From NCBI GenBank assembly GCA_023433405.1, contig JAEZCT010000067.1, positions 13,478-77,477 of the forward strand: 64,000 bases of DNA, read 5' to 3'. The first letter of the stretch is position 1. Each line of letters begins with the position of its first letter. Both the position numbers and the translations under genes were made by a program. The notes beneath the pieces are model-generated. The model was not told where the DNA came from and made no database searches. It worked only from the letters and a program-made list of their open reading frames with translations. Below, piece after piece: positions 1 to 64,000 of the stretch. The DNA is from Bacillota bacterium. GTDB taxonomy: Bacteria > Bacillota > Clostridia > Oscillospirales > Ruminococcaceae.

Positions 1-521
1 GCATCTCGCTGGATTCGGTGGCCATTAACATCTCGCCCGTGCAGCTTGCGCAGGAGAATTTTGTGGACAGCATGTGGAATGTCATATCCCGCTATGAGCT
101 GCCCCCGACGATACTGGAATTTGAGATTACCGAGAATGTGGTAATCCGGTCCTTTGAGACCATTACAAAAACCATGGCGGAGCTCCAGCGCTACGGCATC
201 CGTTTTGTGCTTGATGATTTCGGTTCGGGCTACTCGGGCTTAAACTATCTTCTCATGCTCCCCATAAGCAGCCTGAAAATCGATAAATCCTATATTAACC
301 AGCTTGAGGACAGCGCGAAAAGCCGCAAAATGCTCTCGAAGATTATTGAGCTTGTGCAGGACTTTAACATGCAGGTGGTTGCCGAAGGGGTGGAGACCTC
401 GTTTCAGGACAGCATACTCAAGGAGTATAACTGCGATTATATCCAAGGCTACCTTTACAGCCGCCCGCTGCCCCTTGGCGACTTTGAGGCCCTGGTCGGA
501 CCGGGAGCATTATTCCAATAA
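1..521 (+). CDS. EAL-domain c-di-GMP phosphodiesterase, C-terminal part (5' end outside window)
   Basis: The reading frame runs to the window edge. EAL-family motifs EFEITEN, DDFGSGYSGL, KIDKSYI, VAEGVET and QGYLYSRP are present. Confidence 0.8.
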   Translation, partial: ISLDSVAINISPVQLAQENFVDSMWNVISRYELPPTILEFEITENVVIRSFETITKTMAELQRYGIRFVLDDFGSGYSGLNYLLMLPISSLKIDKSYINQLEDSAKSRKMLSKIIELVQDFNMQVVAEGVETSFQDSILKEYNCDYIQGYLYSRPLPLGDFEALVGPGALFQ

Positions 522-566
522 GCCAAGAAAACACAATTTTAAATTATTAGAAAAGGAGGGGCGATT

Positions 567-3410
567 GTGAGACTGACAGGCAGGTTTATTATATTGCTAC
601 TGGTTACGCTTGTGTTGCCCCTTATTTTTCTGGCTGTATTTTTAAATATTGAGTTTCGCCGTTCAGTACAAAAAGAGAACTCCGCCTTACTTTCCACGCT
701 GGTTAACAGCGTGGGCGTGGATGCAGAAAAGTATTATACCGAAACACGGCATTCGGTGGAGCTGATGAGCCTTGAGCCGGAATTTGCTCAGTTATTGGAA
801 CTTGTCGCAAGTGCGCAAACGGATATGCAAACCATTCGGCTTAACGCCTCAACCCAAATGGAAAAACAGGCGGCAAAGATTACGGAACTTAAGAATTTGC
901 TTTTAATTGACCATAACGGTCGGGTCGTGCTGTCGCTAAAGGGAGAACGCGTAGGGGAAAGCTATACAAGCAATACCCAATTACAGCAAATGGCGGATAA
1001 GGAAGCCTATTCGTCAAAGATTTTGTACAGCGAAAGCCACGGCGCCTATTTCTTTCACAGCGCGGCCATAGGCACTAAAAACGGGCAGCTACTGGGTTTT
1101 TTGGTAGCGGAGCTTGACATAGCCTATTTTGCGACCGCGGCACGGAATATCACCGTGGGGGAAGAGGGCTATATCTATTTTGTCGACGCGGGCGGCATAG
1201 TTTTTGCCCATCGTTACCCTGAGCGGCAAACTACGGTATTGGCGTTTAGCCACGACGGCGGCTTTTACGAGCAGTACGAACAGATTATACAGCCTGGGGC
1301 TCCGGCAAAGGGTGAAATCATTTACAATTACACCAACAGCTCCCGCCTTTACGGGGCATACAGCAGGCTGGACTTTATTGACGGCTACCTGTTTGCCGTG
1401 CGCAGCGAGGAGGAGATGAACCGCGCATTTGGCAAGATGACGCTGCTTTTAAACCTCGGCCTGCTGGGGCTGGGTGTTTTAGGGGTGGCGGGCATGGCCT
1501 TTTCCATTACCAGCATTAAGCGCCCGGTGTATCAACTGCTGCGCTCCATTGGCAGTATTCTTAAAGAGAACGGGTACATTCGCTGTGAATATGAGGCGGG
1601 TAACGAGCTGGGGTGGATGGCAGGCGAGGTAAACCGGCTGAACTTTGATGTATCAACCCATATTGCCGACTTAAAGGAAAACGAGCAGCGCTACCGCACC
1701 GCACTGGAGGCGGTGAGCGATATTGTGTGGGAATATGACGTCGAAACCCAGAAATACACCTTTATGGCCAAGGATAAGGGAATGCTGGGCGCCCGGCGTA
1801 TTGAAAACGTGGAGATTGTAAACTGTCCGTGGGCCTACGCCGCCGACCCCGAAACCGAGGCTAGGCGCGACTCGGAGTTTAAGCGCTTTATTAGGGGCGA
1901 TGTGCGCACCTACCGCCACGAGTACGAGACCCGTGACATTCGCGGAAACCCCACATGGGCGGAGAGCATTGCCACCGCGCTCAAAAACAAGGATGACAAG
2001 ATTGTACGGGTAATTGGCTCGATTAGCGATATTACGCAAAAGAAGCTGTATGATATGCGGGTGCTGCATTCGGCGGAGTTTGATAAGCTTACCAGCGTAT
2101 ACAACCGCGCCACCATTGAACGCAGGGTGAAGGAATCGCTGCCCCTCAGCCCGCGCTCGGCGCTGATTATGATTGACCTTGATAATTTTAAGGTGATAAA
2201 CGATACCTTCGGCCACCAATTCGGCGACCAGATTTTGCAGTTTGTTTCCGCAAGCATTCTTAAAACCGTTTCTCCTCAGGACCTTGTGGGGCGCATAGGC
2301 GGCGATGAATTTATAGTTTACATACGCGAGTACCTCAATGAGGAAACCCTTGAGAACATTTCGGCGGGCATTGTGGCAGCACTGCAAAGCGGCTATGAAA
2401 AGGAGGGCGTAACCTACCGCCTCTCGGGCAGCGTGGGGGTCGCCGAGGCCTTTGCCTTTGGTGCGGAAAGCTATAAATCCCTGCTCTCCAACGCCGATTT
2501 TGCCATGTACAGCGCAAAACGCAAGGGCAAAAATAAATTTATGCTGTTTAACGAGGAGCTGTACCGCGAAAAGGTAAAGATTGATGTGGTGGCATGCCAT
2601 ATTAAAAACATGGCGGGCAGCGACATCCTTACCCTCAGACTTATGCCCATCTATTGCACCTGCAACGACCGCGTGGTACGTTTTTACGCGGATGTAGATA
2701 TAAAAATACCCGAATACCCGGAGGTTAAGCGCGACGAGGTCTATCGCATTGCCATGGAAAGCAACCAGCAGGCAGCCCTGTTGGAGCATACCTTCCGCTG
2801 GGTGTGCCGTGCTATCCGTGAGCTTGACCCGCACAATGCCTACCACACAGCCGTAACCTACCGCATACCCGCAATTTCTATCGTCAATGAAACCATGCTT
2901 TCAGTATTAACCCGCGTGGTGGAGGAGGAGGGAGTAGATACCAAAAACCTTGCGTTATCGCTGGAGCCAAAGACCGTCAGCGCGTTTGACCGCTCCGCCC
3001 ACAACTTTATCAACTCCCTGCGTCAAATCTGCTCGGATATTGAGCTAAGCAGCTACGGCGGTATGTACACCAGCTACAATATCGTCAGCGATTTTAACTT
3101 TGACAGCGTCCTGTTTTCCGAGGAGATGGTTGTCAAGGCACTGCACAGCCGCAAGCATATGGCAATACTCGATTCTATTATGGACATCGCCCGCCAGACC
3201 TCCACGGCCTGTACGCTGCTGCTAACCGCCGCACACCGGGAGTTTTTTAGGGATAAGCTCAGCAGCGGGTGCTATCAGTACTGCACGGGTACCCGGGTGA
3301 CGACCGAGAACGCGCTCGCAATGCTGCAAAGCAGAACCCCGCTGGTAAATAAGTTTGAGTGCCAAAACTATAAAACAAGGCTGCTCGAGAACACCATCCT
3401 AGGGCTATAG
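567..3410 (+). CDS. Membrane sensor diguanylate cyclase (N-terminal TM, Cache-like periplasmic domain, PAS, GGDEF, degenerate EAL-like C-terminus)
   Basis: GTG start lies 7 nt after AGGAGG. The N-terminus is hydrophobic. The GGDEF motif is intact (RIGGDEFIVYI). The C-terminal EAL-like region lacks the EAL signature. Confidence 0.85.
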   Translation: MRLTGRFIILLLVTLVLPLIFLAVFLNIEFRRSVQKENSALLSTLVNSVGVDAEKYYTETRHSVELMSLEPEFAQLLELVASAQTDMQTIRLNASTQMEKQAAKITELKNLLLIDHNGRVVLSLKGERVGESYTSNTQLQQMADKEAYSSKILYSESHGAYFFHSAAIGTKNGQLLGFLVAELDIAYFATAARNITVGEEGYIYFVDAGGIVFAHRYPERQTTVLAFSHDGGFYEQYEQIIQPGAPAKGEIIYNYTNSSRLYGAYSRLDFIDGYLFAVRSEEEMNRAFGKMTLLLNLGLLGLGVLGVAGMAFSITSIKRPVYQLLRSIGSILKENGYIRCEYEAGNELGWMAGEVNRLNFDVSTHIADLKENEQRYRTALEAVSDIVWEYDVETQKYTFMAKDKGMLGARRIENVEIVNCPWAYAADPETEARRDSEFKRFIRGDVRTYRHEYETRDIRGNPTWAESIATALKNKDDKIVRVIGSISDITQKKLYDMRVLHSAEFDKLTSVYNRATIERRVKESLPLSPRSALIMIDLDNFKVINDTFGHQFGDQILQFVSASILKTVSPQDLVGRIGGDEFIVYIREYLNEETLENISAGIVAALQSGYEKEGVTYRLSGSVGVAEAFAFGAESYKSLLSNADFAMYSAKRKGKNKFMLFNEELYREKVKIDVVACHIKNMAGSDILTLRLMPIYCTCNDRVVRFYADVDIKIPEYPEVKRDEVYRIAMESNQQAALLEHTFRWVCRAIRELDPHNAYHTAVTYRIPAISIVNETMLSVLTRVVEEEGVDTKNLALSLEPKTVSAFDRSAHNFINSLRQICSDIELSSYGGMYTSYNIVSDFNFDSVLFSEEMVVKALHSRKHMAILDSIMDIARQTSTACTLLLTAAHREFFRDKLSSGCYQYCTGTRVTTENALAMLQSRTPLVNKFECQNYKTRLLENTILGL

Positions 3411-3450
3411 CAAACGATTATTACACAGTGAATTAAGGAGGATGAACATC

Positions 3451-3918
3451 ATGGCAATCGGATACGACTTAATGCAGGATGAAACGCAGGAAGACACAAT
3501 GCAGGGCAAATACCTTACCTTTACCCTTGGCAAGGGGAACTACGCTGTGCCCATACGGTATGTGATAGAGATTAACCGGGTGCTCGATATTACCTTTGTG
3601 CCGGATTTTCCGTGGTATCTTGAGGGTGTGACCAATCTGCGCGGCAGAATAATACCCATTATGAACCTGCGCAAGCGGCTGGGACTGCCGGTGATTGAAT
3701 TTACCGACACCACCTGCTTTATGATTATCTCGGTCAACGATTCCCCCTATGGGCTTATTGTAGACAGCATATCAGAGGTGGTAAGCATTGAGGATGAGGA
3801 CATCAGCGAGCCGCCTATCGTAGAGGACAGCGCGGTGAGCGACTTTATTTTGGGCATTGCCCGCGTCAATGACCAGATTAAGCTCATTGTGGATTGCGAG
3901 ACGATTTTGGCGGAGTAA
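3451..3918 (+). CDS. cheW: CheW-like chemotaxis coupling protein
   Basis: CheW-type sequence (YLTFTLGKGNYAVPIRYVIEI...NLRG.IIPIMNLRKRLG). I chose the second ATG because AGGAGG abuts the first. Confidence 0.85.
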   Translation: MAIGYDLMQDETQEDTMQGKYLTFTLGKGNYAVPIRYVIEINRVLDITFVPDFPWYLEGVTNLRGRIIPIMNLRKRLGLPVIEFTDTTCFMIISVNDSPYGLIVDSISEVVSIEDEDISEPPIVEDSAVSDFILGIARVNDQIKLIVDCETILAE

Positions 3919-3937
3919 TTTCCGCTGCGTATACAAA

Positions 3938-3974
3938 ACACAAGCCGGCCCGCGTTATGCGGGCCGGCTTGTGT
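3938..3974. terminator. Bidirectional intrinsic terminator between cheW and leuB
   Basis: A 16-bp GC-rich stem ACACAAGCCGGCCCGC/GCGGGCCGGCTTGTGT with a 5-nt loop. A T-run follows on the minus strand. Confidence 0.7.
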
Positions 3975-4032
3975 GGTATTGGTGTATGATTACTGCCGGC
4001 TCCACAATGAAACCGGCAAAGAGGTAAGCAGG

Positions 4033-5103
4033 TTACAGCGCCGCGAGAATGCGGTCGGTCATGGCGTCGCAGGTGAGCGTCGCTTCGCCCTCCCGGGCGA
4101 TGTCGCCGGTGCGCGCGCCGCTTTTTAGCACCTTATCCACCGCGCTTTCAATTGCCGCCGCCTCAGACTCAAGACCGAAGGAGAGGCGCAGCATGAGCGC
4201 GCAGGAAAGGATTGTGGCAATGGGGTTTGCGACGCCCTTGCCCGCGATGTCGGGGGCGGAGCCGTGAATGGGCTCGTACAGCCCACGGGTGCCGTCGCCT
4301 AAGGACGCGGAGGATAACAAACCGATAGAGCCGGTGAGCATGGAGGCCTCGTCGGACAAAATATCGCCGAACATGTTGCTGGTTACCACCACATCAAACT
4401 GCGAGGGGTTTCGCACCAGCTGCATGGCGCAGTTATCCACCAGCATGTCGGTGCAGGTGATGTCGGGATAATTCGCGGCAACCTGATGAACAACCTCGCG
4501 CCACAGGCGGGAGCTTTCCAGCACGTTAGCCTTATCCACGCTCAATACCTTTTTACCCCGTACCCTGGCAAGCTCAAAGGCGTTTTTGGCAATGCGCGTA
4601 ATCTCCATTGTGTTGTAAGCCTCGGTGTCGTAGGCCTCCTCTCCGCCCTCGGAGTCTCTTCTGCCCCGGTCGCCGAAGTAAATGCCGCCGGTCAGCTCCC
4701 GCACGATAATCATATCAATGCCCTTTTTTGCAATATCCTCTCGCAGGGGGCAGGCCGAGGCAAGGCTCTCAAACAAACGGGCGGGGCGCAGGTTAGCGTA
4801 TAAACCCAGTGCCTTGCGTATGCCCAAAAGCGCCGCCTCCGGGCGCAGGTGCCCGGGCAGGGTGTCCCACTTGGGGCCGCCCACAGCGCCAAGCAGCACG
4901 CTGTCGCTTGCAAGGCAGGTATCCACCGTTTCCTTGGGCAGGGGGTGGCCGGTTGCTTCATAGGCGCAGCCGCCCATTAAAACCTTGGTATAGGTAAAGG
5001 TGTGGCCGAATTTCTCCGAAATCCGGTCCATTACGCGCAGGGACGCGCTTACAATCTCGGGTCCGATGCCGTCGCCCTCTATCACCGCGATGCGGTAGTC
5101 CAT
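4033..5103 (-). CDS. leuB: 3-isopropylmalate dehydrogenase
   Basis: Typical LeuB N-terminus MDYRIAVIEGDGIGPEI, the NLRP/REL.GGIYFG motifs, and the operon context. Confidence 0.95.
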   Translation of the reverse strand: MDYRIAVIEGDGIGPEIVSASLRVMDRISEKFGHTFTYTKVLMGGCAYEATGHPLPKETVDTCLASDSVLLGAVGGPKWDTLPGHLRPEAALLGIRKALGLYANLRPARLFESLASACPLREDIAKKGIDMIIVRELTGGIYFGDRGRRDSEGGEEAYDTEAYNTMEITRIAKNAFELARVRGKKVLSVDKANVLESSRLWREVVHQVAANYPDITCTDMLVDNCAMQLVRNPSQFDVVVTSNMFGDILSDEASMLTGSIGLLSSASLGDGTRGLYEPIHGSAPDIAGKGVANPIATILSCALMLRLSFGLESEAAAIESAVDKVLKSGARTGDIAREGEATLTCDAMTDRILAAL

Positions 5104-5142
5104 AGTATCAGTTCCTTTCCTTTGCTGGCGTTATGCCGTGTT

Positions 5143-5616
5143 CTATTTCGCGAGTGATTTTAACAGTCCGCCCGCCGCCACAATGTTCTGAAGGAACTCG
5201 GGAAAGGGTGCAAAGACGGTGGTAATGCCCTTGGTGTGATTGGTAAGCTCCCCTTTGGCAAAATCGATGCTCACCTTGTCACCCTCGTTAATCTCCGCGT
5301 CGCACTCAATAATAGGCAGCCCGATGTTGATGGCGTTGCGGTAAAAGATGCGCGCGAAGCTTTTCGCCACCACGCAGGCTATGCCGCTGGTTTTAATGGC
5401 AAGGGGCGCGTGCTCACGCGAGGAGCCGCAGCCAAAGTTAGCCCCGGCCGCGATGATGTCGCCCTCCTTCACACGGTCAACAAAGGTTTTATCAATATCC
5501 TCCATACAGTGCGCGGCAAGGGCCTTGGGGTCGGCGGTGTTGAGGTAGCGGGCGGGGATGATGACATCGGTATCGACGTTATCACCATATTTAATCACGG
5601 TAGCGTTTGAAATCAT
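5143..5616 (-). CDS. leuD: 3-isopropylmalate dehydratase small subunit
   Basis: Aconitase swivel-domain sequence ([28 protein letters not shown]). The start is trimmed to the internal ATG (MISNATV). Confidence 0.92.
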
Positions 5617-5712
5617 GGTAATACCCCTTTCGGTTTTATTGGGACTCTGGAGAACCTGTTCTCGTTTTAGCATACCTGAAGAATACGCACTGGCTTTCAC
5701 CAAATGCGGCGG

Positions 5713-6972
5713 TTACAGCGCGGCGGGGTCAAAGATCTTGCCCGCAAGGGCGGAGGCCGCCGCCACGGCGGGGCTTGCCAGATACACCTCGCTGTCGGGG
5801 TGACCCATGCGCCCCACAAAGTTACGGTTGGTGGTGGCGACGCAGCGCTCACCCGGAGCAAGTATGCCCATATGTCCCCCAAGGCAGGGGCCGCAGGTGG
5901 GGGTGCTGACAATACAGCCGGACTCAATAAAGGTTTTAAGCAGACCCTCCTCCATCGCCTCCAAATAAATACGCTGAGTGGCGGGAATTACGATGGTGCG
6001 CACGTTTTTCGCCACCTTTTTTCCCTTGAGGATTGCTGCGGCCTCCTGCAAATCGGATAACCTTCCATTGGTGCAGGAGCCGATTACCACCTGGTCGATT
6101 ACCACCTCGCCGGTGTTGTCGATGGTTCTGGTGTTGCTGGGCAGGTGGGGGAATGCGACGGTGGAGCGCAGGGCGGAAAGGTCGATGTCGTACACCGCGT
6201 CATAGGGCGCGTCGTCGTCCGCCGTGTAAACAACCGGCTTGCGGTCGCTGTGTTCTGCAATATAGGCGAGAGTCTTTTCATCTACGGGGAAGATGCCGTT
6301 CTTGCCGCCCGCCTCAATTGCCATATTGGCGACGCAAAGGCGGTCATCCATGGTCAGGTTTGCGACACCCTCGCCGGCAAATTCCATGGATTTATATAAG
6401 GCGCCGTCCACGCCAATCATGCCGATGATATGCAAAATAAGATCCTTGCCCGAAACATGCCTTTGGAACTTGCCGCGGAGGTTGAATTTGATGGCGCTTG
6501 GCACCTTAAACCATGCCTTGCCATACGCCATACCCGCCGCCATATCGGTAGAGCCTACGCCGGTGGAGAATGCGCCCAGCGCGCCGTAGGTGCAGGTATG
6601 GCTGTCGGCGCCAATGATGACGTCACCTGCCACCACCAGGCCTTTTTCGGGCAGCAGCGCGTGCTCCACACCCATCTCACCTACGTCAAAAAAGTTCTCA
6701 ATACCCTGCTTGCCGGCAAAGAGGCGAATTTGCTTTGATTGCTCGGCCGCCTTGATGTCCTTGTTGGGGGTAAAATGGTCCAGCACCAGCGCAATGCGTT
6801 TTTTATCAAACACATCGCCGCAGCCTGCCTTTTCGTACTCGTTAATTGCAACGGGGGAGGTGATGTCGTTACCCAGCACAAGGTCAAGGTTTGCCATAAT
6901 CATCTCACCCGCCAAAACCTCCTGCTTTCCGCAATGGTTTGCAAGGATTTTCTGCGTCATCGTCATTGCCAT
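5713..6972 (-). CDS. leuC: 3-isopropylmalate dehydratase large subunit
   Basis: Aconitase-family motifs ([28 protein letters not shown]). It lies directly upstream of leuD. Confidence 0.95.
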
Positions 6973-7138
6973 TATCCTTTTCCAGCCTTTCCAATTAGAT
7001 ATTTAGAGGTCAGAGGGCAGAGGACAGACTTAGGCGGCTTATCACAGGATTCTGCTTTTTGGGGATATGCCTTGGGATGGGGGACGCTTCCTTTCCGGTC
7101 ACCAGCCGCTGCCCATAAGCCTGCGCCCTCTTGCGGGG

Positions 7139-8698
7139 CTATTTCATTAGCGCGAATTCAATGGAATCAACCAGAGCCTCCCAGCTGGCGGCGATGATGT
7201 CGGTGGAAACGCCCACCGTCGTCCATTTGCGGGGGCCGTCGGTGCTTTCTATCAGTACGCGTACCTTCGCCCCGGTGGCATGCTCGGCCTGCAATACGCG
7301 CACCTTGTAGTCAATAAGGTGTACCTTGCTAAGCTCGGGGTAAAACACCGTAAGCGCCTTGCGCAGGGCAAGGTCGAGGGCGTGTACCGGGCCGTTGCCT
7401 ACGGCGGCGGTGGTTTCGTGCTTGCCGCCCACCTGTATTTTAAGCATGGCGCTCGCGTTGGTTTCGCCGTCGGGGGAGGGGAACTCGCCGCTGGTTTTAT
7501 ACATATCCAGCGTAAAGTGGGGGGTAAACCGCCCCATTGCCCGCTTGCACAAAAGCTCGAAGCTTGCGTCCGCCGCCTCAAACTGGTAGCCCTCATGCTC
7601 CTTCTCCTTTAGCAGGTTAAGGAGGCTTGCGGTCGCCTCTGTGTCCTTAGAAAGCTCGGGCAGTACCCCTGCAAGCTTTGCAAGCAGCGCGTTCTTGCCC
7701 GCCACCTCGGATAAAAGAAACCGGCGGGTGTTGCCCACCTCGGCGGGGGGAACATGCTCAAAGGAGCGGGAAAGCTTGTTAACGCCGTCTATGTGCATAC
7801 CGCCCTTGTGGGCAAAGGCGCTGCTGCCCACATAGGGCAGGCTGCCGCGCAGGTTGATGTTGGCAATTTCGGCAAGCTTCATCGCCGTGGCGGTCAGCTC
7901 CTTTAAGTCTCCCAGGATGCAGGGCTTTTTAAGCTTCAGGGCAAGGGTGGGGATGAGGGCGCTCAGGTTTGCGTTGCCGCACCGCTCGCCAATGCCGGTA
8001 AAGGTGCCTTGGATATGCACCGCCCCAGCCTCCACCGCAAGCAGCGAGTTTGCCACCGCGCAGCCAATGTCGTTGTGGCAGTGTATGCCTACCCGCGCGG
8101 TGGGAAAGCTGTCGCACACTGTTTTTGCAATGGTGCCAATCTCAACGGGGGTGCTTCCACCGTTGGTGTCACATAAGCACAGCACGTCGGCCCCCGCCCC
8201 GAAGGCGGCGCGCAGCACGCTTAGGGCGTAATCGGGGTTTGCCTTGTAGCCGTCAAAGAAATGCTCGGCGTCAAAGATAACCTCTTTACCGTTTTTCTTC
8301 ATGTAGCCAACCGTATCGGCGACTAGGGAAAGGTTTTCCTCCAGCGTTACGCGCAAAACCTCAGTGGCGTGCAGATCCCAGGACTTGCCGAAGATGGAGA
8401 CGGCGGGGGTACCCGCACTGAGGAGGGAGCGCACGTTTTCGTCGTCCTCCACCGCCACGTTCTTGCGGCGGGTGCTGCCAAATGCACAGAGCTTTGCGTT
8501 TTTAAGTGTAAGCTCCCGTGCCTTATCAAAAAACTCCGAGTCCTTGGGGTTTGAGACGGGGTTGCCCGCCTCGATATATGCCACGCCAAAGGAATCGAGA
8601 ATCCTGACAACGGCAAGCTTATCGGATACTGAGAAGGAGATGCCCTCGCTCTGTGCGCCGTCGCGTAGGGTTGTGTCGAGTATTTCCAGTGTTTTCAT
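7139..8698 (-). CDS. cimA: Citramalate synthase-type member of the isopropylmalate synthase family
   Basis: DTTLRDGAQSEGISFS...YIEAGNPVSNPKDSEFF is the CimA-type N-terminus, distinct from the adjacent LeuA. The start is trimmed to MKTLEIL. Confidence 0.8.
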   Translation of the reverse strand: MKTLEILDTTLRDGAQSEGISFSVSDKLAVVRILDSFGVAYIEAGNPVSNPKDSEFFDKARELTLKNAKLCAFGSTRRKNVAVEDDENVRSLLSAGTPAVSIFGKSWDLHATEVLRVTLEENLSLVADTVGYMKKNGKEVIFDAEHFFDGYKANPDYALSVLRAAFGAGADVLCLCDTNGGSTPVEIGTIAKTVCDSFPTARVGIHCHNDIGCAVANSLLAVEAGAVHIQGTFTGIGERCGNANLSALIPTLALKLKKPCILGDLKELTATAMKLAEIANINLRGSLPYVGSSAFAHKGGMHIDGVNKLSRSFEHVPPAEVGNTRRFLLSEVAGKNALLAKLAGVLPELSKDTEATASLLNLLKEKEHEGYQFEAADASFELLCKRAMGRFTPHFTLDMYKTSGEFPSPDGETNASAMLKIQVGGKHETTAAVGNGPVHALDLALRKALTVFYPELSKVHLIDYKVRVLQAEHATGAKVRVLIESTDGPRKWTTVGVSTDIIAASWEALVDSIEFALMK

Positions 8699-8837
8699 GG
8701 TTATTGACCATGCCTTTCCGGCGTCTATGCCGAAAAGGCACAAACACCATTAAATCTGCACCAGCAATTGGTAAGAGGGCGCTGATAAAGCTGTGAAAGC
8801 GCAAATATGAATAATAATATCACTTTCATCCATGGCG

Positions 8838-10349
8838 TTACTGTGCGTGAAGCAGCCTGTTAATTCCGCCCAAATAGGCAAGCAGGCTGGCTTCAATAAT
8901 GTCGGTGGAAAGTCCTCTGCCGGTGTAGATCTTGTCTCCCGAGCGCAGCTTGACGAGCACCTCGCCCAGCGCGTCGCGTCCCTCGCCCACGGAATGGATG
9001 GAGTAATCCTCCAGCGAATGCTCCGGCGCGCCGGTGAGCTTTGTTATGGCGTTAAACGCCGCGTCTATCGGGCCGTCGCCAATGGCGACCTCCTCCCTTT
9101 CCTCCCCGTTTTTGGAAAGGCGCACAAGGCTCGTGGCGGTGGCAAAGTTGCTTGCGTGTACGTCAAAGCGGCTTAACGTATATTCACCCGTCGCTGTGGC
9201 GGTTTTACTTGAGACCAGCGCCTCCAAATCCAGGCGGGTGACCTCCTTTTTCTTGTCGCAAAGCTCCTTAAACTGCATAAAATAGGCGTCTATCTGCTCG
9301 TTTGTGAGGTCATGCCCCCACTCGGCAAGCTGCTCGGCAAAGGCATGGCGGCCGCTGTGCTTACCGAGCACCATCTGGTTCTTTTTCAGCCCGATGGATT
9401 CGGGCGTCATAATCTCATAGGTGGTGCGCTCGGCGGATACCCCATGCTGGTGAATGCCCGACTCATGAGAAAAGGCGTTTTTGCCTACAATAGCCTTATT
9501 AAGCGGCACAATCGTACCAATGGTGTTGTACACCAAACGGCTGGCCTTAGAAATGCGGGTAGTGTCAATGTCGGTATGCACCCCAAGGGTTTGGCTGCGG
9601 GTGTGAATGGCCATGACAATCTCCTCCAGCGCCGCGTTGCCCGCGCGCTCGCCAAGACCATTAATGGTGCATTCCACCTGTGTGGCGCCCGCCCGCACAC
9701 CTGCCAGGCTGTTGGCCACCGCCATGCCAAGGTCGTTGTGGCAGTGCATGGAGATGCGCGCGCGGTCGATATTCTCCACATGCTCGGTGAGGTATTTAAT
9801 CAGTGCGGCCATTTCCTCGGGAGTGGTGTAGCCCACCGTATCGGGGATATTGACCACTGTAGCGCCCGCCGCAATGACCTTGGTTAAAATGGTGACAAGG
9901 AACTCCGGCTCGCTGCGCGTGGCGTCCTCGCAGGAAAACTCAATGCTATTGCAGTACTTCTTGGCGTAGCGCACCATTGCCTCGGCCTGCTCGAGCACCT
10001 TATCGGGGGCCATGCGCAGCTTATACTGCATGTGAATGGGCGAGGTGGCGATAAAGGTGTGAATAACCGGCTCCGCCGCATGCTTTACCGCCTCGTAGGA
10101 CGCGTCAATATCCTTCTCCAGCGCGCGGGAGAGGGAGGCGACTGCCGAGCCGCGAACCTCCTTTGCGACGGCCTGAATGGACTCGAAATCACCCTTGCTT
10201 GAAATGGCAAAGCCCGCCTCGATGACATCTACCCTCAGCCGCTCAAGCTCCCTTGCAATCGCAAGCTTTTCCTCCAGGTTCATACTGCATCCGGGCGATT
10301 GCTCGCCGTCGCGCAGGGTGGTGTCAAATATATAAATCTTTTTGTCCAT
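8838..10349 (-). CDS. leuA: 2-isopropylmalate synthase
   Basis: IFDTTLRDGEQSPG, HCHNDLGMAVANS and a C-terminal LeuA dimerisation region. The start ATG lies 6 nt after GGGGAGA. Confidence 0.93.
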   Translation of the reverse strand: MDKKIYIFDTTLRDGEQSPGCSMNLEEKLAIARELERLRVDVIEAGFAISSKGDFESIQAVAKEVRGSAVASLSRALEKDIDASYEAVKHAAEPVIHTFIATSPIHMQYKLRMAPDKVLEQAEAMVRYAKKYCNSIEFSCEDATRSEPEFLVTILTKVIAAGATVVNIPDTVGYTTPEEMAALIKYLTEHVENIDRARISMHCHNDLGMAVANSLAGVRAGATQVECTINGLGERAGNAALEEIVMAIHTRSQTLGVHTDIDTTRISKASRLVYNTIGTIVPLNKAIVGKNAFSHESGIHQHGVSAERTTYEIMTPESIGLKKNQMVLGKHSGRHAFAEQLAEWGHDLTNEQIDAYFMQFKELCDKKKEVTRLDLEALVSSKTATATGEYTLSRFDVHASNFATATSLVRLSKNGEEREEVAIGDGPIDAAFNAITKLTGAPEHSLEDYSIHSVGEGRDALGEVLVKLRSGDKIYTGRGLSTDIIEASLLAYLGGINRLLHAQ

Positions 10350-10536
10350 AATCATTCTCCCCAATCTTATTGAATAAACGCTCTTCTCGTTTAGGCCTTG
10401 CTTTAAAAAGTGCCGAACATTCCACAGCACTGCCTTCGCTTTACGGGTATAGGCTAAAGACCCGTTTTAAAAAAAGAGTAAGAATCATTAAAGTGTGTCA
10501 GCGACGCACTTTTTTCTTAATTGTATTCGGCTGATG

Positions 10537-10590
10537 CTATTATCCGATAAACACGCGGATTTTTTCTACTCTTTTTTAGAAGGTTAGGGT
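10537..10590 (+). repeat. Family A palindromic interspersed repeat, truncated copy A1 (ilvD-leuA spacer)
   Basis: ctattatccgata...cacgcggattttttctactcttttttagaaggttag matches the two ends of the full copies, with the centre deleted. Confidence 0.6.
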
Positions 10591-10640
10591 TGGCGTCAGT
10601 CGGGAATGCCCGTCATTCTTCACCGCGTCGGCAATAAGGC

Positions 10641-12314
10641 TTAACCCTGCGGGCAGAGCAGAACCCCGCCCTTATCCGCGCTGGTCACCATGCTTTGGTA
10701 CTTTTTGAGTACACCCGTTACCTCACGGGGCGGCTTTAGTACGGTGGTTTTCTTACGCTCCAGCATCTCCTCGGGGGATAGGCGCACGTTTAGGCTGTAA
10801 GAGGGGATGTCGATTTCGATGATATCCCCTTCCCGCAGGAGGGAGATGGGTCCGCCCAGCGCCGCTTCGGGGGAGATATGCCCAATGGCAGCACCCCTTG
10901 TGGCACCCGAAAAGCGTCCGTCGGTAATAAGCGCGACCTCTTTATCCAGCCCCATTCCCGCAATGGCGGAGGTGGGGGACAGCATCTCGCGCATACCCGG
11001 GCCGCCGGAGGGGCCTTCGTAGCGGATAACCACCACATCACCGGGCTTGATTTGCCCCGCGAAGATGGCCTTGCTTGCCTCGTCCTCACCGTCAAACACC
11101 CGGGCGGGGCCGGAGTGCTTTAGCATCTCGGGGGCTACCGCGCTGCGCTTAACCACCGAGCCGTTTGGGGCAAGGTTGCCAAACAAAATCGCAAGCCCCC
11201 CCGTCTGGGAGTAAGGGTTCTCAATGGGACGAATGACCTCGGGGTTTTTGTTCTTTACTCCCTTTAGCAGGTCGCCCAGCGTACCGCCCGCCGTTACCGG
11301 CACCCCGGTATCGAGGTGGCCGGCCTTCGCAATCTCCGCCATAACCGCCAGCACGCCGCCCGCGGCGAAAAGGTCCTGCATATGGTGGGCGCCGGCGGGG
11401 GCTAGGTGGCATAGGTTTGGGGTGCGGCTGCTCACCTCGTTAATCAGCTCAAGGCTAAAGTCCACATCCGCCTCATGGCAAATCGCCGCAAGGTGCAGCA
11501 CCGTGTTGGTGGAGCAGCCCAGCGCCATATCCACCGCCAGCGCGTTTCGTATACTGCGCTCGTTTAGGATATCACGCGCGCGTACATTGCCGCGCACCAG
11601 CTCCATAATGCGTTCCCCTGCCGCTTCGGCAAGACGGGTACGGTGTGCATACACGGCGGGAATGCTGCCGTTGCCCGGCAAGGCAATACCCACCGCCTCG
11701 CACAGGCAGCCCATAGAGTTTGCGGTAAACATACCCGAGCAGGAGCCGCAGGAGGGACAGGCGTTATCCTCAATATAAGCAAGACGCTCGTCGTCAATCT
11801 TACCCACGGTGTGGGCGCCCACCGCCTCAAACACGCTGTTTAGGTCCATATACCTGCCGTCGTCGCCGCACAGGGAGAGCATTGGCCCGCCGGTGACAAA
11901 GATGCTGGGCAGGTTCAGACGAACCGCCGCCATGAGCATACCCGGGGTGATCTTATCGCAGCTTGGCAAAAAGACTAAGCCGTCAAAGCAGTGTGCCATT
12001 GCCATACATTCCACGCTGTCGGCAATCACCTCGCGGGAAACTAAGGAGTATTTCATGCCGTTGTGACCCATGGCAATACCGTCGCAAACCGCAATGGTGT
12101 TAAATTCCAGCGGCGTTCCGCCCGCTGCCAGCACGCCGTCCTTGACGGCGCGGGATAGTCGGTCAAGGTGAGTGTGTCCCGGCACGACCTCGTTATAGGA
12201 GTTAACGATGCCGATGATGGGTCGGTTAATCTGCGCGTCGCTTAGTCCGTTTGCCTTTAGCAGCGAGCGCGACGGCGCGCGCTGTACGCCCTTTTTAATG
12301 TTGTCGCTGTTCAT
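10641..12314 (-). CDS. ilvD: Dihydroxy-acid dehydratase
   Basis: IlvD/Edd motifs ([27 protein letters not shown]). The start is trimmed to MNSDNIKKG. Confidence 0.95.
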
Positions 12315-12467
12315 CTTGACCATCCCTTTCAAAAAAAAGCTGGCGGCCTGCGGGGCCGTTAGGGGGAGTAAATGGAATAAGATATTGGGAGAAGGTTTTG
12401 GCGCGATTGTTGTTTATAGATACCGTTCCGGCATCTGTGCAGGAACGGTATTGCAACGAATGTTTTT

Positions 12468-13553
<1,086 letters not shown>

Positions 13554-14063
13554 CTAGCTTTTGCCTTCTGCCAGGCAGTAGTTGTTGCGGCCAATGGCGG
13601 TTACGCCGGTTCGGCAGATCTCCATAATATTGTAGGGTCGCAAATACTCCACAAAGGCGTCGAGCTTTGCGCGGTTGCCGGTGAGCTCCACGGTAATAAT
13701 CTCCTGCGAAAGGTCGATGACCTTGGCGCGAAAGATTTGCACCGCCTCGGTGACCTCATGGCGCTTACCCGGGGCGATATGCAGCTTAATGATAATCAGC
13801 TCCCGCGAGACGGTGCTCTGCGCGTCCATAAGCTGTACGGTTTTCACATCCACCAGCTTTTCCAGCTGCTTTACAATCTGTTCCTTGACGTATTCGTCCC
13901 CGGTGGAAACAATGGTCATGCGGGAAACCTCGGGATCCTCCGTTACGCCGACGGTGAGGGAATCGATGTTAAAGCCCCTCTTTGAGAACAGGCCCGCGAC
14001 TCTGGTGAGCACACCAAAATGGTTGGCAACCAGTATGGAAACGATAAATTGATCGTTGTTCAT
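13554..14063 (-). CDS. ilvN: Acetolactate synthase small (regulatory) subunit
   Basis: ACT-domain sequence ILVANHFGVLTRVAGLFSKRGFNIDSLTVG. It lies immediately downstream of ilvB. Confidence 0.92.
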   Translation of the reverse strand: MNNDQFIVSILVANHFGVLTRVAGLFSKRGFNIDSLTVGVTEDPEVSRMTIVSTGDEYVKEQIVKQLEKLVDVKTVQLMDAQSTVSRELIIIKLHIAPGKRHEVTEAVQIFRAKVIDLSQEIITVELTGNRAKLDAFVEYLRPYNIMEICRTGVTAIGRNNYCLAEGKS

Positions 14064-14095
14064 GGGTTTGACCGTCCTTTCTATCGTAAAGGCAG

Positions 14096-15757
14096 TTATT
14101 TTAAGATAATATCCTTAATGCTGCCCCCCGGCGGAATCATGGGCAGTACGCGCTCGTCGCTGTCAATGCGGCAATCCAGCAAAAACGGTCCCTTGTGGGC
14201 AAAGGCCTTTTGGACGGCGGGCTGCAATTCATCCAGGGTGTTAACCGCAAGCCCCGCGCCGCCAAACGCCTCGGCAAGCTTTACAAAATCGGTTTTGCGG
14301 TTTAAAGAAGTCTGGCTGTAGCGCTTGCCAAAAAACTGCGTCTGCCACTGGCGAACCATGCCCAGGGCGTTGTTGTTAAGCACCACCACAATAACCGGCA
14401 GCTCGAAGCTTACCGCCGTGGCAAGCTCGGCAAGGTTCATATGAAAGCTGCCGTCGCTTGTAAACAGCACGGTTTTTTGCCTGCCGGTGGCAAGGCACGC
14501 GCCGATGGCGGCACCCAAGCCATAGCCCATGGTACCCAAGCCGCCGCTTGTGGAGAAGGTGCGCGGCGTTTGGAAACGGTAGTACTGCGCGGCCCACATC
14601 TGGTGCTGACCAACGTCGGTGGCAATAACGGTATTGGGGCTTGCGCAGTCGTTAACGGCAGCAATCACCGCCTGCGGGGTAAGCTCCCCCGCCCTCATGT
14701 CAATGCAGTTCTGGGGACAGGTGCGAAACTCCTCCACCTCGTCATGCCATTCGGGGCGCTCTGCTTTTTTCAGCTGGGAAAGAAGGGCGTTTAAAATACC
14801 CTTGATATCGCCGATAACGCCCGTATAAGCCGCGATGTTCTTGCCAATTTCGGCGGGGTCGATGTCGATATGAATGACGGTGCGTCCGCCCGAAAACTCG
14901 CGCTTGTTGCCGGTGGCACGGTCGGAGAACCGGGTGCCGACGGCGATGATGACATCGCATTTGGATAACGCGCGGTTAGAGGCAAAGCGCCCGTGCATTC
15001 CCACCATGCCAAGGTTGCGCAGGTTGTCGGAGGGGATGGCGGTAAGACCCATCATGCTAAGGCCGATAGGGGCGTCAATGCGCTCGGCAAGCTCCAAAAG
15101 CTCCGCCCCCGCCTCGGATGCGACCACGCCGCCGCCCGCGTAGATGTATGGGCGCTGCGCGCCCGCAATCAGCTCCGCGATATGGGCGCATTCCGCCGTT
15201 TTATCCCCCGCGGGCGTTAACGGCTCGGGGAATTTCGGTTCATACTCGGTCTGAGAGGTCTGCACATCCTTGGGAATATCGATGAGCACGGGACCTTTTC
15301 TGCCCTCGTTGGCAATGCGGAACGCCTCGCGGATGGTGTCGGCGAGCTTCTCCACATCCTTAACAATGTAGTTGTGCTTGGTAATCGGCATCGTCACGCC
15401 GGTGATGTCTACCTCTTGAAAGCTGTCGCGCCCGATTAACGGGGTGGGTACGTTTCCTGTAATCGCGACCAGTGGGGTGCTGTCGAGGTAGGCGGTGGCA
15501 ATGCCGGTTACCAGGTTGGTTGCGCCGGGGCCGGAGGTGGCGATAACCACGCCGGTCTTGCCGCTGACTCTTGCAAAGCTATCCGCCGCGTGTGCGGCTC
15601 CCTGCTCGTGGCAGGTGATATAATGGGTAATTTTATCCGAGCTTTTATAAAGTTCATCGTAGATGTTAAGCACCTGCCCGCCCGGGTAGCCAAAGACGGT
15701 GTCTACCCCTTGTTCCAGCAGAGTTTCTATGAGAATTTGCGCTCCGGTCAGCATCAT
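14096..15757 (-). CDS. ilvB: Acetolactate synthase large subunit (ThDP-dependent)
   Basis: ThDP-enzyme motifs (GYPGG, GPGATN, GLGTMGYGLGAAIGA...DGSF.MN). Confidence 0.95.
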   Translation of the reverse strand: MMLTGAQILIETLLEQGVDTVFGYPGGQVLNIYDELYKSSDKITHYITCHEQGAAHAADSFARVSGKTGVVIATSGPGATNLVTGIATAYLDSTPLVAITGNVPTPLIGRDSFQEVDITGVTMPITKHNYIVKDVEKLADTIREAFRIANEGRKGPVLIDIPKDVQTSQTEYEPKFPEPLTPAGDKTAECAHIAELIAGAQRPYIYAGGGVVASEAGAELLELAERIDAPIGLSMMGLTAIPSDNLRNLGMVGMHGRFASNRALSKCDVIIAVGTRFSDRATGNKREFSGGRTVIHIDIDPAEIGKNIAAYTGVIGDIKGILNALLSQLKKAERPEWHDEVEEFRTCPQNCIDMRAGELTPQAVIAAVNDCASPNTVIATDVGQHQMWAAQYYRFQTPRTFSTSGGLGTMGYGLGAAIGACLATGRQKTVLFTSDGSFHMNLAELATAVSFELPVIVVVLNNNALGMVRQWQTQFFGKRYSQTSLNRKTDFVKLAEAFGGAGLAVNTLDELQPAVQKAFAHKGPFLLDCRIDSDERVLPMIPPGGSIKDIILK

Positions 15758-16093
15758 AGCGTTTGTTTCCTTTCCTGTTGCGATTTTTGTTACACGTTAT
15801 GCCGCGGGTTTCCGGCGCTCCGGTAATCCGCCCTTTGCATGACGCGCAGCCTTTTCTTGCGGCAGGCAGTCTTAGCTGGCGAACCCCGCACCGGAGCCGG
15901 TGACAGCGACAGATAGCGTTAGGACATCCCGCAGCGCGAAGACGCGCGCAACGAGGACGAAGGTGTTTTTCATGGCGTTTAGCGTCCCTTTCCCGGTTAC
16001 CTTGCGCCTAATACCAATACCTCATTTATAAGGGATTGGTATTAGGCTCAGAGTTTTGCCCTTTAAAGTGGTAGCAACCAAAAAGCAGTAGCT

Positions 16094-16130
16094 GCAAAAA
16101 AGCCCTGCGGTGAGTGTTTCACTGCAGGGC
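16094..16130 (-). terminator. Intrinsic terminator / attenuator downstream of the leader ORF
   Basis: On the minus strand: GCCCTGCAGTG, a 7-nt loop, CACCGCAGGGC, then TTTTTTGC. Confidence 0.7.
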
Positions 16131-16179
16131 CAACATGGTTTATTTGATTGCAAGGCGGTCTATTTTAACCGGCCCTTCA

Positions 16180-16287
16180 TCATTCCCTTGTTTGCAGCGC
16201 AACACAATTCGCATCATCACTAACTAGTCCGACGACTAGAGCGATAATGACGATAATAATGTTGGCGATGGAAAACATCGGAATCAT
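16180..16287 (-). CDS. 35-codon Ile/Val-rich small ORF (candidate ilv leader peptide, or a small hydrophobic membrane peptide)
   Basis: It encodes MIPMFSIANIIIVIIALVVGLVSDDANCVALQTRE. AAGGAGA lies 9 nt upstream of the ATG. The ORF is below the 60-aa cut-off of the supplied track and I translated it by hand. Confidence 0.5.
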   Translation of the reverse strand: MIPMFSIANIIIVIIALVVGLVSDDANCVALQTRE

Positions 16288-16319
16288 CAAGGCGTTTCTC
16301 CTTGCGTTTAATTTTTATT

Positions 16320-16349
16320 AGTATAGCAGATGGCAAAGCGGGCTGTCAA
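16320..16349 (-). promoter_or_regulatory. Sigma-A type promoter driving the leader ORF and probably the ilv-leu operon
   Basis: On the minus strand: TTGACA, an 18-nt spacer, then TATACT, about 30 nt upstream of the leader ATG. Confidence 0.6.
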
Positions 16350-16593
16350 GGTATTTTACAGAGTTTTTATATTTATGTGGTGAGGTTAAAACGCGAACCG
16401 GGTAATGCTTATCCCATTTGAAAAAGGAGCAGGGATGATAAACCGTACAGCGGCGTAAGCATTGCCGCCACGCGGTTACTCATTTAATTGTGTCAGCGTG
16501 CCTTTGGCATTTTTAACAGGGTTCGGTATACGTTGCGTTTTGTCTGCGATGTGTTATATTGTTATAGAGCGGTTGACCTTATAATAATTGAAA

Positions 16594-17271
16594 ATGAAAT
16601 TAAAAAAGGATAAAAAGCCTATGGAGCTCAGTGAAATCAAGATAAAAAATAGGGCGGTTCGGTTTTTATACAGCAATCCTGAATGGGATGTAAGCATGAG
16701 CTTGATAAGGGGGAACAAAAACAACTACATCATCGACACAGGGCTAGGGTCATTATGCGCCGAGCCGATGAAAAAGGCGATAAAAGGCGACGAAAAAATG
16801 ACCGTCGTCATCAACACCCACCACCATTGGGATCATGTGTGGGGCAACGGCGCCTTTCGTGACGGCATGATTGCCGCGCACACGCTGTGCCGGGAGCTGA
16901 TTGCGAATAAATGGGACGAAATGCTGCAAAAAAACGGCAAGTACCGCACCGGCCAAGCGGAGCGGAGCCTGCCCGGTGTAGTATTTGATAAGGAGCTATA
17001 TTTTGCGGAGGATCAAATCAGGCTTTTTCATTCCCCCGGGCATACCCCCGATTCCATCAGCGTATTGGACGAAGCGGAGGGTGTGCTGTATCTGGGCGAC
17101 AACGTGGGGGATACGCCCGAGGAGCCGGTACCCAGTCTCTATTGCGAAAAGGCAGTATATATCAATACCCTACAAGAGTATCAGCGTCTGGATTATGATG
17201 TGTGTGTCTCCGGTCACAATGTGGTTTTGAAAAAGGATATTTTGAATAAGATTTTGTCCATGATGGAATAG
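16594..17271 (+). CDS. MBL-fold metallo-hydrolase
   Basis: HxHxDH motif (NTHHHWDHVWGN) and a downstream HSPGHTPDS. The start codon is uncertain (16588, 16594 or 16621). Confidence 0.8.
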   Translation: MKLKKDKKPMELSEIKIKNRAVRFLYSNPEWDVSMSLIRGNKNNYIIDTGLGSLCAEPMKKAIKGDEKMTVVINTHHHWDHVWGNGAFRDGMIAAHTLCRELIANKWDEMLQKNGKYRTGQAERSLPGVVFDKELYFAEDQIRLFHSPGHTPDSISVLDEAEGVLYLGDNVGDTPEEPVPSLYCEKAVYINTLQEYQRLDYDVCVSGHNVVLKKDILNKILSMME

Positions 17272-17306
17272 GGCGTTTGGGTACTAAATAAAAAGGGGGC
17301 GGCAGG

Positions 17307-18257
17307 ATGTGCGCGGCTGCGCAAAATCCGTTTATTTTCTCGGATAATAACAAGCGCTATCACACCCTGCGCTACCATTTGGGTGGGCGGTTTTCCCATA
17401 GGGTATTTAAAGCGTCGCTGGACGGCGGGTTTACCTGCCCAAACCTTGACGGCACCAAGGGGACGGGGGGCTGTGCTTACTGCCTTTTTGGCGGCAGTGA
17501 GTTTACAAGCGGCGCGCTGGATGTTGCTTTGCAGATAAGGCGGGAGCTTGACCGGGTGCGCGCCAAATTTGCCGGCGCGGAGGTGATAGCCTACTTTCAG
17601 GCGCACACCAATACCTATGCGCCGGTAGAACGGCTGAAAACCGTGTACGACACAGCGCTGTGCCAACAGGGAGTATGCGGGCTTAGCGTCGCCACGCGGT
17701 GTGACGCGCTGCCTGAGAATGTGCTGGATTACCTCGCGGAGCTTGCAACCAAAACCTACCTGACGGTGGAGCTTGGGCTGCAGACGGTACACGACCGCAC
17801 TGCGCGGCTTGTTTGCCGCGGGCACACCTTTGCAGAATTTCTGACGGCGTATTATGCCCTTCAATTACGCGGCGTTCGCGTCTGCGTTCACCTCATAAAC
17901 GGTTTGCCCGGTGAGACGTTTGAGGACATGACCGAGACCGCGCGGGTGGTGGGGGGCTTGCGTCCTGACGGGGTTAAGCTGCACCTTTTACACATCCTGC
18001 GCGGCACCACACTTGCGGATTGGTACGCGCGGGGGGAGGTTACCCCCATGACGCGGCAGGAATACATCCGCACGGTATGCGCACAGCTTGCCCTTTTGCC
18101 CCCTCAAACGGTAATAGAGCGGCTGACGGGGGATGGCGCGCGGGATACGCTGATAGCCCCCCTGTGGAGCCTTGACAAGGTAGCGACACTGGGCGGCATT
18201 GATAAAATGCTGGCGGAGCATAACCTGTGGCAGGGCAAAAATTATACGCCGGGTTAA
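17307..18257 (+). CDS. Radical SAM protein, TIGR01212-like family
   Basis: CPNLDGTKGTGGCAYC cluster motif and overall similarity to the YhcC/TIGR01212 family. GGGGG RBS. Confidence 0.8.
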   Translation: MCAAAQNPFIFSDNNKRYHTLRYHLGGRFSHRVFKASLDGGFTCPNLDGTKGTGGCAYCLFGGSEFTSGALDVALQIRRELDRVRAKFAGAEVIAYFQAHTNTYAPVERLKTVYDTALCQQGVCGLSVATRCDALPENVLDYLAELATKTYLTVELGLQTVHDRTARLVCRGHTFAEFLTAYYALQLRGVRVCVHLINGLPGETFEDMTETARVVGGLRPDGVKLHLLHILRGTTLADWYARGEVTPMTRQEYIRTVCAQLALLPPQTVIERLTGDGARDTLIAPLWSLDKVATLGGIDKMLAEHNLWQGKNYTPG

Positions 18258-18291
18258 GCTGCAAGAATTTCTCGATTTAAGGAAACTGGGA

Positions 18292-18639
18292 CTATACCCT
18301 GTTTTGCCCGCCCCAGTCGCACATCGCATCCAATACAGGAATAAGCGAACGCCCCCGCTCGGTGAGAATATATTCTACCTTGGGTGGTATTTGCGGGTAC
18401 TCGGTGCGCAGGAGAATGCCGTCTGCCTCCAGCTCCTTCAGTGTCAGGCTCAGGGTTTTAAAGGATATGGTGCCGACCCTGCGTTTTAGCTCATTAAACC
18501 GCAGAACTCCGCATTCGGCCAGCCAGTACATCAATATCATTTTGTATTTGCCGCCAATGATAGAAAGGGTATATCCGAAATCGGTGTCGGCAAGCGCAAC
18601 ACCGGTTTCCAGACAGCGTTCAGCGTTCATATTAGCCAT
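18292..18639 (-). CDS. HxlR-family winged-helix transcriptional regulator
   Basis: Typical HxlR sequence (IIGGKYKMILMYWL...RFNELKR.....S.KTLS..LKELE.DGI..R). It is divergent from an oxidoreductase gene. Confidence 0.85.
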   Translation of the reverse strand: MANMNAERCLETGVALADTDFGYTLSIIGGKYKMILMYWLAECGVLRFNELKRRVGTISFKTLSLTLKELEADGILLRTEYPQIPPKVEYILTERGRSLIPVLDAMCDWGGQNRV

Positions 18640-18775
18640 ACTCTCCCTTGCGTAAGTATATGTAGTGAATGTGCATACTTTACAGCGCTATTATTACACA
18701 GTAAAATGAAATAGGCAAGGCTACTGTATGATGTTAAAGCAACAAATGCACGATGAGAAGGGAATGGGCACAACG

Positions 18776-19327
18776 ATGGCGAAGAACATACTGGTACTCA
18801 CAGGCAGCCCCCGTAAGAACGGCAACAGTGACCTTTTGGCGGAGGCATTTGTAAGAGGCGCCGAGGCAAAGGGTCATAGCGTCACACGGTATAACACCAC
18901 CGCAAAGACCATAGGCGGCTGCCGCGCCTGTGATACCTGCTGGAGTAAGGGGCGGGCCTGCACCTTTGTGGATGGCTTTACCGAGCTGGAACCACTGCTC
19001 GAACAGGCGGAGACACTGGTTTTTGTAAGCCCCCTGTATTGGTTTGGGATGTCGGCGCAGCTCAAGGCCGCCGTTGACCGCATGTACGCGTATTCCCAGG
19101 ATTTTCGCAAGGTTTCCTTGAAGATAACCGAAAGCCTGCTGCTCACCTGTGCCGCCACCGACGAGATGAAGGAGTTCAGCGGGGAGATTGAGACCTACCG
19201 GCTGATAGCAGAATACCTAAAATGGCAGGATAGAGGCGTCCTTGCCGTACCCGGCGTGCAGAATAAGGGGGATATTCTCAAGACCGGCGCGCTGGAAAAG
19301 GCCGAGCGGATGGGTTACGCGCTGTAG
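18776..19327 (+). CDS. NAD(P)H-dependent FMN reductase / iron-sulfur flavoprotein-like oxidoreductase
   Basis: ILVLTGSPRKNGNSDLL flavodoxin-like motif plus the Cys cluster GGCRACDTCW. The start is trimmed to MAKNILV. Confidence 0.8.
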   Translation: MAKNILVLTGSPRKNGNSDLLAEAFVRGAEAKGHSVTRYNTTAKTIGGCRACDTCWSKGRACTFVDGFTELEPLLEQAETLVFVSPLYWFGMSAQLKAAVDRMYAYSQDFRKVSLKITESLLLTCAATDEMKEFSGEIETYRLIAEYLKWQDRGVLAVPGVQNKGDILKTGALEKAERMGYAL

Positions 19328-19410
19328 CCTTTTTTCAGGCTAGTAATAATTTCGCGTCACAATAAAACAGGCTGTGCAATTAACCGCAGGCAGCCGAACA
19401 GGATTTGCTG

Positions 19411-19439
19411 TTGACAACGCGGTGAAACAGAGCTATGAT
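19411..19439 (+). promoter_or_regulatory. Sigma-A type promoter upstream of the ferredoxin-hydS unit
   Basis: TTGACA, a 17-nt spacer, then TATGAT. Confidence 0.5.
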
Positions 19440-19596
19440 TAATGTGTAACTTTGATAATTTATTAACAAGAAGTGGCGCTTTTTCTTGTACATAATACTA
19501 AGCCTCGCTTTAACAATTCAATAAAAACGGCTATGACAGTTTTAGAGTCTATAGAATAATTCACCATCACTTCACTGCGGACGAAAGGTTGATACC

Positions 19597-19884
19597 ATGA
19601 TCGATATCTGTGTTTGTGTTGGAAGCTCCTGCCATATGCGCGGCTCTTATCAGGTGATAAAAACCTTTACCGAGCTTATTAAGGAGCACGGGCTCGACAA
19701 CATGGTTACCCTTAAGGCATCCTTTTGCATGGGACGGTGCATGTCGGGTATTTCGGTTTCTGTGGGCGGCGAGCCGGTGGAAAACGTAGGCTATGTAAAC
19801 GCCTTTGAGGTGTTTCACGCGCAAATTATGCCGACCATCGCCCGCCTGTGTGCGCAGCAGACGGCAGACGAGCAAAAGGAATAG
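19597..19884 (+). CDS. Thioredoxin-like [2Fe-2S] ferredoxin domain protein
   Basis: Cys pattern CVGSSCHMRG...CMGRC is typical of NuoE/HndA-like 2Fe-2S modules. Confidence 0.7.
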   Translation: MIDICVCVGSSCHMRGSYQVIKTFTELIKEHGLDNMVTLKASFCMGRCMSGISVSVGGEPVENVGYVNAFEVFHAQIMPTIARLCAQQTADEQKE

Positions 19885-19970
19885 TGGCAAGTGTCCCGAT
19901 GCTTGTTATACTACGCAAATTTTATACGAATTGTTTTTGACAAAAACCCTATGGGCGCACGCGCCGGAAA

Positions 19971-21674
19971 GTGATGGTCCTGGCAATGGGGAATATTGTA
20001 GAGCTTAATACCGCCAACTGCAAAAATTGCTACCGCTGCATCCGCGAATGCCCCATCAAGGCCATTCGCTTTCACAACGACCGTGCCTCCATTCTGGAGA
20101 GCGAATGTATAGAATGCGGCATCTGTGTGGAGGTGTGCCCCCAGACCACCCGTCGGGTGCGCAACGATACAGCGGCTGTGAAGCAGCTGCTTTTAGAGGA
20201 AAAGCCGGTATACCTTTCCCTTGCTCCCTCTTGGGTAGGCTGGTATGAAGGGGTTGCGTTCTCCCGCATTTCGGCGGCGCTCAAGCGCCTTGGCTTTGCG
20301 GGGGTGGAGGAGACTGCCATCGGAGCGGCGGAAAGCTCGCGGGAATACGCGCGGCTGATTGAAGAGGGGCAGATGGAGAACATTTTTGTCACCGCCTGTG
20401 CCTCTGCCGTGATGCTGGTGGAACGGCATTACCCCGAGCTCATTGATATGCTGGCGCCCGTATCCTCCCCGATGATGGCTCATGCGCGTATGATGCGCGA
20501 AACCTATGGGGAAATACGCGTGGTGTTTGCGGGGCCCTGCATCTCCAAGATGAACGAAACCGGGGACGCGCTGGCGGGCGGGCTTGTAAACAACGCCATT
20601 ACCTTCACGGCGCTGGATGAATGGCTGGCGGAGGAGGGCGTTGGGCTGTACGAGGAAGACGCGGCCGCCGCCGGGGTAGCCCGCCCCATCGCGCGCCTTT
20701 ACCCTAAGCCCGGGGGTATTCTTGCCACCGTTCCGGTGCAAACCAAAGGGTATGCGCGTATTGCCGTGGATGGGCTTTACCGCTGTGTGGAGCTGCTTAA
20801 TACCTTTCGCCAGGAACGGCCAAAGGGCTATTTTATCGAGATGAATATCTGCCCCGGGGGCTGTGTGGGCGGTCCGGTTTTTCGTTTGACGGGCAAGAAC
20901 TCCCTTTTGACCCAGCGCCATGTAACGGCAGAGCGGATGCCGCAGGATGAGCGTCCCGCGCCCGACGCGGGGTTACAGCTGCCCCACCCCCGGGTGTTTG
21001 CAAACCGCGGATTAAAGCGAGAGGCTCCCTCCGAGCAGGATATTTTGCGCATACTGTCAAGGATTGGCAAGTATACGGCGGAGCAGGAGCTTAATTGCGG
21101 CGGCTGCGGGTATAAAACCTGCCGCGAAAAGGCGGCGGCTGTGTACTTCGGCAAGGCGGATATTAACATGTGCCTGCCTTTTTTTCGTGAGCGGGCGGAA
21201 AATATGTCAAACATTGTGCTCGAGCATTCCCCAAACGCCATCTTTGTGCTGGATAAAAGCCTGCTGGTGCAGGAATTAAACCCCCGCGCAGAGGCGATTT
21301 TACAGGAAAAGCGCGCGCAGGCCATCGGTCTGCCTGTCTCACTGTTTTATGGCGATGGCGGCTTTGAGCGCGCGGTGAGCGACAAAACCGTAACCCAAAA
21401 GCTTAACGTACCCGAGTATAACCGCACCTATGAGCAGACCATCACCTACATCCCCGAGCATAAAAGCTTTATAGTACTGCTAAAGGATATTACCGAGGAT
21501 GAGTCGCGGGAGCAGGCGCTGGACGAAATGCGCAGCCACACCGTGGATATTGCGCAGAAGGTCATTGAAAAGCAGATGCGCGTGGCACAGGAGATCGCGA
21601 GCCTACTCGGCGAAACCACCGCCGAAACGAAGGTGGCGCTTACGAACCTGAAGAAATCGATGACGAACCTTTAG
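19971..21674 (+). CDS. Putative sensory [FeFe]-hydrogenase (HydS-type: 2x[4Fe-4S], H-cluster domain, extra Cys4, PAS)
   Basis: Two CxxCxxCxxxCP motifs. H-cluster motifs are variant TACASAV, GPCISK and EMNICPGGCVGGP, followed by CGGCGYKTC and a PAS-like C-terminus. The exact start is uncertain. Confidence 0.8.
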   Translation: MMVLAMGNIVELNTANCKNCYRCIRECPIKAIRFHNDRASILESECIECGICVEVCPQTTRRVRNDTAAVKQLLLEEKPVYLSLAPSWVGWYEGVAFSRISAALKRLGFAGVEETAIGAAESSREYARLIEEGQMENIFVTACASAVMLVERHYPELIDMLAPVSSPMMAHARMMRETYGEIRVVFAGPCISKMNETGDALAGGLVNNAITFTALDEWLAEEGVGLYEEDAAAAGVARPIARLYPKPGGILATVPVQTKGYARIAVDGLYRCVELLNTFRQERPKGYFIEMNICPGGCVGGPVFRLTGKNSLLTQRHVTAERMPQDERPAPDAGLQLPHPRVFANRGLKREAPSEQDILRILSRIGKYTAEQELNCGGCGYKTCREKAAAVYFGKADINMCLPFFRERAENMSNIVLEHSPNAIFVLDKSLLVQELNPRAEAILQEKRAQAIGLPVSLFYGDGGFERAVSDKTVTQKLNVPEYNRTYEQTITYIPEHKSFIVLLKDITEDESREQALDEMRSHTVDIAQKVIEKQMRVAQEIASLLGETTAETKVALTNLKKSMTNL

Positions 21675-21757
21675 CATTATACCTTTTTAGTTCGCGTCAA
21701 AACCCGTAAAATCGGAGTTTTTGTCCCTTTTAATCAATTATATAGTATAGGATAATT

Positions 21758-22100
21758 GAGTATCCCCGTACCCCCAGCACCAAAGTAGCCTTGTGTGGCA
21801 GGTGTGGGAAAAAAGGAAAAACTAAAGACTAGGGCGAAAAGCAAGGGCAAAATACGCGAGGCACCAGGATTTTGCCGAAGGTGCTTCGTCTCACAAACCG
21901 TGCTTCGTTTGCCCTTGTTTTGAGCTGGGTGCAGGGTGTCCCTGCTTCGCTTTTACTAAATTGCTTACTTTTCTCGAACAAGAAAAGTAAGCCGCCTGTC
22001 GGCGCGGGTGCCGACGTTCCAACAATTTTATGATGATTACCCAAAAGCCGACCAATTCACGAAGTTTATAAGGTCGGTTTTGAAAACTCCAATAAACCAT
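21758..22100 (+). repeat. Family B structured interspersed repeat, copy B1 (between hydS and the PP2C gene)
   Basis: It aligns along its whole length with 28834-29170 and with the reverse complement of 24887-25275. It contains hairpins CTTACTTTTCT/AGAAAAGTAAG, GTCGGC/GCCGAC and CAAGGGCAAA/TTTGCCCTTG. Confidence 0.85.
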
Positions 22101-22234
22101 AATTAGAAAATGATTTATGACAGTAATTTTATCTTGAGTGTTTTTGGTTTTTAAATCCATGAAAAATGAGTGTATATAGCGTGAATCAATCGGCACAGGA
22201 CGGATTATGGGGAAATGGAAGGGAGGAGGACGCA

Positions 22235-23419
22235 ATGCCCTACAGGCGGCAGCTGTTTATCGATGCTGCAAGCGACAGCCTAAACCACGCGGGTGAGGAA
22301 TTGTGCGGCGACAAGGTGGAGTTCTTTCGCGGCGAGGACTTTTTTCTCGCGGTGCTGGCGGACGGACTGGGCAGCGGGGTGAAGGCGAACATCCTTGCAA
22401 CCCTCACGAGCAAGATTATCGCCACCATGCTCTCGCAGGGGGCGACCATCGGCGAGGCGGTAGAGACCATTGCCAGCACACTGCCGGTATGCAGCGAGCG
22501 CGGCATTGCCTATTCCACCTTTACAATAGCCAACGTGCGCAGCGACGGCAGGGTATATCTTGCGGAGTTTGATAACCCCTCTCTCGTTCGCTACCACAAA
22601 GGCAAGCTGTGTTACATCGAGCGCGCGGAGCGGGAGATTGGCGGCAAGCATGTATTTGTAAGCGAGTTTTGCGCGGAGCCGGAGGATATGCTCATCATGT
22701 TCTCGGATGGTGTGGTACACGCCGGGGTTGGCAGGCTTTTGGATCTTGGCTGGCAGTACGAAAACATTGTCACCTATATCAGTGAAAACATTAAGCCGGA
22801 TATGTCCCCCCGCGAGCTGGTTCGCCGGCTGCTGTCGGCGGTAAATACCCTGTATATGGAGCGCCCGGGGGACGACTCTACCGTGTGCGCGCTGCTGTTA
22901 AAGCCCAAGCGTGTGGCGACGGTGATGGTCGGCCCACCCATTAACCGGGAGATGGACGAGACGATGGTCAAGCGCCTGATGTACTCGGATGGCCTTCGCG
23001 TGGTGTGCGGCGGCACCACCTCTCAGATACTAAGCCGTGTTACCGGCAAGGAGCTGCAGGTGAGCGTCGATTATGAGAATCCCGCCGTCCCTCCGACCGC
23101 GCGCATCTCGGGCGTGGATTTGGTTACCGAAGGGGTTTTAACCATCGGGCGGTGCATCGATATCATCCGCGGCATCAACACGGCGGGTCCGGATGGCTGG
23201 GATCGGGTCTCCATGTATAAAAAGGACGGCGCGGCACAGCTCTCCCGTCTGTTGCTCGAGGACTGTACCGAGATATGCTTTTTGGTAGGCCGCGCCATCA
23301 ATCCCGCGCACCAGAACCCGGGTATGCCGGTTTCGCTGGGGCTTAAGCTTAACCTTATCAAGGAGCTTGCGCAGGAGCTGAAAAAAACGGGCAAGGCTGT
23401 TAGTGTTGAGTATTTCTAG
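22235..23419 (+). CDS. SpoIIE/PP2C-family protein phosphatase with an uncharacterised C-terminal domain
   Basis: GEELCGD...LADGLGSGVKA...FSDGV are PP2C/SpoIIE motifs. The start is set at the ATG 5 nt after GGGAGGAGG, because the longer ORF-track N-terminus overlaps repeat-derived sequence. Confidence 0.8.
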   Translation: MPYRRQLFIDAASDSLNHAGEELCGDKVEFFRGEDFFLAVLADGLGSGVKANILATLTSKIIATMLSQGATIGEAVETIASTLPVCSERGIAYSTFTIANVRSDGRVYLAEFDNPSLVRYHKGKLCYIERAEREIGGKHVFVSEFCAEPEDMLIMFSDGVVHAGVGRLLDLGWQYENIVTYISENIKPDMSPRELVRRLLSAVNTLYMERPGDDSTVCALLLKPKRVATVMVGPPINREMDETMVKRLMYSDGLRVVCGGTTSQILSRVTGKELQVSVDYENPAVPPTARISGVDLVTEGVLTIGRCIDIIRGINTAGPDGWDRVSMYKKDGAAQLSRLLLEDCTEICFLVGRAINPAHQNPGMPVSLGLKLNLIKELAQELKKTGKAVSVEYF

Positions 23420-23512
23420 GCAATGCTTGCATTGCTGTAATGCTTGCATTGCTCTATTATAATGGACGGATAAAATGTCAACAATCGGAGAGAGCTATAA
23501 AGGGGTTAGTCT

Positions 23513-24115
23513 ATGAATAAATATGAGAAACGTTCTATTGAAGCTTACAATAAGAAAGCAAAAAATTATGAAGATACCTTTGATGGAAAATTTACCTCGA
23601 AATTTAAAACCATGCTCATTGAAACCGCGAAAATAAATACTGGAGATAATATTATAGATATTGCGTGCGGGAATGGAAGACTCCTCAATATGTTTAAAAG
23701 TAGATATGAAATCAAAGGTTTCGGAACAGATATCTCCAATGAAATGGTAAACCAAGCAAAACTGATGAACCCCTCAATGAATTTTTCAGTTGCAAGCTGT
23801 GAGGAGATACCTTTTCCAGACAATTCGTTCGATATAATTACAGTTTGCGCGGCTTACCACCATTTTCCGGATGTCGCTAAATTCGCAAGAGAGGCTTGCC
23901 GTGTGTTGAAGCAGGGTGGAACCATTTATATTGCCGAGGTATATTGTCACCCGGTTATACGAATTTTTTGCAATCCATTCCTCCCTTTGTTAAAGGAGGG
24001 TGACGTGAAGTTTTACTCGCCCTATGAAATTATAAATACATTAAGCAGCGCCGGGTTTATATCCCAGACTCACATAAAAAGAAATCATATTCAAATCGTA
24101 AGTGCCTGTAAGTAA
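23513..24115 (+). CDS. Class I SAM-dependent methyltransferase (in a low-GC cassette)
   Basis: Motif I DIACGNGRL and a Methyltransf_11-like layout. The local base composition is clearly more AT-rich than the flanks. Confidence 0.85.
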   Translation: MNKYEKRSIEAYNKKAKNYEDTFDGKFTSKFKTMLIETAKINTGDNIIDIACGNGRLLNMFKSRYEIKGFGTDISNEMVNQAKLMNPSMNFSVASCEEIPFPDNSFDIITVCAAYHHFPDVAKFAREACRVLKQGGTIYIAEVYCHPVIRIFCNPFLPLLKEGDVKFYSPYEIINTLSSAGFISQTHIKRNHIQIVSACK

Positions 24116-24175
24116 CCTAAGATGATAGTTTCGTGTATGTTTATAAAAGTACCCAGAGAAAAACCAAGTCTGATG

Positions 24176-24245
24176 CTCAAGGACTGCAACGGGAGATGCG
24201 TTTTGGTAGGCCGCGCCATCAACCCCGCGCCAAAATCCGGGTTAT
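24176..24245 (+). pseudogene. Relic fragment homologous to the 3' part of the PP2C gene
   Basis: A ~70 nt imperfect copy of 23255-23325. It translates to LKDCNGRCVLVGRAINPA, versus LEDCTEICFLVGRAINPA in the intact gene. No complete ORF surrounds it. Confidence 0.5.
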
Positions 24246-24429
24246 CCATTTATGAAGCATACCAATATTTCATCGCAACGGGTTGCACACGGCATGAAAT
24301 TAGCAATGCAGTATGAGGATGAAAAAAGCCAACTAACGACTGTATACGCGATTACCAAAGAGGAATACAACAGCATACCCAAGCACTGAGCAAATTTTGC
24401 GTTCCATTTATGATAGGAGGATTACCGTT

Positions 24430-24852
24430 ATGGATGAGCTGAAAATCAAAATGAGTGCTTTTACGCTGGACTGCATCGACCACCATGAGCTGGCGAAGTT
24501 CTATGCAAAGCTGCTTAACTGGGAGGTGCCGTTCTATGACGAAGACTATGCGGTCGTATGTGCTCCGGGGGCAAGCCAGGCAGCGTATCCCGGGATAACG
24601 CTCCAGCGAAACCCCGGGTATCAGCCTCCTGTGTGGCCGGAGGAGCCTCGCGCGCAGCAGCAAATGGCGCATCTCGACTTGGCGGTGAATGATTTGGGAA
24701 AAGCGGTTGAATACGCAATCCTTTGCGGGGCGCGAGTTTCAGATAAGCAATTTTCTGATAGCTGGACAGTGATGCTTGACCCCGCCGGGCACCCTTTTTG
24801 CTTATGTCTGCTGCAGCATGTGTTTGATAGCCCCGATTTTGCGCTGCGATAG
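24430..24852 (+). CDS. VOC/glyoxalase-family protein
   Basis: Glyoxalase-like fold sequence (FTLDCIDHHELAKFY...HLDLAVNDL...DPAGHPFCL). AGGAGG lies upstream of the trimmed start. Confidence 0.8.
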   Translation: MDELKIKMSAFTLDCIDHHELAKFYAKLLNWEVPFYDEDYAVVCAPGASQAAYPGITLQRNPGYQPPVWPEEPRAQQQMAHLDLAVNDLGKAVEYAILCGARVSDKQFSDSWTVMLDPAGHPFCLCLLQHVFDSPDFALR

Positions 24853-24886
24853 ATTTTCGTTTATATTAATAACCGATTTATTTAGG

Positions 24887-25275
24887 CGGCTTTTAGTTAA
24901 TCATCATCAAATTGATGGAACGTCGGCTCCCGCGCCGACAGGCGGCTTACTTTTCTTGTTCGAGAAAAGTAAGCAATTTAGAAAAAGCGAAGCAGGGACA
25001 CCCTGCACCCAGCTCAAAGCAAGGGCAAACGGAGCATAGCTTGTGAGACGAAGCACCTACGGCGCAAGCGCGTAAAGCTAAGTGGAGTAGCTGCGTTACG
25101 CGCTTGCGAAAATGATAAAGAATTTTTCCGAAAATTATTTATCATTTTTACCCTTCGGCAAAATCCTGATGCCCCCCGTATTTTGCCCTTGCTTTTCGCC
25201 CTGGTCTTTAGTTTTTCCTTTTTTCCCACACCTGCCACACAAGGCTACTTTGGTGCTGGGGTACGGGAGATATCC
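24887..25275 (-). repeat. Family B structured interspersed repeat, copy B2 (inverted, with a 94-bp internal insertion at 25058-25151)
   Basis: Its reverse complement aligns with B1 and B3. The extra segment interrupts the CGAAG/CTTCG hairpin loop. Confidence 0.85.
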
Positions 25276-25300
25276 GATTAATATGGCAAGTTAATTGCTT

Positions 25301-25437
25301 AATAATAATTGCCGATTTAAAAGTGTAATACTAATCTCCTCAAAAAGAGTCGATAAAAACCCGCGCGAAAAGCTTTGGTTAATGGCTTTTCACGCGGGTT
25401 TTATTTTAACTGCTATACTTTGTGAGGGAGTTAGTAT
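25301..25437. repeat. Family A palindromic interspersed repeat, copy A2 (with an extra partial arm)
   Basis: atactaatctcctcaaaaagagtcgataaaaacccgcg...cgcgggttttatt...gagggagttagtat, preceded by a solo arm fragment ttgccgatttaaaagtgta. Confidence 0.8.
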
Positions 25438-25464
25438 TATACGACAGTGCCATTGAACCGACCG

Positions 25465-26499
25465 TTACCCGGCCCCAGAAGAGGCATCGGTCGGCGACTG
25501 CCCCGTTACCGGCTGGGAGGAGGGCTCCTGCTCAAGAGTAATCCCCGGGTAAAGCTCCTGTGAGATGCGCTCCAGCTCTTCCGCTACGCGAAGACTTTGC
25601 CGCTCGAAAACAATGTTGTTTACGGTGTAAAGACGGTCGTTTTTCACCGCCGAAAGCCCGCCCAGGGTCTTGCTCTTTTTCAGTGCCTCCAAATCCACAT
25701 CGCTGCCTAAGAGCAGAACATATGGCTTTGCCTCGGCAGTTTTTTCGGCGGGAAACTGCCAGTTTACGCCCCCCGAGGCGACGTTATCAAGACCAAGAAC
25801 CGCCAAAAGCTTCCCCGGGTAGGTATCGGGCGTAGCGGCAATAGAGACAGTGTCAATCAGGTACGCGGCCGTATGGGCTTGGGCGTCCTCCTTGGTGGCG
25901 ACGTAGGCCTCTATGGATTTTGTCAGGCGGTCAAGACGGGCGATAAACCTTGCTTTGTATTGCTCACCAAGCTCCACCCCCGCTTCCGCCCCCTCCATCA
26001 GCCTGCAAATCTTTGCGTACAGCTCGCCGGTAGAGGCGACGTCATACGCGCGCGCAATGGTCACGATGGCGGCGCCCGTCTGCTGCAGCTTAATCATCGC
26101 CTCGTTGGTGGGGGGCGCCTGCATTACAATTAAATCCGGCGCAAGCTCGGCAATCTTTTTGGTATCCAGCATCATAGGGGTTCCCACCGTGGGCAGGGAG
26201 TTCACCGATTCTGGGGTGTCGCAGTAATCGGTGCGCCCCACCAGTCGGCTCTCAAAACCCAGCTCGCAGAATATTTCGGTCAGCGAGGGCGAAAGTGAAA
26301 CCACGCGCTGGGGCTTTGCCTCTATATACACATTATCAAAATCCAGCGGATAGTTGATATCCACCGGCTCACTGGACTGTACGGAGGACGGTTGGGAGCT
26401 TGCCGCGCCGGGACCTAGCACCGAGCAGCCCGCAAGCGCCGTCATACACAGCACAAGTATGGCAGCCGCGCCTTTTCTTATCACATGCTTTTTTTTCAT
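25465..26499 (-). CDS. ABC transporter substrate-binding lipoprotein (siderophore/cobalamin-type periplasmic binding fold)
   Basis: Lipobox LAGCSV after a signal peptide and a PBP type-8-like sequence. The start is trimmed to MKKKHVI. Confidence 0.75.
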   Translation of the reverse strand: MKKKHVIRKGAAAILVLCMTALAGCSVLGPGAASSQPSSVQSSEPVDINYPLDFDNVYIEAKPQRVVSLSPSLTEIFCELGFESRLVGRTDYCDTPESVNSLPTVGTPMMLDTKKIAELAPDLIVMQAPPTNEAMIKLQQTGAAIVTIARAYDVASTGELYAKICRLMEGAEAGVELGEQYKARFIARLDRLTKSIEAYVATKEDAQAHTAAYLIDTVSIAATPDTYPGKLLAVLGLDNVASGGVNWQFPAEKTAEAKPYVLLLGSDVDLEALKKSKTLGGLSAVKNDRLYTVNNIVFERQSLRVAEELERISQELYPGITLEQEPSSQPVTGQSPTDASSGAG

Positions 26500-26616
26500 T
26501 TTCGTACCGGTTCCTTTCCGGCGCGCGGTTAGGGCGCGCGGTAATGCCAACTTCTATTGTACCGCCTGCGGCGAAGCGTTGTCAAACGGCAGAAGATATT
26601 CCCAACATATCGTCGG

Positions 26617-27942
26617 TTACCGCGCCTTTACGCCTTTTGCCTTCGGGCTCCTTTTCAGCTTTGAGGTGAACAGCTTGTCGGAGGAGAATACCCGAACCGC
26701 CAAGAACATGGAGATTACAAGGCAAAGGAGCTGATATCCCACGCCGAAGGCCACCAGCGCGTAGTTTTTAAAGACGATAGCCGAGGTGGCAATAAAGGTG
26801 TGGGTAAAGGGGATAATGTACAGCGCAGCCCGCAGCACTATGGGCAGCGAGGGGATATCGGTAAACATCGAGATCAGGTAAGGCGCAAGCACACAGAACA
26901 TGATGGGGGTAACGGCGGTCTGCACCTCTTTGATATCCTGTGCCATAGCTCCCAGCATGGTGGAGATGGAAAGGGCTATGAGGATAGTAATAAACAGCTC
27001 AAGCCCTACGATTAAAAACTGTAAGGGGGAAAGGGACAGCCCCAGTGAGGATAATGCAGAGGCGATTCCGCCGGTTGAGAGCTGCTCGGCCTCCGGCGCG
27101 CCCGTGCTCATGCTGCCTATCCCGCCCATCATGCCCCCCATATAGCTTGAGAAGCCGAACAGGAACACCAGCGACATAATCAGCGAACCGATACCCGCTG
27201 CGGTCATCTTGGCAAACAGCACCGACAGGCGCGAAACGGGGGTGGAAAGCAGGGTTTCCAAGGTTTTATCGCCCTTTTCGTTCGCGATGGCGGTGGCGGT
27301 CATCTGCGACGCCATCATGACAATCATAAAGATAATAATGGGAACAAAGATGGTTTGCGACATGGCAATGGATTGAACGGCCGAGGAGTTGACCTGTGCG
27401 TTTTTATCGTTTACATGGGTGTATTCGTACAGAGTCACGGGCTTTTCCAATAATGCGGTATCGGTAATGCCGCTTTTGGCAAACAGGTCGGCCTTCACCA
27501 GCTCGCCGATTTCGTCTGCGGCATTCTGCACCTGCGAGGAGGTCATAACCGCCAGGACGGAAAAGGATTTGAGGCGCGAGTGGAGGGATAATACCGGCGC
27601 TTTGCCGTCTGCCAGGCTTTGGGCAAACCCTTCTTCAATAACCAGCACCGTGTCGCTGCCTGCCGCCTCGGCCGCGGTAAACGCGCTGTCTCCCGCGTTG
27701 GCTATAAGATTGAGTTCATACCCGCTTTCGGTAAGCCGGTCGAGCATGTTGCTTGAAGCATCGGTCCGGTCAAGGTCGCATATGGTTACCTGACGCTGTT
27801 TTTCCGCCGCAGACTGGGTTGCGTCACCAATAAACTGCCCGAGCGTGGAGAAAATGACAACCATAATTACCATAGGCAGCAGGTTTTGCAGGGTGAGCAT
27901 GTCGCGAAGCTCTTTCCTCAGCAGAATTCCAAAATGGTTCAT
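26617..27942 (-). CDS. ABC-2 type transporter permease
   Basis: One N-terminal TM, a large extracytoplasmic loop and a C-terminal multi-TM block. The start overlaps the ATPase stop codon by 4 nt. Confidence 0.8.
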   Translation of the reverse strand: MNHFGILLRKELRDMLTLQNLLPMVIMVVIFSTLGQFIGDATQSAAEKQRQVTICDLDRTDASSNMLDRLTESGYELNLIANAGDSAFTAAEAAGSDTVLVIEEGFAQSLADGKAPVLSLHSRLKSFSVLAVMTSSQVQNAADEIGELVKADLFAKSGITDTALLEKPVTLYEYTHVNDKNAQVNSSAVQSIAMSQTIFVPIIIFMIVMMASQMTATAIANEKGDKTLETLLSTPVSRLSVLFAKMTAAGIGSLIMSLVFLFGFSSYMGGMMGGIGSMSTGAPEAEQLSTGGIASALSSLGLSLSPLQFLIVGLELFITILIALSISTMLGAMAQDIKEVQTAVTPIMFCVLAPYLISMFTDIPSLPIVLRAALYIIPFTHTFIATSAIVFKNYALVAFGVGYQLLCLVISMFLAVRVFSSDKLFTSKLKRSPKAKGVKAR

Positions 27943-28679
27943 GCGCGGTTCACCGCCCTTTCAAACACCTCTTCCAGATTTTGCGCACCGTATTTTTCCT
28001 TTAGCTCCTCCGGTCTGCCGCACTCCAACAGTACCCCGTCGTTGATGATGCCCACCCGGGAGGAGATAAACTCAATCTCCAGCATATTATGGGAGGTGAC
28101 GAGAATGGACATGCCCTCATCCGCCAGGGCTTTTAACATGCGGCGAATCTCCAGCGCGTTGATAATATCCAGCCCGCTGGTGGGCTCGTCCAAAATAGCG
28201 AGCCTTGGGTTTGACATGACGGCGCGGGAAAGCAGCAGCTTGCGTATCATGCCCCGGCTGTAGGTGTTTATTTTATCCTGCAGCCGCTCGCCCAGCCCGC
28301 AGATTTCTACGGCGCGGGCGGTCATCGCGTCCCGCTCTGCCCGGGTTTTGGCAAACAGCGCGGCCATAAAGCTTAAGTACCGCGAGCCCGTCATACTTTT
28401 GTAAGCACCCGCCTCATCGGGCAGGTAGGTGATGTCACGGCGAACCTCAGCCGGGTTACTGGTTACGCTGACGCCGTTTATCCGCGCATCGCCGGAGGAA
28501 GGGGTAATAAGCGTGGCAATGACGCGGATGGTGGAGGTTTTGCCCGCGCCGTTGGGGCCGATCAGGGCAAAAATTTCACCCTGCCCCACCGAAAAGCTTA
28601 CCCCCTTAACCGCTTGCTTTTTCCCATAGTTTTTACACAGGTTGTCCACAACAAGGGTGTCGGACATAATTGTCATCAT
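27939..28679 (-). CDS. ABC transporter ATP-binding protein
   Basis: Walker A GPNGAGKTS, signature YSRGMIRKL and Walker B ILDEPTSGLD. Confidence 0.9.
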   Translation of the reverse strand: MMTIMSDTLVVDNLCKNYGKKQAVKGVSFSVGQGEIFALIGPNGAGKTSTIRVIATLITPSSGDARINGVSVTSNPAEVRRDITYLPDEAGAYKSMTGSRYLSFMAALFAKTRAERDAMTARAVEICGLGERLQDKINTYSRGMIRKLLLSRAVMSNPRLAILDEPTSGLDIINALEIRRMLKALADEGMSILVTSHNMLEIEFISSRVGIINDGVLLECGRPEELKEKYGAQNLEEVFERAVNRA

Positions 28680-28833
28680 TCCTTTCTTAGGTCCGGCAGA
28701 TAAGCCGGATGGAGGAAAATTTACATTTTGTCGCTTGACTGCGCTGCTTACAGGTTATACTATAATGTGTGTTCGCGCAATGAAATTATTGCCTGTTTCT
28801 GTCGTTTATTTTTTACTGGTGTATACGATAATC

Positions 28834-29170
28834 GAGTATACCCCGTAACCTCAGCACCAAAATAGCCTTGTGTGGCTGGTGTGAGAAAAAAGGAAGAACT
28901 ACAGACCAGGGCGAAAAGCAAGGGCAAAATACGGGGAGCAACAGGATTTTGCCGAAGGTGCTTTGTCGAAAAAGCTTTACTTCGTTTGTCCTTTCTTTGA
29001 GTTGGGTGCAGGGTGTTCCTGCTTCGCTTTTGCTTACTTTTCTCGAACAAGAAAAGTAAGCCGCTTGTCGGCGCGGGAGCCGACGTTCCTACAACTTGAT
29101 GATAGTTCCCTAAAAGCCGACCGATTCACGAAGTTTATAAGGTGGGTTTTTGGAAACTCCGGTAAACCAT
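28834..29170 (+). repeat. Family B structured interspersed repeat, copy B3 (between divergent ABC ATPase genes)
   Basis: Collinear with B1 from gagtata(c)cccgta to aaaccat. Indels relative to B1 break every ORF. Confidence 0.85.
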
Positions 29171-29353
29171 ACAGCAGTCGCGACAGACAAAGGGCTTATA
29201 CGATGATATTATAGCATGCTTAACGCTACAAATTAAGTATTTGCTGTTAATAATTTGGCCTGAATTTTATCCGGGAAAGCAGGGAGCCGGAAGCAGCCCC
29301 TCATGGAGCTTCGGGCGGTTCTGCGCAAAAACAGAGAGGGAAAAGGACGCGTT

Positions 29354-30061
29354 ATGGAGACAGAAAGGCTGATTGAAATCAGGGATGTGTACAAGATATA
29401 CAATCCCGGAGAAAACGAGGTGCGCGCGCTTGACGGCGTGAATCTCACCATCCACACCGGCGAGTTTGTCGCGATTATCGGGCAATCGGGCTCGGGCAAA
29501 AGCACGCTGATGAATATGCTGGGATGCTTGGACGTACCCTCCTCCGGGGAGTACTTTCTGGCGGGCAAGGATGTATCCAAAATGACTGACGATGAGCTGT
29601 CCGACATCCGAAACGAGCAGATCGGCTTTATCTTCCAGGGCTTTAACCTCATCCAAAGCCTTGACGCCATGGAGAACGTCGAGCTGCCGTTAATCTACCG
29701 CGGGCTGTCAAAGGATGACCGCCACAGGGTTTCGCAGGACTCACTGGGGCGTGTGGGGCTGTTAAACCGTATGCACCACAAGCCCACCCAGCTTTCCGGC
29801 GGCCAGCAGCAGCGTGTGGCAATAGCCCGCGCCATTGCGGCGCGCCCGCCCATTATTCTTGCCGACGAGCCTACCGGCAACCTCGACTCCAAGTCCGGCG
29901 TAGATGTAATGCGTATCCTGCGGGAGCTGCACGCCGAGGGTCGCACCATTATCCTGATCACACATGACAACAAGATTGCGGACACCGCAGAGCGCATTGT
30001 ACGCATTATGGACGGCAAAATAAGCGAGGATTTTAGAAACGAAAACTACGTTGCGAACTGA
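29354..30061 (+). CDS. ABC transporter ATP-binding protein (MacB/LolD-like), with no adjacent permease
   Basis: Walker [24 protein letters not shown] and [11 protein letters not shown]. The start is trimmed to METERLIEI. Confidence 0.9.
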
Positions 30062-30208
30062 TTGCCACAGCCGCGTTCACAAGGCAAAACCTCCCCTTAT
30101 CCTATTATTTTATTAAAAGTAAAGGGAAAAAGGGGCTTTAGTCTTGCATGGATGCATTCACGCAAAACGGTGAAAATGAAATTAGCAAAAACCAGTATAA
30201 AACCCCTA

Positions 30209-30730
30209 TTAAACGGGGAAGAATATTTTAACAAGAAGGGTACTCATAATAAAGCCGGCACAGTCTCCTGCCAGCGCGCATCCCACGGTATAGCGCGTCT
30301 TGCTAATGTTGGCGGCACCAAAGTAAACGGCAATGGTGTAAAAGGTGGTTTCCGTAGAGCCCATCATCACGCTTGCCACCCGTCCCGCCAAGCTGTCGGG
30401 GCCGTTGCTTTTTAAAATATCCTGTACAATCGCAAGCGCCCCGCTGCCTGAGATGGGGCGAAGCAGCACAAGGGGGACCACCTCCTTAGGCATACCCAGC
30501 AGGTTTGCCCCGGGCTCGGCGGCGTTTGTCAGCACATCCAGCGCGCCGCTTGCGCGGAACATTCCGATTGCGGTAAATATGGCTATTAGTGCAGGCAGGA
30601 TATTGATGGTAGTCTCCACCCCCTCCTTGGCGCCTTTTACAAACTCGCCGAACACATCCACCTCCCGATAGATGCCAAACAGAAAGATAGCCGCAATGGT
30701 TACAGGGATTACGAGTGCGGTTAGGTTCAT
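30209..30730 (-). CDS. spmB: Spore maturation protein B (nucleoside-recognition domain)
   Basis: Membrane protein of SpmB type, directly downstream of spmA. Confidence 0.8.
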   Translation of the reverse strand: MNLTALVIPVTIAAIFLFGIYREVDVFGEFVKGAKEGVETTINILPALIAIFTAIGMFRASGALDVLTNAAEPGANLLGMPKEVVPLVLLRPISGSGALAIVQDILKSNGPDSLAGRVASVMMGSTETTFYTIAVYFGAANISKTRYTVGCALAGDCAGFIMSTLLVKIFFPV

Positions 30731-30760
30731 AGGCGCCGCCTTTCATTTATCACATGAGGC

Positions 30761-31381
30761 TCAGCTTTTCTTTTCCGGTCTTCCCTTTTTTCGCTCCCCC
30801 TTTGCAGCGCCGATTACAATCGTCAGCCCCACCGCGCACAGGATGGATGTCGCGGAGGAGAGCCACACACAGGGCAGGATGTCCATGGGTGAGCTTGCCC
30901 CATATTCCAGCCGCAGGGTTGCGACCGTGGTGGGGATGAGTGTCATCGACGCGGTGTTGAGAACGACGAACAGAATCATTGGGTGTGGCGGGCTTTTTTC
31001 ACTTCCCAGCTCAACCGATAGCTCCTTTACCGCAAGGATGCCCAGTGGGGTTGCGGCGTTGCCAAGACCCAAAAGGTTTGCCGCAATATTCATGGTTATA
31101 GCCTGCGCGGCCTTGCCGTGAGGATCCACCCCGCGAAACAGGCGCTTGGTAACCGGGGTAAGCAGGCGGCAAAACCGCTCGGTGAGCCCCGCGGCCTGTG
31201 CCACCCGCATAACCCCGCTCCACAGGCACATGCCCCCTAGCAAGGTGATGGAAAGCTGCACCGCCTCAATGCCGCCGTGAATCGCGGCGCTGGATACCTG
31301 TTCCGCCCTGCCGTTAATGACGCCCAACACCACCGAAAGAGCAATCATTGCCGTGATTATCCAAGTCATCATGTCCTTCAT
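30761..31381 (-). CDS. spmA: Spore maturation protein A
   Basis: SpmA-type membrane protein (NIAANLLGLGNAATPLG motif). Confidence 0.8.
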   Translation of the reverse strand: MKDMMTWIITAMIALSVVLGVINGRAEQVSSAAIHGGIEAVQLSITLLGGMCLWSGVMRVAQAAGLTERFCRLLTPVTKRLFRGVDPHGKAAQAITMNIAANLLGLGNAATPLGILAVKELSVELGSEKSPPHPMILFVVLNTASMTLIPTTVATLRLEYGASSPMDILPCVWLSSATSILCAVGLTIVIGAAKGERKKGRPEKKS

Positions 31382-31880
31382 TCCTCCTAAAAACGGGTAT
31401 GCAATAATAAATGCATAAATAGTTAAGCAAAAACACGGGTTGTGGGAATAATGCAGGTTTTGGGCGCGAATATAAAACGCGGTTCTTTTCCCCTAAGCGA
31501 GAGTGAAATACTCCCCCGGCTGATACGTTTTTTTTATTTATTTTTTAGTGTTATGTGCATTGCTGGTGATTAAAACCATGCAAATAACATTATTTAGGAC
31601 AAATTTAGCTGTAAAATGTTATTTTTTTCCACATTTCATGCAGTTTTTTGTGTCAAAATAATTATAATAATAAATTTTTGCATTGCTTTTTTTACCTGTA
31701 ATTAAGCGGTACTTATGGGTATATAAAAGCGAAAAGACCACAATTCTTCTAAGGATAAAACGTTTTATCGTATTGAACGATTGTAATAAAATAAAACGTG
31801 AAAAGTTAACTAAAAATTGCATAAATATCGGTTATTTACAATTGTTTAACAAAATGTTTTAAAAATACCCCTTCTAGTAT

Positions 31881-31909
31881 TTGACATTTTGCGTGTTTTG
31901 TAGTATATT
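31881..31909 (+). promoter_or_regulatory. Sigma-A type promoter of abrB
   Basis: TTGACA, a 17-nt spacer, then TATATT. Confidence 0.55.
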
Positions 31910-31973
31910 ATGAGTGTGGACAGAAAGAAAAGAGACAAGAAGAAAGAACTAGAAAAATATGGAGGTACAAACA

Positions 31974-32225
31974 TTGAAATCGACAGGTATTGTAAGGAAA
32001 GTTGACGAGCTGGGACGCATTGTTCTCCCCATTGAACTTCGCCGCACCCTGAACATCAACGAAAAGGACTCGCTTGAAATCTATGTGGAGGGCAACCAGG
32101 TTATTCTTAAGAAGTATGAACCTTCTTGCATCTTCTGCGGCGATGCCAGCAACGTTACCACCTTTGGCGGCAAGAACATTTGCCAGAGCTGCTTAAAGGA
32201 ACTGGCGAGCTTTAGCAACAGATAG
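31974..32225 (+). CDS. abrB: Transition-state regulator AbrB (SpoVT/AbrB swapped-hairpin DNA-binding domain)
   Basis: KSTGIVRKVDELGRIVLPIELRRTLNI is near-identical in pattern to the Bacillus AbrB N-terminus. I propose a TTG start 8 nt after GGAGG, because the ORF-track ATG at 31959 overlaps that RBS. Confidence 0.85.
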   Translation: MKSTGIVRKVDELGRIVLPIELRRTLNINEKDSLEIYVEGNQVILKKYEPSCIFCGDASNVTTFGGKNICQSCLKELASFSNR

Positions 32226-32275
32226 TTTTTCAAGGGTCCATAGCGGCGCGCGGTTGCGGCCGCAAATAAAGGGCG

Positions 32276-32313
32276 CGCGCGGCATTTTCTCTGCTGCGCG
32301 TGTTTTTTGTTTT
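32276..32313 (+). terminator. Intrinsic terminator after abrB
   Basis: CGCGCGGCA, a 7-nt loop, TGCTGCGCG, then TGTTTTTTGTTTT. Confidence 0.6.
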
Positions 32314-32371
32314 GGCAGAGCGATATCCGCCGCTATTTATACGAAATAAGTGTATTTTTTTAAATTACCTA

Positions 32372-32400
32372 TTGACAACCCACCCGTTTTCCTGTAAACT
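32372..32400 (+). promoter_or_regulatory. Orphan sigma-A type promoter
   Basis: TTGACA, a 17-nt spacer, then TAAACT. No RBS-preceded ORF lies downstream. Confidence 0.45.
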
Positions 32401-32406
32401 AAGCAC

Positions 32407-32664
32407 AGAGTTAGCTAAAGCTAACCGTTGCGCATGATACACACTCGTTTCATCATTCCTGTTACAGTTTTCTGCAAGCCTGGTATGGGCTGCGGCACAA
32501 ACTTTATACCGCATTCCGCGCCTTGTTCCGAGAACAGCAATTACCCATATCTTTATTACCTTGCTAACCTCACTCCACATACAACATACATTTCTAGCCG
32601 CAGAGGTTCATCCTCAAAACGCAGCCGTTTGCCGCAAATTGCGGCAAACGGCTGCGTTTTATCT
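32407..32664 (+). ncRNA. Candidate ~260-nt small RNA (promoter-to-terminator unit without a credible ORF)
   Basis: It is bounded by the promoter above and a perfect terminator. Internal hairpins are GTTAGC/GCTAAC, ATGAT/ATCAT, GGTATGGG/CCCATATC, TGTTC/GAACA and GAGG/CCTC. I did not recognise it as any known RNA family. Confidence 0.35.
32617..32664. terminator. Bidirectional intrinsic terminator (collagen-like gene and candidate sRNA)
   Basis: AAAACGCAGCCGTTTGCCGC, a 5-nt loop, GCGGCAAACGGCTGCGTTTT. A-runs and T-runs lie on both sides. Confidence 0.8.
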
Positions 32665-32714
32665 TGGACTGTGCGAATCATGCACTATGCTTCGCTTATT
32701 TTGAACACGATTTA

Positions 32715-34496
<1,782 letters not shown>

Positions 34497-34512
34497 TCAC
34501 TTGTATGATAGT

Positions 34513-34617
34513 AATACTATTCTCCGATAAAAGTGTTGATAAAAATCCGCGTCAAAATCCATAAATTAAAGATTTTGACGCGGATTTTTATACACTTTTT
34601 AATTGGATAATAGTATA
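34513..34617 (-). repeat. Family A palindromic interspersed repeat, copy A3
   Basis: atactattctccgataaaagtgttgataaaaatccgcgtcaaaatcc...gattttgacgcggatttttatacactttttaattggataatagtat. Confidence 0.9.
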
Positions 34618-34656
34618 AAAAAGCCGTGATACCGTTTGCAGACGGTATCACGGCTT
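34614..34656 (-). terminator. Intrinsic terminator of the CinA-sortase-SpoIID gene
   Basis: AAGCCGTGATACCGT, a 6-nt loop, ACGGTATCACGGCTT, followed on the minus strand by TTTTATA. Confidence 0.7.
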
Positions 34657-34710
34657 ATCATTGGGCTTCATTCAAAGACAATTCTCAAGGCGGCAGCTGA
34701 CCATAGCGCA

Positions 34711-37700
34711 TTATTTCACAATCGCGCCCGTATAGTAATGCTCAAGAATTTGGATATAATCCCAGTTCTCATTGCGGGCGTAGCCATCCGCGCCCATCTG
34801 GCTCATTCCCACTCCGTGACCGTAGCCGTAGCTTGTAAAGGTAAAGGAGCCGCCGCTGTACTCTACATCAAACTTAGTGGAGCGCAGGTCATACACGCCG
34901 TTGTTTACCAATACCTTTTCGCGTACCACGCGTGCGGTGGTAGAAATGCCGCCAAGGGACATCTTATTGTTATAGCCGCCGCTGGTATAGCTTTGTATCT
35001 CAAACCAGCCGGAGGGGTCGCCTTCCGGTTCCCGCCCGAAGCAGCTTAAAATCTTTTCTCTAACATAGCTTTCGCTGCGTGTAATGCTGCGCTGGTAGCC
35101 CGAAGCCTTATAATCATAAGCGCTCTCCACGCTCACCAGGTGGGAATAGGCGCCGCCCCATACATCCTTGGAGGAATTGGTGGCATCCGCCGCTATCGCA
35201 AAGTAGGGGGTGTAGGCTACCTTGTTGTTGACATATACAAGCTCATCCAATACCGCGGCAACGGCGTTTTTAATCTTGGTGGTGGGGGTGCGAAGACCCA
35301 CCGTCGGGGTGCTGCCGCTGTTCAAGGTGCTGACGATATAGCTGTGCGCGGCCACTGCCTGTGCCTTAAGCGCCTCGGTAGCGATGGTATCGTTCATCTC
35401 ATTGGCAACCACCTTGCACAGGATGGTATAGGCATCGTCGGTGACATAGCTGCCCCCCGCGTAAACCGTCAGCTTGTCGGAGGTGCTGCCCAGCACCTCG
35501 CTGCTGGTTTGCCCTTCATTCCAGAGGTCCTCATCGTCGCTGATGATAACCTCCTGCCAGGTGGAGGAGGTTGCCTTGGAGGAGCTGCTGGTTGCCTTGG
35601 AAGAGCTGGGTGCCTTGGAGGAGGAGCTGGGCTCCTCCTCGGAGGATTCCTCCTCAGACGATACGCTGGAGGCCTTGGAGGAGCTGGGCGCCTTAGAGGA
35701 TGATGGCTCGGCGCTGCTGGAGGCCTTGGAGGAGCTTATATTGGAGGAGCCTTGCTCCGAAGAACTCGGCAGCTCAGACGATTCCTCCGAGCCTTGCTCA
35801 ATGGAGGATTCTATGCTGGAATCCGGCCCGTCATCGGGCTGAGATTCCAGCGGCGGCGGGGTTTCGCCGTTGGGCAGCCCCTCCGCATCCAGGTCTAAAT
35901 CAGGCTTTGTGCCGCCATACAGCTTGTACCATACATCGGGATACAGCGGCTGTGGGTTTTTAACGGCGGAAATCACATCCACCGATTCACTCTCGCCCTC
36001 CCGCACCTTGCGGGCCACCACAACATACCTTGCGTCGTCAAACTCGTAGGTGCAGGTGGATAGGGTTAAAAATTCATCGTTTGCGTTTGCGTCCACACTG
36101 GTGTTAAGAATAGACCGCGCCTTCACCTGCTTAATAAAGTTCGTTACCTCGGTGTCGGTTTGCGGGTCGATAAATGAGGTATAGTCAAAGATACGTCCGT
36201 GAGAGGGGTTAACATTGGTAATGAACACCGACATCACCTTATAGCTTCCTTTGCCGTACACCGTGTTAAAGGTAATGACAGGATGTTTGCGGTAGTAGTC
36301 CAACTGGCTGTAGTTTATAAGCTCCCCAAACATCTGGCCGTCCTTCATGTTGTGGCCGTACACCACAATGTTGGTGCTGCTTTTTACATCCACTCGGCAG
36401 TCCACAAACGGAATGCCGTGGCGGTTATCCTGCCTTAAGAAGTTGCGGCGCAGGTAAAAGTCGTTATCCGCCGCTTGTACCACCGGGTACTTCAGCCCGG
36501 TTCCCGCAAGCTCTATAAAGCCCATAACGTCAGAGTTTACGGCATAAAGCGATGCAAAATCATCTATGTAGTCGTCGGGGTAGCCCTCAGGTCGGCTTCC
36601 CGAGCCATACAGGGTATTAAGCTCGTCCACATGGCGTTGGTTTAAATAAGCGCTGCCGTAAAAATAGGCAAGGTAGCCAGCCGCAGCAAAAAAAACAATT
36701 GCCAGCAGCAAAGACAACAGCTTTAAAAATACGCGGGCTTTACTGTCTCCCTTTACAGGGAACATATTCTCCGCAAACCGCTTGCCTAAGTCCTTTTTCT
36801 TCTCCGGCTCGGGCGGGGGGGACTCAGGGGGTCTGCCCTGAGACAGCCTGCGCGGCTTTCGTTCATCCTCCCCGGGCTGATCCGGTTCTCTTACCGGCAG
36901 CGCAAGCCGTTCGCCGCCGTACATTTTCCTCGCCATTGCCGCGGCTTCCACATAGGTTTTGGTTTTTCCCGGGGTAAAGGGGCACATCTTTTCCCTGGCC
37001 TCCTCGGGACGGTCGAGATACAGTCTCACCATCTCAAGCGCAGTGACGGCAGCCTTTGCCCGAATCTCATCGCGCCCGTACTGCAGCGGGTCCAGCCGAA
37101 GTTGCTTTACCCAAACGCCCGACTGGTCGCACATGGAGATATATACAAGCCCCACGGGCTTTCCGTTTTCATCCGTATTCGGTCCCGCCACGCCGGTAAT
37201 GCCTACGCCAATATCGGCGGGCGCACCCTGCATAACCCCTGCCGCCATAGCTATGGCGGTCTCCTCGCTAACGGAGGTGTATTGCTCTATCAGCTTGGGG
37301 GAAACCCCCAGCTTATCGCGCTTGATATTGTCGGCATAGGCGGAAACGCCGAACTCAAATACCGCCGATGAGCCGGAAACCTCGGTAATCTTCTCAGAAA
37401 GAAGTCCGCCGGTGCAGGATTCCGCCGTGGCAATCTTCATGCCGCGCTTGCGCAGCCGGTTTACCACCATGCCCGCAAGGCTTTCGTTCTCACCGCCGAG
37501 AATATGGGTTGCAAGGGCGCCTGTCATAATGGCCTTTGCCGCGGCATCCGCCTGTGCAAGCGCTTCCGCCCGCCCGGGAGCCACCGCAAAGATGCGCATG
37601 GCAAGCTCGCCCGCATCCTCAAACAGCGTAACCGAAAGCGACATGGGCAGCACCATCTCGTCAAGCGCCGCCTGTGCCTCGGCATAGTCAATATCATAAA

Positions 37701-38238
37701 GCCGAAGAATGCGGTGCGCGTACTCCCCGCCGGTGCCGCTGCGGATGTAAGGGCAAACCGACTGCATAAACATTGCCGAGTATTCCTCGACGCGGTCGGG
37801 CAGCATAATAATCGCCTGACCCTGAGATTCCATGGAGAAACCGGAGATGGCACCCAGTGTGTTTATAAACACACGCGCATTTTCAGGGATAAGCGCAAGG
37901 CGGATATCCTCCTCCACAAACTGCCGTCCGGTTTCCTCCCACACCTCACGCAGCCGTGCCACGCTGGGGTTGTGGGGTAAAAGCGCAATATCCAGCGCGT
38001 CACACAGCAGCTCCTTGGCAAGCGGCCGGTTAAGGTCGCTTTGCCCGCCCACCGTAATAATAATATCGCAATGATCTATGGCGTCGCCCACCGCGTCCAA
38101 AAACGCGTCGGGACGCTCCATAGAGACCGACGCGCTGACTGTCTCGATGGAAAACGCCCGCAGCTCATTAATAATTAACTTTAAGTTTCTTTCTCTATTC
38201 GACCCGCCGGGGCCGATGTGCAAAACACATGCCTTCAC
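34711..38238 (-). CDS. Tri-domain fusion: CinA (MoCF-like plus PncC-type NMN amidohydrolase), TM, class-B-like sortase, Ser-rich linker, SpoIID/LytB domain
   Basis: A single uninterrupted 1175-codon ORF. Motifs: CinA (IATAESCTGGLL), TM FLKLLSLLLAIVFFAAAGYLAYF, sortase (VVYGHNM...LSTC), SpoIID (AQAVAAHSY...GHGVGMSQMGA). Confidence 0.8.
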   Translation of the reverse strand: MKACVLHIGPGGSNRERNLKLIINELRAFSIETVSASVSMERPDAFLDAVGDAIDHCDIIITVGGQSDLNRPLAKELLCDALDIALLPHNPSVARLREVWEETGRQFVEEDIRLALIPENARVFINTLGAISGFSMESQGQAIIMLPDRVEEYSAMFMQSVCPYIRSGTGGEYAHRILRLYDIDYAEAQAALDEMVLPMSLSVTLFEDAGELAMRIFAVAPGRAEALAQADAAAKAIMTGALATHILGGENESLAGMVVNRLRKRGMKIATAESCTGGLLSEKITEVSGSSAVFEFGVSAYADNIKRDKLGVSPKLIEQYTSVSEETAIAMAAGVMQGAPADIGVGITGVAGPNTDENGKPVGLVYISMCDQSGVWVKQLRLDPLQYGRDEIRAKAAVTALEMVRLYLDRPEEAREKMCPFTPGKTKTYVEAAAMARKMYGGERLALPVREPDQPGEDERKPRRLSQGRPPESPPPEPEKKKDLGKRFAENMFPVKGDSKARVFLKLLSLLLAIVFFAAAGYLAYFYGSAYLNQRHVDELNTLYGSGSRPEGYPDDYIDDFASLYAVNSDVMGFIELAGTGLKYPVVQAADNDFYLRRNFLRQDNRHGIPFVDCRVDVKSSTNIVVYGHNMKDGQMFGELINYSQLDYYRKHPVITFNTVYGKGSYKVMSVFITNVNPSHGRIFDYTSFIDPQTDTEVTNFIKQVKARSILNTSVDANANDEFLTLSTCTYEFDDARYVVVARKVREGESESVDVISAVKNPQPLYPDVWYKLYGGTKPDLDLDAEGLPNGETPPPLESQPDDGPDSSIESSIEQGSEESSELPSSSEQGSSNISSSKASSSAEPSSSKAPSSSKASSVSSEEESSEEEPSSSSKAPSSSKATSSSSKATSSTWQEVIISDDEDLWNEGQTSSEVLGSTSDKLTVYAGGSYVTDDAYTILCKVVANEMNDTIATEALKAQAVAAHSYIVSTLNSGSTPTVGLRTPTTKIKNAVAAVLDELVYVNNKVAYTPYFAIAADATNSSKDVWGGAYSHLVSVESAYDYKASGYQRSITRSESYVREKILSCFGREPEGDPSGWFEIQSYTSGGYNNKMSLGGISTTARVVREKVLVNNGVYDLRSTKFDVEYSGGSFTFTSYGYGHGVGMSQMGADGYARNENWDYIQILEHYYTGAIVK

Positions 38239-38301
38239 TCCCGCTCCTCCTTCACCGCTTTTTCCGCCATCCGGGCTACACCCGCTCGGCGTAAAGCGAC
38301 A

Positions 38302-39483
38302 TTACCCATCTATTATCTTTCGCTCGGCTTCTGCCACAGCGCGGTCTATCATTTCATCCCAATCGGCTTGGCTCACCATGCCTTCGGCTGCCTCCACGCT
38401 TTCCATGCGGGGACGGGTGCGGGGATGCCGCGGCGTAAATACCGTGCAGCAATCCTCATAGGGCAAAATTGAGGTTTCAAAGGTGTCTATCCTGCGGGAG
38501 ATGGTGACAATCTCCTCTTTGTCCATTCCAATTAACGGCCTTAAGACGGGCAGGGTGCTAACCCGGTCGGTACAGGCAATGGCGCCGATGGTCTGGCTAG
38601 CCACCTGACCAAGGCTCTCGCCCGTTATCAGGGCGCCGCAGCTTTCCTCCCGCGCAATCCTCTCAGAGATACGCATCATAAGCCTGCGCATGATAATGGT
38701 AAAAAGGTCCTCCGGGCATTCGCTGCGAATGGTCTCCTGAATGCGGGTAAACGGCACCACAATAAACTCGATTCTGCCGCAGTATGCCGCCATTTTTTCA
38801 AGCAGGGTTTCCACCTTCAGCCGCGCCCGCTCGCCGGTATAGGGGGGGCTTGCAAAGTGGATGGCCGTAAGCGCAAGGCCGCGCTTGCTCATCATATACC
38901 CCGCCACGGGGCTGTCTATGCCGCCCGAGATTAAGAGCGCCGCCCGCCCGCTGGTTCCCACCGGGATACCGCCCGCGCCGGGCAGCGGGTTTGCGTGGAG
39001 GTATGCCGCGGTCTCGCGAATCTCCACATAGATAATAATCTCAGGGTTCTGCACATCCACCTTCAAATGTCCGTAGGCATTTAACAGGGTCTCGCCAACC
39101 TGCGCGCAAATTTGCGGCGAGGTGAGGGGAAAGGTTTTATCCGAGCGTCTTGCTATCACCTTAAAGGTGCGCTTAAAGCTCAGCTTTTCTTCAAAATACG
39201 CGACGGCATTGCGCTCTATCGCGCCAATCTCCTTTTCGACCACGCCCGCTCGGCTAAGCGCGGCTACGCCAAACACCGTGGCAAGGCACCTTTCCGCCTC
39301 GCCCGCATCGGCGTTCTCATCCTCCAGGCGCACATAAATCGTGGACTGCGCCTTCCAAATCGTGACCTCGCCAAAACGCCTCAGCCTGCGGCGGGCGCTT
39401 TTTATTAAAGCCGACTCAAAATCGCTTCGGTTTAGTCCCTTGAGTACGATCTCGCCCAGCTTGAGCAGTATGACTTCTTTCAT
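38302..39483 (-). CDS. thiI: tRNA 4-thiouridine(8) synthase
   Basis: THUMP domain plus PP-loop SGGIDSPVA, with typical ThiI length and order. Confidence 0.92.
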   Translation of the reverse strand: MKEVILLKLGEIVLKGLNRSDFESALIKSARRRLRRFGEVTIWKAQSTIYVRLEDENADAGEAERCLATVFGVAALSRAGVVEKEIGAIERNAVAYFEEKLSFKRTFKVIARRSDKTFPLTSPQICAQVGETLLNAYGHLKVDVQNPEIIIYVEIRETAAYLHANPLPGAGGIPVGTSGRAALLISGGIDSPVAGYMMSKRGLALTAIHFASPPYTGERARLKVETLLEKMAAYCGRIEFIVVPFTRIQETIRSECPEDLFTIIMRRLMMRISERIAREESCGALITGESLGQVASQTIGAIACTDRVSTLPVLRPLIGMDKEEIVTISRRIDTFETSILPYEDCCTVFTPRHPRTRPRMESVEAAEGMVSQADWDEMIDRAVAEAERKIIDG

Positions 39484-39559
39484 CGGATGATGTTAACCCC
39501 CAAATAACGGCAAATTGTCTGCCTGATGTATGGTTTCTCGGACGGATTTAGACCGCTTG

Positions 39560-40693
39560 CTATCTCTTTTTCAGGCTTTGAATGCCCTGGGATAAAGCGC
39601 CGACAAACGCGGCGATTTCCTCCGCCGTTGTAAAACGGCTGATGCCCACGCGCAGCGCGCTTGCCACAAGCTCGGCGGGCAGCTCCGCCGAGCGCAGGGC
39701 ATAGCTTCTTTTACCCTTGCCGCAGGCCGAGCCGCTGGATACATAAACGCCCCGTTCCTCCAAAAAGCGCATCATTACTTCAGAGGGGATACCCGGAACC
39801 GAAAGGTTTAAAATATAAGGAACCGCCTCATCCGGCGAGTTGATTACGACCCGGGGCAGGCTCATCAGCTCCCCGCGCAGGTAGCTGTTTAAGGTGCGCA
39901 CATGCTTATCGGCAGCCGCAAGATTCTTGCTGGCCTGCTCGGCGGCCTCGCCAAACCCCGCTATCAGGGATGTGGCTTCGGTGCCGGAGCGCAGGCCGCC
40001 CTCCTGCCCGCCCCCCAGAAGCTGTGGGGCAATATTGAGCTGACGGTTCATATAAAGCGCCCCTACGCCCTTGGGTGCGTGCAGCTTATGCCCGCTCACC
40101 GTTACTAGGTCGAGGTAGGTGACCCCAAAGCGGATAGGCAGCTTGCCAAAGGCCTGGGACGCGTCGCTGTGCACCAGTGTATGGGGGTTTTTGCGCTTGA
40201 CGGCCTTCGCAATAGCCTCCACATCCAAGACGGAGCCGAACTCGTTGTTGACCGCCATAGCCGAAACGAGCACGGTGTTCTCGTCGGTTTGCTCGGCAAA
40301 CGCCTCGGGGCGAATGTGCCCGTACTGGTCGGGGCAGAGCAGCACCAGCTCGTAGCCCTTAACCTCCAGCGCCCGGAGCGGCTCCAGCACCGAGGGATGC
40401 TCAAAGGCGGTGGAGACAATGCGCGCACCCTCCCGTCGGCCCTTAGCCGCCGCGCCGAACAGCGCAAGGTTGTTTGCCTCGGTAGCACCTGAGGTAAAGG
40501 TAATGGCTTCGGGTGCGGTACCCATGGCGGCCGCTATCTGAGAGCGGGCAATTTTCATCGCAAGCTCCGCCTCAAGCCCCATGCCGTGCAGCGATGAGGG
40601 ATTGCCGTATTTGTTTACCATAACGTCATACACGACCTGTGCAACCTCCTTAGAGACTGCGGTTGTCGCGGCGTTATCGAGATAAGCTGCCAT
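39560..40693 (-). CDS. Cysteine desulfurase (NifS/IscS class V aminotransferase)
   Basis: YLDNAATT, the PLP-lysine region SGHKLHAPKGVGALY and the active-site SSGSAC. The start is trimmed to MAAYLDN. Confidence 0.9.
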   Translation of the reverse strand: MAAYLDNAATTAVSKEVAQVVYDVMVNKYGNPSSLHGMGLEAELAMKIARSQIAAAMGTAPEAITFTSGATEANNLALFGAAAKGRREGARIVSTAFEHPSVLEPLRALEVKGYELVLLCPDQYGHIRPEAFAEQTDENTVLVSAMAVNNEFGSVLDVEAIAKAVKRKNPHTLVHSDASQAFGKLPIRFGVTYLDLVTVSGHKLHAPKGVGALYMNRQLNIAPQLLGGGQEGGLRSGTEATSLIAGFGEAAEQASKNLAAADKHVRTLNSYLRGELMSLPRVVINSPDEAVPYILNLSVPGIPSEVMMRFLEERGVYVSSGSACGKGKRSYALRSAELPAELVASALRVGISRFTTAEEIAAFVGALSQGIQSLKKR

Positions 40694-40960
40694 TGTTACA
40701 AGGTCCCCTTCCCCGCAAAACGCGCGAAGCCCTGCCGCCCGCCCTGCCTGATGATTTTTGTATACCCGCCGCGAAAGCGCCGCTGTAAGGCGGTTTTGCG
40801 CCGGGCAGTGTATCATTAATGACGCGTTTTATTGACCAAGATTATGCTCTCATAATTATACCTTATCCGCGCTGCTAATACAAATAAATTAATAAAACTT
40901 CCACATATTTAAGCACCCTTGGGGAAAAATACTTCCATATGGTCATCCATCTTTCTTCTA

Positions 40961-41070
40961 ATACTAACAACCGATAATAAAGTGTATATAAATCAAGTAT
41001 AACGCTTTGGTTTATGGGCCTTCACCCGGATTTTTATCTACAACGCTACACTTTTTGAGGGGATTAGTAT
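40961..41070 (+). repeat. Family A palindromic interspersed repeat, copy A4
   Basis: atactaacaaccgataataaagtgtatataaatcaagt...ttcacccggatttttatcta...ctttttgaggggattagtat. Confidence 0.85.
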
Positions 41071-41139
41071 AAGGTCGCCTTAGCTTTTCGCGAGACTGAA
41101 AAAATTCCTCAAACGTACAGGAAAGGATTGTTTCGGAAT

Positions 41140-42486
41140 ATGGAACGACGCTCCCGGGTTCGCATTGCCAGTTTCTCCACCGCGGTTTTTGCCATTATGT
41201 CAGGGTTTATCATTAAGGGGTATACCATGGCGACCGATTACCGCACAAAGCTTGAGTATACCTACCAGCGCGCGCTGGTAGACCTGAGCGACGATGTCAC
41301 CGAGATTAGCACCACGCTCAACAAAAGCCTTTACGCCGGCACCCCCGCACAGCTTACGCAGCTAACGTCCAAGCTTTTGCGCGACTGCGACGCGGCAAAA
41401 TCCAGCCTTTCGCAGCTGCCGGTGTCCGATTTTCATCTGGACGGCACCAATAAGTTCGTTTCGCAGGCGGGTGAGTACGCCTCCAGCCTGACGCGCAAGC
41501 TTTCTATCTCCCAGGACATTACCGATGAGGAGAAGGCAAACCTTCAAAAGCTGTGCGATTACTCCCGCACTCTTGCCGAGTCCATTAACGCCATGCGCAA
41601 CGACATTGAAAAGAGCGGCATGAACATCGGGGAGGTATTTGCTGCGGTGAAGGCGGAGGGAGACGCGGTGGAGGGCGATGTACCCACCATCACCGACGGC
41701 TTTCAGGATATGGAGGACGGAATGCAGGGTTACCCGACCCTCATTTATGACGGCCCGTTCTCCGACCACCTAATGGAACGCGAGCCTCTGTTAACCAAGA
41801 ACGCGGCGGCAGTCTCCCGTGAGGATGCCCGCAAAAAGGCGGCTGTGGCGTTAGGCGTCGATGCTTCTCAGCTTAAGGACGACACCGACGAGGAAGGTAA
41901 AATGCCCTCCTACTGCTTTAAGTATGAGCAAACCAACATCTCGGTAACCAAGCAGGGCAACCTCATTAGCTATATGGTCAATTCCCGCGGGGTAAGCGAG
42001 GGCTCTCTCAGCGTAAAGGATGCGGGGGTTAAGGCGGGCGAATACCTGCGCAAGCTGGGGATAGAGAACATGGTGCAAAGCTATTACGACACCATGAGCA
42101 ATATTTGCGTGTTTAACTTCGCCTATGAGCAAAACGGTGTTATCTGCTACCCCGACCTGATTAAGGTGGGCGTTGCGCTGGATAACGGCGAGATTGTAAG
42201 CTTTGAATCCCGCGGCTTTATCACCAATCACAGGGAGGACCGGGAGCTGCCCGCCCCCGCAATCAGCGAGGAGCAGGCGAAAACAATTGTAAGTAAGCTT
42301 TTAACCCCCGAGCGGGTGCGCCTGTGCGTCATCCCCTCTACCGGACAAAACGAAGCCTATGCCTATGAGGTGCTGTGCAAGAGTAAGGATGACCAGAACA
42401 TTCTCGTTTACGTCAACGCCATGACCGGCGCGGAGGAGCAGATACTCATTCTCATAGAAACGGAGTCGGGCGTTTTAACTATGTAG
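41140..42486 (+). CDS. ypeB: Germination protein YpeB (PepSY domains)
   Basis: N-terminal TM, YpeB-type central region and C-terminal PepSY-like repeats. ATG start after AGGAAAGGA. Confidence 0.8.
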   Translation: MERRSRVRIASFSTAVFAIMSGFIIKGYTMATDYRTKLEYTYQRALVDLSDDVTEISTTLNKSLYAGTPAQLTQLTSKLLRDCDAAKSSLSQLPVSDFHLDGTNKFVSQAGEYASSLTRKLSISQDITDEEKANLQKLCDYSRTLAESINAMRNDIEKSGMNIGEVFAAVKAEGDAVEGDVPTITDGFQDMEDGMQGYPTLIYDGPFSDHLMEREPLLTKNAAAVSREDARKKAAVALGVDASQLKDDTDEEGKMPSYCFKYEQTNISVTKQGNLISYMVNSRGVSEGSLSVKDAGVKAGEYLRKLGIENMVQSYYDTMSNICVFNFAYEQNGVICYPDLIKVGVALDNGEIVSFESRGFITNHREDRELPAPAISEEQAKTIVSKLLTPERVRLCVIPSTGQNEAYAYEVLCKSKDDQNILVYVNAMTGAEEQILILIETESGVLTM

Positions 42487-42517
42487 CGTTGATTATCATT
42501 TCGTGTTCAAGCATTAC

Positions 42518-42561
42518 ACCGGAGCCGCAGGCGGGTAAGCCACGCGGTTCCGGTTTTTTTA
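42518..42561 (+). terminator. Intrinsic terminator after ypeB
   Basis: ACCGGAGCCGC...GCGGTTCCGGT followed by TTTTTTT. Confidence 0.7.
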
Positions 42562-42596
42562 CCACTTATCAGCTTATTTCATAAACAGTGTAGCCC

Positions 42597-43172
42597 TTAA
42601 AAAAGCTCCCGCGCCGCATAAACGGTAACACCCAGTGCGCCGCAGGCCAGCATAACAAACACCGGGTTTTGCTTAAACCGCCGCAGGATAAACAATGCCA
42701 CGGCAAACAGCGAAAGGGATAAGAAATCGAGGCTTGAAAAGGCAACGGGCAATCCGTCGGAGCCAAACAGCGCCACCAGCAGGACGGAGACGGCCGCCGT
42801 GCCAATCAGCCCCGCCGCCGTGGGGCGAAGCCCATCCAGCGCCCCCTGCACCGCCGCTGTGGCGCGATATTTAAGGTACAGCCCTGAAAGCACCAGCACA
42901 ATCAGGCAGGAGGGAAGCACACAGCCTATGGAGGCAAGCACCCCGCCCCATACACCCCCCAGCCGCAGTCCCACAAACGTCGCGGCGTTAAGGGCGATTG
43001 GCCCCGGCGTCATCTGCGAAATAGCAACCACGTCTGCAAACTCGGCGGTGGTCAGCCAACCGTTAATATCCACCACCTGCTCCTTTATCATGGGCAAAAC
43101 GGCGTAGCCGCCGCCAAAGCTGAATAGACCAACCTGCATAAACGCAAGCAAAAGAGAAACCATCTCCCGCAT
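42597..43172 (-). CDS. Chromate transporter, short-CHR family (second of a pair)
   Basis: FMQVGLFSFGGGYAVLPMI CHR motif. The start is trimmed to MREMVSL, 1 nt after the upstream partner's stop. Confidence 0.85.
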   Translation of the reverse strand: MREMVSLLLAFMQVGLFSFGGGYAVLPMIKEQVVDINGWLTTAEFADVVAISQMTPGPIALNAATFVGLRLGGVWGGVLASIGCVLPSCLIVLVLSGLYLKYRATAAVQGALDGLRPTAAGLIGTAAVSVLLVALFGSDGLPVAFSSLDFLSLSLFAVALFILRRFKQNPVFVMLACGALGVTVYAARELF

Positions 43173-43173
43173 A

Positions 43174-43800
43174 TCAACTGCCGCCCCCCTTGTTGTTCTC
43201 TCTCGTTTTGTGCTTATGCCCGTGCTTTTTGTTCCACGCGCTAAGCGCAACGCCAAACATGCCGCCAAACACAATAACCAGCACCGTATTAACGCGAAAC
43301 ACAAAGGTTGCCCCAAAGGCGGCCGCCATTACCGCAAGCTGCAGGGCATTTTTTTGCCGGTACGCGGCAAGGCACATGGTAACCACAACATCTGCCATAA
43401 CCGCCGCGGCACCCGCCTGCATACCCCGTAACGCCGCCTCGATATAGGGATTATTTTGAAAAAGGGTGTAAAACGCCGTAACAACTGATATAATAATAAC
43501 AGGCGGCAGGATTGTCCCCAGCACGGCGATGGCAGCCCCCAGGTTGCCCGCCACGCGCGAACCCACCAGCTGGGATGCGATGATGGCGATGGAACCCGGT
43601 GTCGCCTGGGCAATGGCGGTAAAATCGAGCATCTCCTCCTCGGTAATCCAACCATATTCATCCACAAACCTTTTTTTTATCAGTGATACAATCACATAGC
43701 CGCCCCCAACAGTCATCGCGCTGATGGAAAGGGTGGCAAGGAACAGTTGCAGCAAATGCTTTTTGTTTGCTCGCATTTGGGTAAACGCCTTCTTTTTCAT
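43174..43800 (-). CDS. Chromate transporter, short-CHR family (first of a pair)
   Basis: SAMTVGGGYVIVSLIKKRFV CHR motif. The two tandem genes form a paired short-CHR arrangement. Confidence 0.85.
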   Translation of the reverse strand: MKKKAFTQMRANKKHLLQLFLATLSISAMTVGGGYVIVSLIKKRFVDEYGWITEEEMLDFTAIAQATPGSIAIIASQLVGSRVAGNLGAAIAVLGTILPPVIIISVVTAFYTLFQNNPYIEAALRGMQAGAAAVMADVVVTMCLAAYRQKNALQLAVMAAAFGATFVFRVNTVLVIVFGGMFGVALSAWNKKHGHKHKTRENNKGGGS

Positions 43801-43879
43801 GGTTTTATCAAACATTTTGGGCGCGACAGAGCTTGCGCGGCAGCTGGGATGGATTTTATTATAGCACATTTTCTTTTAT

Positions 43880-43933
43880 CCTAATAACCGATTAGAAAGT
43901 GTATAGTGTATAAATGTGTAGGGGATTAGTATT
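43880..43933 (+). repeat. Family A palindromic interspersed repeat, internally deleted copy A5
   Basis: ctaataaccgattagaaagtgtata...gtgtaggggattagtat retains only the two terminal arms. Confidence 0.65.
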
Positions 43934-44080
43934 ATGGTTCCTAAACACAAAGCGAAATGCCGGATATAATTACAAAAGATTTAAATTAAAAATAGAAAAC
44001 ATGTCCTGAGTTCTTGGCAAAACGGAATAATGAGTAAAAGGACGCAGGCGGGAAAAAATAAAAGCGGGAGGTTATAAATT

Positions 44081-44494
44081 ATGTTCAAACGTCTTTATTC
44101 CACCTTAAAAAAGAGCGACCGCGGCTTTACGCTGATAGAACTCATCGTGGTCATTGCCATCATCGGTATTCTTATTGCCATTCTGGTACCGTCAATGATA
44201 GGGTTTGTCAACAGCGCCAGAGAGGCCTCCGTTAAGGCAACGGGCAAAACGCTGTATACCGCCGCGCAGGCCTATGTGACAGACCTTGTGCAGGTAAAGG
44301 GGCAGGCTGTGCCAGCCGCCGGTGACATTACCGCAACCACATTGCTGACAAACAACCTTTTAACCCAGGGCTTAAAAACCGGCGCAACCTTTACGGTAGA
44401 CGCCATAGACGCCCAGGGCAACATTACACAGTGCACCTATACCGAAAACGGCATCTCCGTCGTGTACCCCGCAGGAGCGGTTGCAACCACCTGA
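44081..44494 (+). CDS. Type IV pilin / pseudopilin with a prepilin N-terminal methylation motif (orphan)
   Basis: RGFTLIELIVVIAIIGILIAILVP is the class III signal peptide motif. GGGAGG RBS. Confidence 0.85.
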   Translation: MFKRLYSTLKKSDRGFTLIELIVVIAIIGILIAILVPSMIGFVNSAREASVKATGKTLYTAAQAYVTDLVQVKGQAVPAAGDITATTLLTNNLLTQGLKTGATFTVDAIDAQGNITQCTYTENGISVVYPAGAVATT

Positions 44495-44519
44495 AGCGAT
44501 TTTTGTCCTAAAAACATTT

Positions 44520-44681
44520 AGAACCTGTTCTCATAGCTTGCAATACCATTTAGACGGCAATTTTTCCGCCATACTGCGTTGATAATGCTCGGAAATTCGG
44601 CAAGTATTCCTGCGCTTTTCGCCTTGTCTGGCAAAAAATTTCTCGTCTATATGGTATTTCTCACTCATGAGAACAGGTTCT
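44520..44681. repeat. Element C: ~160-bp imperfect palindrome bounded by 15-bp perfect inverted repeats
   Basis: agaacctgttctcat (44520-44534) is the reverse complement of atgagaacaggttct (44667-44681). An inner pair is aataccat(t)tagacg / cgtcta(t)atggtatt. Confidence 0.8.
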
Positions 44682-44707
44682 TAGGCAAACGGATAGAAGC
44701 TTATCAT

Positions 44708-44755
44708 AAACCGCGGTGCAGCAAAACCTTTCGCTGCACTGCGGTTTATTTTCAA
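44708..44755 (+). terminator. Intrinsic terminator downstream of the pilin gene and Element C
   Basis: AAACCGCGGTGCAGC, a 10-nt loop, GCTGCACTGCGGTTT, then ATTTTC. Confidence 0.7.
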
Positions 44756-44897
44756 TCGAAAGGTGTCCGCCGCAACAAAAAACCGCCGTCGTTTTTCGTT
44801 TGTCCGCAAATTATCGTAGGGATTCTAGGCGAATAATCGAGAAACAGCCGTGATTCGGTCATGAGAATTATCACGATAAAAATTGGCAATTATATCA

Positions 44898-44926
44898 TTG
44901 ACAAGCAGTCGCGTGAAAGCTAATAT
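44898..44926 (+). promoter_or_regulatory. Sigma-A type promoter of nrdDG
   Basis: TTGACA, a 17-nt spacer, then TAATAT. AT-rich palindromes overlap and follow it (see findings). Confidence 0.55.
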
Positions 44927-45149
44927 ATATGTTATATACAGTAGACATCAACGAAACAATCTCAATATATTGTGTTTTTACACATTTTTCGACACGTCAT
45001 AAATGGCTTAAGGGCTTCTGCGTTTTTCCAATTTTCGCGCTGCTTCGCGCGGGCGATTTCACAAACAGCTGCCCCAAAGCCCGGCCCCCGCAATTTTTAT
45101 GGCGTCCTTGCGCCACATGGCGCAGGTGCCGGAAAGGCATGGTCTTAAA

Positions 45150-47255
45150 ATGTTGACACACATAATCAAGCGCGACCGAACCACGGTTCCCTTTCGGCGG
45201 GAAAAGATTGTCCTTGCCATCTTCAAGGCAGCCGCCGCCGTAGGCGGTGATGATTTCACTACAGCGGAACGCCTCACCGACGAGGTGCTCCGCATTGCGG
45301 AGGCAAGGTTCTCCGACGGGGTTGCAGAGGTTGAGGGCATACAGGATATGGTAGAGACGGTACTGATTAAGGCAGGTCACGCCAAAACCGCCAAGGCATA
45401 CATCCTGTACCGGGAAAAGCGCCGCGCCGCGCGGGAATCCAACGCCCTTATCGGCGCGACCATCGCGATGTTTACCGAGTACCTGGGGGACCGCGATTGG
45501 CAGATTAACGAAAACGCAAACACGCAAAAATCTATAAATGGGCTGAATAACTATGTGCGCGAGGCGTTTACCAAAAACTACTGGCTGCACGAGATTTATA
45601 CCGAGGATATCCGCCACGCCCACCTTTCGGGGGATATTCACCTGCACGACCTCGGTTTTTTCGGCCCCTATTGCGCGGGATGGGATTTAAAGCAGATTTT
45701 ACTAAACGGGTTCGGCGGCGTACCGGGTAAAATAGAATCGAAGCCCCCGCGCCATCTGCGCACCTTTCTTGGGCAGGTGGTAAACTCCACCTTTACCACG
45801 CAGGGCGAAAGCGCGGGCGCACAGGCATGGTCGTCCTTTGATACCTACTGCGCGCCGTTTGTGCGCAGCGATAAGCTGGATTACGCCGAGGTAAAGCAGG
45901 CCATGCAGGAGTTTATCTTTAACCTGAATGTCCCCACCCGCGTGGGCTTTCAATGCCCTTTTTCCAACCTCACCTTTGACCTTGTAGTGCCCCGCACGCT
46001 GCGTGACGAGTGCGTGATTGTGGGAGGCAAGGCGCAAAAGGAAACCTACGGGGATTTTCAGGAGGAAATGAACCTGATTAACACCGCGTTTTGCGATGTA
46101 ATGATGGAGGGCGACCTCAAGGGGCGGGTGTTCACCTTTCCCATTCCCACCATCAACGTCACCAAGGACTTTGACTGGGAAAGCCCGGTCACCGACCGGT
46201 TTATGGCCATTGCCTGCAAATACGGCATCCCGTATTTTTCAAACTACATAAATTCCGACCTCTCGCCGGAGGATGCGCTGTCCATGTGCTGCCGCCTGCG
46301 GCTGGATACCACCGAGCTGCGCAAGCGGGGCGGGGGATTGTTCGGGTCTAATCCCCTCACCGGCTCGGTGGGGGTGGTGACGATAAACCTGCCAAGGCTT
46401 GCATACCTCTCGAAAACCGAGCCGGAGTTCTGCGCGCGGCTGTGGCAGCAAATGAACACGGCGCGCAACAGCCTGGAGATTAAGCGCAAGGTGATAGAGG
46501 CTGAGACCGAGCGGGGGCTGTACCCCTATTCCGCTAACTATTTAAAGGATGTAAAGGCGCGCACCGGCAGCTATTGGAACAACCACTTTAATACCATCGG
46601 GCTGATTGGCATGAACGAGGCGTGCCAGAACCTTTTAGGCGAGCGCTACGACCTGACAACCCCCGAGGGACAGGCGTTTGCGGTGCGAACGCTTGAGTAT
46701 ATGCGAAGTGTCATTAAGGACATTCAGGACGAAACGGGCCATTACTATAACCTCGAGGCCACCCCGGCGGAGGGGACAAGCTACCGCCTTGCCAGTATGG
46801 ATAAGGAACGCTTCGGCGATATTTTATGCGCCGGGCGGGATATCCCCTACTACACCAACTCCTCCCAGCTGCCCGTTGGCTATACCGACGATATCTTTGA
46901 GACGCTAAAGCTTCAGGACACCCTGCAAACCCTGTACACCGGCGGCACCGTTTTGCACCTGTATTTGGGTGAGGAGATTAAGGACACGGCCTCCGCAAAA
47001 AGCCTTTTGCGCAAGGCGTTTACCCGCTTCAAGCTGCCCTACCTCTCCATTACCCCCACCTTCTCGGTTTGCCCCAATCACGGGTATATGTCCGGGGAGC
47101 ATTTCATATGTCCCCAGTGCGGAGAGGATGCAGAGGTATGGACGCGGGTGGTGGGCTACCTGCGTCCGGTGCAGAATTTTAACAAGGGTAAGGTGGAGGA
47201 GTACGCGCGGCGAAAACCGTATTCCCTGCCGGAACAGGAGCTTGCCACATTATGA
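45150..47255 (+). CDS. nrdD: Anaerobic ribonucleoside-triphosphate reductase (class III)
   Basis: N-terminal ATP-cone (IIKRDRTTVPFRREKI), a C-terminal Zn-ribbon CPNHGY...CPQCG and the glycyl-radical region RVVGYLRP. Confidence 0.93.
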   Translation: MLTHIIKRDRTTVPFRREKIVLAIFKAAAAVGGDDFTTAERLTDEVLRIAEARFSDGVAEVEGIQDMVETVLIKAGHAKTAKAYILYREKRRAARESNALIGATIAMFTEYLGDRDWQINENANTQKSINGLNNYVREAFTKNYWLHEIYTEDIRHAHLSGDIHLHDLGFFGPYCAGWDLKQILLNGFGGVPGKIESKPPRHLRTFLGQVVNSTFTTQGESAGAQAWSSFDTYCAPFVRSDKLDYAEVKQAMQEFIFNLNVPTRVGFQCPFSNLTFDLVVPRTLRDECVIVGGKAQKETYGDFQEEMNLINTAFCDVMMEGDLKGRVFTFPIPTINVTKDFDWESPVTDRFMAIACKYGIPYFSNYINSDLSPEDALSMCCRLRLDTTELRKRGGGLFGSNPLTGSVGVVTINLPRLAYLSKTEPEFCARLWQQMNTARNSLEIKRKVIEAETERGLYPYSANYLKDVKARTGSYWNNHFNTIGLIGMNEACQNLLGERYDLTTPEGQAFAVRTLEYMRSVIKDIQDETGHYYNLEATPAEGTSYRLASMDKERFGDILCAGRDIPYYTNSSQLPVGYTDDIFETLKLQDTLQTLYTGGTVLHLYLGEEIKDTASAKSLLRKAFTRFKLPYLSITPTFSVCPNHGYMSGEHFICPQCGEDAEVWTRVVGYLRPVQNFNKGKVEEYARRKPYSLPEQELATL

Positions 47256-47938
47256 GATTTGCGGGGCTGCTTAAAAGTACGCTTGTGGATTATCCCGGCA
47301 TGGTAGCCTGCGTGCTGTTTGCCGCGGGCTGCAACATGGATTGCTTTTACTGCCACAACCGCCCTTTGGCCGAAAACCGCCTGCCCGCCCTCACCCAGCG
47401 GGAGGTGCGCGGCTTTCTGGCTTCCCGGGCGGGAATGCTCGATGGCGTGGTGATATCCGGCGGTGAGCCGACGGTGTGTCTTGGGCTGGTTTATGAGCTG
47501 AAATGGCTCAAATCCCTGGGCTATAAGGTCAAGCTCGATACCAACGGGGCAAACCCCCGGGTGGTGGAGCGGATTCTGGAAAAAGGGCTGTGCGATTACT
47601 TCGCGGTGGATTACAAGGCCCCCGCCGCCCGCTACGCGGAGGTTTGCGGCAGAGGTGCCGACGCGCAGCGGGTGCTGGAGACAATACGCCTGTTAAGCGA
47701 AAGCGGCGCGGTGTTTGAGGTGCGCACCACGGTTATCCCTCAGCTTTCGGCGGACGATTTGCTGCAAATGGCAAGGGAGCTGCCCCCCGTGCCCCGGTAT
47801 TCCCTCAACCGTTACCGCCTGCCCCTTGCTTACCCCGCCGCCGAGCGGGAGCGGGTGCTCGCCCCCGCTTTGACACAGTGGGAGCTTGAGCGCCTTGCGG
47901 GAGAGCTGCGCACGGTCCAGCCAAACTGCGTGGGGTAG
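47252..47938 (+). CDS. nrdG: Anaerobic RNR activating protein (radical SAM)
   Basis: CNMDCFYCHN cluster motif and a 4-nt overlap with the nrdD stop. Confidence 0.9.
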   Translation: MRFAGLLKSTLVDYPGMVACVLFAAGCNMDCFYCHNRPLAENRLPALTQREVRGFLASRAGMLDGVVISGGEPTVCLGLVYELKWLKSLGYKVKLDTNGANPRVVERILEKGLCDYFAVDYKAPAARYAEVCGRGADAQRVLETIRLLSESGAVFEVRTTVIPQLSADDLLQMARELPPVPRYSLNRYRLPLAYPAAERERVLAPALTQWELERLAGELRTVQPNCVG

Positions 47939-47980
47939 GCTCATGTTGAATAATGCCTTGTAACGGCGGTAATATAGATT

Positions 47981-48081
47981 ATACTAATATCCGATTTAAA
48001 AGAGTATAAAAATCAAGTGAAAAGCTTTAATTTATGGGTTTTCACGCGGATTTTTATCGACTCTTTTTGAGGGATTAGTAT
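47981..48081 (+). repeat. Family A palindromic interspersed repeat, copy A6
   Basis: Near-identical to copy A12, with only a handful of differences by eye. Confidence 0.9.
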
Positions 48082-48130
48082 TACAACGCACCGAATGCAT
48101 GATAGTGTGGCTATGAAAGCAAATCCAAGG

Positions 48131-48273
48131 AAAACGCCCCGCTCACGAATACTATTTTCCGATGAAAGTATTGATAAAAAATCTTCGTCAAAACCCATAT
48201 ATCAAAGTTTTTGACTTAATTTTTTATTTACTTTTAATCGGATAATAGTATAACAGGTGAGCGGGGCGTTTTT
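48131..48273. terminator. Terminator hairpin split by a Family A insertion
   Basis: AAAACGCCCCGCTCAC (48131-48146) and GTGAGCGGGGCGTTTTT (48257-48273) are perfect complements, separated by the 103-bp copy A7. Confidence 0.6.
48149..48251 (-). repeat. Family A palindromic interspersed repeat, copy A7 (inside the terminator loop)
   Basis: atactattttccgatgaaagtattgataaaaaatcttcgtcaaaaccc...tttttgacttaatttttt...cttttaatcggataatagtat. Confidence 0.85.
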
Positions 48274-48777
48274 GGGGTAACGAATCGCGGCGTCAGCCGG
48301 ACGATTCTATGCACAGCAAAAATGCGGCCATAAAACGGGTAAGGTAGGGGGGATTTGCGTAAACGTTTACTGCTTAAAAAGAAAACGAAAAGTGAAATGA
48401 TTGCTAAAATATTTACAAGGATGAAAAGAAGACAGTTAGTTTAGCAAAAGCTGCGGCGTATGCAACAATTTAAGGGTAGTGTTTGCGGAAAAAAGCGATG
48501 ATGTTGGCGGCTCCCGTTTCGTGGTGAAGTGTTTGGCAGAAAAAGCAGAAGTGTGACATGTGGGTGTCATGTTAAACGGGTGCGGTGCAGTTCTTATGGC
48601 CCAAGCTGTGCGCTGAATGACCGAAAGCCAGAGGGGATATCCAAGTGAAGACCGCATAGAAGCAACAACCATAACTGTATCAGCTCCGGCACGGCTCAAA
48701 CAGGTGAGAAAATAAAAGGGGAAAAGAGAATGTGGTAATACAAATTGCAAATAAACGGTTGAAAACCACGTTTTGTA

Positions 48778-50502
48778 TTATTCCATATAGCCGCCCTTCA
48801 TGGGGGAAACCGCATGCTGTGAGTACAGGCGCAAAACGCCCTTTTGGTAGCGGTTGCGGCGGGGCTGCCACGCGGCGGCGCGGCGAGCCAGAATGTCCTC
48901 CATCTCCTTGGGGGTGCGGGGCTCACCTTTTACGCCCACAATGGAGAGGGTGCGGGTGTCAATATCCAGCAGAATCAGGTCCTCCTCCTCCACAAGGGCA
49001 ATGGGACCTCCCTCCGCCGCTTCTGGGGAAACGTGACCGATAACCGGCCCGCGGGATGCGCCGGAAAAGCGCCCGTCGGTAATCAGTGCGACCGAGGCGG
49101 CAAGCTCGGGGTCGGAGCAGATGGCCTCGCCGGTGTAAAACATCTCGGGCATACCGCTGCCCTTTGGTCCTTCGTAGCGGATAAATACCGCCTCGCCGGG
49201 CTGGATGCGCTTGTTTAGAATAGCCTCCAACGCGTCCTCCTCACAGTCAAAGGGGCGCGCCCGAAGGGTAACCCGAAACATATCCTTGGGTACGGCGGAA
49301 TGCTTGACCACCGCCCCGTCGGGGGCAAGGTTGCCGTAAAGGATGCCAATGGTGCCGTCTTTGCCAATGGGGTTATCAAAGGTGCGAATAATATCGGTAC
49401 GGTGAAAACCGGTTTTGGCAAGTAATTGGTCGCATTGCTCGTAATAGCCGCCGTGCTTTAAATCCTCCAGGTTTTCGCCCAGCGTCTTGCCCGTGACGGT
49501 TAAAGCGTCAAGGTGCAGCATCGACTTTATCTCCTCCATCACCCGCGGCACACCGCCGGCGTAATAGAAGTATTGGGCGGGGAACCGTCCGGCAGGCCGG
49601 ATATCCAAGAGATAATGGGCGCCCCGGTGCTTTTGGTCAAAGGTCTTGCCGTCTATCTCAATGCCAAATTCATGGGCGATGGCGGGGATATGCAGCAGCG
49701 CGTTGGTGGAGCCTGAAATGGCGGCGTGTACGATAATTGCGTTTTCAAACGCCTTTTTGGTCACAATATCGCTGGCTCGAATGCCGCTTCGAGCGAGCGC
49801 TACGGCCTGCTTGCCCGCCGCATAGGCCGCGTTAGCAAGCTCGGCGCAGGTTGCGGGCAAAAGGGTGGAGCCGGGCAGCGCGAGACCCAGCGCCTCGCTT
49901 AACACCTGCATGGTGGATGCCGTACCCATAAAAGAGCACGCCCCGCAGGAAGGGCAGGCGTGATGCTTATAATAGGTAAGCTGCTCTTTACTGATATCCC
50001 CCCGCTTTTGCATTGCGCTGTACATCCCAATCTGTTCCAGCGTCAGCATATCCGGGCCCGCCTCCATGACGCCGCCTGTGACCACAATCGCGGGGATGTT
50101 CAGTCTGCCGATGGCCATCAGGTTCGCGGGCAGCCCCTTATCGCAGCTTGCGATAAAAACCCCCGCGTCAAAGGGGGAGGCGCTGCCGTGAATCTCTATC
50201 AAATTGCATATCATCTCCCGGGAGGCGAGAGAAAAGTTTATACCGTCATGCCCTTGGGCAATTCCGTCGCAGATATCGGTGGCGAAATAGCGGGATGCCT
50301 TGCCGTGATGCTCCTCAATGCCCGCTCTCGCTTTTTCCACAAGCTCCAGCAGGTGGGCGCTGCCCGGGTGGCTGTCGCCAAAGGTGCTCTCGATGAGGAT
50401 GCTGGGCTTTTCAAGATCCTCCGCCGTCCAACCCATGCCCATACGCAGGGGATCCATCTCCGGCGCGATGGCGCGAATTCTTTGGTTTATGAGCTCCGTC
50501 AT
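48778..50502 (-). CDS. IlvD/Edd-family dehydratase paralogue (probable sugar-acid dehydratase)
   Basis: IlvD/Edd motifs ([29 protein letters not shown]), but it is a second copy outside the BCAA operon, next to a FadR-type regulator. Confidence 0.85.
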   Translation of the reverse strand: MTELINQRIRAIAPEMDPLRMGMGWTAEDLEKPSILIESTFGDSHPGSAHLLELVEKARAGIEEHHGKASRYFATDICDGIAQGHDGINFSLASREMICNLIEIHGSASPFDAGVFIASCDKGLPANLMAIGRLNIPAIVVTGGVMEAGPDMLTLEQIGMYSAMQKRGDISKEQLTYYKHHACPSCGACSFMGTASTMQVLSEALGLALPGSTLLPATCAELANAAYAAGKQAVALARSGIRASDIVTKKAFENAIIVHAAISGSTNALLHIPAIAHEFGIEIDGKTFDQKHRGAHYLLDIRPAGRFPAQYFYYAGGVPRVMEEIKSMLHLDALTVTGKTLGENLEDLKHGGYYEQCDQLLAKTGFHRTDIIRTFDNPIGKDGTIGILYGNLAPDGAVVKHSAVPKDMFRVTLRARPFDCEEDALEAILNKRIQPGEAVFIRYEGPKGSGMPEMFYTGEAICSDPELAASVALITDGRFSGASRGPVIGHVSPEAAEGGPIALVEEEDLILLDIDTRTLSIVGVKGEPRTPKEMEDILARRAAAWQPRRNRYQKGVLRLYSQHAVSPMKGGYME

Positions 50503-50775
50503 AGCCTCGCTCCTCTGCGTTTGCTCCGGCCTCCCGGCTTAAAAAACTGCCCTTTAAACGATTTCTTTATTATATAAAATGCTATGCTTTTACATATTGC
50601 TATTTTGAAAGAACAGGGCTTTTGCGTAAAAAGCCCCGCAAAGGTTATCAGGGCAATTGTTGCAAATGGTCAAATATTTGGAGTGTTCTACAAATAAACA
50701 CATAATACGTCATACGTCTAATGTCTTCGGCTTAATTGTACCGATTTCGCGCACAATTGTCAATAGTCGATTGTA

Positions 50776-50877
50776 ATACTATTCTCCGATAAAAGTGTTG
50801 ATAAAAATCCGCGTCAAAATCCATAAATTAAGGATTTCGACTTGATTTTTATACACTTTTTAATCGGATAATAGTAT
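50776..50877 (-). repeat. Family A palindromic interspersed repeat, copy A8
   Basis: Very similar to copy A3 over the full length. Confidence 0.9.
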
Positions 50878-50959
50878 AAATTTTCCGGTACGACAATTTT
50901 TCGCCCGCGTTTGTTGCGTTTATATTTTTAAGCGTGCTTGGCGCGATACGCTTGCGGGT

Positions 50960-51014
50960 AAAAAAAGCAAACCCTTGTGTCAACCGACTGCGTACGCGGC
51001 GTTTGACACAAGGG
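50960..51014 (-). terminator. Intrinsic terminator of the FadR-type regulator gene
   Basis: CCCTTGTGTCAA...TTGACACAAGGG stem, followed on the minus strand by TTTGCTTTTTTT. Confidence 0.7.
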
Positions 51015-51117
51015 CGGATGGCAGGGGTATGCTCATTTCGTTTTAAAAGGCTAAGCAAGCTGCTAAAATTGTATGAAAGACCGCGCGGCTGCAATACGTC
51101 CGCACTTACGCGGGGCT

Positions 51118-51879
51118 TTATTTGTCGGGCTGCCCGGCGGCTTTATCGCAAGTAAGCTCCTGCTTTGCGCACATTTGTATGACACGATCCCGGTTGTAAA
51201 CCAGGTGCTGCATCATCGCCACCTTGGCCGAAAGCGGGTCGTGGGCGGCGACGGCCTCCGCCAACCGGCGGTGGGTCTCTATGGTCTCGCGAACCAGCGT
51301 GGATTTGGTTACCTCAACCAGCAGGTTAATGCTGGAGTGAATTACCGGAATCAGGTTTGGCATCACAAGATTGTGGGTAGCCTTCGCGATGCTGGTGTGA
51401 AACTGTACGTCCGCATCCATATGGGGTAGACCCATGAGCATGTTTTGCTCTACCACACCGCACCACTCCGCAATTAACGCCACATCCTCCTCCTCCGCGC
51501 GCTGGGCGGCAAGCTCCGCCACCCAAGGCTCCAGCGTCATGCGCACCTCAAGCAGGTCGATAATCAGTTTAAATTTATCGGGCATAAAGGCAAAGCCCAG
51601 CGGGTCGTCCAGCAGTCCGGGGTTCTTTGCCACGAAGGTGCCCCTGCCCCGCTGAATGACCAGAATATTGCGCGCCACCAGCAGCTTTACCGCCTCCCGT
51701 ACTGTTCCGCGCCCCACGTTCAGGCTTTCGGCCAGCCTAAATTCATTGGGCAGGCGTTCCCCGGCCGAAAGGTGGCGTTCTATAATCATCTGCGAAATCT
51801 GGTTTGCCACCACATCCGCAAGTTGAGCCTCCCGGTCCTGAATAGAATCAAACGGCAGTTCGTCTTTTGTTTCCTGCAT
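51118..51879 (-). CDS. GntR/FadR-family transcriptional regulator
   Basis: GntR winged HTH (LPNEFRLAESLNVGRGTVREAVKLL) plus an FCD-type C-terminal domain. The start is trimmed to MQETKDE. Confidence 0.88.
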   Translation of the reverse strand: MQETKDELPFDSIQDREAQLADVVANQISQMIIERHLSAGERLPNEFRLAESLNVGRGTVREAVKLLVARNILVIQRGRGTFVAKNPGLLDDPLGFAFMPDKFKLIIDLLEVRMTLEPWVAELAAQRAEEEDVALIAEWCGVVEQNMLMGLPHMDADVQFHTSIAKATHNLVMPNLIPVIHSSINLLVEVTKSTLVRETIETHRRLAEAVAAHDPLSAKVAMMQHLVYNRDRVIQMCAKQELTCDKAAGQPDK

Positions 51880-52455
51880 GACAGTACCCCCCACAATACG
51901 TCGGATGTCTTATTAGGTTTTAGTATACTCGTTAATCGAAGAATTAGTCAATACATGGTGTTTGCAATCGGGCAATCTCAGCGCCCCACAGAGCTTAAAG
52001 ATTGCCTGCAGAAAGCAAGCGAATGCCAGAGCGCAAGTCAAAAAGCTAACGGAAAAAGCCACCTGCGACTGTCGATTTCTAACGGATTCGGGCGAATTTA
52101 TAGAGTCAATGGATAAGGAATGAGAAAAATCATGTTCAAATTTGTTCAAGTGTATAAATTTAAAAAACCTATATTAAATTAATGCGAAAATATGCTAAAA
52201 TATATGAGAAAGTGTGGAACCGTCAAAGTAAAGGGCTGCAAACTTGCGGCAACTTGACCCATAACACAACAGAATAAACCGTAATGAGTTACATGCGTTT
52301 TACTGCAATTAAAGTGAGAGGCGCGCACCCGTGTTCCGGGGGTTTGCTGCCTTGCTATTAAATCGTCCGTCTGTACCGATGGCCTGGTTTTCTTATTATA
52401 ATTAAAACGCGATACGCTCGTTTCCGACAAAACTAGCAGGAAAGGTGTATGCAGG

Positions 52456-54225
52456 ATGCAGCAGGACAATTCTTCTTTTCAACACCAAGATTTCGTTACC
52501 TTGTTAAAAAGCCATCTTAGCAGCGAACAGGCTGCCGGCTGCCGATTGAACGAGAACTATCACAGTCAGTATTCTGCCCTTTTGGGTACCCTCAAGGAGG
52601 GTCTTTTTGAGTGGAATATCCAAACCGACGAGCTGGTATGCACCCAACGGATGCTTGATATTATGGATATCGGCGCGGGAACGCATTCGCTAAAGAATTT
52701 TGTGAAGAATCGCGTAATCCCGGAGGATTCCAAGGTTTGCGAAGACACGATTCAGGATATTTTAACAAACCCAAGAGTATGCGATTTTGCCCAGCGCATC
52801 CGGGTAAAAACCCCACTGGGCGCCAATAAAGCCCTGCATGTGCAGTGCCGCGTTATTCGCGGCGATACCGGTAAAGCGAGCTATATGATTGGCAGCGTGC
52901 TGGATGTGGAGGAGCAGGAGAAACGGGACCCCGCCTTCCCGGTTATTATTTGCGATGAGCTGACCGGCATGGCGACAAAGCACGCCCTATCCCGCCGGCT
53001 CAGTGAGGATATTCGCAGCGGCGGCATCCGCAGCGCCGCCGTTATTGTCATAGACCTTGATAACCTCAAGGGCATTAACGACACCCTGGACCATTATGTG
53101 GGCGATATGGTTATTACAAAAATCGGCGGTACCCTTATTCGCACCGCCGAGAAAATAGGGCTTGCGGTAAGGCTTAATAACGATGAATTTGCCATCTACC
53201 TGCCGGGCGCTGGGGTGGATGAGGCCGTAGAGTTCTCCCGGATGCTTAAAAATGAGATTAAGCAGCCCATGCAGGTGGGCAACCTGACCTTGTGCGTAAC
53301 CGCGAGCCTTGGAATCTCCATGTACCCCGACCATGCGCAAACCGATAAGGCGCTGCTGCGTTACGCCGATATTGCCATGCAGCACGCAAAAACCATAGGC
53401 AAAGACACCGTGACGGTTTTTGATTACTCCATGTTCGAACGCATACTGCGTCATGAGACGGTGGCGCGAGCCATCCGGCATGGGCTTGAGCATAACGAGT
53501 TTTCGGTATATTATCAGCCGCAGTACAGCACCATGACGGGTGAGATTGTGGGGTTTGAGGCGCTTTTGCGCTTAAACAGCAGCCTGGTGGGCAATGTATC
53601 ACCCGCCGAGTTTATCCCCGCCGCGGAGGAATCGGGGCATATTCACGACCTTGGGCGCTGGGTGTTTACCGAGGCCTGCAAAACGGCGGCGGAATTTCAG
53701 CGCAAGGGCTACCGTTTTGGCAAGATGTCCATTAACCTTTCGCTGGTGCAGCTGCAAAAGAAGGCGTTTGCCAGCGAAATAAACACCATTATCCGCGACC
53801 TGAACCTTGACCCGACCTCCATAGAGCTTGAGGTTACCGAGAGCCAGCTCGTAGATTTTATTGACGGTGAGTCGGAGATTGTTAAAAACATGGAGGCGCT
53901 GGGGTTTGACCTTGCCCTTGATGATTTCGGTTCCGGGTATTCCTCCCTAAACCAGCTTCGCCAGCTTTGGATAAGCACCCTTAAAATTGATAAGAAGTTT
54001 ATTGACCATATCGCCACCGACCCCAAGGATTACGAGATTGTTAAGCTGGTGGTCAACCTTGCCCACTGCCTGCAGCTGTGCGTAGTCGCGGAGGGCGTCG
54101 AGACCGCAAGGCAGCTGGAGCTGATTCGCCAGATTGGCTGCGACAAGGTGCAGGGCTACTACTACAGCCGTCCCGTACCCAAGACGGAGGCCGAGAGCCT
54201 GCTTTTAATGCAGAAGATTGGCTGA
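52456..54225 (+). CDS. PAS / degenerate-GGDEF / EAL c-di-GMP phosphodiesterase
   Basis: The GGDEF position reads NNDEF. The EAL motifs are intact (FEALLRL, DDFGSGYSSL, KIDKKFI, VAEGVET). Confidence 0.88.
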   Translation: MQQDNSSFQHQDFVTLLKSHLSSEQAAGCRLNENYHSQYSALLGTLKEGLFEWNIQTDELVCTQRMLDIMDIGAGTHSLKNFVKNRVIPEDSKVCEDTIQDILTNPRVCDFAQRIRVKTPLGANKALHVQCRVIRGDTGKASYMIGSVLDVEEQEKRDPAFPVIICDELTGMATKHALSRRLSEDIRSGGIRSAAVIVIDLDNLKGINDTLDHYVGDMVITKIGGTLIRTAEKIGLAVRLNNDEFAIYLPGAGVDEAVEFSRMLKNEIKQPMQVGNLTLCVTASLGISMYPDHAQTDKALLRYADIAMQHAKTIGKDTVTVFDYSMFERILRHETVARAIRHGLEHNEFSVYYQPQYSTMTGEIVGFEALLRLNSSLVGNVSPAEFIPAAEESGHIHDLGRWVFTEACKTAAEFQRKGYRFGKMSINLSLVQLQKKAFASEINTIIRDLNLDPTSIELEVTESQLVDFIDGESEIVKNMEALGFDLALDDFGSGYSSLNQLRQLWISTLKIDKKFIDHIATDPKDYEIVKLVVNLAHCLQLCVVAEGVETARQLELIRQIGCDKVQGYYYSRPVPKTEAESLLLMQKIG

Positions 54226-54248
54226 TAACGGCAAGACACACAAAAAAA

Positions 54249-54269
54249 CGGCTCCGCCACGCGGAGCCG
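54249..54269. terminator. Bidirectional intrinsic terminator (PDE gene and methyltransferase gene)
   Basis: CGGCTCCGC, loop cac, GCGGAGCCG, flanked by AAAAAAA upstream and TTATAATTT downstream. Confidence 0.75.
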
Positions 54270-54361
54270 TTATAATTTCACGCTGCTTTTCACTTTACTG
54301 TGAACACACTTAAATGGGATATGTATTCGTAACAGGGCATTGGTACAAGGGAGGCACTGCG

Positions 54362-56431
54362 CTACTCGTCTTTCTCCGTTGTTCTGTCCTTTTCCACCGC
54401 CGGACGTCTGCTTGCCTCGGTGCGAATGAGCGCCCGCTCCTCCACCGTCAGGCAAAACAAATCCATCACCGCGTTATCCAGTGTTTGAATCAGCGCATAA
54501 CGGAGGCGCTCCTCCTTCGCGGCTAAGAGCTCGTCTACCAGTGCGCACATCTTGGCTAATGTCGCTTCGTCCACCTGCGGGATAGGGATATCCTCAATAT
54601 GACTGCGCAGCACTTTTACCGACTGAAATTTGTTGGTAAAGTAAAAATGCGCCGCCGAGCTATTGAGCACCGCCAAAATATACTTGATGGGAAGCGTGTC
54701 GAACCGGGGAATTAAGATATTGCAGCTGTTAAGGGAGAGGGTTTGACGGTTATCGTAGGCAAAGCACAGGGACGCCGATACAAACTTATAAATCAGCTTT
54801 TCGGGCGCCCGGTAATACTGCTCGGGCGCTACCTGCTGGAAGCGCTCGGGGGAAAAGCTTAAAAACCGTTTGGGGGTTTCATAGGTATAGGCGCGAATAT
54901 CGGTGCCACGCAGCACCGGCTCCATACCCCGGTACCGGCGGGGCTTTAAAAAGCTCTGGTTGTCACCGGTGACAATGCCCAGCGCAAAATCGGCGTGGTC
55001 TTTTAAGCGCACCGCGCCGGGTGCGGCGTCTAGCTTTTCAAGCAGCTCGTGCTCCCGGTCGCCCACCGAGAAGTTGAACACTCCCGGGCGTCCTAAGCGC
55101 GACGCGTCAATGCGATAGGGCAGGCCGCCGTTTTCCACCTCGATATACCCGCCGCCGCCGTGACCCTTGCGCACCGTAACGGTGATGGTAGGGGCATATA
55201 CCTTATCAAAAATATTGCGCCAGTATTTTACCCGCAGCACGTCGCAGTCCTTTGCAACCAGCTCGCGCAGACGGTCGTGCGCCATTACATTTAAAAAGGA
55301 TTGGGGAAGCACATAGCACACAATCCCGCCCTGTGCCACCATTTGTATGGCTTTGAGCAAAAATACGGCAAAGGACTCGATATGTACCGGCCCGCTGTTT
55401 GCAAACCGTTCCCGAATGCGCTGCTTGTACCCCTCGTCGTAGGCGCTGCCCCACGGGGGGTTTGAGAGGATAACATCGAAGCTGTCGTTTTCAAAATCAA
55501 ACAGGCTGTCGGTCACCCGCAGGTTTTGGTACAGCACCGCCGGGTTGTTAAGCCGGGCGGTAAGCGTGAGGTTCACCCGCGCAAGACAGATGCTCAAGGG
55601 GTCGATATCCGCCGCGAAGAGATGGTTTTTTATAAGATGCTCACCATCCACAAGCGGCATATGCGCGGCTATTGCCGCAAAAACGTTCATAAGAAAGTTA
55701 CCAGTGCCGCAGCAGGGGTCTAAAATGCGCTTGCCAGCAAGGTCGCCTTGCCGGTCAAGATAAAACACGCAGTCCTCGGCAATGCGTTTGGGGGTATAAT
55801 ACACCCCTTCGGTCTTGCGCTTTGCCATGCTGCTGATAGACATATACAAAAGCCCGAGAAAATCCTCGTTCTCTATATAGGATAGCTCCTCCCGTAAGGC
55901 GGGTGCCGCGCGCAGCACCTCCTGCCGGGTAGTGGTCTTATCCATCAGGTCGTCAATCAAGGGGCGGTAGGACCCCAAAAAGCCGGGGTCTGCGAGCCAG
56001 CGCTCCGCCATAATGCCCTTGCCGGGGGCAATCAGCCCTTTGCCGGCGAGCAGCTTCATGGAATACTCGGCTAAAATCAGGCGCATCATCGGCTCGCCGC
56101 CGCCAAGCGCGTCAAACTCCGCGATAATGCGCCGCGCCGTCTCGGTATAATCGCGGCGCGCGACATAGCCTGCGGGCACCACATTGCCGGTGTGCTTTGT
56201 TTTGTTGCGCCGCCTGGTCAGCCGGTCGCCGCCGCCGCTTTCCAGCGTGCGCACCAGCTCGTCCACATCGGCCTTATCAAAGCAAAGCTTGCCCAGCCTG
56301 CCCGGACGCGTCGACACCTTAACCGGCTTTAGCTTGCCGCTTTTCACCCAATTGCGCGCCGTCGCCTGCGAGATTAAAAGTCGCGCGCAGAGCTCCTCCA
56401 GGGTGACGATGTTTATGGTCTTCACGCTCAT
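54362..56431 (-). CDS. HTH-fused N6-adenine DNA methyltransferase (Eco57I/TaqI-like gamma class with its own target-recognition domain), with no cognate endonuclease seen
   Basis: N-terminal excisionase/MerR-like HTH (LISQATARNWVKSGKL), motif I ILDPCCGTGNF, motif IV NPPWG and a long C-terminal TRD-like region. Confidence 0.85.
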   Translation of the reverse strand: MSVKTINIVTLEELCARLLISQATARNWVKSGKLKPVKVSTRPGRLGKLCFDKADVDELVRTLESGGGDRLTRRRNKTKHTGNVVPAGYVARRDYTETARRIIAEFDALGGGEPMMRLILAEYSMKLLAGKGLIAPGKGIMAERWLADPGFLGSYRPLIDDLMDKTTTRQEVLRAAPALREELSYIENEDFLGLLYMSISSMAKRKTEGVYYTPKRIAEDCVFYLDRQGDLAGKRILDPCCGTGNFLMNVFAAIAAHMPLVDGEHLIKNHLFAADIDPLSICLARVNLTLTARLNNPAVLYQNLRVTDSLFDFENDSFDVILSNPPWGSAYDEGYKQRIRERFANSGPVHIESFAVFLLKAIQMVAQGGIVCYVLPQSFLNVMAHDRLRELVAKDCDVLRVKYWRNIFDKVYAPTITVTVRKGHGGGGYIEVENGGLPYRIDASRLGRPGVFNFSVGDREHELLEKLDAAPGAVRLKDHADFALGIVTGDNQSFLKPRRYRGMEPVLRGTDIRAYTYETPKRFLSFSPERFQQVAPEQYYRAPEKLIYKFVSASLCFAYDNRQTLSLNSCNILIPRFDTLPIKYILAVLNSSAAHFYFTNKFQSVKVLRSHIEDIPIPQVDEATLAKMCALVDELLAAKEERLRYALIQTLDNAVMDLFCLTVEERALIRTEASRRPAVEKDRTTEKDE

Positions 56432-56453
56432 TTATAATCCCATCCCGCGTGTA

Positions 56454-56568
56454 ATACTAATCTTTTCAAAAAGAGTAGAATGGCAGATAAAATCCGCGTG
56501 AAAACCCATTAACGAAAGTTGTTCACCTAATTTTACACACGATACTCTTTTCAATCGGATATTAGTGT
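56454..56568 (-). repeat. Family A palindromic interspersed repeat, copy A9 (between the HD gene and the methyltransferase gene)
   Basis: atactaatcttttcaaaaagagtagaa...ataaaatccgcgtgaaaaccc...ctcttttcaatcggatattagtgt. Confidence 0.85.
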
Positions 56569-56582
56569 AATTTCCTGTTTTG

Positions 56583-57164
56583 CTATTTCCTCACCGCAGA
56601 GGTTCCCTGCTCCCGCAGGTAGGTGGATTCTAGGTCGGCCAGATGCAGCTTCACCGCAAGGGGGTATTTTTCGTAGGCGTTGGATACCCCATAGCCGCCC
56701 GCCCGCGCGGTTTCATCAAAGCCGCCCATGTGCCAGCGAATGGCGATGGCCTCCGCGGTCTTTAGCCGCAAAAAGCGCTCCACCAAAAATACCGACTTCT
56801 CCCCGTGACCGTAGGGGAAGGCGTCCTCGACAACGTAATAGGGCTTTTGCTCCCATTGCCCGCGCTCGTTTTTCACATTTCGGGTGGCGGTTTTATAAAA
56901 CTGTGTTTTGCACAGGTCGTGCAACAGCCCGCAGAGGGCAAAGCTCTCCCGGTTATCCGTAGTCTCGTCAAAGTGCTTTTCCATCATTACCTGGTACACG
57001 CTTACGCTGTGCTGTACCAGCCCGCCCTCGCAGGCGCAATGATACTTAGAGCTTGCGGGGGCTGTAAAAAAGTCGGTATTCTCGAGCCACTTTAACAGCT
57101 CCTGTGCGCCGTCACGGGTGACATTGCCGTTGTAAATATCCAAAAAATCCTGCTTAAATGACAT
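56583..57164 (-). CDS. HD-domain phosphohydrolase (YhaM-like HD module without OB fold)
   Basis: SKYHCACEGGLVQHS and LLHDLCK are HD-superfamily motifs. The start is trimmed to MSFKQDF. An extended -10 TGCTATAAT lies at 57226-57234 on the minus strand. Confidence 0.75.
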   Translation of the reverse strand: MSFKQDFLDIYNGNVTRDGAQELLKWLENTDFFTAPASSKYHCACEGGLVQHSVSVYQVMMEKHFDETTDNRESFALCGLLHDLCKTQFYKTATRNVKNERGQWEQKPYYVVEDAFPYGHGEKSVFLVERFLRLKTAEAIAIRWHMGGFDETARAGGYGVSNAYEKYPLAVKLHLADLESTYLREQGTSAVRK

Positions 57165-57388
57165 ATCGGTAATCCTGTTCCGCCGCCCGGCGGCCTTTCT
57201 TTGGGGTGCAAAACCATATGCATCCATTATAGCATAACTGCCCCCCGGTTGCCACCTGAAAAAACAGTGGAGACCGGAGGGCAGAGTATTCGTTTGATAG
57301 GAAGCAAGTCCCGCTGCTGGGAGAACTTTTTACCAACAAGCCCCCCCTTTTTTAAGGGGATTCGTATGAAAGCCTTACGGTATATGTA

Positions 57389-57841
57389 CTAATGCGCCTG
57401 CTTGCTCAGAAGATCGCGGATCTCGGTGAGCAGCTCCACCTCCTTGGAGGGCTTGGGCGGCGGGGCCTTTTCCTTTTTGCGGCGAAACCGGTTTAAGAGC
57501 TTTACCATAAAAAACACCACCAGCGCGATAATTAAAAAGTCGATGATGGCTTGAACAAACGCGCCGTAGCGCAGCGCCACCTCGGCCTGCGTCCCCAGCG
57601 TATCGGGGAAGATGTAGACAATATCCGAAAAATTGATGCCCTTAATGAGGTACCCAATAATAGGGGTGATAACGTCGGCGACCAGCGAGTTGACAATCTT
57701 GGTAAACGCGCTGCCGACGATAATGCCTACCGCCATATCCACAACGTTGCCGCGGGAGATGAACTCCTTAAACTCCCCTACTATCTTTCCGTTTTTTTGA
57801 ATGGTTTCCTTTACAGCGTTCACATCGGGTAGCTTTGCCAT
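57389..57841 (-). CDS. mscL: Large-conductance mechanosensitive channel
   Basis: FKEFISRGNVVDMAVGIIVGSAFTKIVNSLV is the canonical MscL N-terminus. Confidence 0.93.
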   Translation of the reverse strand: MAKLPDVNAVKETIQKNGKIVGEFKEFISRGNVVDMAVGIIVGSAFTKIVNSLVADVITPIIGYLIKGINFSDIVYIFPDTLGTQAEVALRYGAFVQAIIDFLIIALVVFFMVKLLNRFRRKKEKAPPPKPSKEVELLTEIRDLLSKQAH

Positions 57842-57882
57842 CGTTAAACAGTCCTTTCTGTCGTTTGCAGTTACAAGCTCGG

Positions 57883-58647
57883 TCAGTTGGGTTGGTTGGC
57901 TGCGCGCAGGTTCTCCATGGTACGAGGCGGCTCCAGGTTCCGCGCGGGCTTTGTACGAAGGATGTCAAGCCGCAAGCTGCCCTCGCGCACCTCGGGCGAA
58001 CGGTAGATATTCCACACCAGCGCGCGGTGGCGTTCGGCGGAGATCAGCGTCATCAGCTGCTCAATCAGCCGGTACAGCTTATCCGAGTCCCGTTCCTTTT
58101 CTGACGCAAAGACACAAATCAGCGCGCCGCTGGTATCGGCCCCAAGCCCGGCAAGCCCGCCGGAGGAGCCCGAAAACGCGCCGTCCGCGCGGCAGCTAAG
58201 CGTCACCTGCTCAATCAGGCGCGCGCCGTCAAAAATACCCCTCAGCTCGGCCTCATCCAGCTCCAGCAGCTGTTCCGAGGTATTCATGTGGCGCAAAAAA
58301 CCGCACAGCCGCTTAAGCCGGTCCGAGGGGTCGTCCTCCCGGCCAAAGCAGTACGCGCAGGAAAATTTATGGCGCATCGCCATCAGCAGCTCCGGGCGCT
58401 GGCTGTTAACCACAATGACGGATACCACCCGTGCCTTGCAGCGGTCCAGTACCCGGTCAAGCAGCGAAAGGTCGCCAAGGCTCTCCCCGTCGGCGATAAG
58501 GTACAATACGGAGAGATGGGCAAACGCGTCCACCTCCTCCTCTTTATATATAATCGGACCGCTCTCGCCCAGCTCGGCACAGATGTATTCCCCCACGCCC
58601 ACAAAGGCAAGCTCGCTAAACTCATAGGCTCCCGGCAGAAAATCCAT
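57883..58647 (-). CDS. Hypothetical protein, possibly a degenerate FtsZ/tubulin-like fold
   Basis: GGAGG lies 7 nt upstream of the trimmed start. By eye it is collinear with FtsZ segments but lacks the GGGTGTG signature. Confidence 0.55.
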   Translation of the reverse strand: MDFLPGAYEFSELAFVGVGEYICAELGESGPIIYKEEEVDAFAHLSVLYLIADGESLGDLSLLDRVLDRCKARVVSVIVVNSQRPELLMAMRHKFSCAYCFGREDDPSDRLKRLCGFLRHMNTSEQLLELDEAELRGIFDGARLIEQVTLSCRADGAFSGSSGGLAGLGADTSGALICVFASEKERDSDKLYRLIEQLMTLISAERHRALVWNIYRSPEVREGSLRLDILRTKPARNLEPPRTMENLRAANQPN

Positions 58648-58944
58648 TGATAAACCTCCCATAAACCGCCTGATTTAACCGGCATAGATGCAGATATTAT
58701 TATAGCATACCCAGAACCCTGTTAAAAGAGTCGGAATAGGTTCCTGGTAACCGCCATCAATGCGGGTTAATTTGTGCCGAATTGGCTAAAAGACCGCAGG
58801 AAGAGCGTTGTTTTTACAGCAAAAAGCTTAGAAGCGAATTATCCTGCAACGATATTCTATCTAAAATCATGAATTTTATGATATACCGCAGTATTAATAA
58901 AACAGCAATGAAATATTTGCCTTTAGGATATATAATGGGTTATT

Positions 58945-59019
58945 ATACTAACAATCCGATTTATATGGGTTTACACGCGGATTGTTACCTGCATTTCTGC
59001 TCTTTTTTAAGATTAGCAT
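58945..59019 (+). repeat. Family A palindromic interspersed repeat, internally deleted copy A10
   Basis: atactaacaatccgattt...gggtttacacgcggatt...ctcttttttaagattagcat. Confidence 0.7.
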
Positions 59020-59071
59020 GATACCGCCTTTCAGGTAATACGGGTACGGCAGAGAAGGATGAACAGAAGCT

Positions 59072-59776
59072 ATGAATGAAATTGTAACCTTTGAAAATGT
59101 ACGCAAAACCTACCGGATGGGGGAGGTGACAATCCGCGCCGCCGACGGCATAGACCTGACTATTAACAAAGGCGAGTTTGCCGTCATTGTCGGGCCCAGC
59201 GGGGCGGGCAAAACCACGGTGCTCAATATGCTGGGCGGCATGGACACCTGCGATTCGGGCAGCATAGTCGTGGATGGCGAAAATATTGCGGAGTACAGTG
59301 AAAAACGGCTGATTACATACCGTCGCTACGATATCGGTTTTGTCTTTCAGTTTTATAACCTTGTGCAGAACCTTACCGCAAGGGAAAACGTGGAGCTTGC
59401 CGCCCAGATATGCAAAAACTCCCTTTCAGCCGATGAGGTGCTGCGGGAGGTGGGGCTGGGCGAGCGGTTTGATAACTTTCCCGCCCAGCTATCCGGCGGC
59501 GAGCAGCAGCGCGTTGCCATTGCAAGAGCGCTCGCAAAGCGCCCGAAGCTTCTTCTGTGCGACGAACCAACGGGTGCGCTGGATTATGCAACCGGCAAGA
59601 CAATCCTGAAGCTGCTGCAGGATACCTGCCGAAATATCGGCATGACGGTGGTGGTTATCACACATAATCTCGCAATCACCCCCATGGCGGACCGGGTAAT
59701 ACGGGTGAAAAACAGCCGTGTGCAGGAGATGTCAATAAACGAACATCCCGTGGATGTGGAAAAGATTGAGTGGTAG
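59072..59776 (+). CDS. ABC transporter ATP-binding protein (MacB/FtsE-like)
   Basis: Walker [24 protein letters not shown] and [11 protein letters not shown]. Confidence 0.9.
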
Positions 59777-59822
59777 GTCTGCAATCCCCTTCCTTTGCAA
59801 TAATCGTGGCGTTTTGTGCTTA

Positions 59823-59938
59823 AACTAATATCCGATTTTAAGGTGTATCATGTATAAAAATTAAGTGAAAAGCTTTGGCTTATGGGTTTTCACGCGGATT
59901 TTTCACTGCAATTCTATACCTTTTGAGGAGATTAGCAT
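59823..59938 (+). repeat. Family A palindromic interspersed repeat, copy A11 (between the ATPase and permease genes of one ABC system)
   Basis: aactaatatccgattttaaggtgta...aagtgaaaagctttggcttatgggttttcacgcggattttt...ttttgaggagattagcat. Confidence 0.88.
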
Positions 59939-59974
59939 GAACCCTTCGCACACGCCGGAAAGGCATGATGATAT

Positions 59975-62900
59975 ATGAAACGCGCCCTTTTGACTACCGC
60001 CTTTCGGGAGATAAAAAGAACCTTTAGCCGGTTTCTTTCCATCTTCGCAATCGTGGCTCTGGGCACCGGCTTTTTTGCGGGCGTAAAGGCCACCTCGTCG
60101 GATATGCTGCTAACCATCGACAACTACTTTGATGAATCCCGCCTTGAGGATTTTCACCTCATCTCCACCCTGGGCTTTGATGACGACGACATCAGGGCGG
60201 TGCGCGAGACGGAGGGGGTGGAGACGGCCATACCCGCCTACACGCTGGATGTTCTGGTGCAGCGGGGCACCAAGCAGGCGGTAATGCGTCTGCACTCGCT
60301 ATCAAAGAATTACCTGTATGACCCCGATTCACTCAACCGCCCTATCATTATGGAGGGGCGCCGTCCGCTCAAGGAGAACGAATGCCTGATTGACGCGACG
60401 GATGACCTTTATAAGGTTGGCGATACGGTCACCTTCTTATCCGGCACCGACGACCCGCTCACCGATTCGCTGCGGGTTACCACCTATACCATTGTAGGCT
60501 CGGTGCGCACACCCTATTATATTGAATATGCGCGGGGTAACACCAATATCGGCAACGGCAAGGTTTATTCCTTCTTTTATGTCCCCGAGGAGGCCTTCGA
60601 CCTGCCCGCCTACACCACGGTGTACCTTTCCGCCGAGGGCGCGCGGGAGGCGCAGAGCTATTCCGACGCGTACAGTAATATTATCGATACCATGACCGAG
60701 CGCCTTGAGGCGCTTGCCAAGGTGCGCGAGGGCGCACGGTACGAAGCAGTGCGGACCGAGGCGCAACAAACCCTGGATGATGCCCAAAAAGAGCTGGATG
60801 ACGCAAAGGCGGAGGCGGAAACCGAGCTGGCCGATGCTCGCGCAAAGCTGGACGACGCGCAGAAGGACCTTAAAAGCGGTCGTGCGGAGTATGCAGACGG
60901 GGTGAACACCTATAACACCGAGCTGGCCGATGCCCGCGCAAAGCTGGACGACGGCTACAAGGAACGCTTGGACGGGCAGGTCAAGTACATTGACGGACGG
61001 GAGGAGTTCCTGGCAGAGAGCGCCAAGGCGCGGGAAAAGCTCAGGGTCGCTGAGGCACAGCTTGCCGTCGGCGCGGCGGCTTATCAGCTGGGGCTTAGCG
61101 CTTATCAGGACGCCCAGTCGGTGTATAGCGCATTACGGGCAGCCCTAAAGGCAAACGACCCCGAAGCCGTAGGCGCGCTGCTTTCGCGGATAAACGCCAT
61201 CGATTCCAGTCTTGGCGAATATTTCGGGTACTATGCCTATGCGCCATCCGCCGAGACCAAGGCTGGAGCCAATGCGGCGCTGTCCGCCTTCGGTTCCGCG
61301 CTGTCGTCAAACAAGGCGGCGCTGGATGCCGCGAAGAAGGAGCTTGACGCCGCCAGAAGGCAGATACGCGACGGCTACAATCAAATCAGCGAGGCGAACG
61401 AGGAGCTTTATCGGGCAAAAGTTGACATCTATCAGGGCGGGCGTGACCTCATAGGCGGCGAAAAGGATTATGGTACCGCCATTACCGACGGGCAGGCCGA
61501 GCTTGCCGATGCCGCCGCGAAGCTGACCGACGGCGAAAAAGAGCTTGCCGACGCCGAGGCGGAGTATGCAAAGGCAAAGACGGACGCGGACCGGAAAATT
61601 GCCGACGCGCAGGCGAAAATTGACGACGGCAGAAAGGAGCTTGCCGCCCTCAAGCCCACCGAGTGGTATATCTTCGACCGCAGCGGCATACCCGCCAACG
61701 CGAACTATTATGACGACAGCCAGCGTATAGACGCGGTATCGCGGGTCTTTCCGGTGTTTTTCTTTCTTGTGGCGGCACTGGTGTGCCTAACCACCATGAC
61801 CCGTATGGTGGAGGAGCAGCGCACCGAGCTTGGCACCGTCAAGGCACTGGGGTACTCAAAGGGCGCCTCTGTGCAGAAGTTCTTTTTATACTCCGTACTG
61901 GCAAGCCTTGCGGGCAGCGCCTTTGGGCTTGCGGTGGGCTATCGCTTGTTCCCCGCCATTATCGGCTCGGTATACAACACCCTCTATAAAATACCGCCCA
62001 TCCTGACCCCGTTCCACTGGCAGGAGGCGGGATTTATTACCTTGGCAGCGGTGCTTGTCACCACGCTATCCGCCCTGCTTGCCTGCTATAAGGAGCTTGC
62101 GGAGCAGCCGGCCACCCTGATGCGCCCCAAGGCTCCCAAGCCCGGGCGGCGGGTTTTGCTTGAGCGTGTGGGCTTTATCTGGAAACGGCTGAGCTTTGTG
62201 CAAAAGGTAACCGTGCGTAACCTTTTGCGCTACAAGCGGCGCATTTTGATGACGGTTATCGGTATAGCGGGCTGTACGGCTCTAATGGTGGCGGGCTTTG
62301 GTCTGAAATACTCCATATCCTCTATCGTAACCAAGCAGTTTGGTGATATCTTTCTCTATAACGGCATGATTATGCTGGATGAGGACGCCAGCGCGGAGGA
62401 TAAGACTGCTCTTGCCGCCACGGTGGAGGCACAACAGAATATTACCAGCTCCTTATTTGTACGCCAGAGCACAATGACCGCCCTTTCGGGCAAAACCGAG
62501 TATGACGCGGTTTTGTTCGTACCCGAAGCAACCGAAAACATCGACGATTTTGCCGTACTGCGCAGCCGAAGCAGCCATGAGCCCATTCCCCTGGGGGATG
62601 AAGGCGCGGTTGTAACAGAGAAGCTGGCAAAAATGCTATCCCTGCAGGTTGGCGACACCATCGACCTGCGGGATGGAGACAACCGCCGGTATCAGCTGCC
62701 GGTCAGTGCCATTACCGAGAACTACTTTATGCATTATGTTTACATAACGCCTGCGCTCTATGAGCGCACCTTTGGCGAAGCATACAGCTGCAACACCCTT
62801 TTTGTGCGGCTTGCCGACACCCAGGAGACCGAGCAGGACAGGCTGTCCATCACGCTGATGGAGAATGACTATGTGTATGGCGTGTCGTTTAACAGCGGTG

Positions 62901-63334
62901 TCGTCAACAGCTTTAACGATATCTTCCGAAGTCTGGATGCCGTGGTGCTGGTGCTGATTGTTTCAGCTGGACTGCTGGCCTTTGTGGTGCTGTATAACCT
63001 CACCAACATCAACGTCACCGAGCGTATTCGAGAGATTGCGACCATCAAGGTGCTGGGTTTTTATGACCGGGAGGTCTCGGCCTATATCTACCGCGAAAAC
63101 GTGCTGTTAAGCTTCATCGGCATTGCCTTCGGGCTTTTGGGCGGGGTGTTTTTGCACAGCTATGTGATTACCACCGCCGAGATTGATATGGTAATGTTCG
63201 GGCGCGACCTTGGCTGGTACAGCTTTGTAATCTCCGCCGCGCTTACCCTCTTGTTCTCGGGGCTTGTAAATCTGGCTCTGCATTTCAGGCTGCGGCGCGT
63301 CAGCATGGTAGAATCGCTTAAATCCATCGAATAG
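59975..63334 (+). CDS. FtsX-family ABC transporter permease with two FtsX modules and a long coiled-coil extracytoplasmic insert
   Basis: N- and C-terminal four-TM FtsX blocks. The Ala/Asp/Lys-rich coiled coil has an internal 38-bp DNA duplication (ELADARAKLDD twice). Confidence 0.88.
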   Translation: MKRALLTTAFREIKRTFSRFLSIFAIVALGTGFFAGVKATSSDMLLTIDNYFDESRLEDFHLISTLGFDDDDIRAVRETEGVETAIPAYTLDVLVQRGTKQAVMRLHSLSKNYLYDPDSLNRPIIMEGRRPLKENECLIDATDDLYKVGDTVTFLSGTDDPLTDSLRVTTYTIVGSVRTPYYIEYARGNTNIGNGKVYSFFYVPEEAFDLPAYTTVYLSAEGAREAQSYSDAYSNIIDTMTERLEALAKVREGARYEAVRTEAQQTLDDAQKELDDAKAEAETELADARAKLDDAQKDLKSGRAEYADGVNTYNTELADARAKLDDGYKERLDGQVKYIDGREEFLAESAKAREKLRVAEAQLAVGAAAYQLGLSAYQDAQSVYSALRAALKANDPEAVGALLSRINAIDSSLGEYFGYYAYAPSAETKAGANAALSAFGSALSSNKAALDAAKKELDAARRQIRDGYNQISEANEELYRAKVDIYQGGRDLIGGEKDYGTAITDGQAELADAAAKLTDGEKELADAEAEYAKAKTDADRKIADAQAKIDDGRKELAALKPTEWYIFDRSGIPANANYYDDSQRIDAVSRVFPVFFFLVAALVCLTTMTRMVEEQRTELGTVKALGYSKGASVQKFFLYSVLASLAGSAFGLAVGYRLFPAIIGSVYNTLYKIPPILTPFHWQEAGFITLAAVLVTTLSALLACYKELAEQPATLMRPKAPKPGRRVLLERVGFIWKRLSFVQKVTVRNLLRYKRRILMTVIGIAGCTALMVAGFGLKYSISSIVTKQFGDIFLYNGMIMLDEDASAEDKTALAATVEAQQNITSSLFVRQSTMTALSGKTEYDAVLFVPEATENIDDFAVLRSRSSHEPIPLGDEGAVVTEKLAKMLSLQVGDTIDLRDGDNRRYQLPVSAITENYFMHYVYITPALYERTFGEAYSCNTLFVRLADTQETEQDRLSITLMENDYVYGVSFNSGVVNSFNDIFRSLDAVVLVLIVSAGLLAFVVLYNLTNINVTERIREIATIKVLGFYDREVSAYIYRENVLLSFIGIAFGLLGGVFLHSYVITTAEIDMVMFGRDLGWYSFVISAALTLLFSGLVNLALHFRLRRVSMVESLKSIE

Positions 63335-63384
63335 GGCTGCGTGGCTCGTTGAAGGCGAACAGGCTGCTTTGATTCAAAAATGCT

Positions 63385-63430
63385 AAACCGCGCGGCGGTG
63401 CGGAGTATTGCCGCCGCGCGGTTTGGCGTT
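63385..63430 (+). terminator. Intrinsic terminator after the permease gene
   Basis: AAACCGCGCGGCGG, a 12-nt loop, CCGCCGCGCGGTTT. Confidence 0.65.
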
Positions 63431-63459
63431 TAACTTTACCAGGCTTCTTTTAACATTTT

Positions 63460-63560
63460 ATACTAATATCGGATTTAAAAGAGTATAAAAATCAAGTGAA
63501 AAGCTTTAATTTATGGGTTTTCACGCAGATTTTTATCGACTCTTTTTGAGGAGATAGTAT
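63460..63560 (+). repeat. Family A palindromic interspersed repeat, copy A12
   Basis: atactaatatcggatttaaaagagtataaaaatcaagtgaaaagctttaatttatgggttttcacgcagatttttatcgactctttttgaggagatagtat. Confidence 0.9.
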
Positions 63561-63635
63561 TAGAACGAAATTAGGTTAAGCAGCCCATTAACCGCGTATC
63601 TCTTCCTCAGAATGTTTGAAAGGTGTGAAGGCAAC

Positions 63636-63881
63636 ATGCGAAAGGTAAAGTTAACCGTTACCGCCGCAAAATGCAGATGCGGGTACCATAAAGCCGGCGA
63701 TGTTTTTATTGTAGAGGATTTATGCCCTCCGCTGTGCCATGAATTATGGAGTGCCATTTATCCTTCTGTCTACACTCTGTTAAATGACGGAAGCTTGGAT
63801 TGCGGGGAGACAAGGGGTAAGTTTTTTGATGCAAAATGTCCGGATACCGGACGGGTCGAGCTCCATGGAGAGGTGGTATAA
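63636..63881 (+). CDS. TIGR04076-like small Cys-rich protein
   Basis: KVKLTVTAAKCRCGYHKAGDVFIVEDLCPPLCHELW matches my memory of the TIGR04076 family pattern. The start is trimmed to MRKVKL. Confidence 0.7.
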   Translation: MRKVKLTVTAAKCRCGYHKAGDVFIVEDLCPPLCHELWSAIYPSVYTLLNDGSLDCGETRGKFFDAKCPDTGRVELHGEVV

Positions 63882-63886
63882 AGTGA

Positions 63887-64000
63887 TGCGGATTGAAGAG
63901 ACTTTTAAGCCAATGGAAAAGGCAGGCATTTGTAATGATACCTTGCGGGCATTGCCTGATTGGTTTGGCATAGAAGCAAGCATTGTCGACTACACCAACG
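63887..64000 (+). CDS. GNAT-family N-acetyltransferase, N-terminal part (3' end outside window)
   Basis: The open frame runs to the window end. LRALPDWFGIEASIVDY is a pattern common at the N-terminus of a GNAT subfamily. Confidence 0.5.

Follow-up and report, generated by a model that had tools for sequence, protein, structure and literature searches.

Organization of the Family B locus

The window analysed here, the whole stretch of 64 kb, originates from an uncultured, spore-forming, Oscillospiraceae-like bacterium of gut-type Clostridia, kin of Acetanaerobacterium and Zongyangia. It contains three copies of a unit of about 355 bp (Family B), which are 84-95% identical and spread over an 8-kb stretch. 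B1 (21745-22101, plus strand), a complete copy of 357 nt located by repeat finding, BLASTN and profile HMM, has a HydS-like Fe-hydrogenase-domain gene (19971-21674) on one side and, on the other, a SpoIIE/PP2C phosphatase gene (22235-23419). The inverted copy B2 (from about 24862 or 24887 to 25285, minus strand), located by repeat finding and BLASTN, is situated downstream of a minus-strand gene for a periplasmic binding protein (25465-26550), convergent with a glyoxalase-like gene. B3 (28821-29171, plus strand), a complete copy of 351 nt, has diverged furthest (about 85%) and is found between an ABC ATPase gene (29303-30061, plus strand) and a divergent ABC-2 transporter operon (ending at 28679, minus strand). 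B1 and B3 are sense to the genes that follow them; no gene follows B2 in its own orientation.

BLASTN aligned B1 and B3 with 85.8% identity over 359 positions. Identity with B2 is 93-95% for B1 and 84-90% for B3, and the pairwise E-values, from 1e-43 to 1e-105, are far past chance. The copies occur in both orientations and have discrete ends in common, those of B1 and B3 being identical on both sides; the final 60 nt or so of B2 (24862-24920, in the orientation of the repeat) are divergent or truncated. The greater length of B2 is explained by a 96-nt insertion with two hairpins (25056-25151, minus strand) in the apical loop region of the central arm described below, which is flanked by an imperfect direct repeat (CCGAAGG / CCGTAGG) and whose sequence occurs once in the window.

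The places of the three copies had been given nearly exactly in the original prediction, but its term "multicopy" was overstated, as three clustered copies are all that is known. A profile HMM search of the window, 10 kb to its left and 0.7 kb to its right, on contigs of the same organism, returned no fourth copy, which leaves three in about 76 kb of this genome. All known copies thus fall within 7.4 kb, with none in the other approximately 70 kb of the genome searched, and assembly breaks at Family B are therefore no proof of more copies.

Predicted secondary structure

The plus strand of B1 has a minimum free energy of -119.7 kcal/mol (z = -4.7 against shuffles), and its minus strand also folds well (z = -4.05). 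All stems listed in the original prediction are present; the coordinates below are those of B1 on the plus strand. The 5' hairpin, CCCAGCACC ... GGTGTGGG with an inner GCC/GGC stem (21773-21808; helices 4 and 5), contains the clearer of two compensatory pairs, a C-G pair that is U-A in B3; the second is located in the weak helix 11. The central arm (21834-21925; helices 7-9) is formed by a 16-bp long-range helix, GCGAAAAGCAAGGGCAAA / TTTGCCCTTG..., enclosing an apical GGCACC/GGTGC(TTCG) helix, and differs among the copies by three G.U variants and one mismatch. The long-range CAAGGGCAAA/TTTGCCCTTG pairing and the apical CGAAG/CTTCG region that had been predicted are both present; in these, and in the GCAGGG-3-CCCTGC stem, B3 has G.U variants. 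The arm is followed by a GCAGGG-TGT-CCCTGC hairpin and then TTCGCTTTT (21931-21945; helix 12), found in all three copies and bearing a weak likeness to a terminator on the plus strand. Two stems are invariant in all three copies, namely the perfect 12-bp hairpin GCTTACTTTTCT-CGAACA-AGAAAAGTAAGC (21963-21992; helix 13) and GTCGGC-6-GCCGAC (21998-22015; helix 14). The 3' hairpin AAAGCCGACC ... GGTCGGTTTT (22044-22081; helix 15) belongs to B1 and B3 only; the homology of B2 ends in this region.

Coding capacity and similarity searches

All reading frames are interrupted, and differently in each of the three copies; the sole shared frame, on the minus strand, is broken by an 8-nt indel and by the 96-nt insertion. 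No protein-coding remnant was detected in any frame and no protein homologue was returned from libraries of 5.8 billion and 1.8 billion sequences. With stops and frameshifts that differ between copies and no conserved ORF, the repeat is noncoding, as had been claimed.

The search of Rfam for a known RNA family, which had been proposed as a check, gave no match even at E <= 10, and no tRNA was found in Family B. Scans of genome, metagenome and viral collections with exact words of the repeat were likewise empty, and BLASTN against phages and plasmids gave no match. No conserved promoter was found inside the repeat.

Family A elements adjoining Family B

Members of a second repeat, Family A, accompany two of the copies. 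A full Family A palindromic element (25323-25440) is 38 nt away from B2 at its left end. This copy is also flanked by an additional fragment of the A right arm (25302-25327) and, on its opposite side, by an A-arm-like end (24861-24879). Directly upstream of B1 is a weak, degenerate Family A-like remnant (21688-21745, plus strand), with an E-value of 0.0065 in a 1.4-kb search and of 0.54 window-wide. The A profile detected nothing beside B3 and gave no score for the termini of Family B itself. Arm fragments of Family A had been said to abut the copies, which holds for B2 and, as the weak remnant, for B1, but not for B3; A-like debris at two of three copies lends little weight to the suggested composite of the two families.

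Both families are found in the same genome, are intergenic and missing in relatives, and end in AT-rich termini that loosely share a motif (GGATAAT..AGTAT), besides adjoining each other at B1 and B2. Family A, however, is a MITE-like, near-perfect palindrome of about 110 bp with highly significant terminal inverted repeats (TIRs), present 12 times or more in about 76 kb, whereas Family B, at three times that length, is asymmetric and has no TIRs.

Comparison with related genomes

The locus was compared with Zongyangia, Acetanaerobacterium and further MAGs with 65-78% protein identity, a distance too great for a base-by-base alignment of the empty sites, which counts against the reading as insertions. 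The pair of HydS-like and PP2C genes is kept in four relatives, with spacers of 14, 14, 46 and 102 nt where the window has 560 nt. The divergent pair of the ABC ATPase gene and the ABC-2 operon is also kept, with a spacer of 325-372 nt in the relatives and of 623 nt here; subtraction of Family B from the B3 site leaves a length resembling that of the relatives. The repeat is absent from the spacers at the B1 and B3 sites in every relative examined, and neither Family A nor Family B occurs in about 85 kb of the relatives' DNA. By these comparisons, both B1 and B3 were inserted in this lineage alone, into spacers that are otherwise conserved and much shorter, and the predicted discrete noncoding inserted repeat is borne out by the short, B-free spacers of the relatives.

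A promoter-like block, TTGACT-17-TACTAT (28735-28763, plus strand), forms invariant alignment columns in all relatives examined. B3 starts about 58 nt downstream of it, and is therefore probably placed within the 5' leader of the ABC ATPase gene. Synteny with the relatives, which have secA after the binding-protein gene, is broken at B2 and Family A, and a duplicated 3' fragment of the PP2C gene is present at 24168-24242. Repeats are often located at points of rearrangement.

Nature and origin of Family B

Family B is most likely, with a probability of about one half, a lineage-specific, noncoding, non-autonomous dispersed repeat that represents the relic of a small TIR-less mobile element. 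It looks like a fairly ordinary repeat and not like a recognisable RNA gene. In favour of a relic are the common ends, the occurrence in both orientations, the truncated or divergent B2 with its nested insertion, and the two sites that are empty in relatives. The repeat would have inserted at least three times, over short range, into intergenic DNA, either moved in trans or duplicated locally. As the window holds no transposase, the mobilising enzyme would be encoded elsewhere. The hairpins may be intrinsic to the element, as recognition structures of a hairpin-using TIR-less system (IS200/IS605-like) or by inheritance from a longer parent. All three copies appear to lie inside probable host transcripts, i.e. 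between the hydS and PP2C cistrons, in the 5' leader of the ABC ATPase and at the 3' end of the ABC-2/binding-protein operon, so that their stems are probably mere incidental RNA structure, which could lead to partial termination or altered transcript stability. Against a relic stand the lack of a parent element or transposase in the window and the empty searches of outside collections, and a cluster of three copies within 7.4 kb is odd for a freely transposing element.

Of the two identities originally proposed, MITE or structured RNA, the first is not supported. The TIRs of Family B score at chance, with 53-77% of shuffles scoring equally, while Family A passes the same test (p = 0); classical MITE identity was rejected on this result. 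TA flanks B1 and B3 on both sides in an AT-rich context, which does not amount to a demonstrable target-site duplication (TSD). Classical MITEs (Correia/NEMIS, RUP, Nezha, Chunjie, IMU) resemble Family B in being small and gene-less, with intergenic insertion, a stable RNA fold and filled versus empty sites between relatives, and they can land in transcripts and alter expression. They are defined, however, by TIRs matching those of a parent IS and by TSDs, a hallmark that in this window is borne by Family A.

There is published precedent for non-autonomous elements of 300-400 bp that fold very stably, such as bcr5 (310 bp) and IMU (288 bp) (PMC3184786). As far as the summary in PMC3184786 of Kristoffersen et al. 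2011 goes, the large intergenic repeats bcr1-bcr18 of the Bacillus cereus group in the Firmicutes (bcr5 of 310 bp, bcr1 of 155 bp) share with Family B a noncoding nature, a size of 100-400 bp, insertion in either orientation, very stable predicted folds and a lineage-restricted distribution that is not conserved between relatives; some are transcribed, with occasional compensatory changes. The likeness is one of description, sequence similarity not being expected, and according to the same summary bcr1 comes with 5-bp direct repeats and in tens to hundreds of copies, unlike Family B with its three known, clustered copies and no demonstrable duplication.

The second proposed identity, in which structured RNA genes or cis-regulatory modules would form a small family, be transcribed from the plus strand of the repeat and act on adjacent genes (PP2C phosphatase, ABC transporters) or distant targets, is rather unlikely. 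The very stable fold of B1 is consistent with it, as are the sense orientation of B1 and B3, the conserved promoter ahead of B3, and the insertion in the apical loop of B2 that leaves the closing helix intact; bcr1 offers the precedent of a transcribed mobile repeat with compensatory changes (PMC3184786). In the seven strongest helices, which were picked post hoc, all seven one-sided changes are G.U on the plus strand and none is A.C, next to the single C-G to U-A pair. Across all helices, however, the two compensatory pairs are equalled by 113 of 500 shuffles, G.U and A.C changes stand at 11:6 (p = 0.33), stems are no less variable than loops (p = 0.5) and substitutions show no strand asymmetry. 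With three copies the covariation signal is not significant, and conservation of the structure is unproven from these sequences. The nearly equal stability of the minus strand, the lack of an Rfam match and of a conserved internal promoter, the absence of Family B from the same sites in all relatives, and a B2 with neither the 3' hairpin nor a gene to act on downstream also argue against an RNA, for which positive support was not obtained.

Family B may alternatively be a gene-less IS200/IS605-type element (PATE) with subterminal hairpins and no TIR or TSD, possibly holding an omega-RNA scaffold for a TnpB or IscB encoded elsewhere, an assignment that we consider improbable. PATEs are documented as gene-less and hairpin-ended, and some encode omega-RNAs (PMC10055086). 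Like Family B they are highly structured, a few hundred bp long and TIR-less, with hairpins near the ends, and they depend on enzymes supplied in trans. The size of Family B would suit a left end joined to a right end that bears an omega-RNA, and a Y1 transposase fragment in a relative's locus (L022) indicates that the family exists in the clade. The left and right hairpins are, however, dissimilar, unlike IS608-type ends, and no matching IS200/IS605 ends were found. The copies are of mixed orientation, no HEARO, omega-RNA or other Rfam model matched, and TnpA, TnpB and IscB are absent from the window, as is a coding remnant from every frame of the repeat. All three copies have (G/A)TAT before the left end, a motif that is ambiguous because it falls inside the alignable region.

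It is equally doubtful that the copies derive from a larger element (IS, integrative element or prophage) elsewhere in the genome, as fragments of its ends or by internal deletion: B2 keeps 96 nt, bounded by short direct repeats, that are missing from B1 and B3, a pattern expected of deeper deletions in the latter, but similarity to phage or plasmid records or viral contigs and a protein-coding remnant are both lacking, and the ends of B1 and B3 coincide. Spread through duplication or gene conversion at short range and without transposition, with the clustered copies as by-products of regional rearrangement and devoid of element-specific mobility or function, would suit their proximity and the rearrangements at B2 and the PP2C fragment, but is likewise improbable, given that each copy has a spacer of its own, that the flanks are unrelated while the boundaries are sharp and common to the copies, and that two of them are clean additions to otherwise conserved spacers.

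Copies and boundaries of the Family B repeat

Family B is a hairpin-rich repeat of 351-357 bp that carries no transposase gene. The three copies of the original prediction, B1 (21745-22101, + strand), B2 (about 24862-25285, - strand) and B3 (28821-29171, + strand), were all recovered by a repeat search of the 20-31 kb region and of the whole window, which yielded no others, and by BLASTN alignment of the region against itself. B1 and B3 (21745-22101 versus 28821-29171) showed 85.8% identity over 359 positions (E = 7e-105). The alignment of B2 falls into two pieces because of a 96-nt insertion at 25056-25151, with identities to B1 of 93.2% (21874-22050 versus 25063-24887) and 95.1% (21761-21881 versus 25272-25152), and of 84-90% to B3 in two segments. 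This insertion contains two hairpins, is bounded by CCGAAGG and CCGTAGG and is unique within the window. Clear homology fades over the final ~60 nt of B2.

No further copies were found with a three-copy profile HMM in the window, or in 10 kb to its left and 0.7 kb to its right taken from contigs of the same organism. The known copies are therefore three, all inside 7.4 kb, with none in the surrounding sequence of about 70 kb, and this tight clustering is not well accounted for by any explanation. In other assemblies of this organism, contigs break within B, one (L006) ending in B2 and another (L007) spanning B1 to B2. The three local copies are sufficient to account for these breaks, which are no proof of additional ones.

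Genomic setting and empty sites

The window has the content of an ordinary spore-former chromosome, including genes for YpeB, SpoIID-like, SpoIIE-like and collagen-like proteins, NrdD and ilv/leu genes. No transposase was identified among the 30 window ORFs scanned with Pfam (all genes of 19971-30415, 19 ORFs of at least 110 aa in 32715-63334, and 567-3410), nor among the genes of 7.1-22.8 kb bearing precomputed Pfam labels; ORFs at 18-521 and 3442-7000 were left out. The closest named relatives of the PP2C protein are those of Zongyangia hominis, Provencibacterium and Paludicola (about 70% identity), while that of the ABC-2 permease is from Acetanaerobacterium (64-67%).

B1 is situated between a gene with a HydS-like Fe-hydrogenase domain and a SpoIIE/PP2C phosphatase gene. 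Four relatives retain the two genes together, with spacers of 14, 14, 46 and 102 nt, against 560 nt here, of which B1 makes up 357 nt. The HydS-like protein (566 aa; gene pair at 19971-23419) carries Fer4 and FeS domains and is encoded directly 5' of the phosphatase. Conserved in Zongyangia and in related MAGs, the pair is probably a redox/H2-sensing signalling module.

At the B3 site, a divergent ABC ATPase/ABC-2 operon pair is likewise kept, with a spacer of 325-372 nt in relatives and of 623 nt here (B3, 351 nt). A promoter-like block, TTGACT-17-TACTAT (28735-28763, + strand), is kept in all relatives examined, the Acetanaerobacterium-like ones among them. Its position about 58 nt upstream of B3 places B3 probably within the ABC ATPase 5' leader. 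An extended -10 element, TGCTATAAT, lies on the minus strand at 29216-29208 and is also present in a relative's locus (L020), which suggests that the leader of the opposing operon crosses B3 as well. The divergent ABC units would then have face-to-face promoters and overlapping long 5' leaders, with B3 between them. The nearly equal gaps from B1 and B3 to the downstream start codon (133 and 131 nt) were dismissed as coincidence, the intervening sequences being unrelated.

At the B2 site, the binding-protein gene is followed by secA in relatives, whereas here it is followed by a Family A copy, B2 and a glyoxalase-like gene, so that synteny is broken at this point. The breakpoint (24852-25465, compared with the loci L019, L020 and L022 of relatives) coincides with the repeats, and a glyoxalase/methyltransferase/PP2C block lies beyond it. 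Downstream of the methyltransferase gene, a 64-aa ORF (24122-24316) includes a 75-nt piece (24168-24242) that matches the PP2C gene at its 3' end (23247-23323) with 84% identity. This appears to be a pseudogene-like duplicate and suggests local rearrangement.

Neither Family A nor Family B was found in the relatives' DNA examined. Together with the short spacers of the relatives, this indicates that B1 and B3 are lineage-specific insertions, which is the strongest single result of the analysis. The ends of B are discrete, it has inserted more than once, and relatives have empty sites. The reading we prefer, at a probability of about 0.5, is that B is a non-autonomous dispersed repeat without terminal inverted repeats (TIRs), which an enzyme encoded elsewhere would have carried in trans or which would have hopped locally.

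Folding of Family B and the case for a structured RNA

All stems listed in the original prediction were found in the copies. B1 has a minimum free energy of -119.7 kcal/mol (z = -4.7 against dinucleotide shuffles), and the fold of its opposite strand is almost as stable (z = -4.05), as is expected of DNA palindromes. In a strand-symmetric consensus structure without G.U pairs, 94.7% of the cells are paired. As a sequence property the structure is therefore real. No case for its selection can be made from three sequences, and the 12-bp hairpin and the GTCGGC/GCCGAC hairpin, being invariant, are uninformative on this point.

That B is a structured RNA gene or regulator is unlikely, although several features would fit. 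In the seven strongest helices, which were chosen post hoc, all one-sided changes preserve pairing as G.U on the + strand, and the 5' hairpin shows a clean switch from C-G to U-A in B3. The closing helix is unbroken by the B2 insertion, which maps to the apical loop region of the central arm. A strand-specific excess of G.U, perfect in these strongest helices, is yet non-significant across all helices (11:6 for G.U versus A.C cells, p = 0.33). Covariation, which had been proposed as a check, did not rise above shuffles: two pairs changed on both sides, a number reached by 113 of 500 shuffles at the low power of three sequences. Variable columns were as frequent in paired (21/157) as in unpaired positions (20/122; p = 0.5). 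An RNA gene is further opposed by the lack of any promoter-like site common to the copies, whose common terminator-like hairpin is weak, by the absence of B from the orthologous spacers of relatives, and by the Rfam results.

The original prediction could not assign B to an RNA family, and none was assigned by Rfam 15 either: the whole window gave no match at gathering thresholds, and each copy searched at E <= 10 gave only hairpin noise. This covers HEARO, riboswitches, group I/II introns and the T-box. A tRNA origin was rejected, as no tRNA-like sequence was found. BLASTN in distant mode against phage and plasmid collections gave no match to B. When 185,579 species genomes, among which the source species is evidently not represented, were scanned for exact 21-mers, one chance match appeared, in an ABC gene of a Zixibacteria MAG. 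A hairpin-pattern scan of metagenomes returned three unrelated terminator-like hairpins, and scans of viral contigs with B words gave nothing real. These exact-word scans of genomes, metagenomes and viral contigs demand near-identical words, so divergent relatives of B may escape them. Family B is without a detectable relative in any resource searched.

A human-gut metagenome contig (L003, 6280-6495) carries a ~100-nt unit in tandem duplicate. In each unit a GCAGG..CCTGC hairpin precedes a GCTTACTTTTCT..AGAAAAGTAAGC hairpin, and the central part of B has these two hairpin sequences in this order too. The nhmmer support extends to the hairpins only (E about 0.005), and the likeness is probably due to convergence.

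The view that B is noncoding stands. Stops differ in position among the three copies in all six frames, so that no ORF is conserved across them, and the sole partly shared minus-strand frame is broken in B3 by an 8-nt indel and in B2 by a stop and the insertion. A six-frame pseudo-protein query, aimed at spurious ORFs called in other copies of B, had no match in 5.8 billion clusters. For the 71-aa internal ORF, HMMER against 1.84 billion representatives returned one chance match to a repetitive protein.

We regard it as quite improbable that B is a mobile structured RNA gene, either guide-RNA-like (omega-RNA-like) or a riboregulator of ~320 nt, a reading with which the tight local clustering of the copies agrees. 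As a guide, B would be a scaffold acting in trans together with a nuclease or recombinase whose gene lies elsewhere; as a riboregulator, it would have been copied beside the sensory hydrogenase/PP2C pair and two ABC transporter units for their co-regulation. The two versions jointly share this low probability.

Element class

The original prediction had offered a structured MITE as one reading of B, and this did not survive the TIR test. In a local alignment of the first 35 nt with the reverse complement of the last 35 nt, B1 scored 10 and B3 scored 9, values reached by 53% and 77% of shuffles, respectively. With the terminal match at chance level, B is not a classical MITE. The Family A control, a ~110-bp palindromic repeat of the same window, passed decisively with a score of 32 (0/2000 shuffles). 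A TIR of B proposed by eye (13-15 of 21 matches) was also at chance level in the shuffle test. B1 and B3 can each be read as TA|element|TA, a candidate target-site duplication, which is uninformative because the DNA is AT-rich. In each of the three copies a (G/A)TAT motif stands 5' of the conserved core, a candidate for the target motif (TAM) that a palindrome-associated transposable element (PATE) of the IS200/IS605 type would have beside its left end. Since the motif falls inside the region alignable between B1 and B3, this boundary is ambiguous.

An origin as a REP/BIME-type mosaic of independently dispersed palindromes was rejected, because the internal palindromes of B do not occur alone elsewhere. 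The GTCGGC-6-GCCGAC, GCAGGG-3-CCCTGC and 12-bp hairpin modules are confined to the three copies, the lone exception being a one-mismatch match to GCAGGG-3-CCCTGC at 56596-56610, which is at chance level.

B might also be a PATE bearing an omega-RNA, to which we give a low probability. PATEs of the IS200/IS605 type, some of them with omega-RNAs, resemble B in being TIR-less with hairpins near their ends (PMC10055086). In B, however, the small hairpins of the left end and the GCCGACC/GGTCGG hairpin near the right end are mutually unlike, the copies are in mixed orientation, and no tnpA/tnpB-type gene was found in the window ORFs searched with Pfam. In Acetanaerobacterium elongatum, a partial Y1 (IS200-type) transposase gene (L022, 1-245) adjoins the orthologous ABC ATPase gene, evidence that the clade has IS200/IS605 elements. 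Derivation from a larger, unseen element and passive local duplication are each given the same slight chance as the PATE. The nearest descriptive match to B is the bcr family of Bacillus, large structured interspersed repeats of up to 310-400 bp (PMC3184786), and lineage-specific non-coding structured repeats between genes are already a well-known kind of object.

Family A and its relation to Family B

Family A is a near-perfect palindrome whose terminal inverted repeat (TAATACTAATATCCGAT...) is highly significant, and it looks like a genuine MITE. Copies are located in the window at 25323-25440, 34509-34618, 40957-41072, 47979-48087, 48147-48255, 50770-50879, 56449-56570, 59820-59939 and 63458-63566, with fragments at 10552-10587, 43876-43905 and 58963-59021. 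On contigs of the same organism, further copies were found at 1947-2057 and 4760-4867 (L017) and at 14432-14535 (L015). This amounts to 12 or more copies across about 76 kb of genome, with none in the loci of relatives. The suggested abutment of Family A fragments on B was seen at B2 (a full copy and two arm fragments) and weakly at B1, and was not found at B3. Such neighbourhood is not significant, because Family A occupies about one intergenic region in five. The idea that B ends in Family A-type TIRs was discarded, as the Family A profile fails to score the ends of B.

Possible consequences of the insertions

Under the preferred reading of a non-autonomous repeat, the hairpins of B would now lie within three host transcripts, where RNA attenuation or stabilisation is possible. 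The hydS-PP2C intercistronic region and the ABC ATPase leader have each gained about 350 nt of RNA that folds strongly, which may alter expression of hydS-PP2C and of the ABC ATPase gene. As a mere non-autonomous relic, B would matter locally only, as a marker of recent insertion events and of a point of rearrangement in the genome of an uncultured member of the Oscillospiraceae. If its structure is selected, B would be a large RNA family without an Rfam counterpart that spreads by insertion, and worth including when gut Clostridia are searched for mobile RNAs of the guide-RNA-bearing or regulatory type. B also disrupts metagenome assemblies.

Other observations in the window

A single ORF of 1175 aa (34711-38238, - strand) joins CinA/MoCF, sortase and SpoIID-like Pfam domains, an unusual fusion if real. 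A gene for a collagen-triple-helix repeat protein (32715-34442, - strand) contains long repeats of 9-nt periodicity at 33219-33947, and the ENA contig k141_83131 stops at about the position of this gene.
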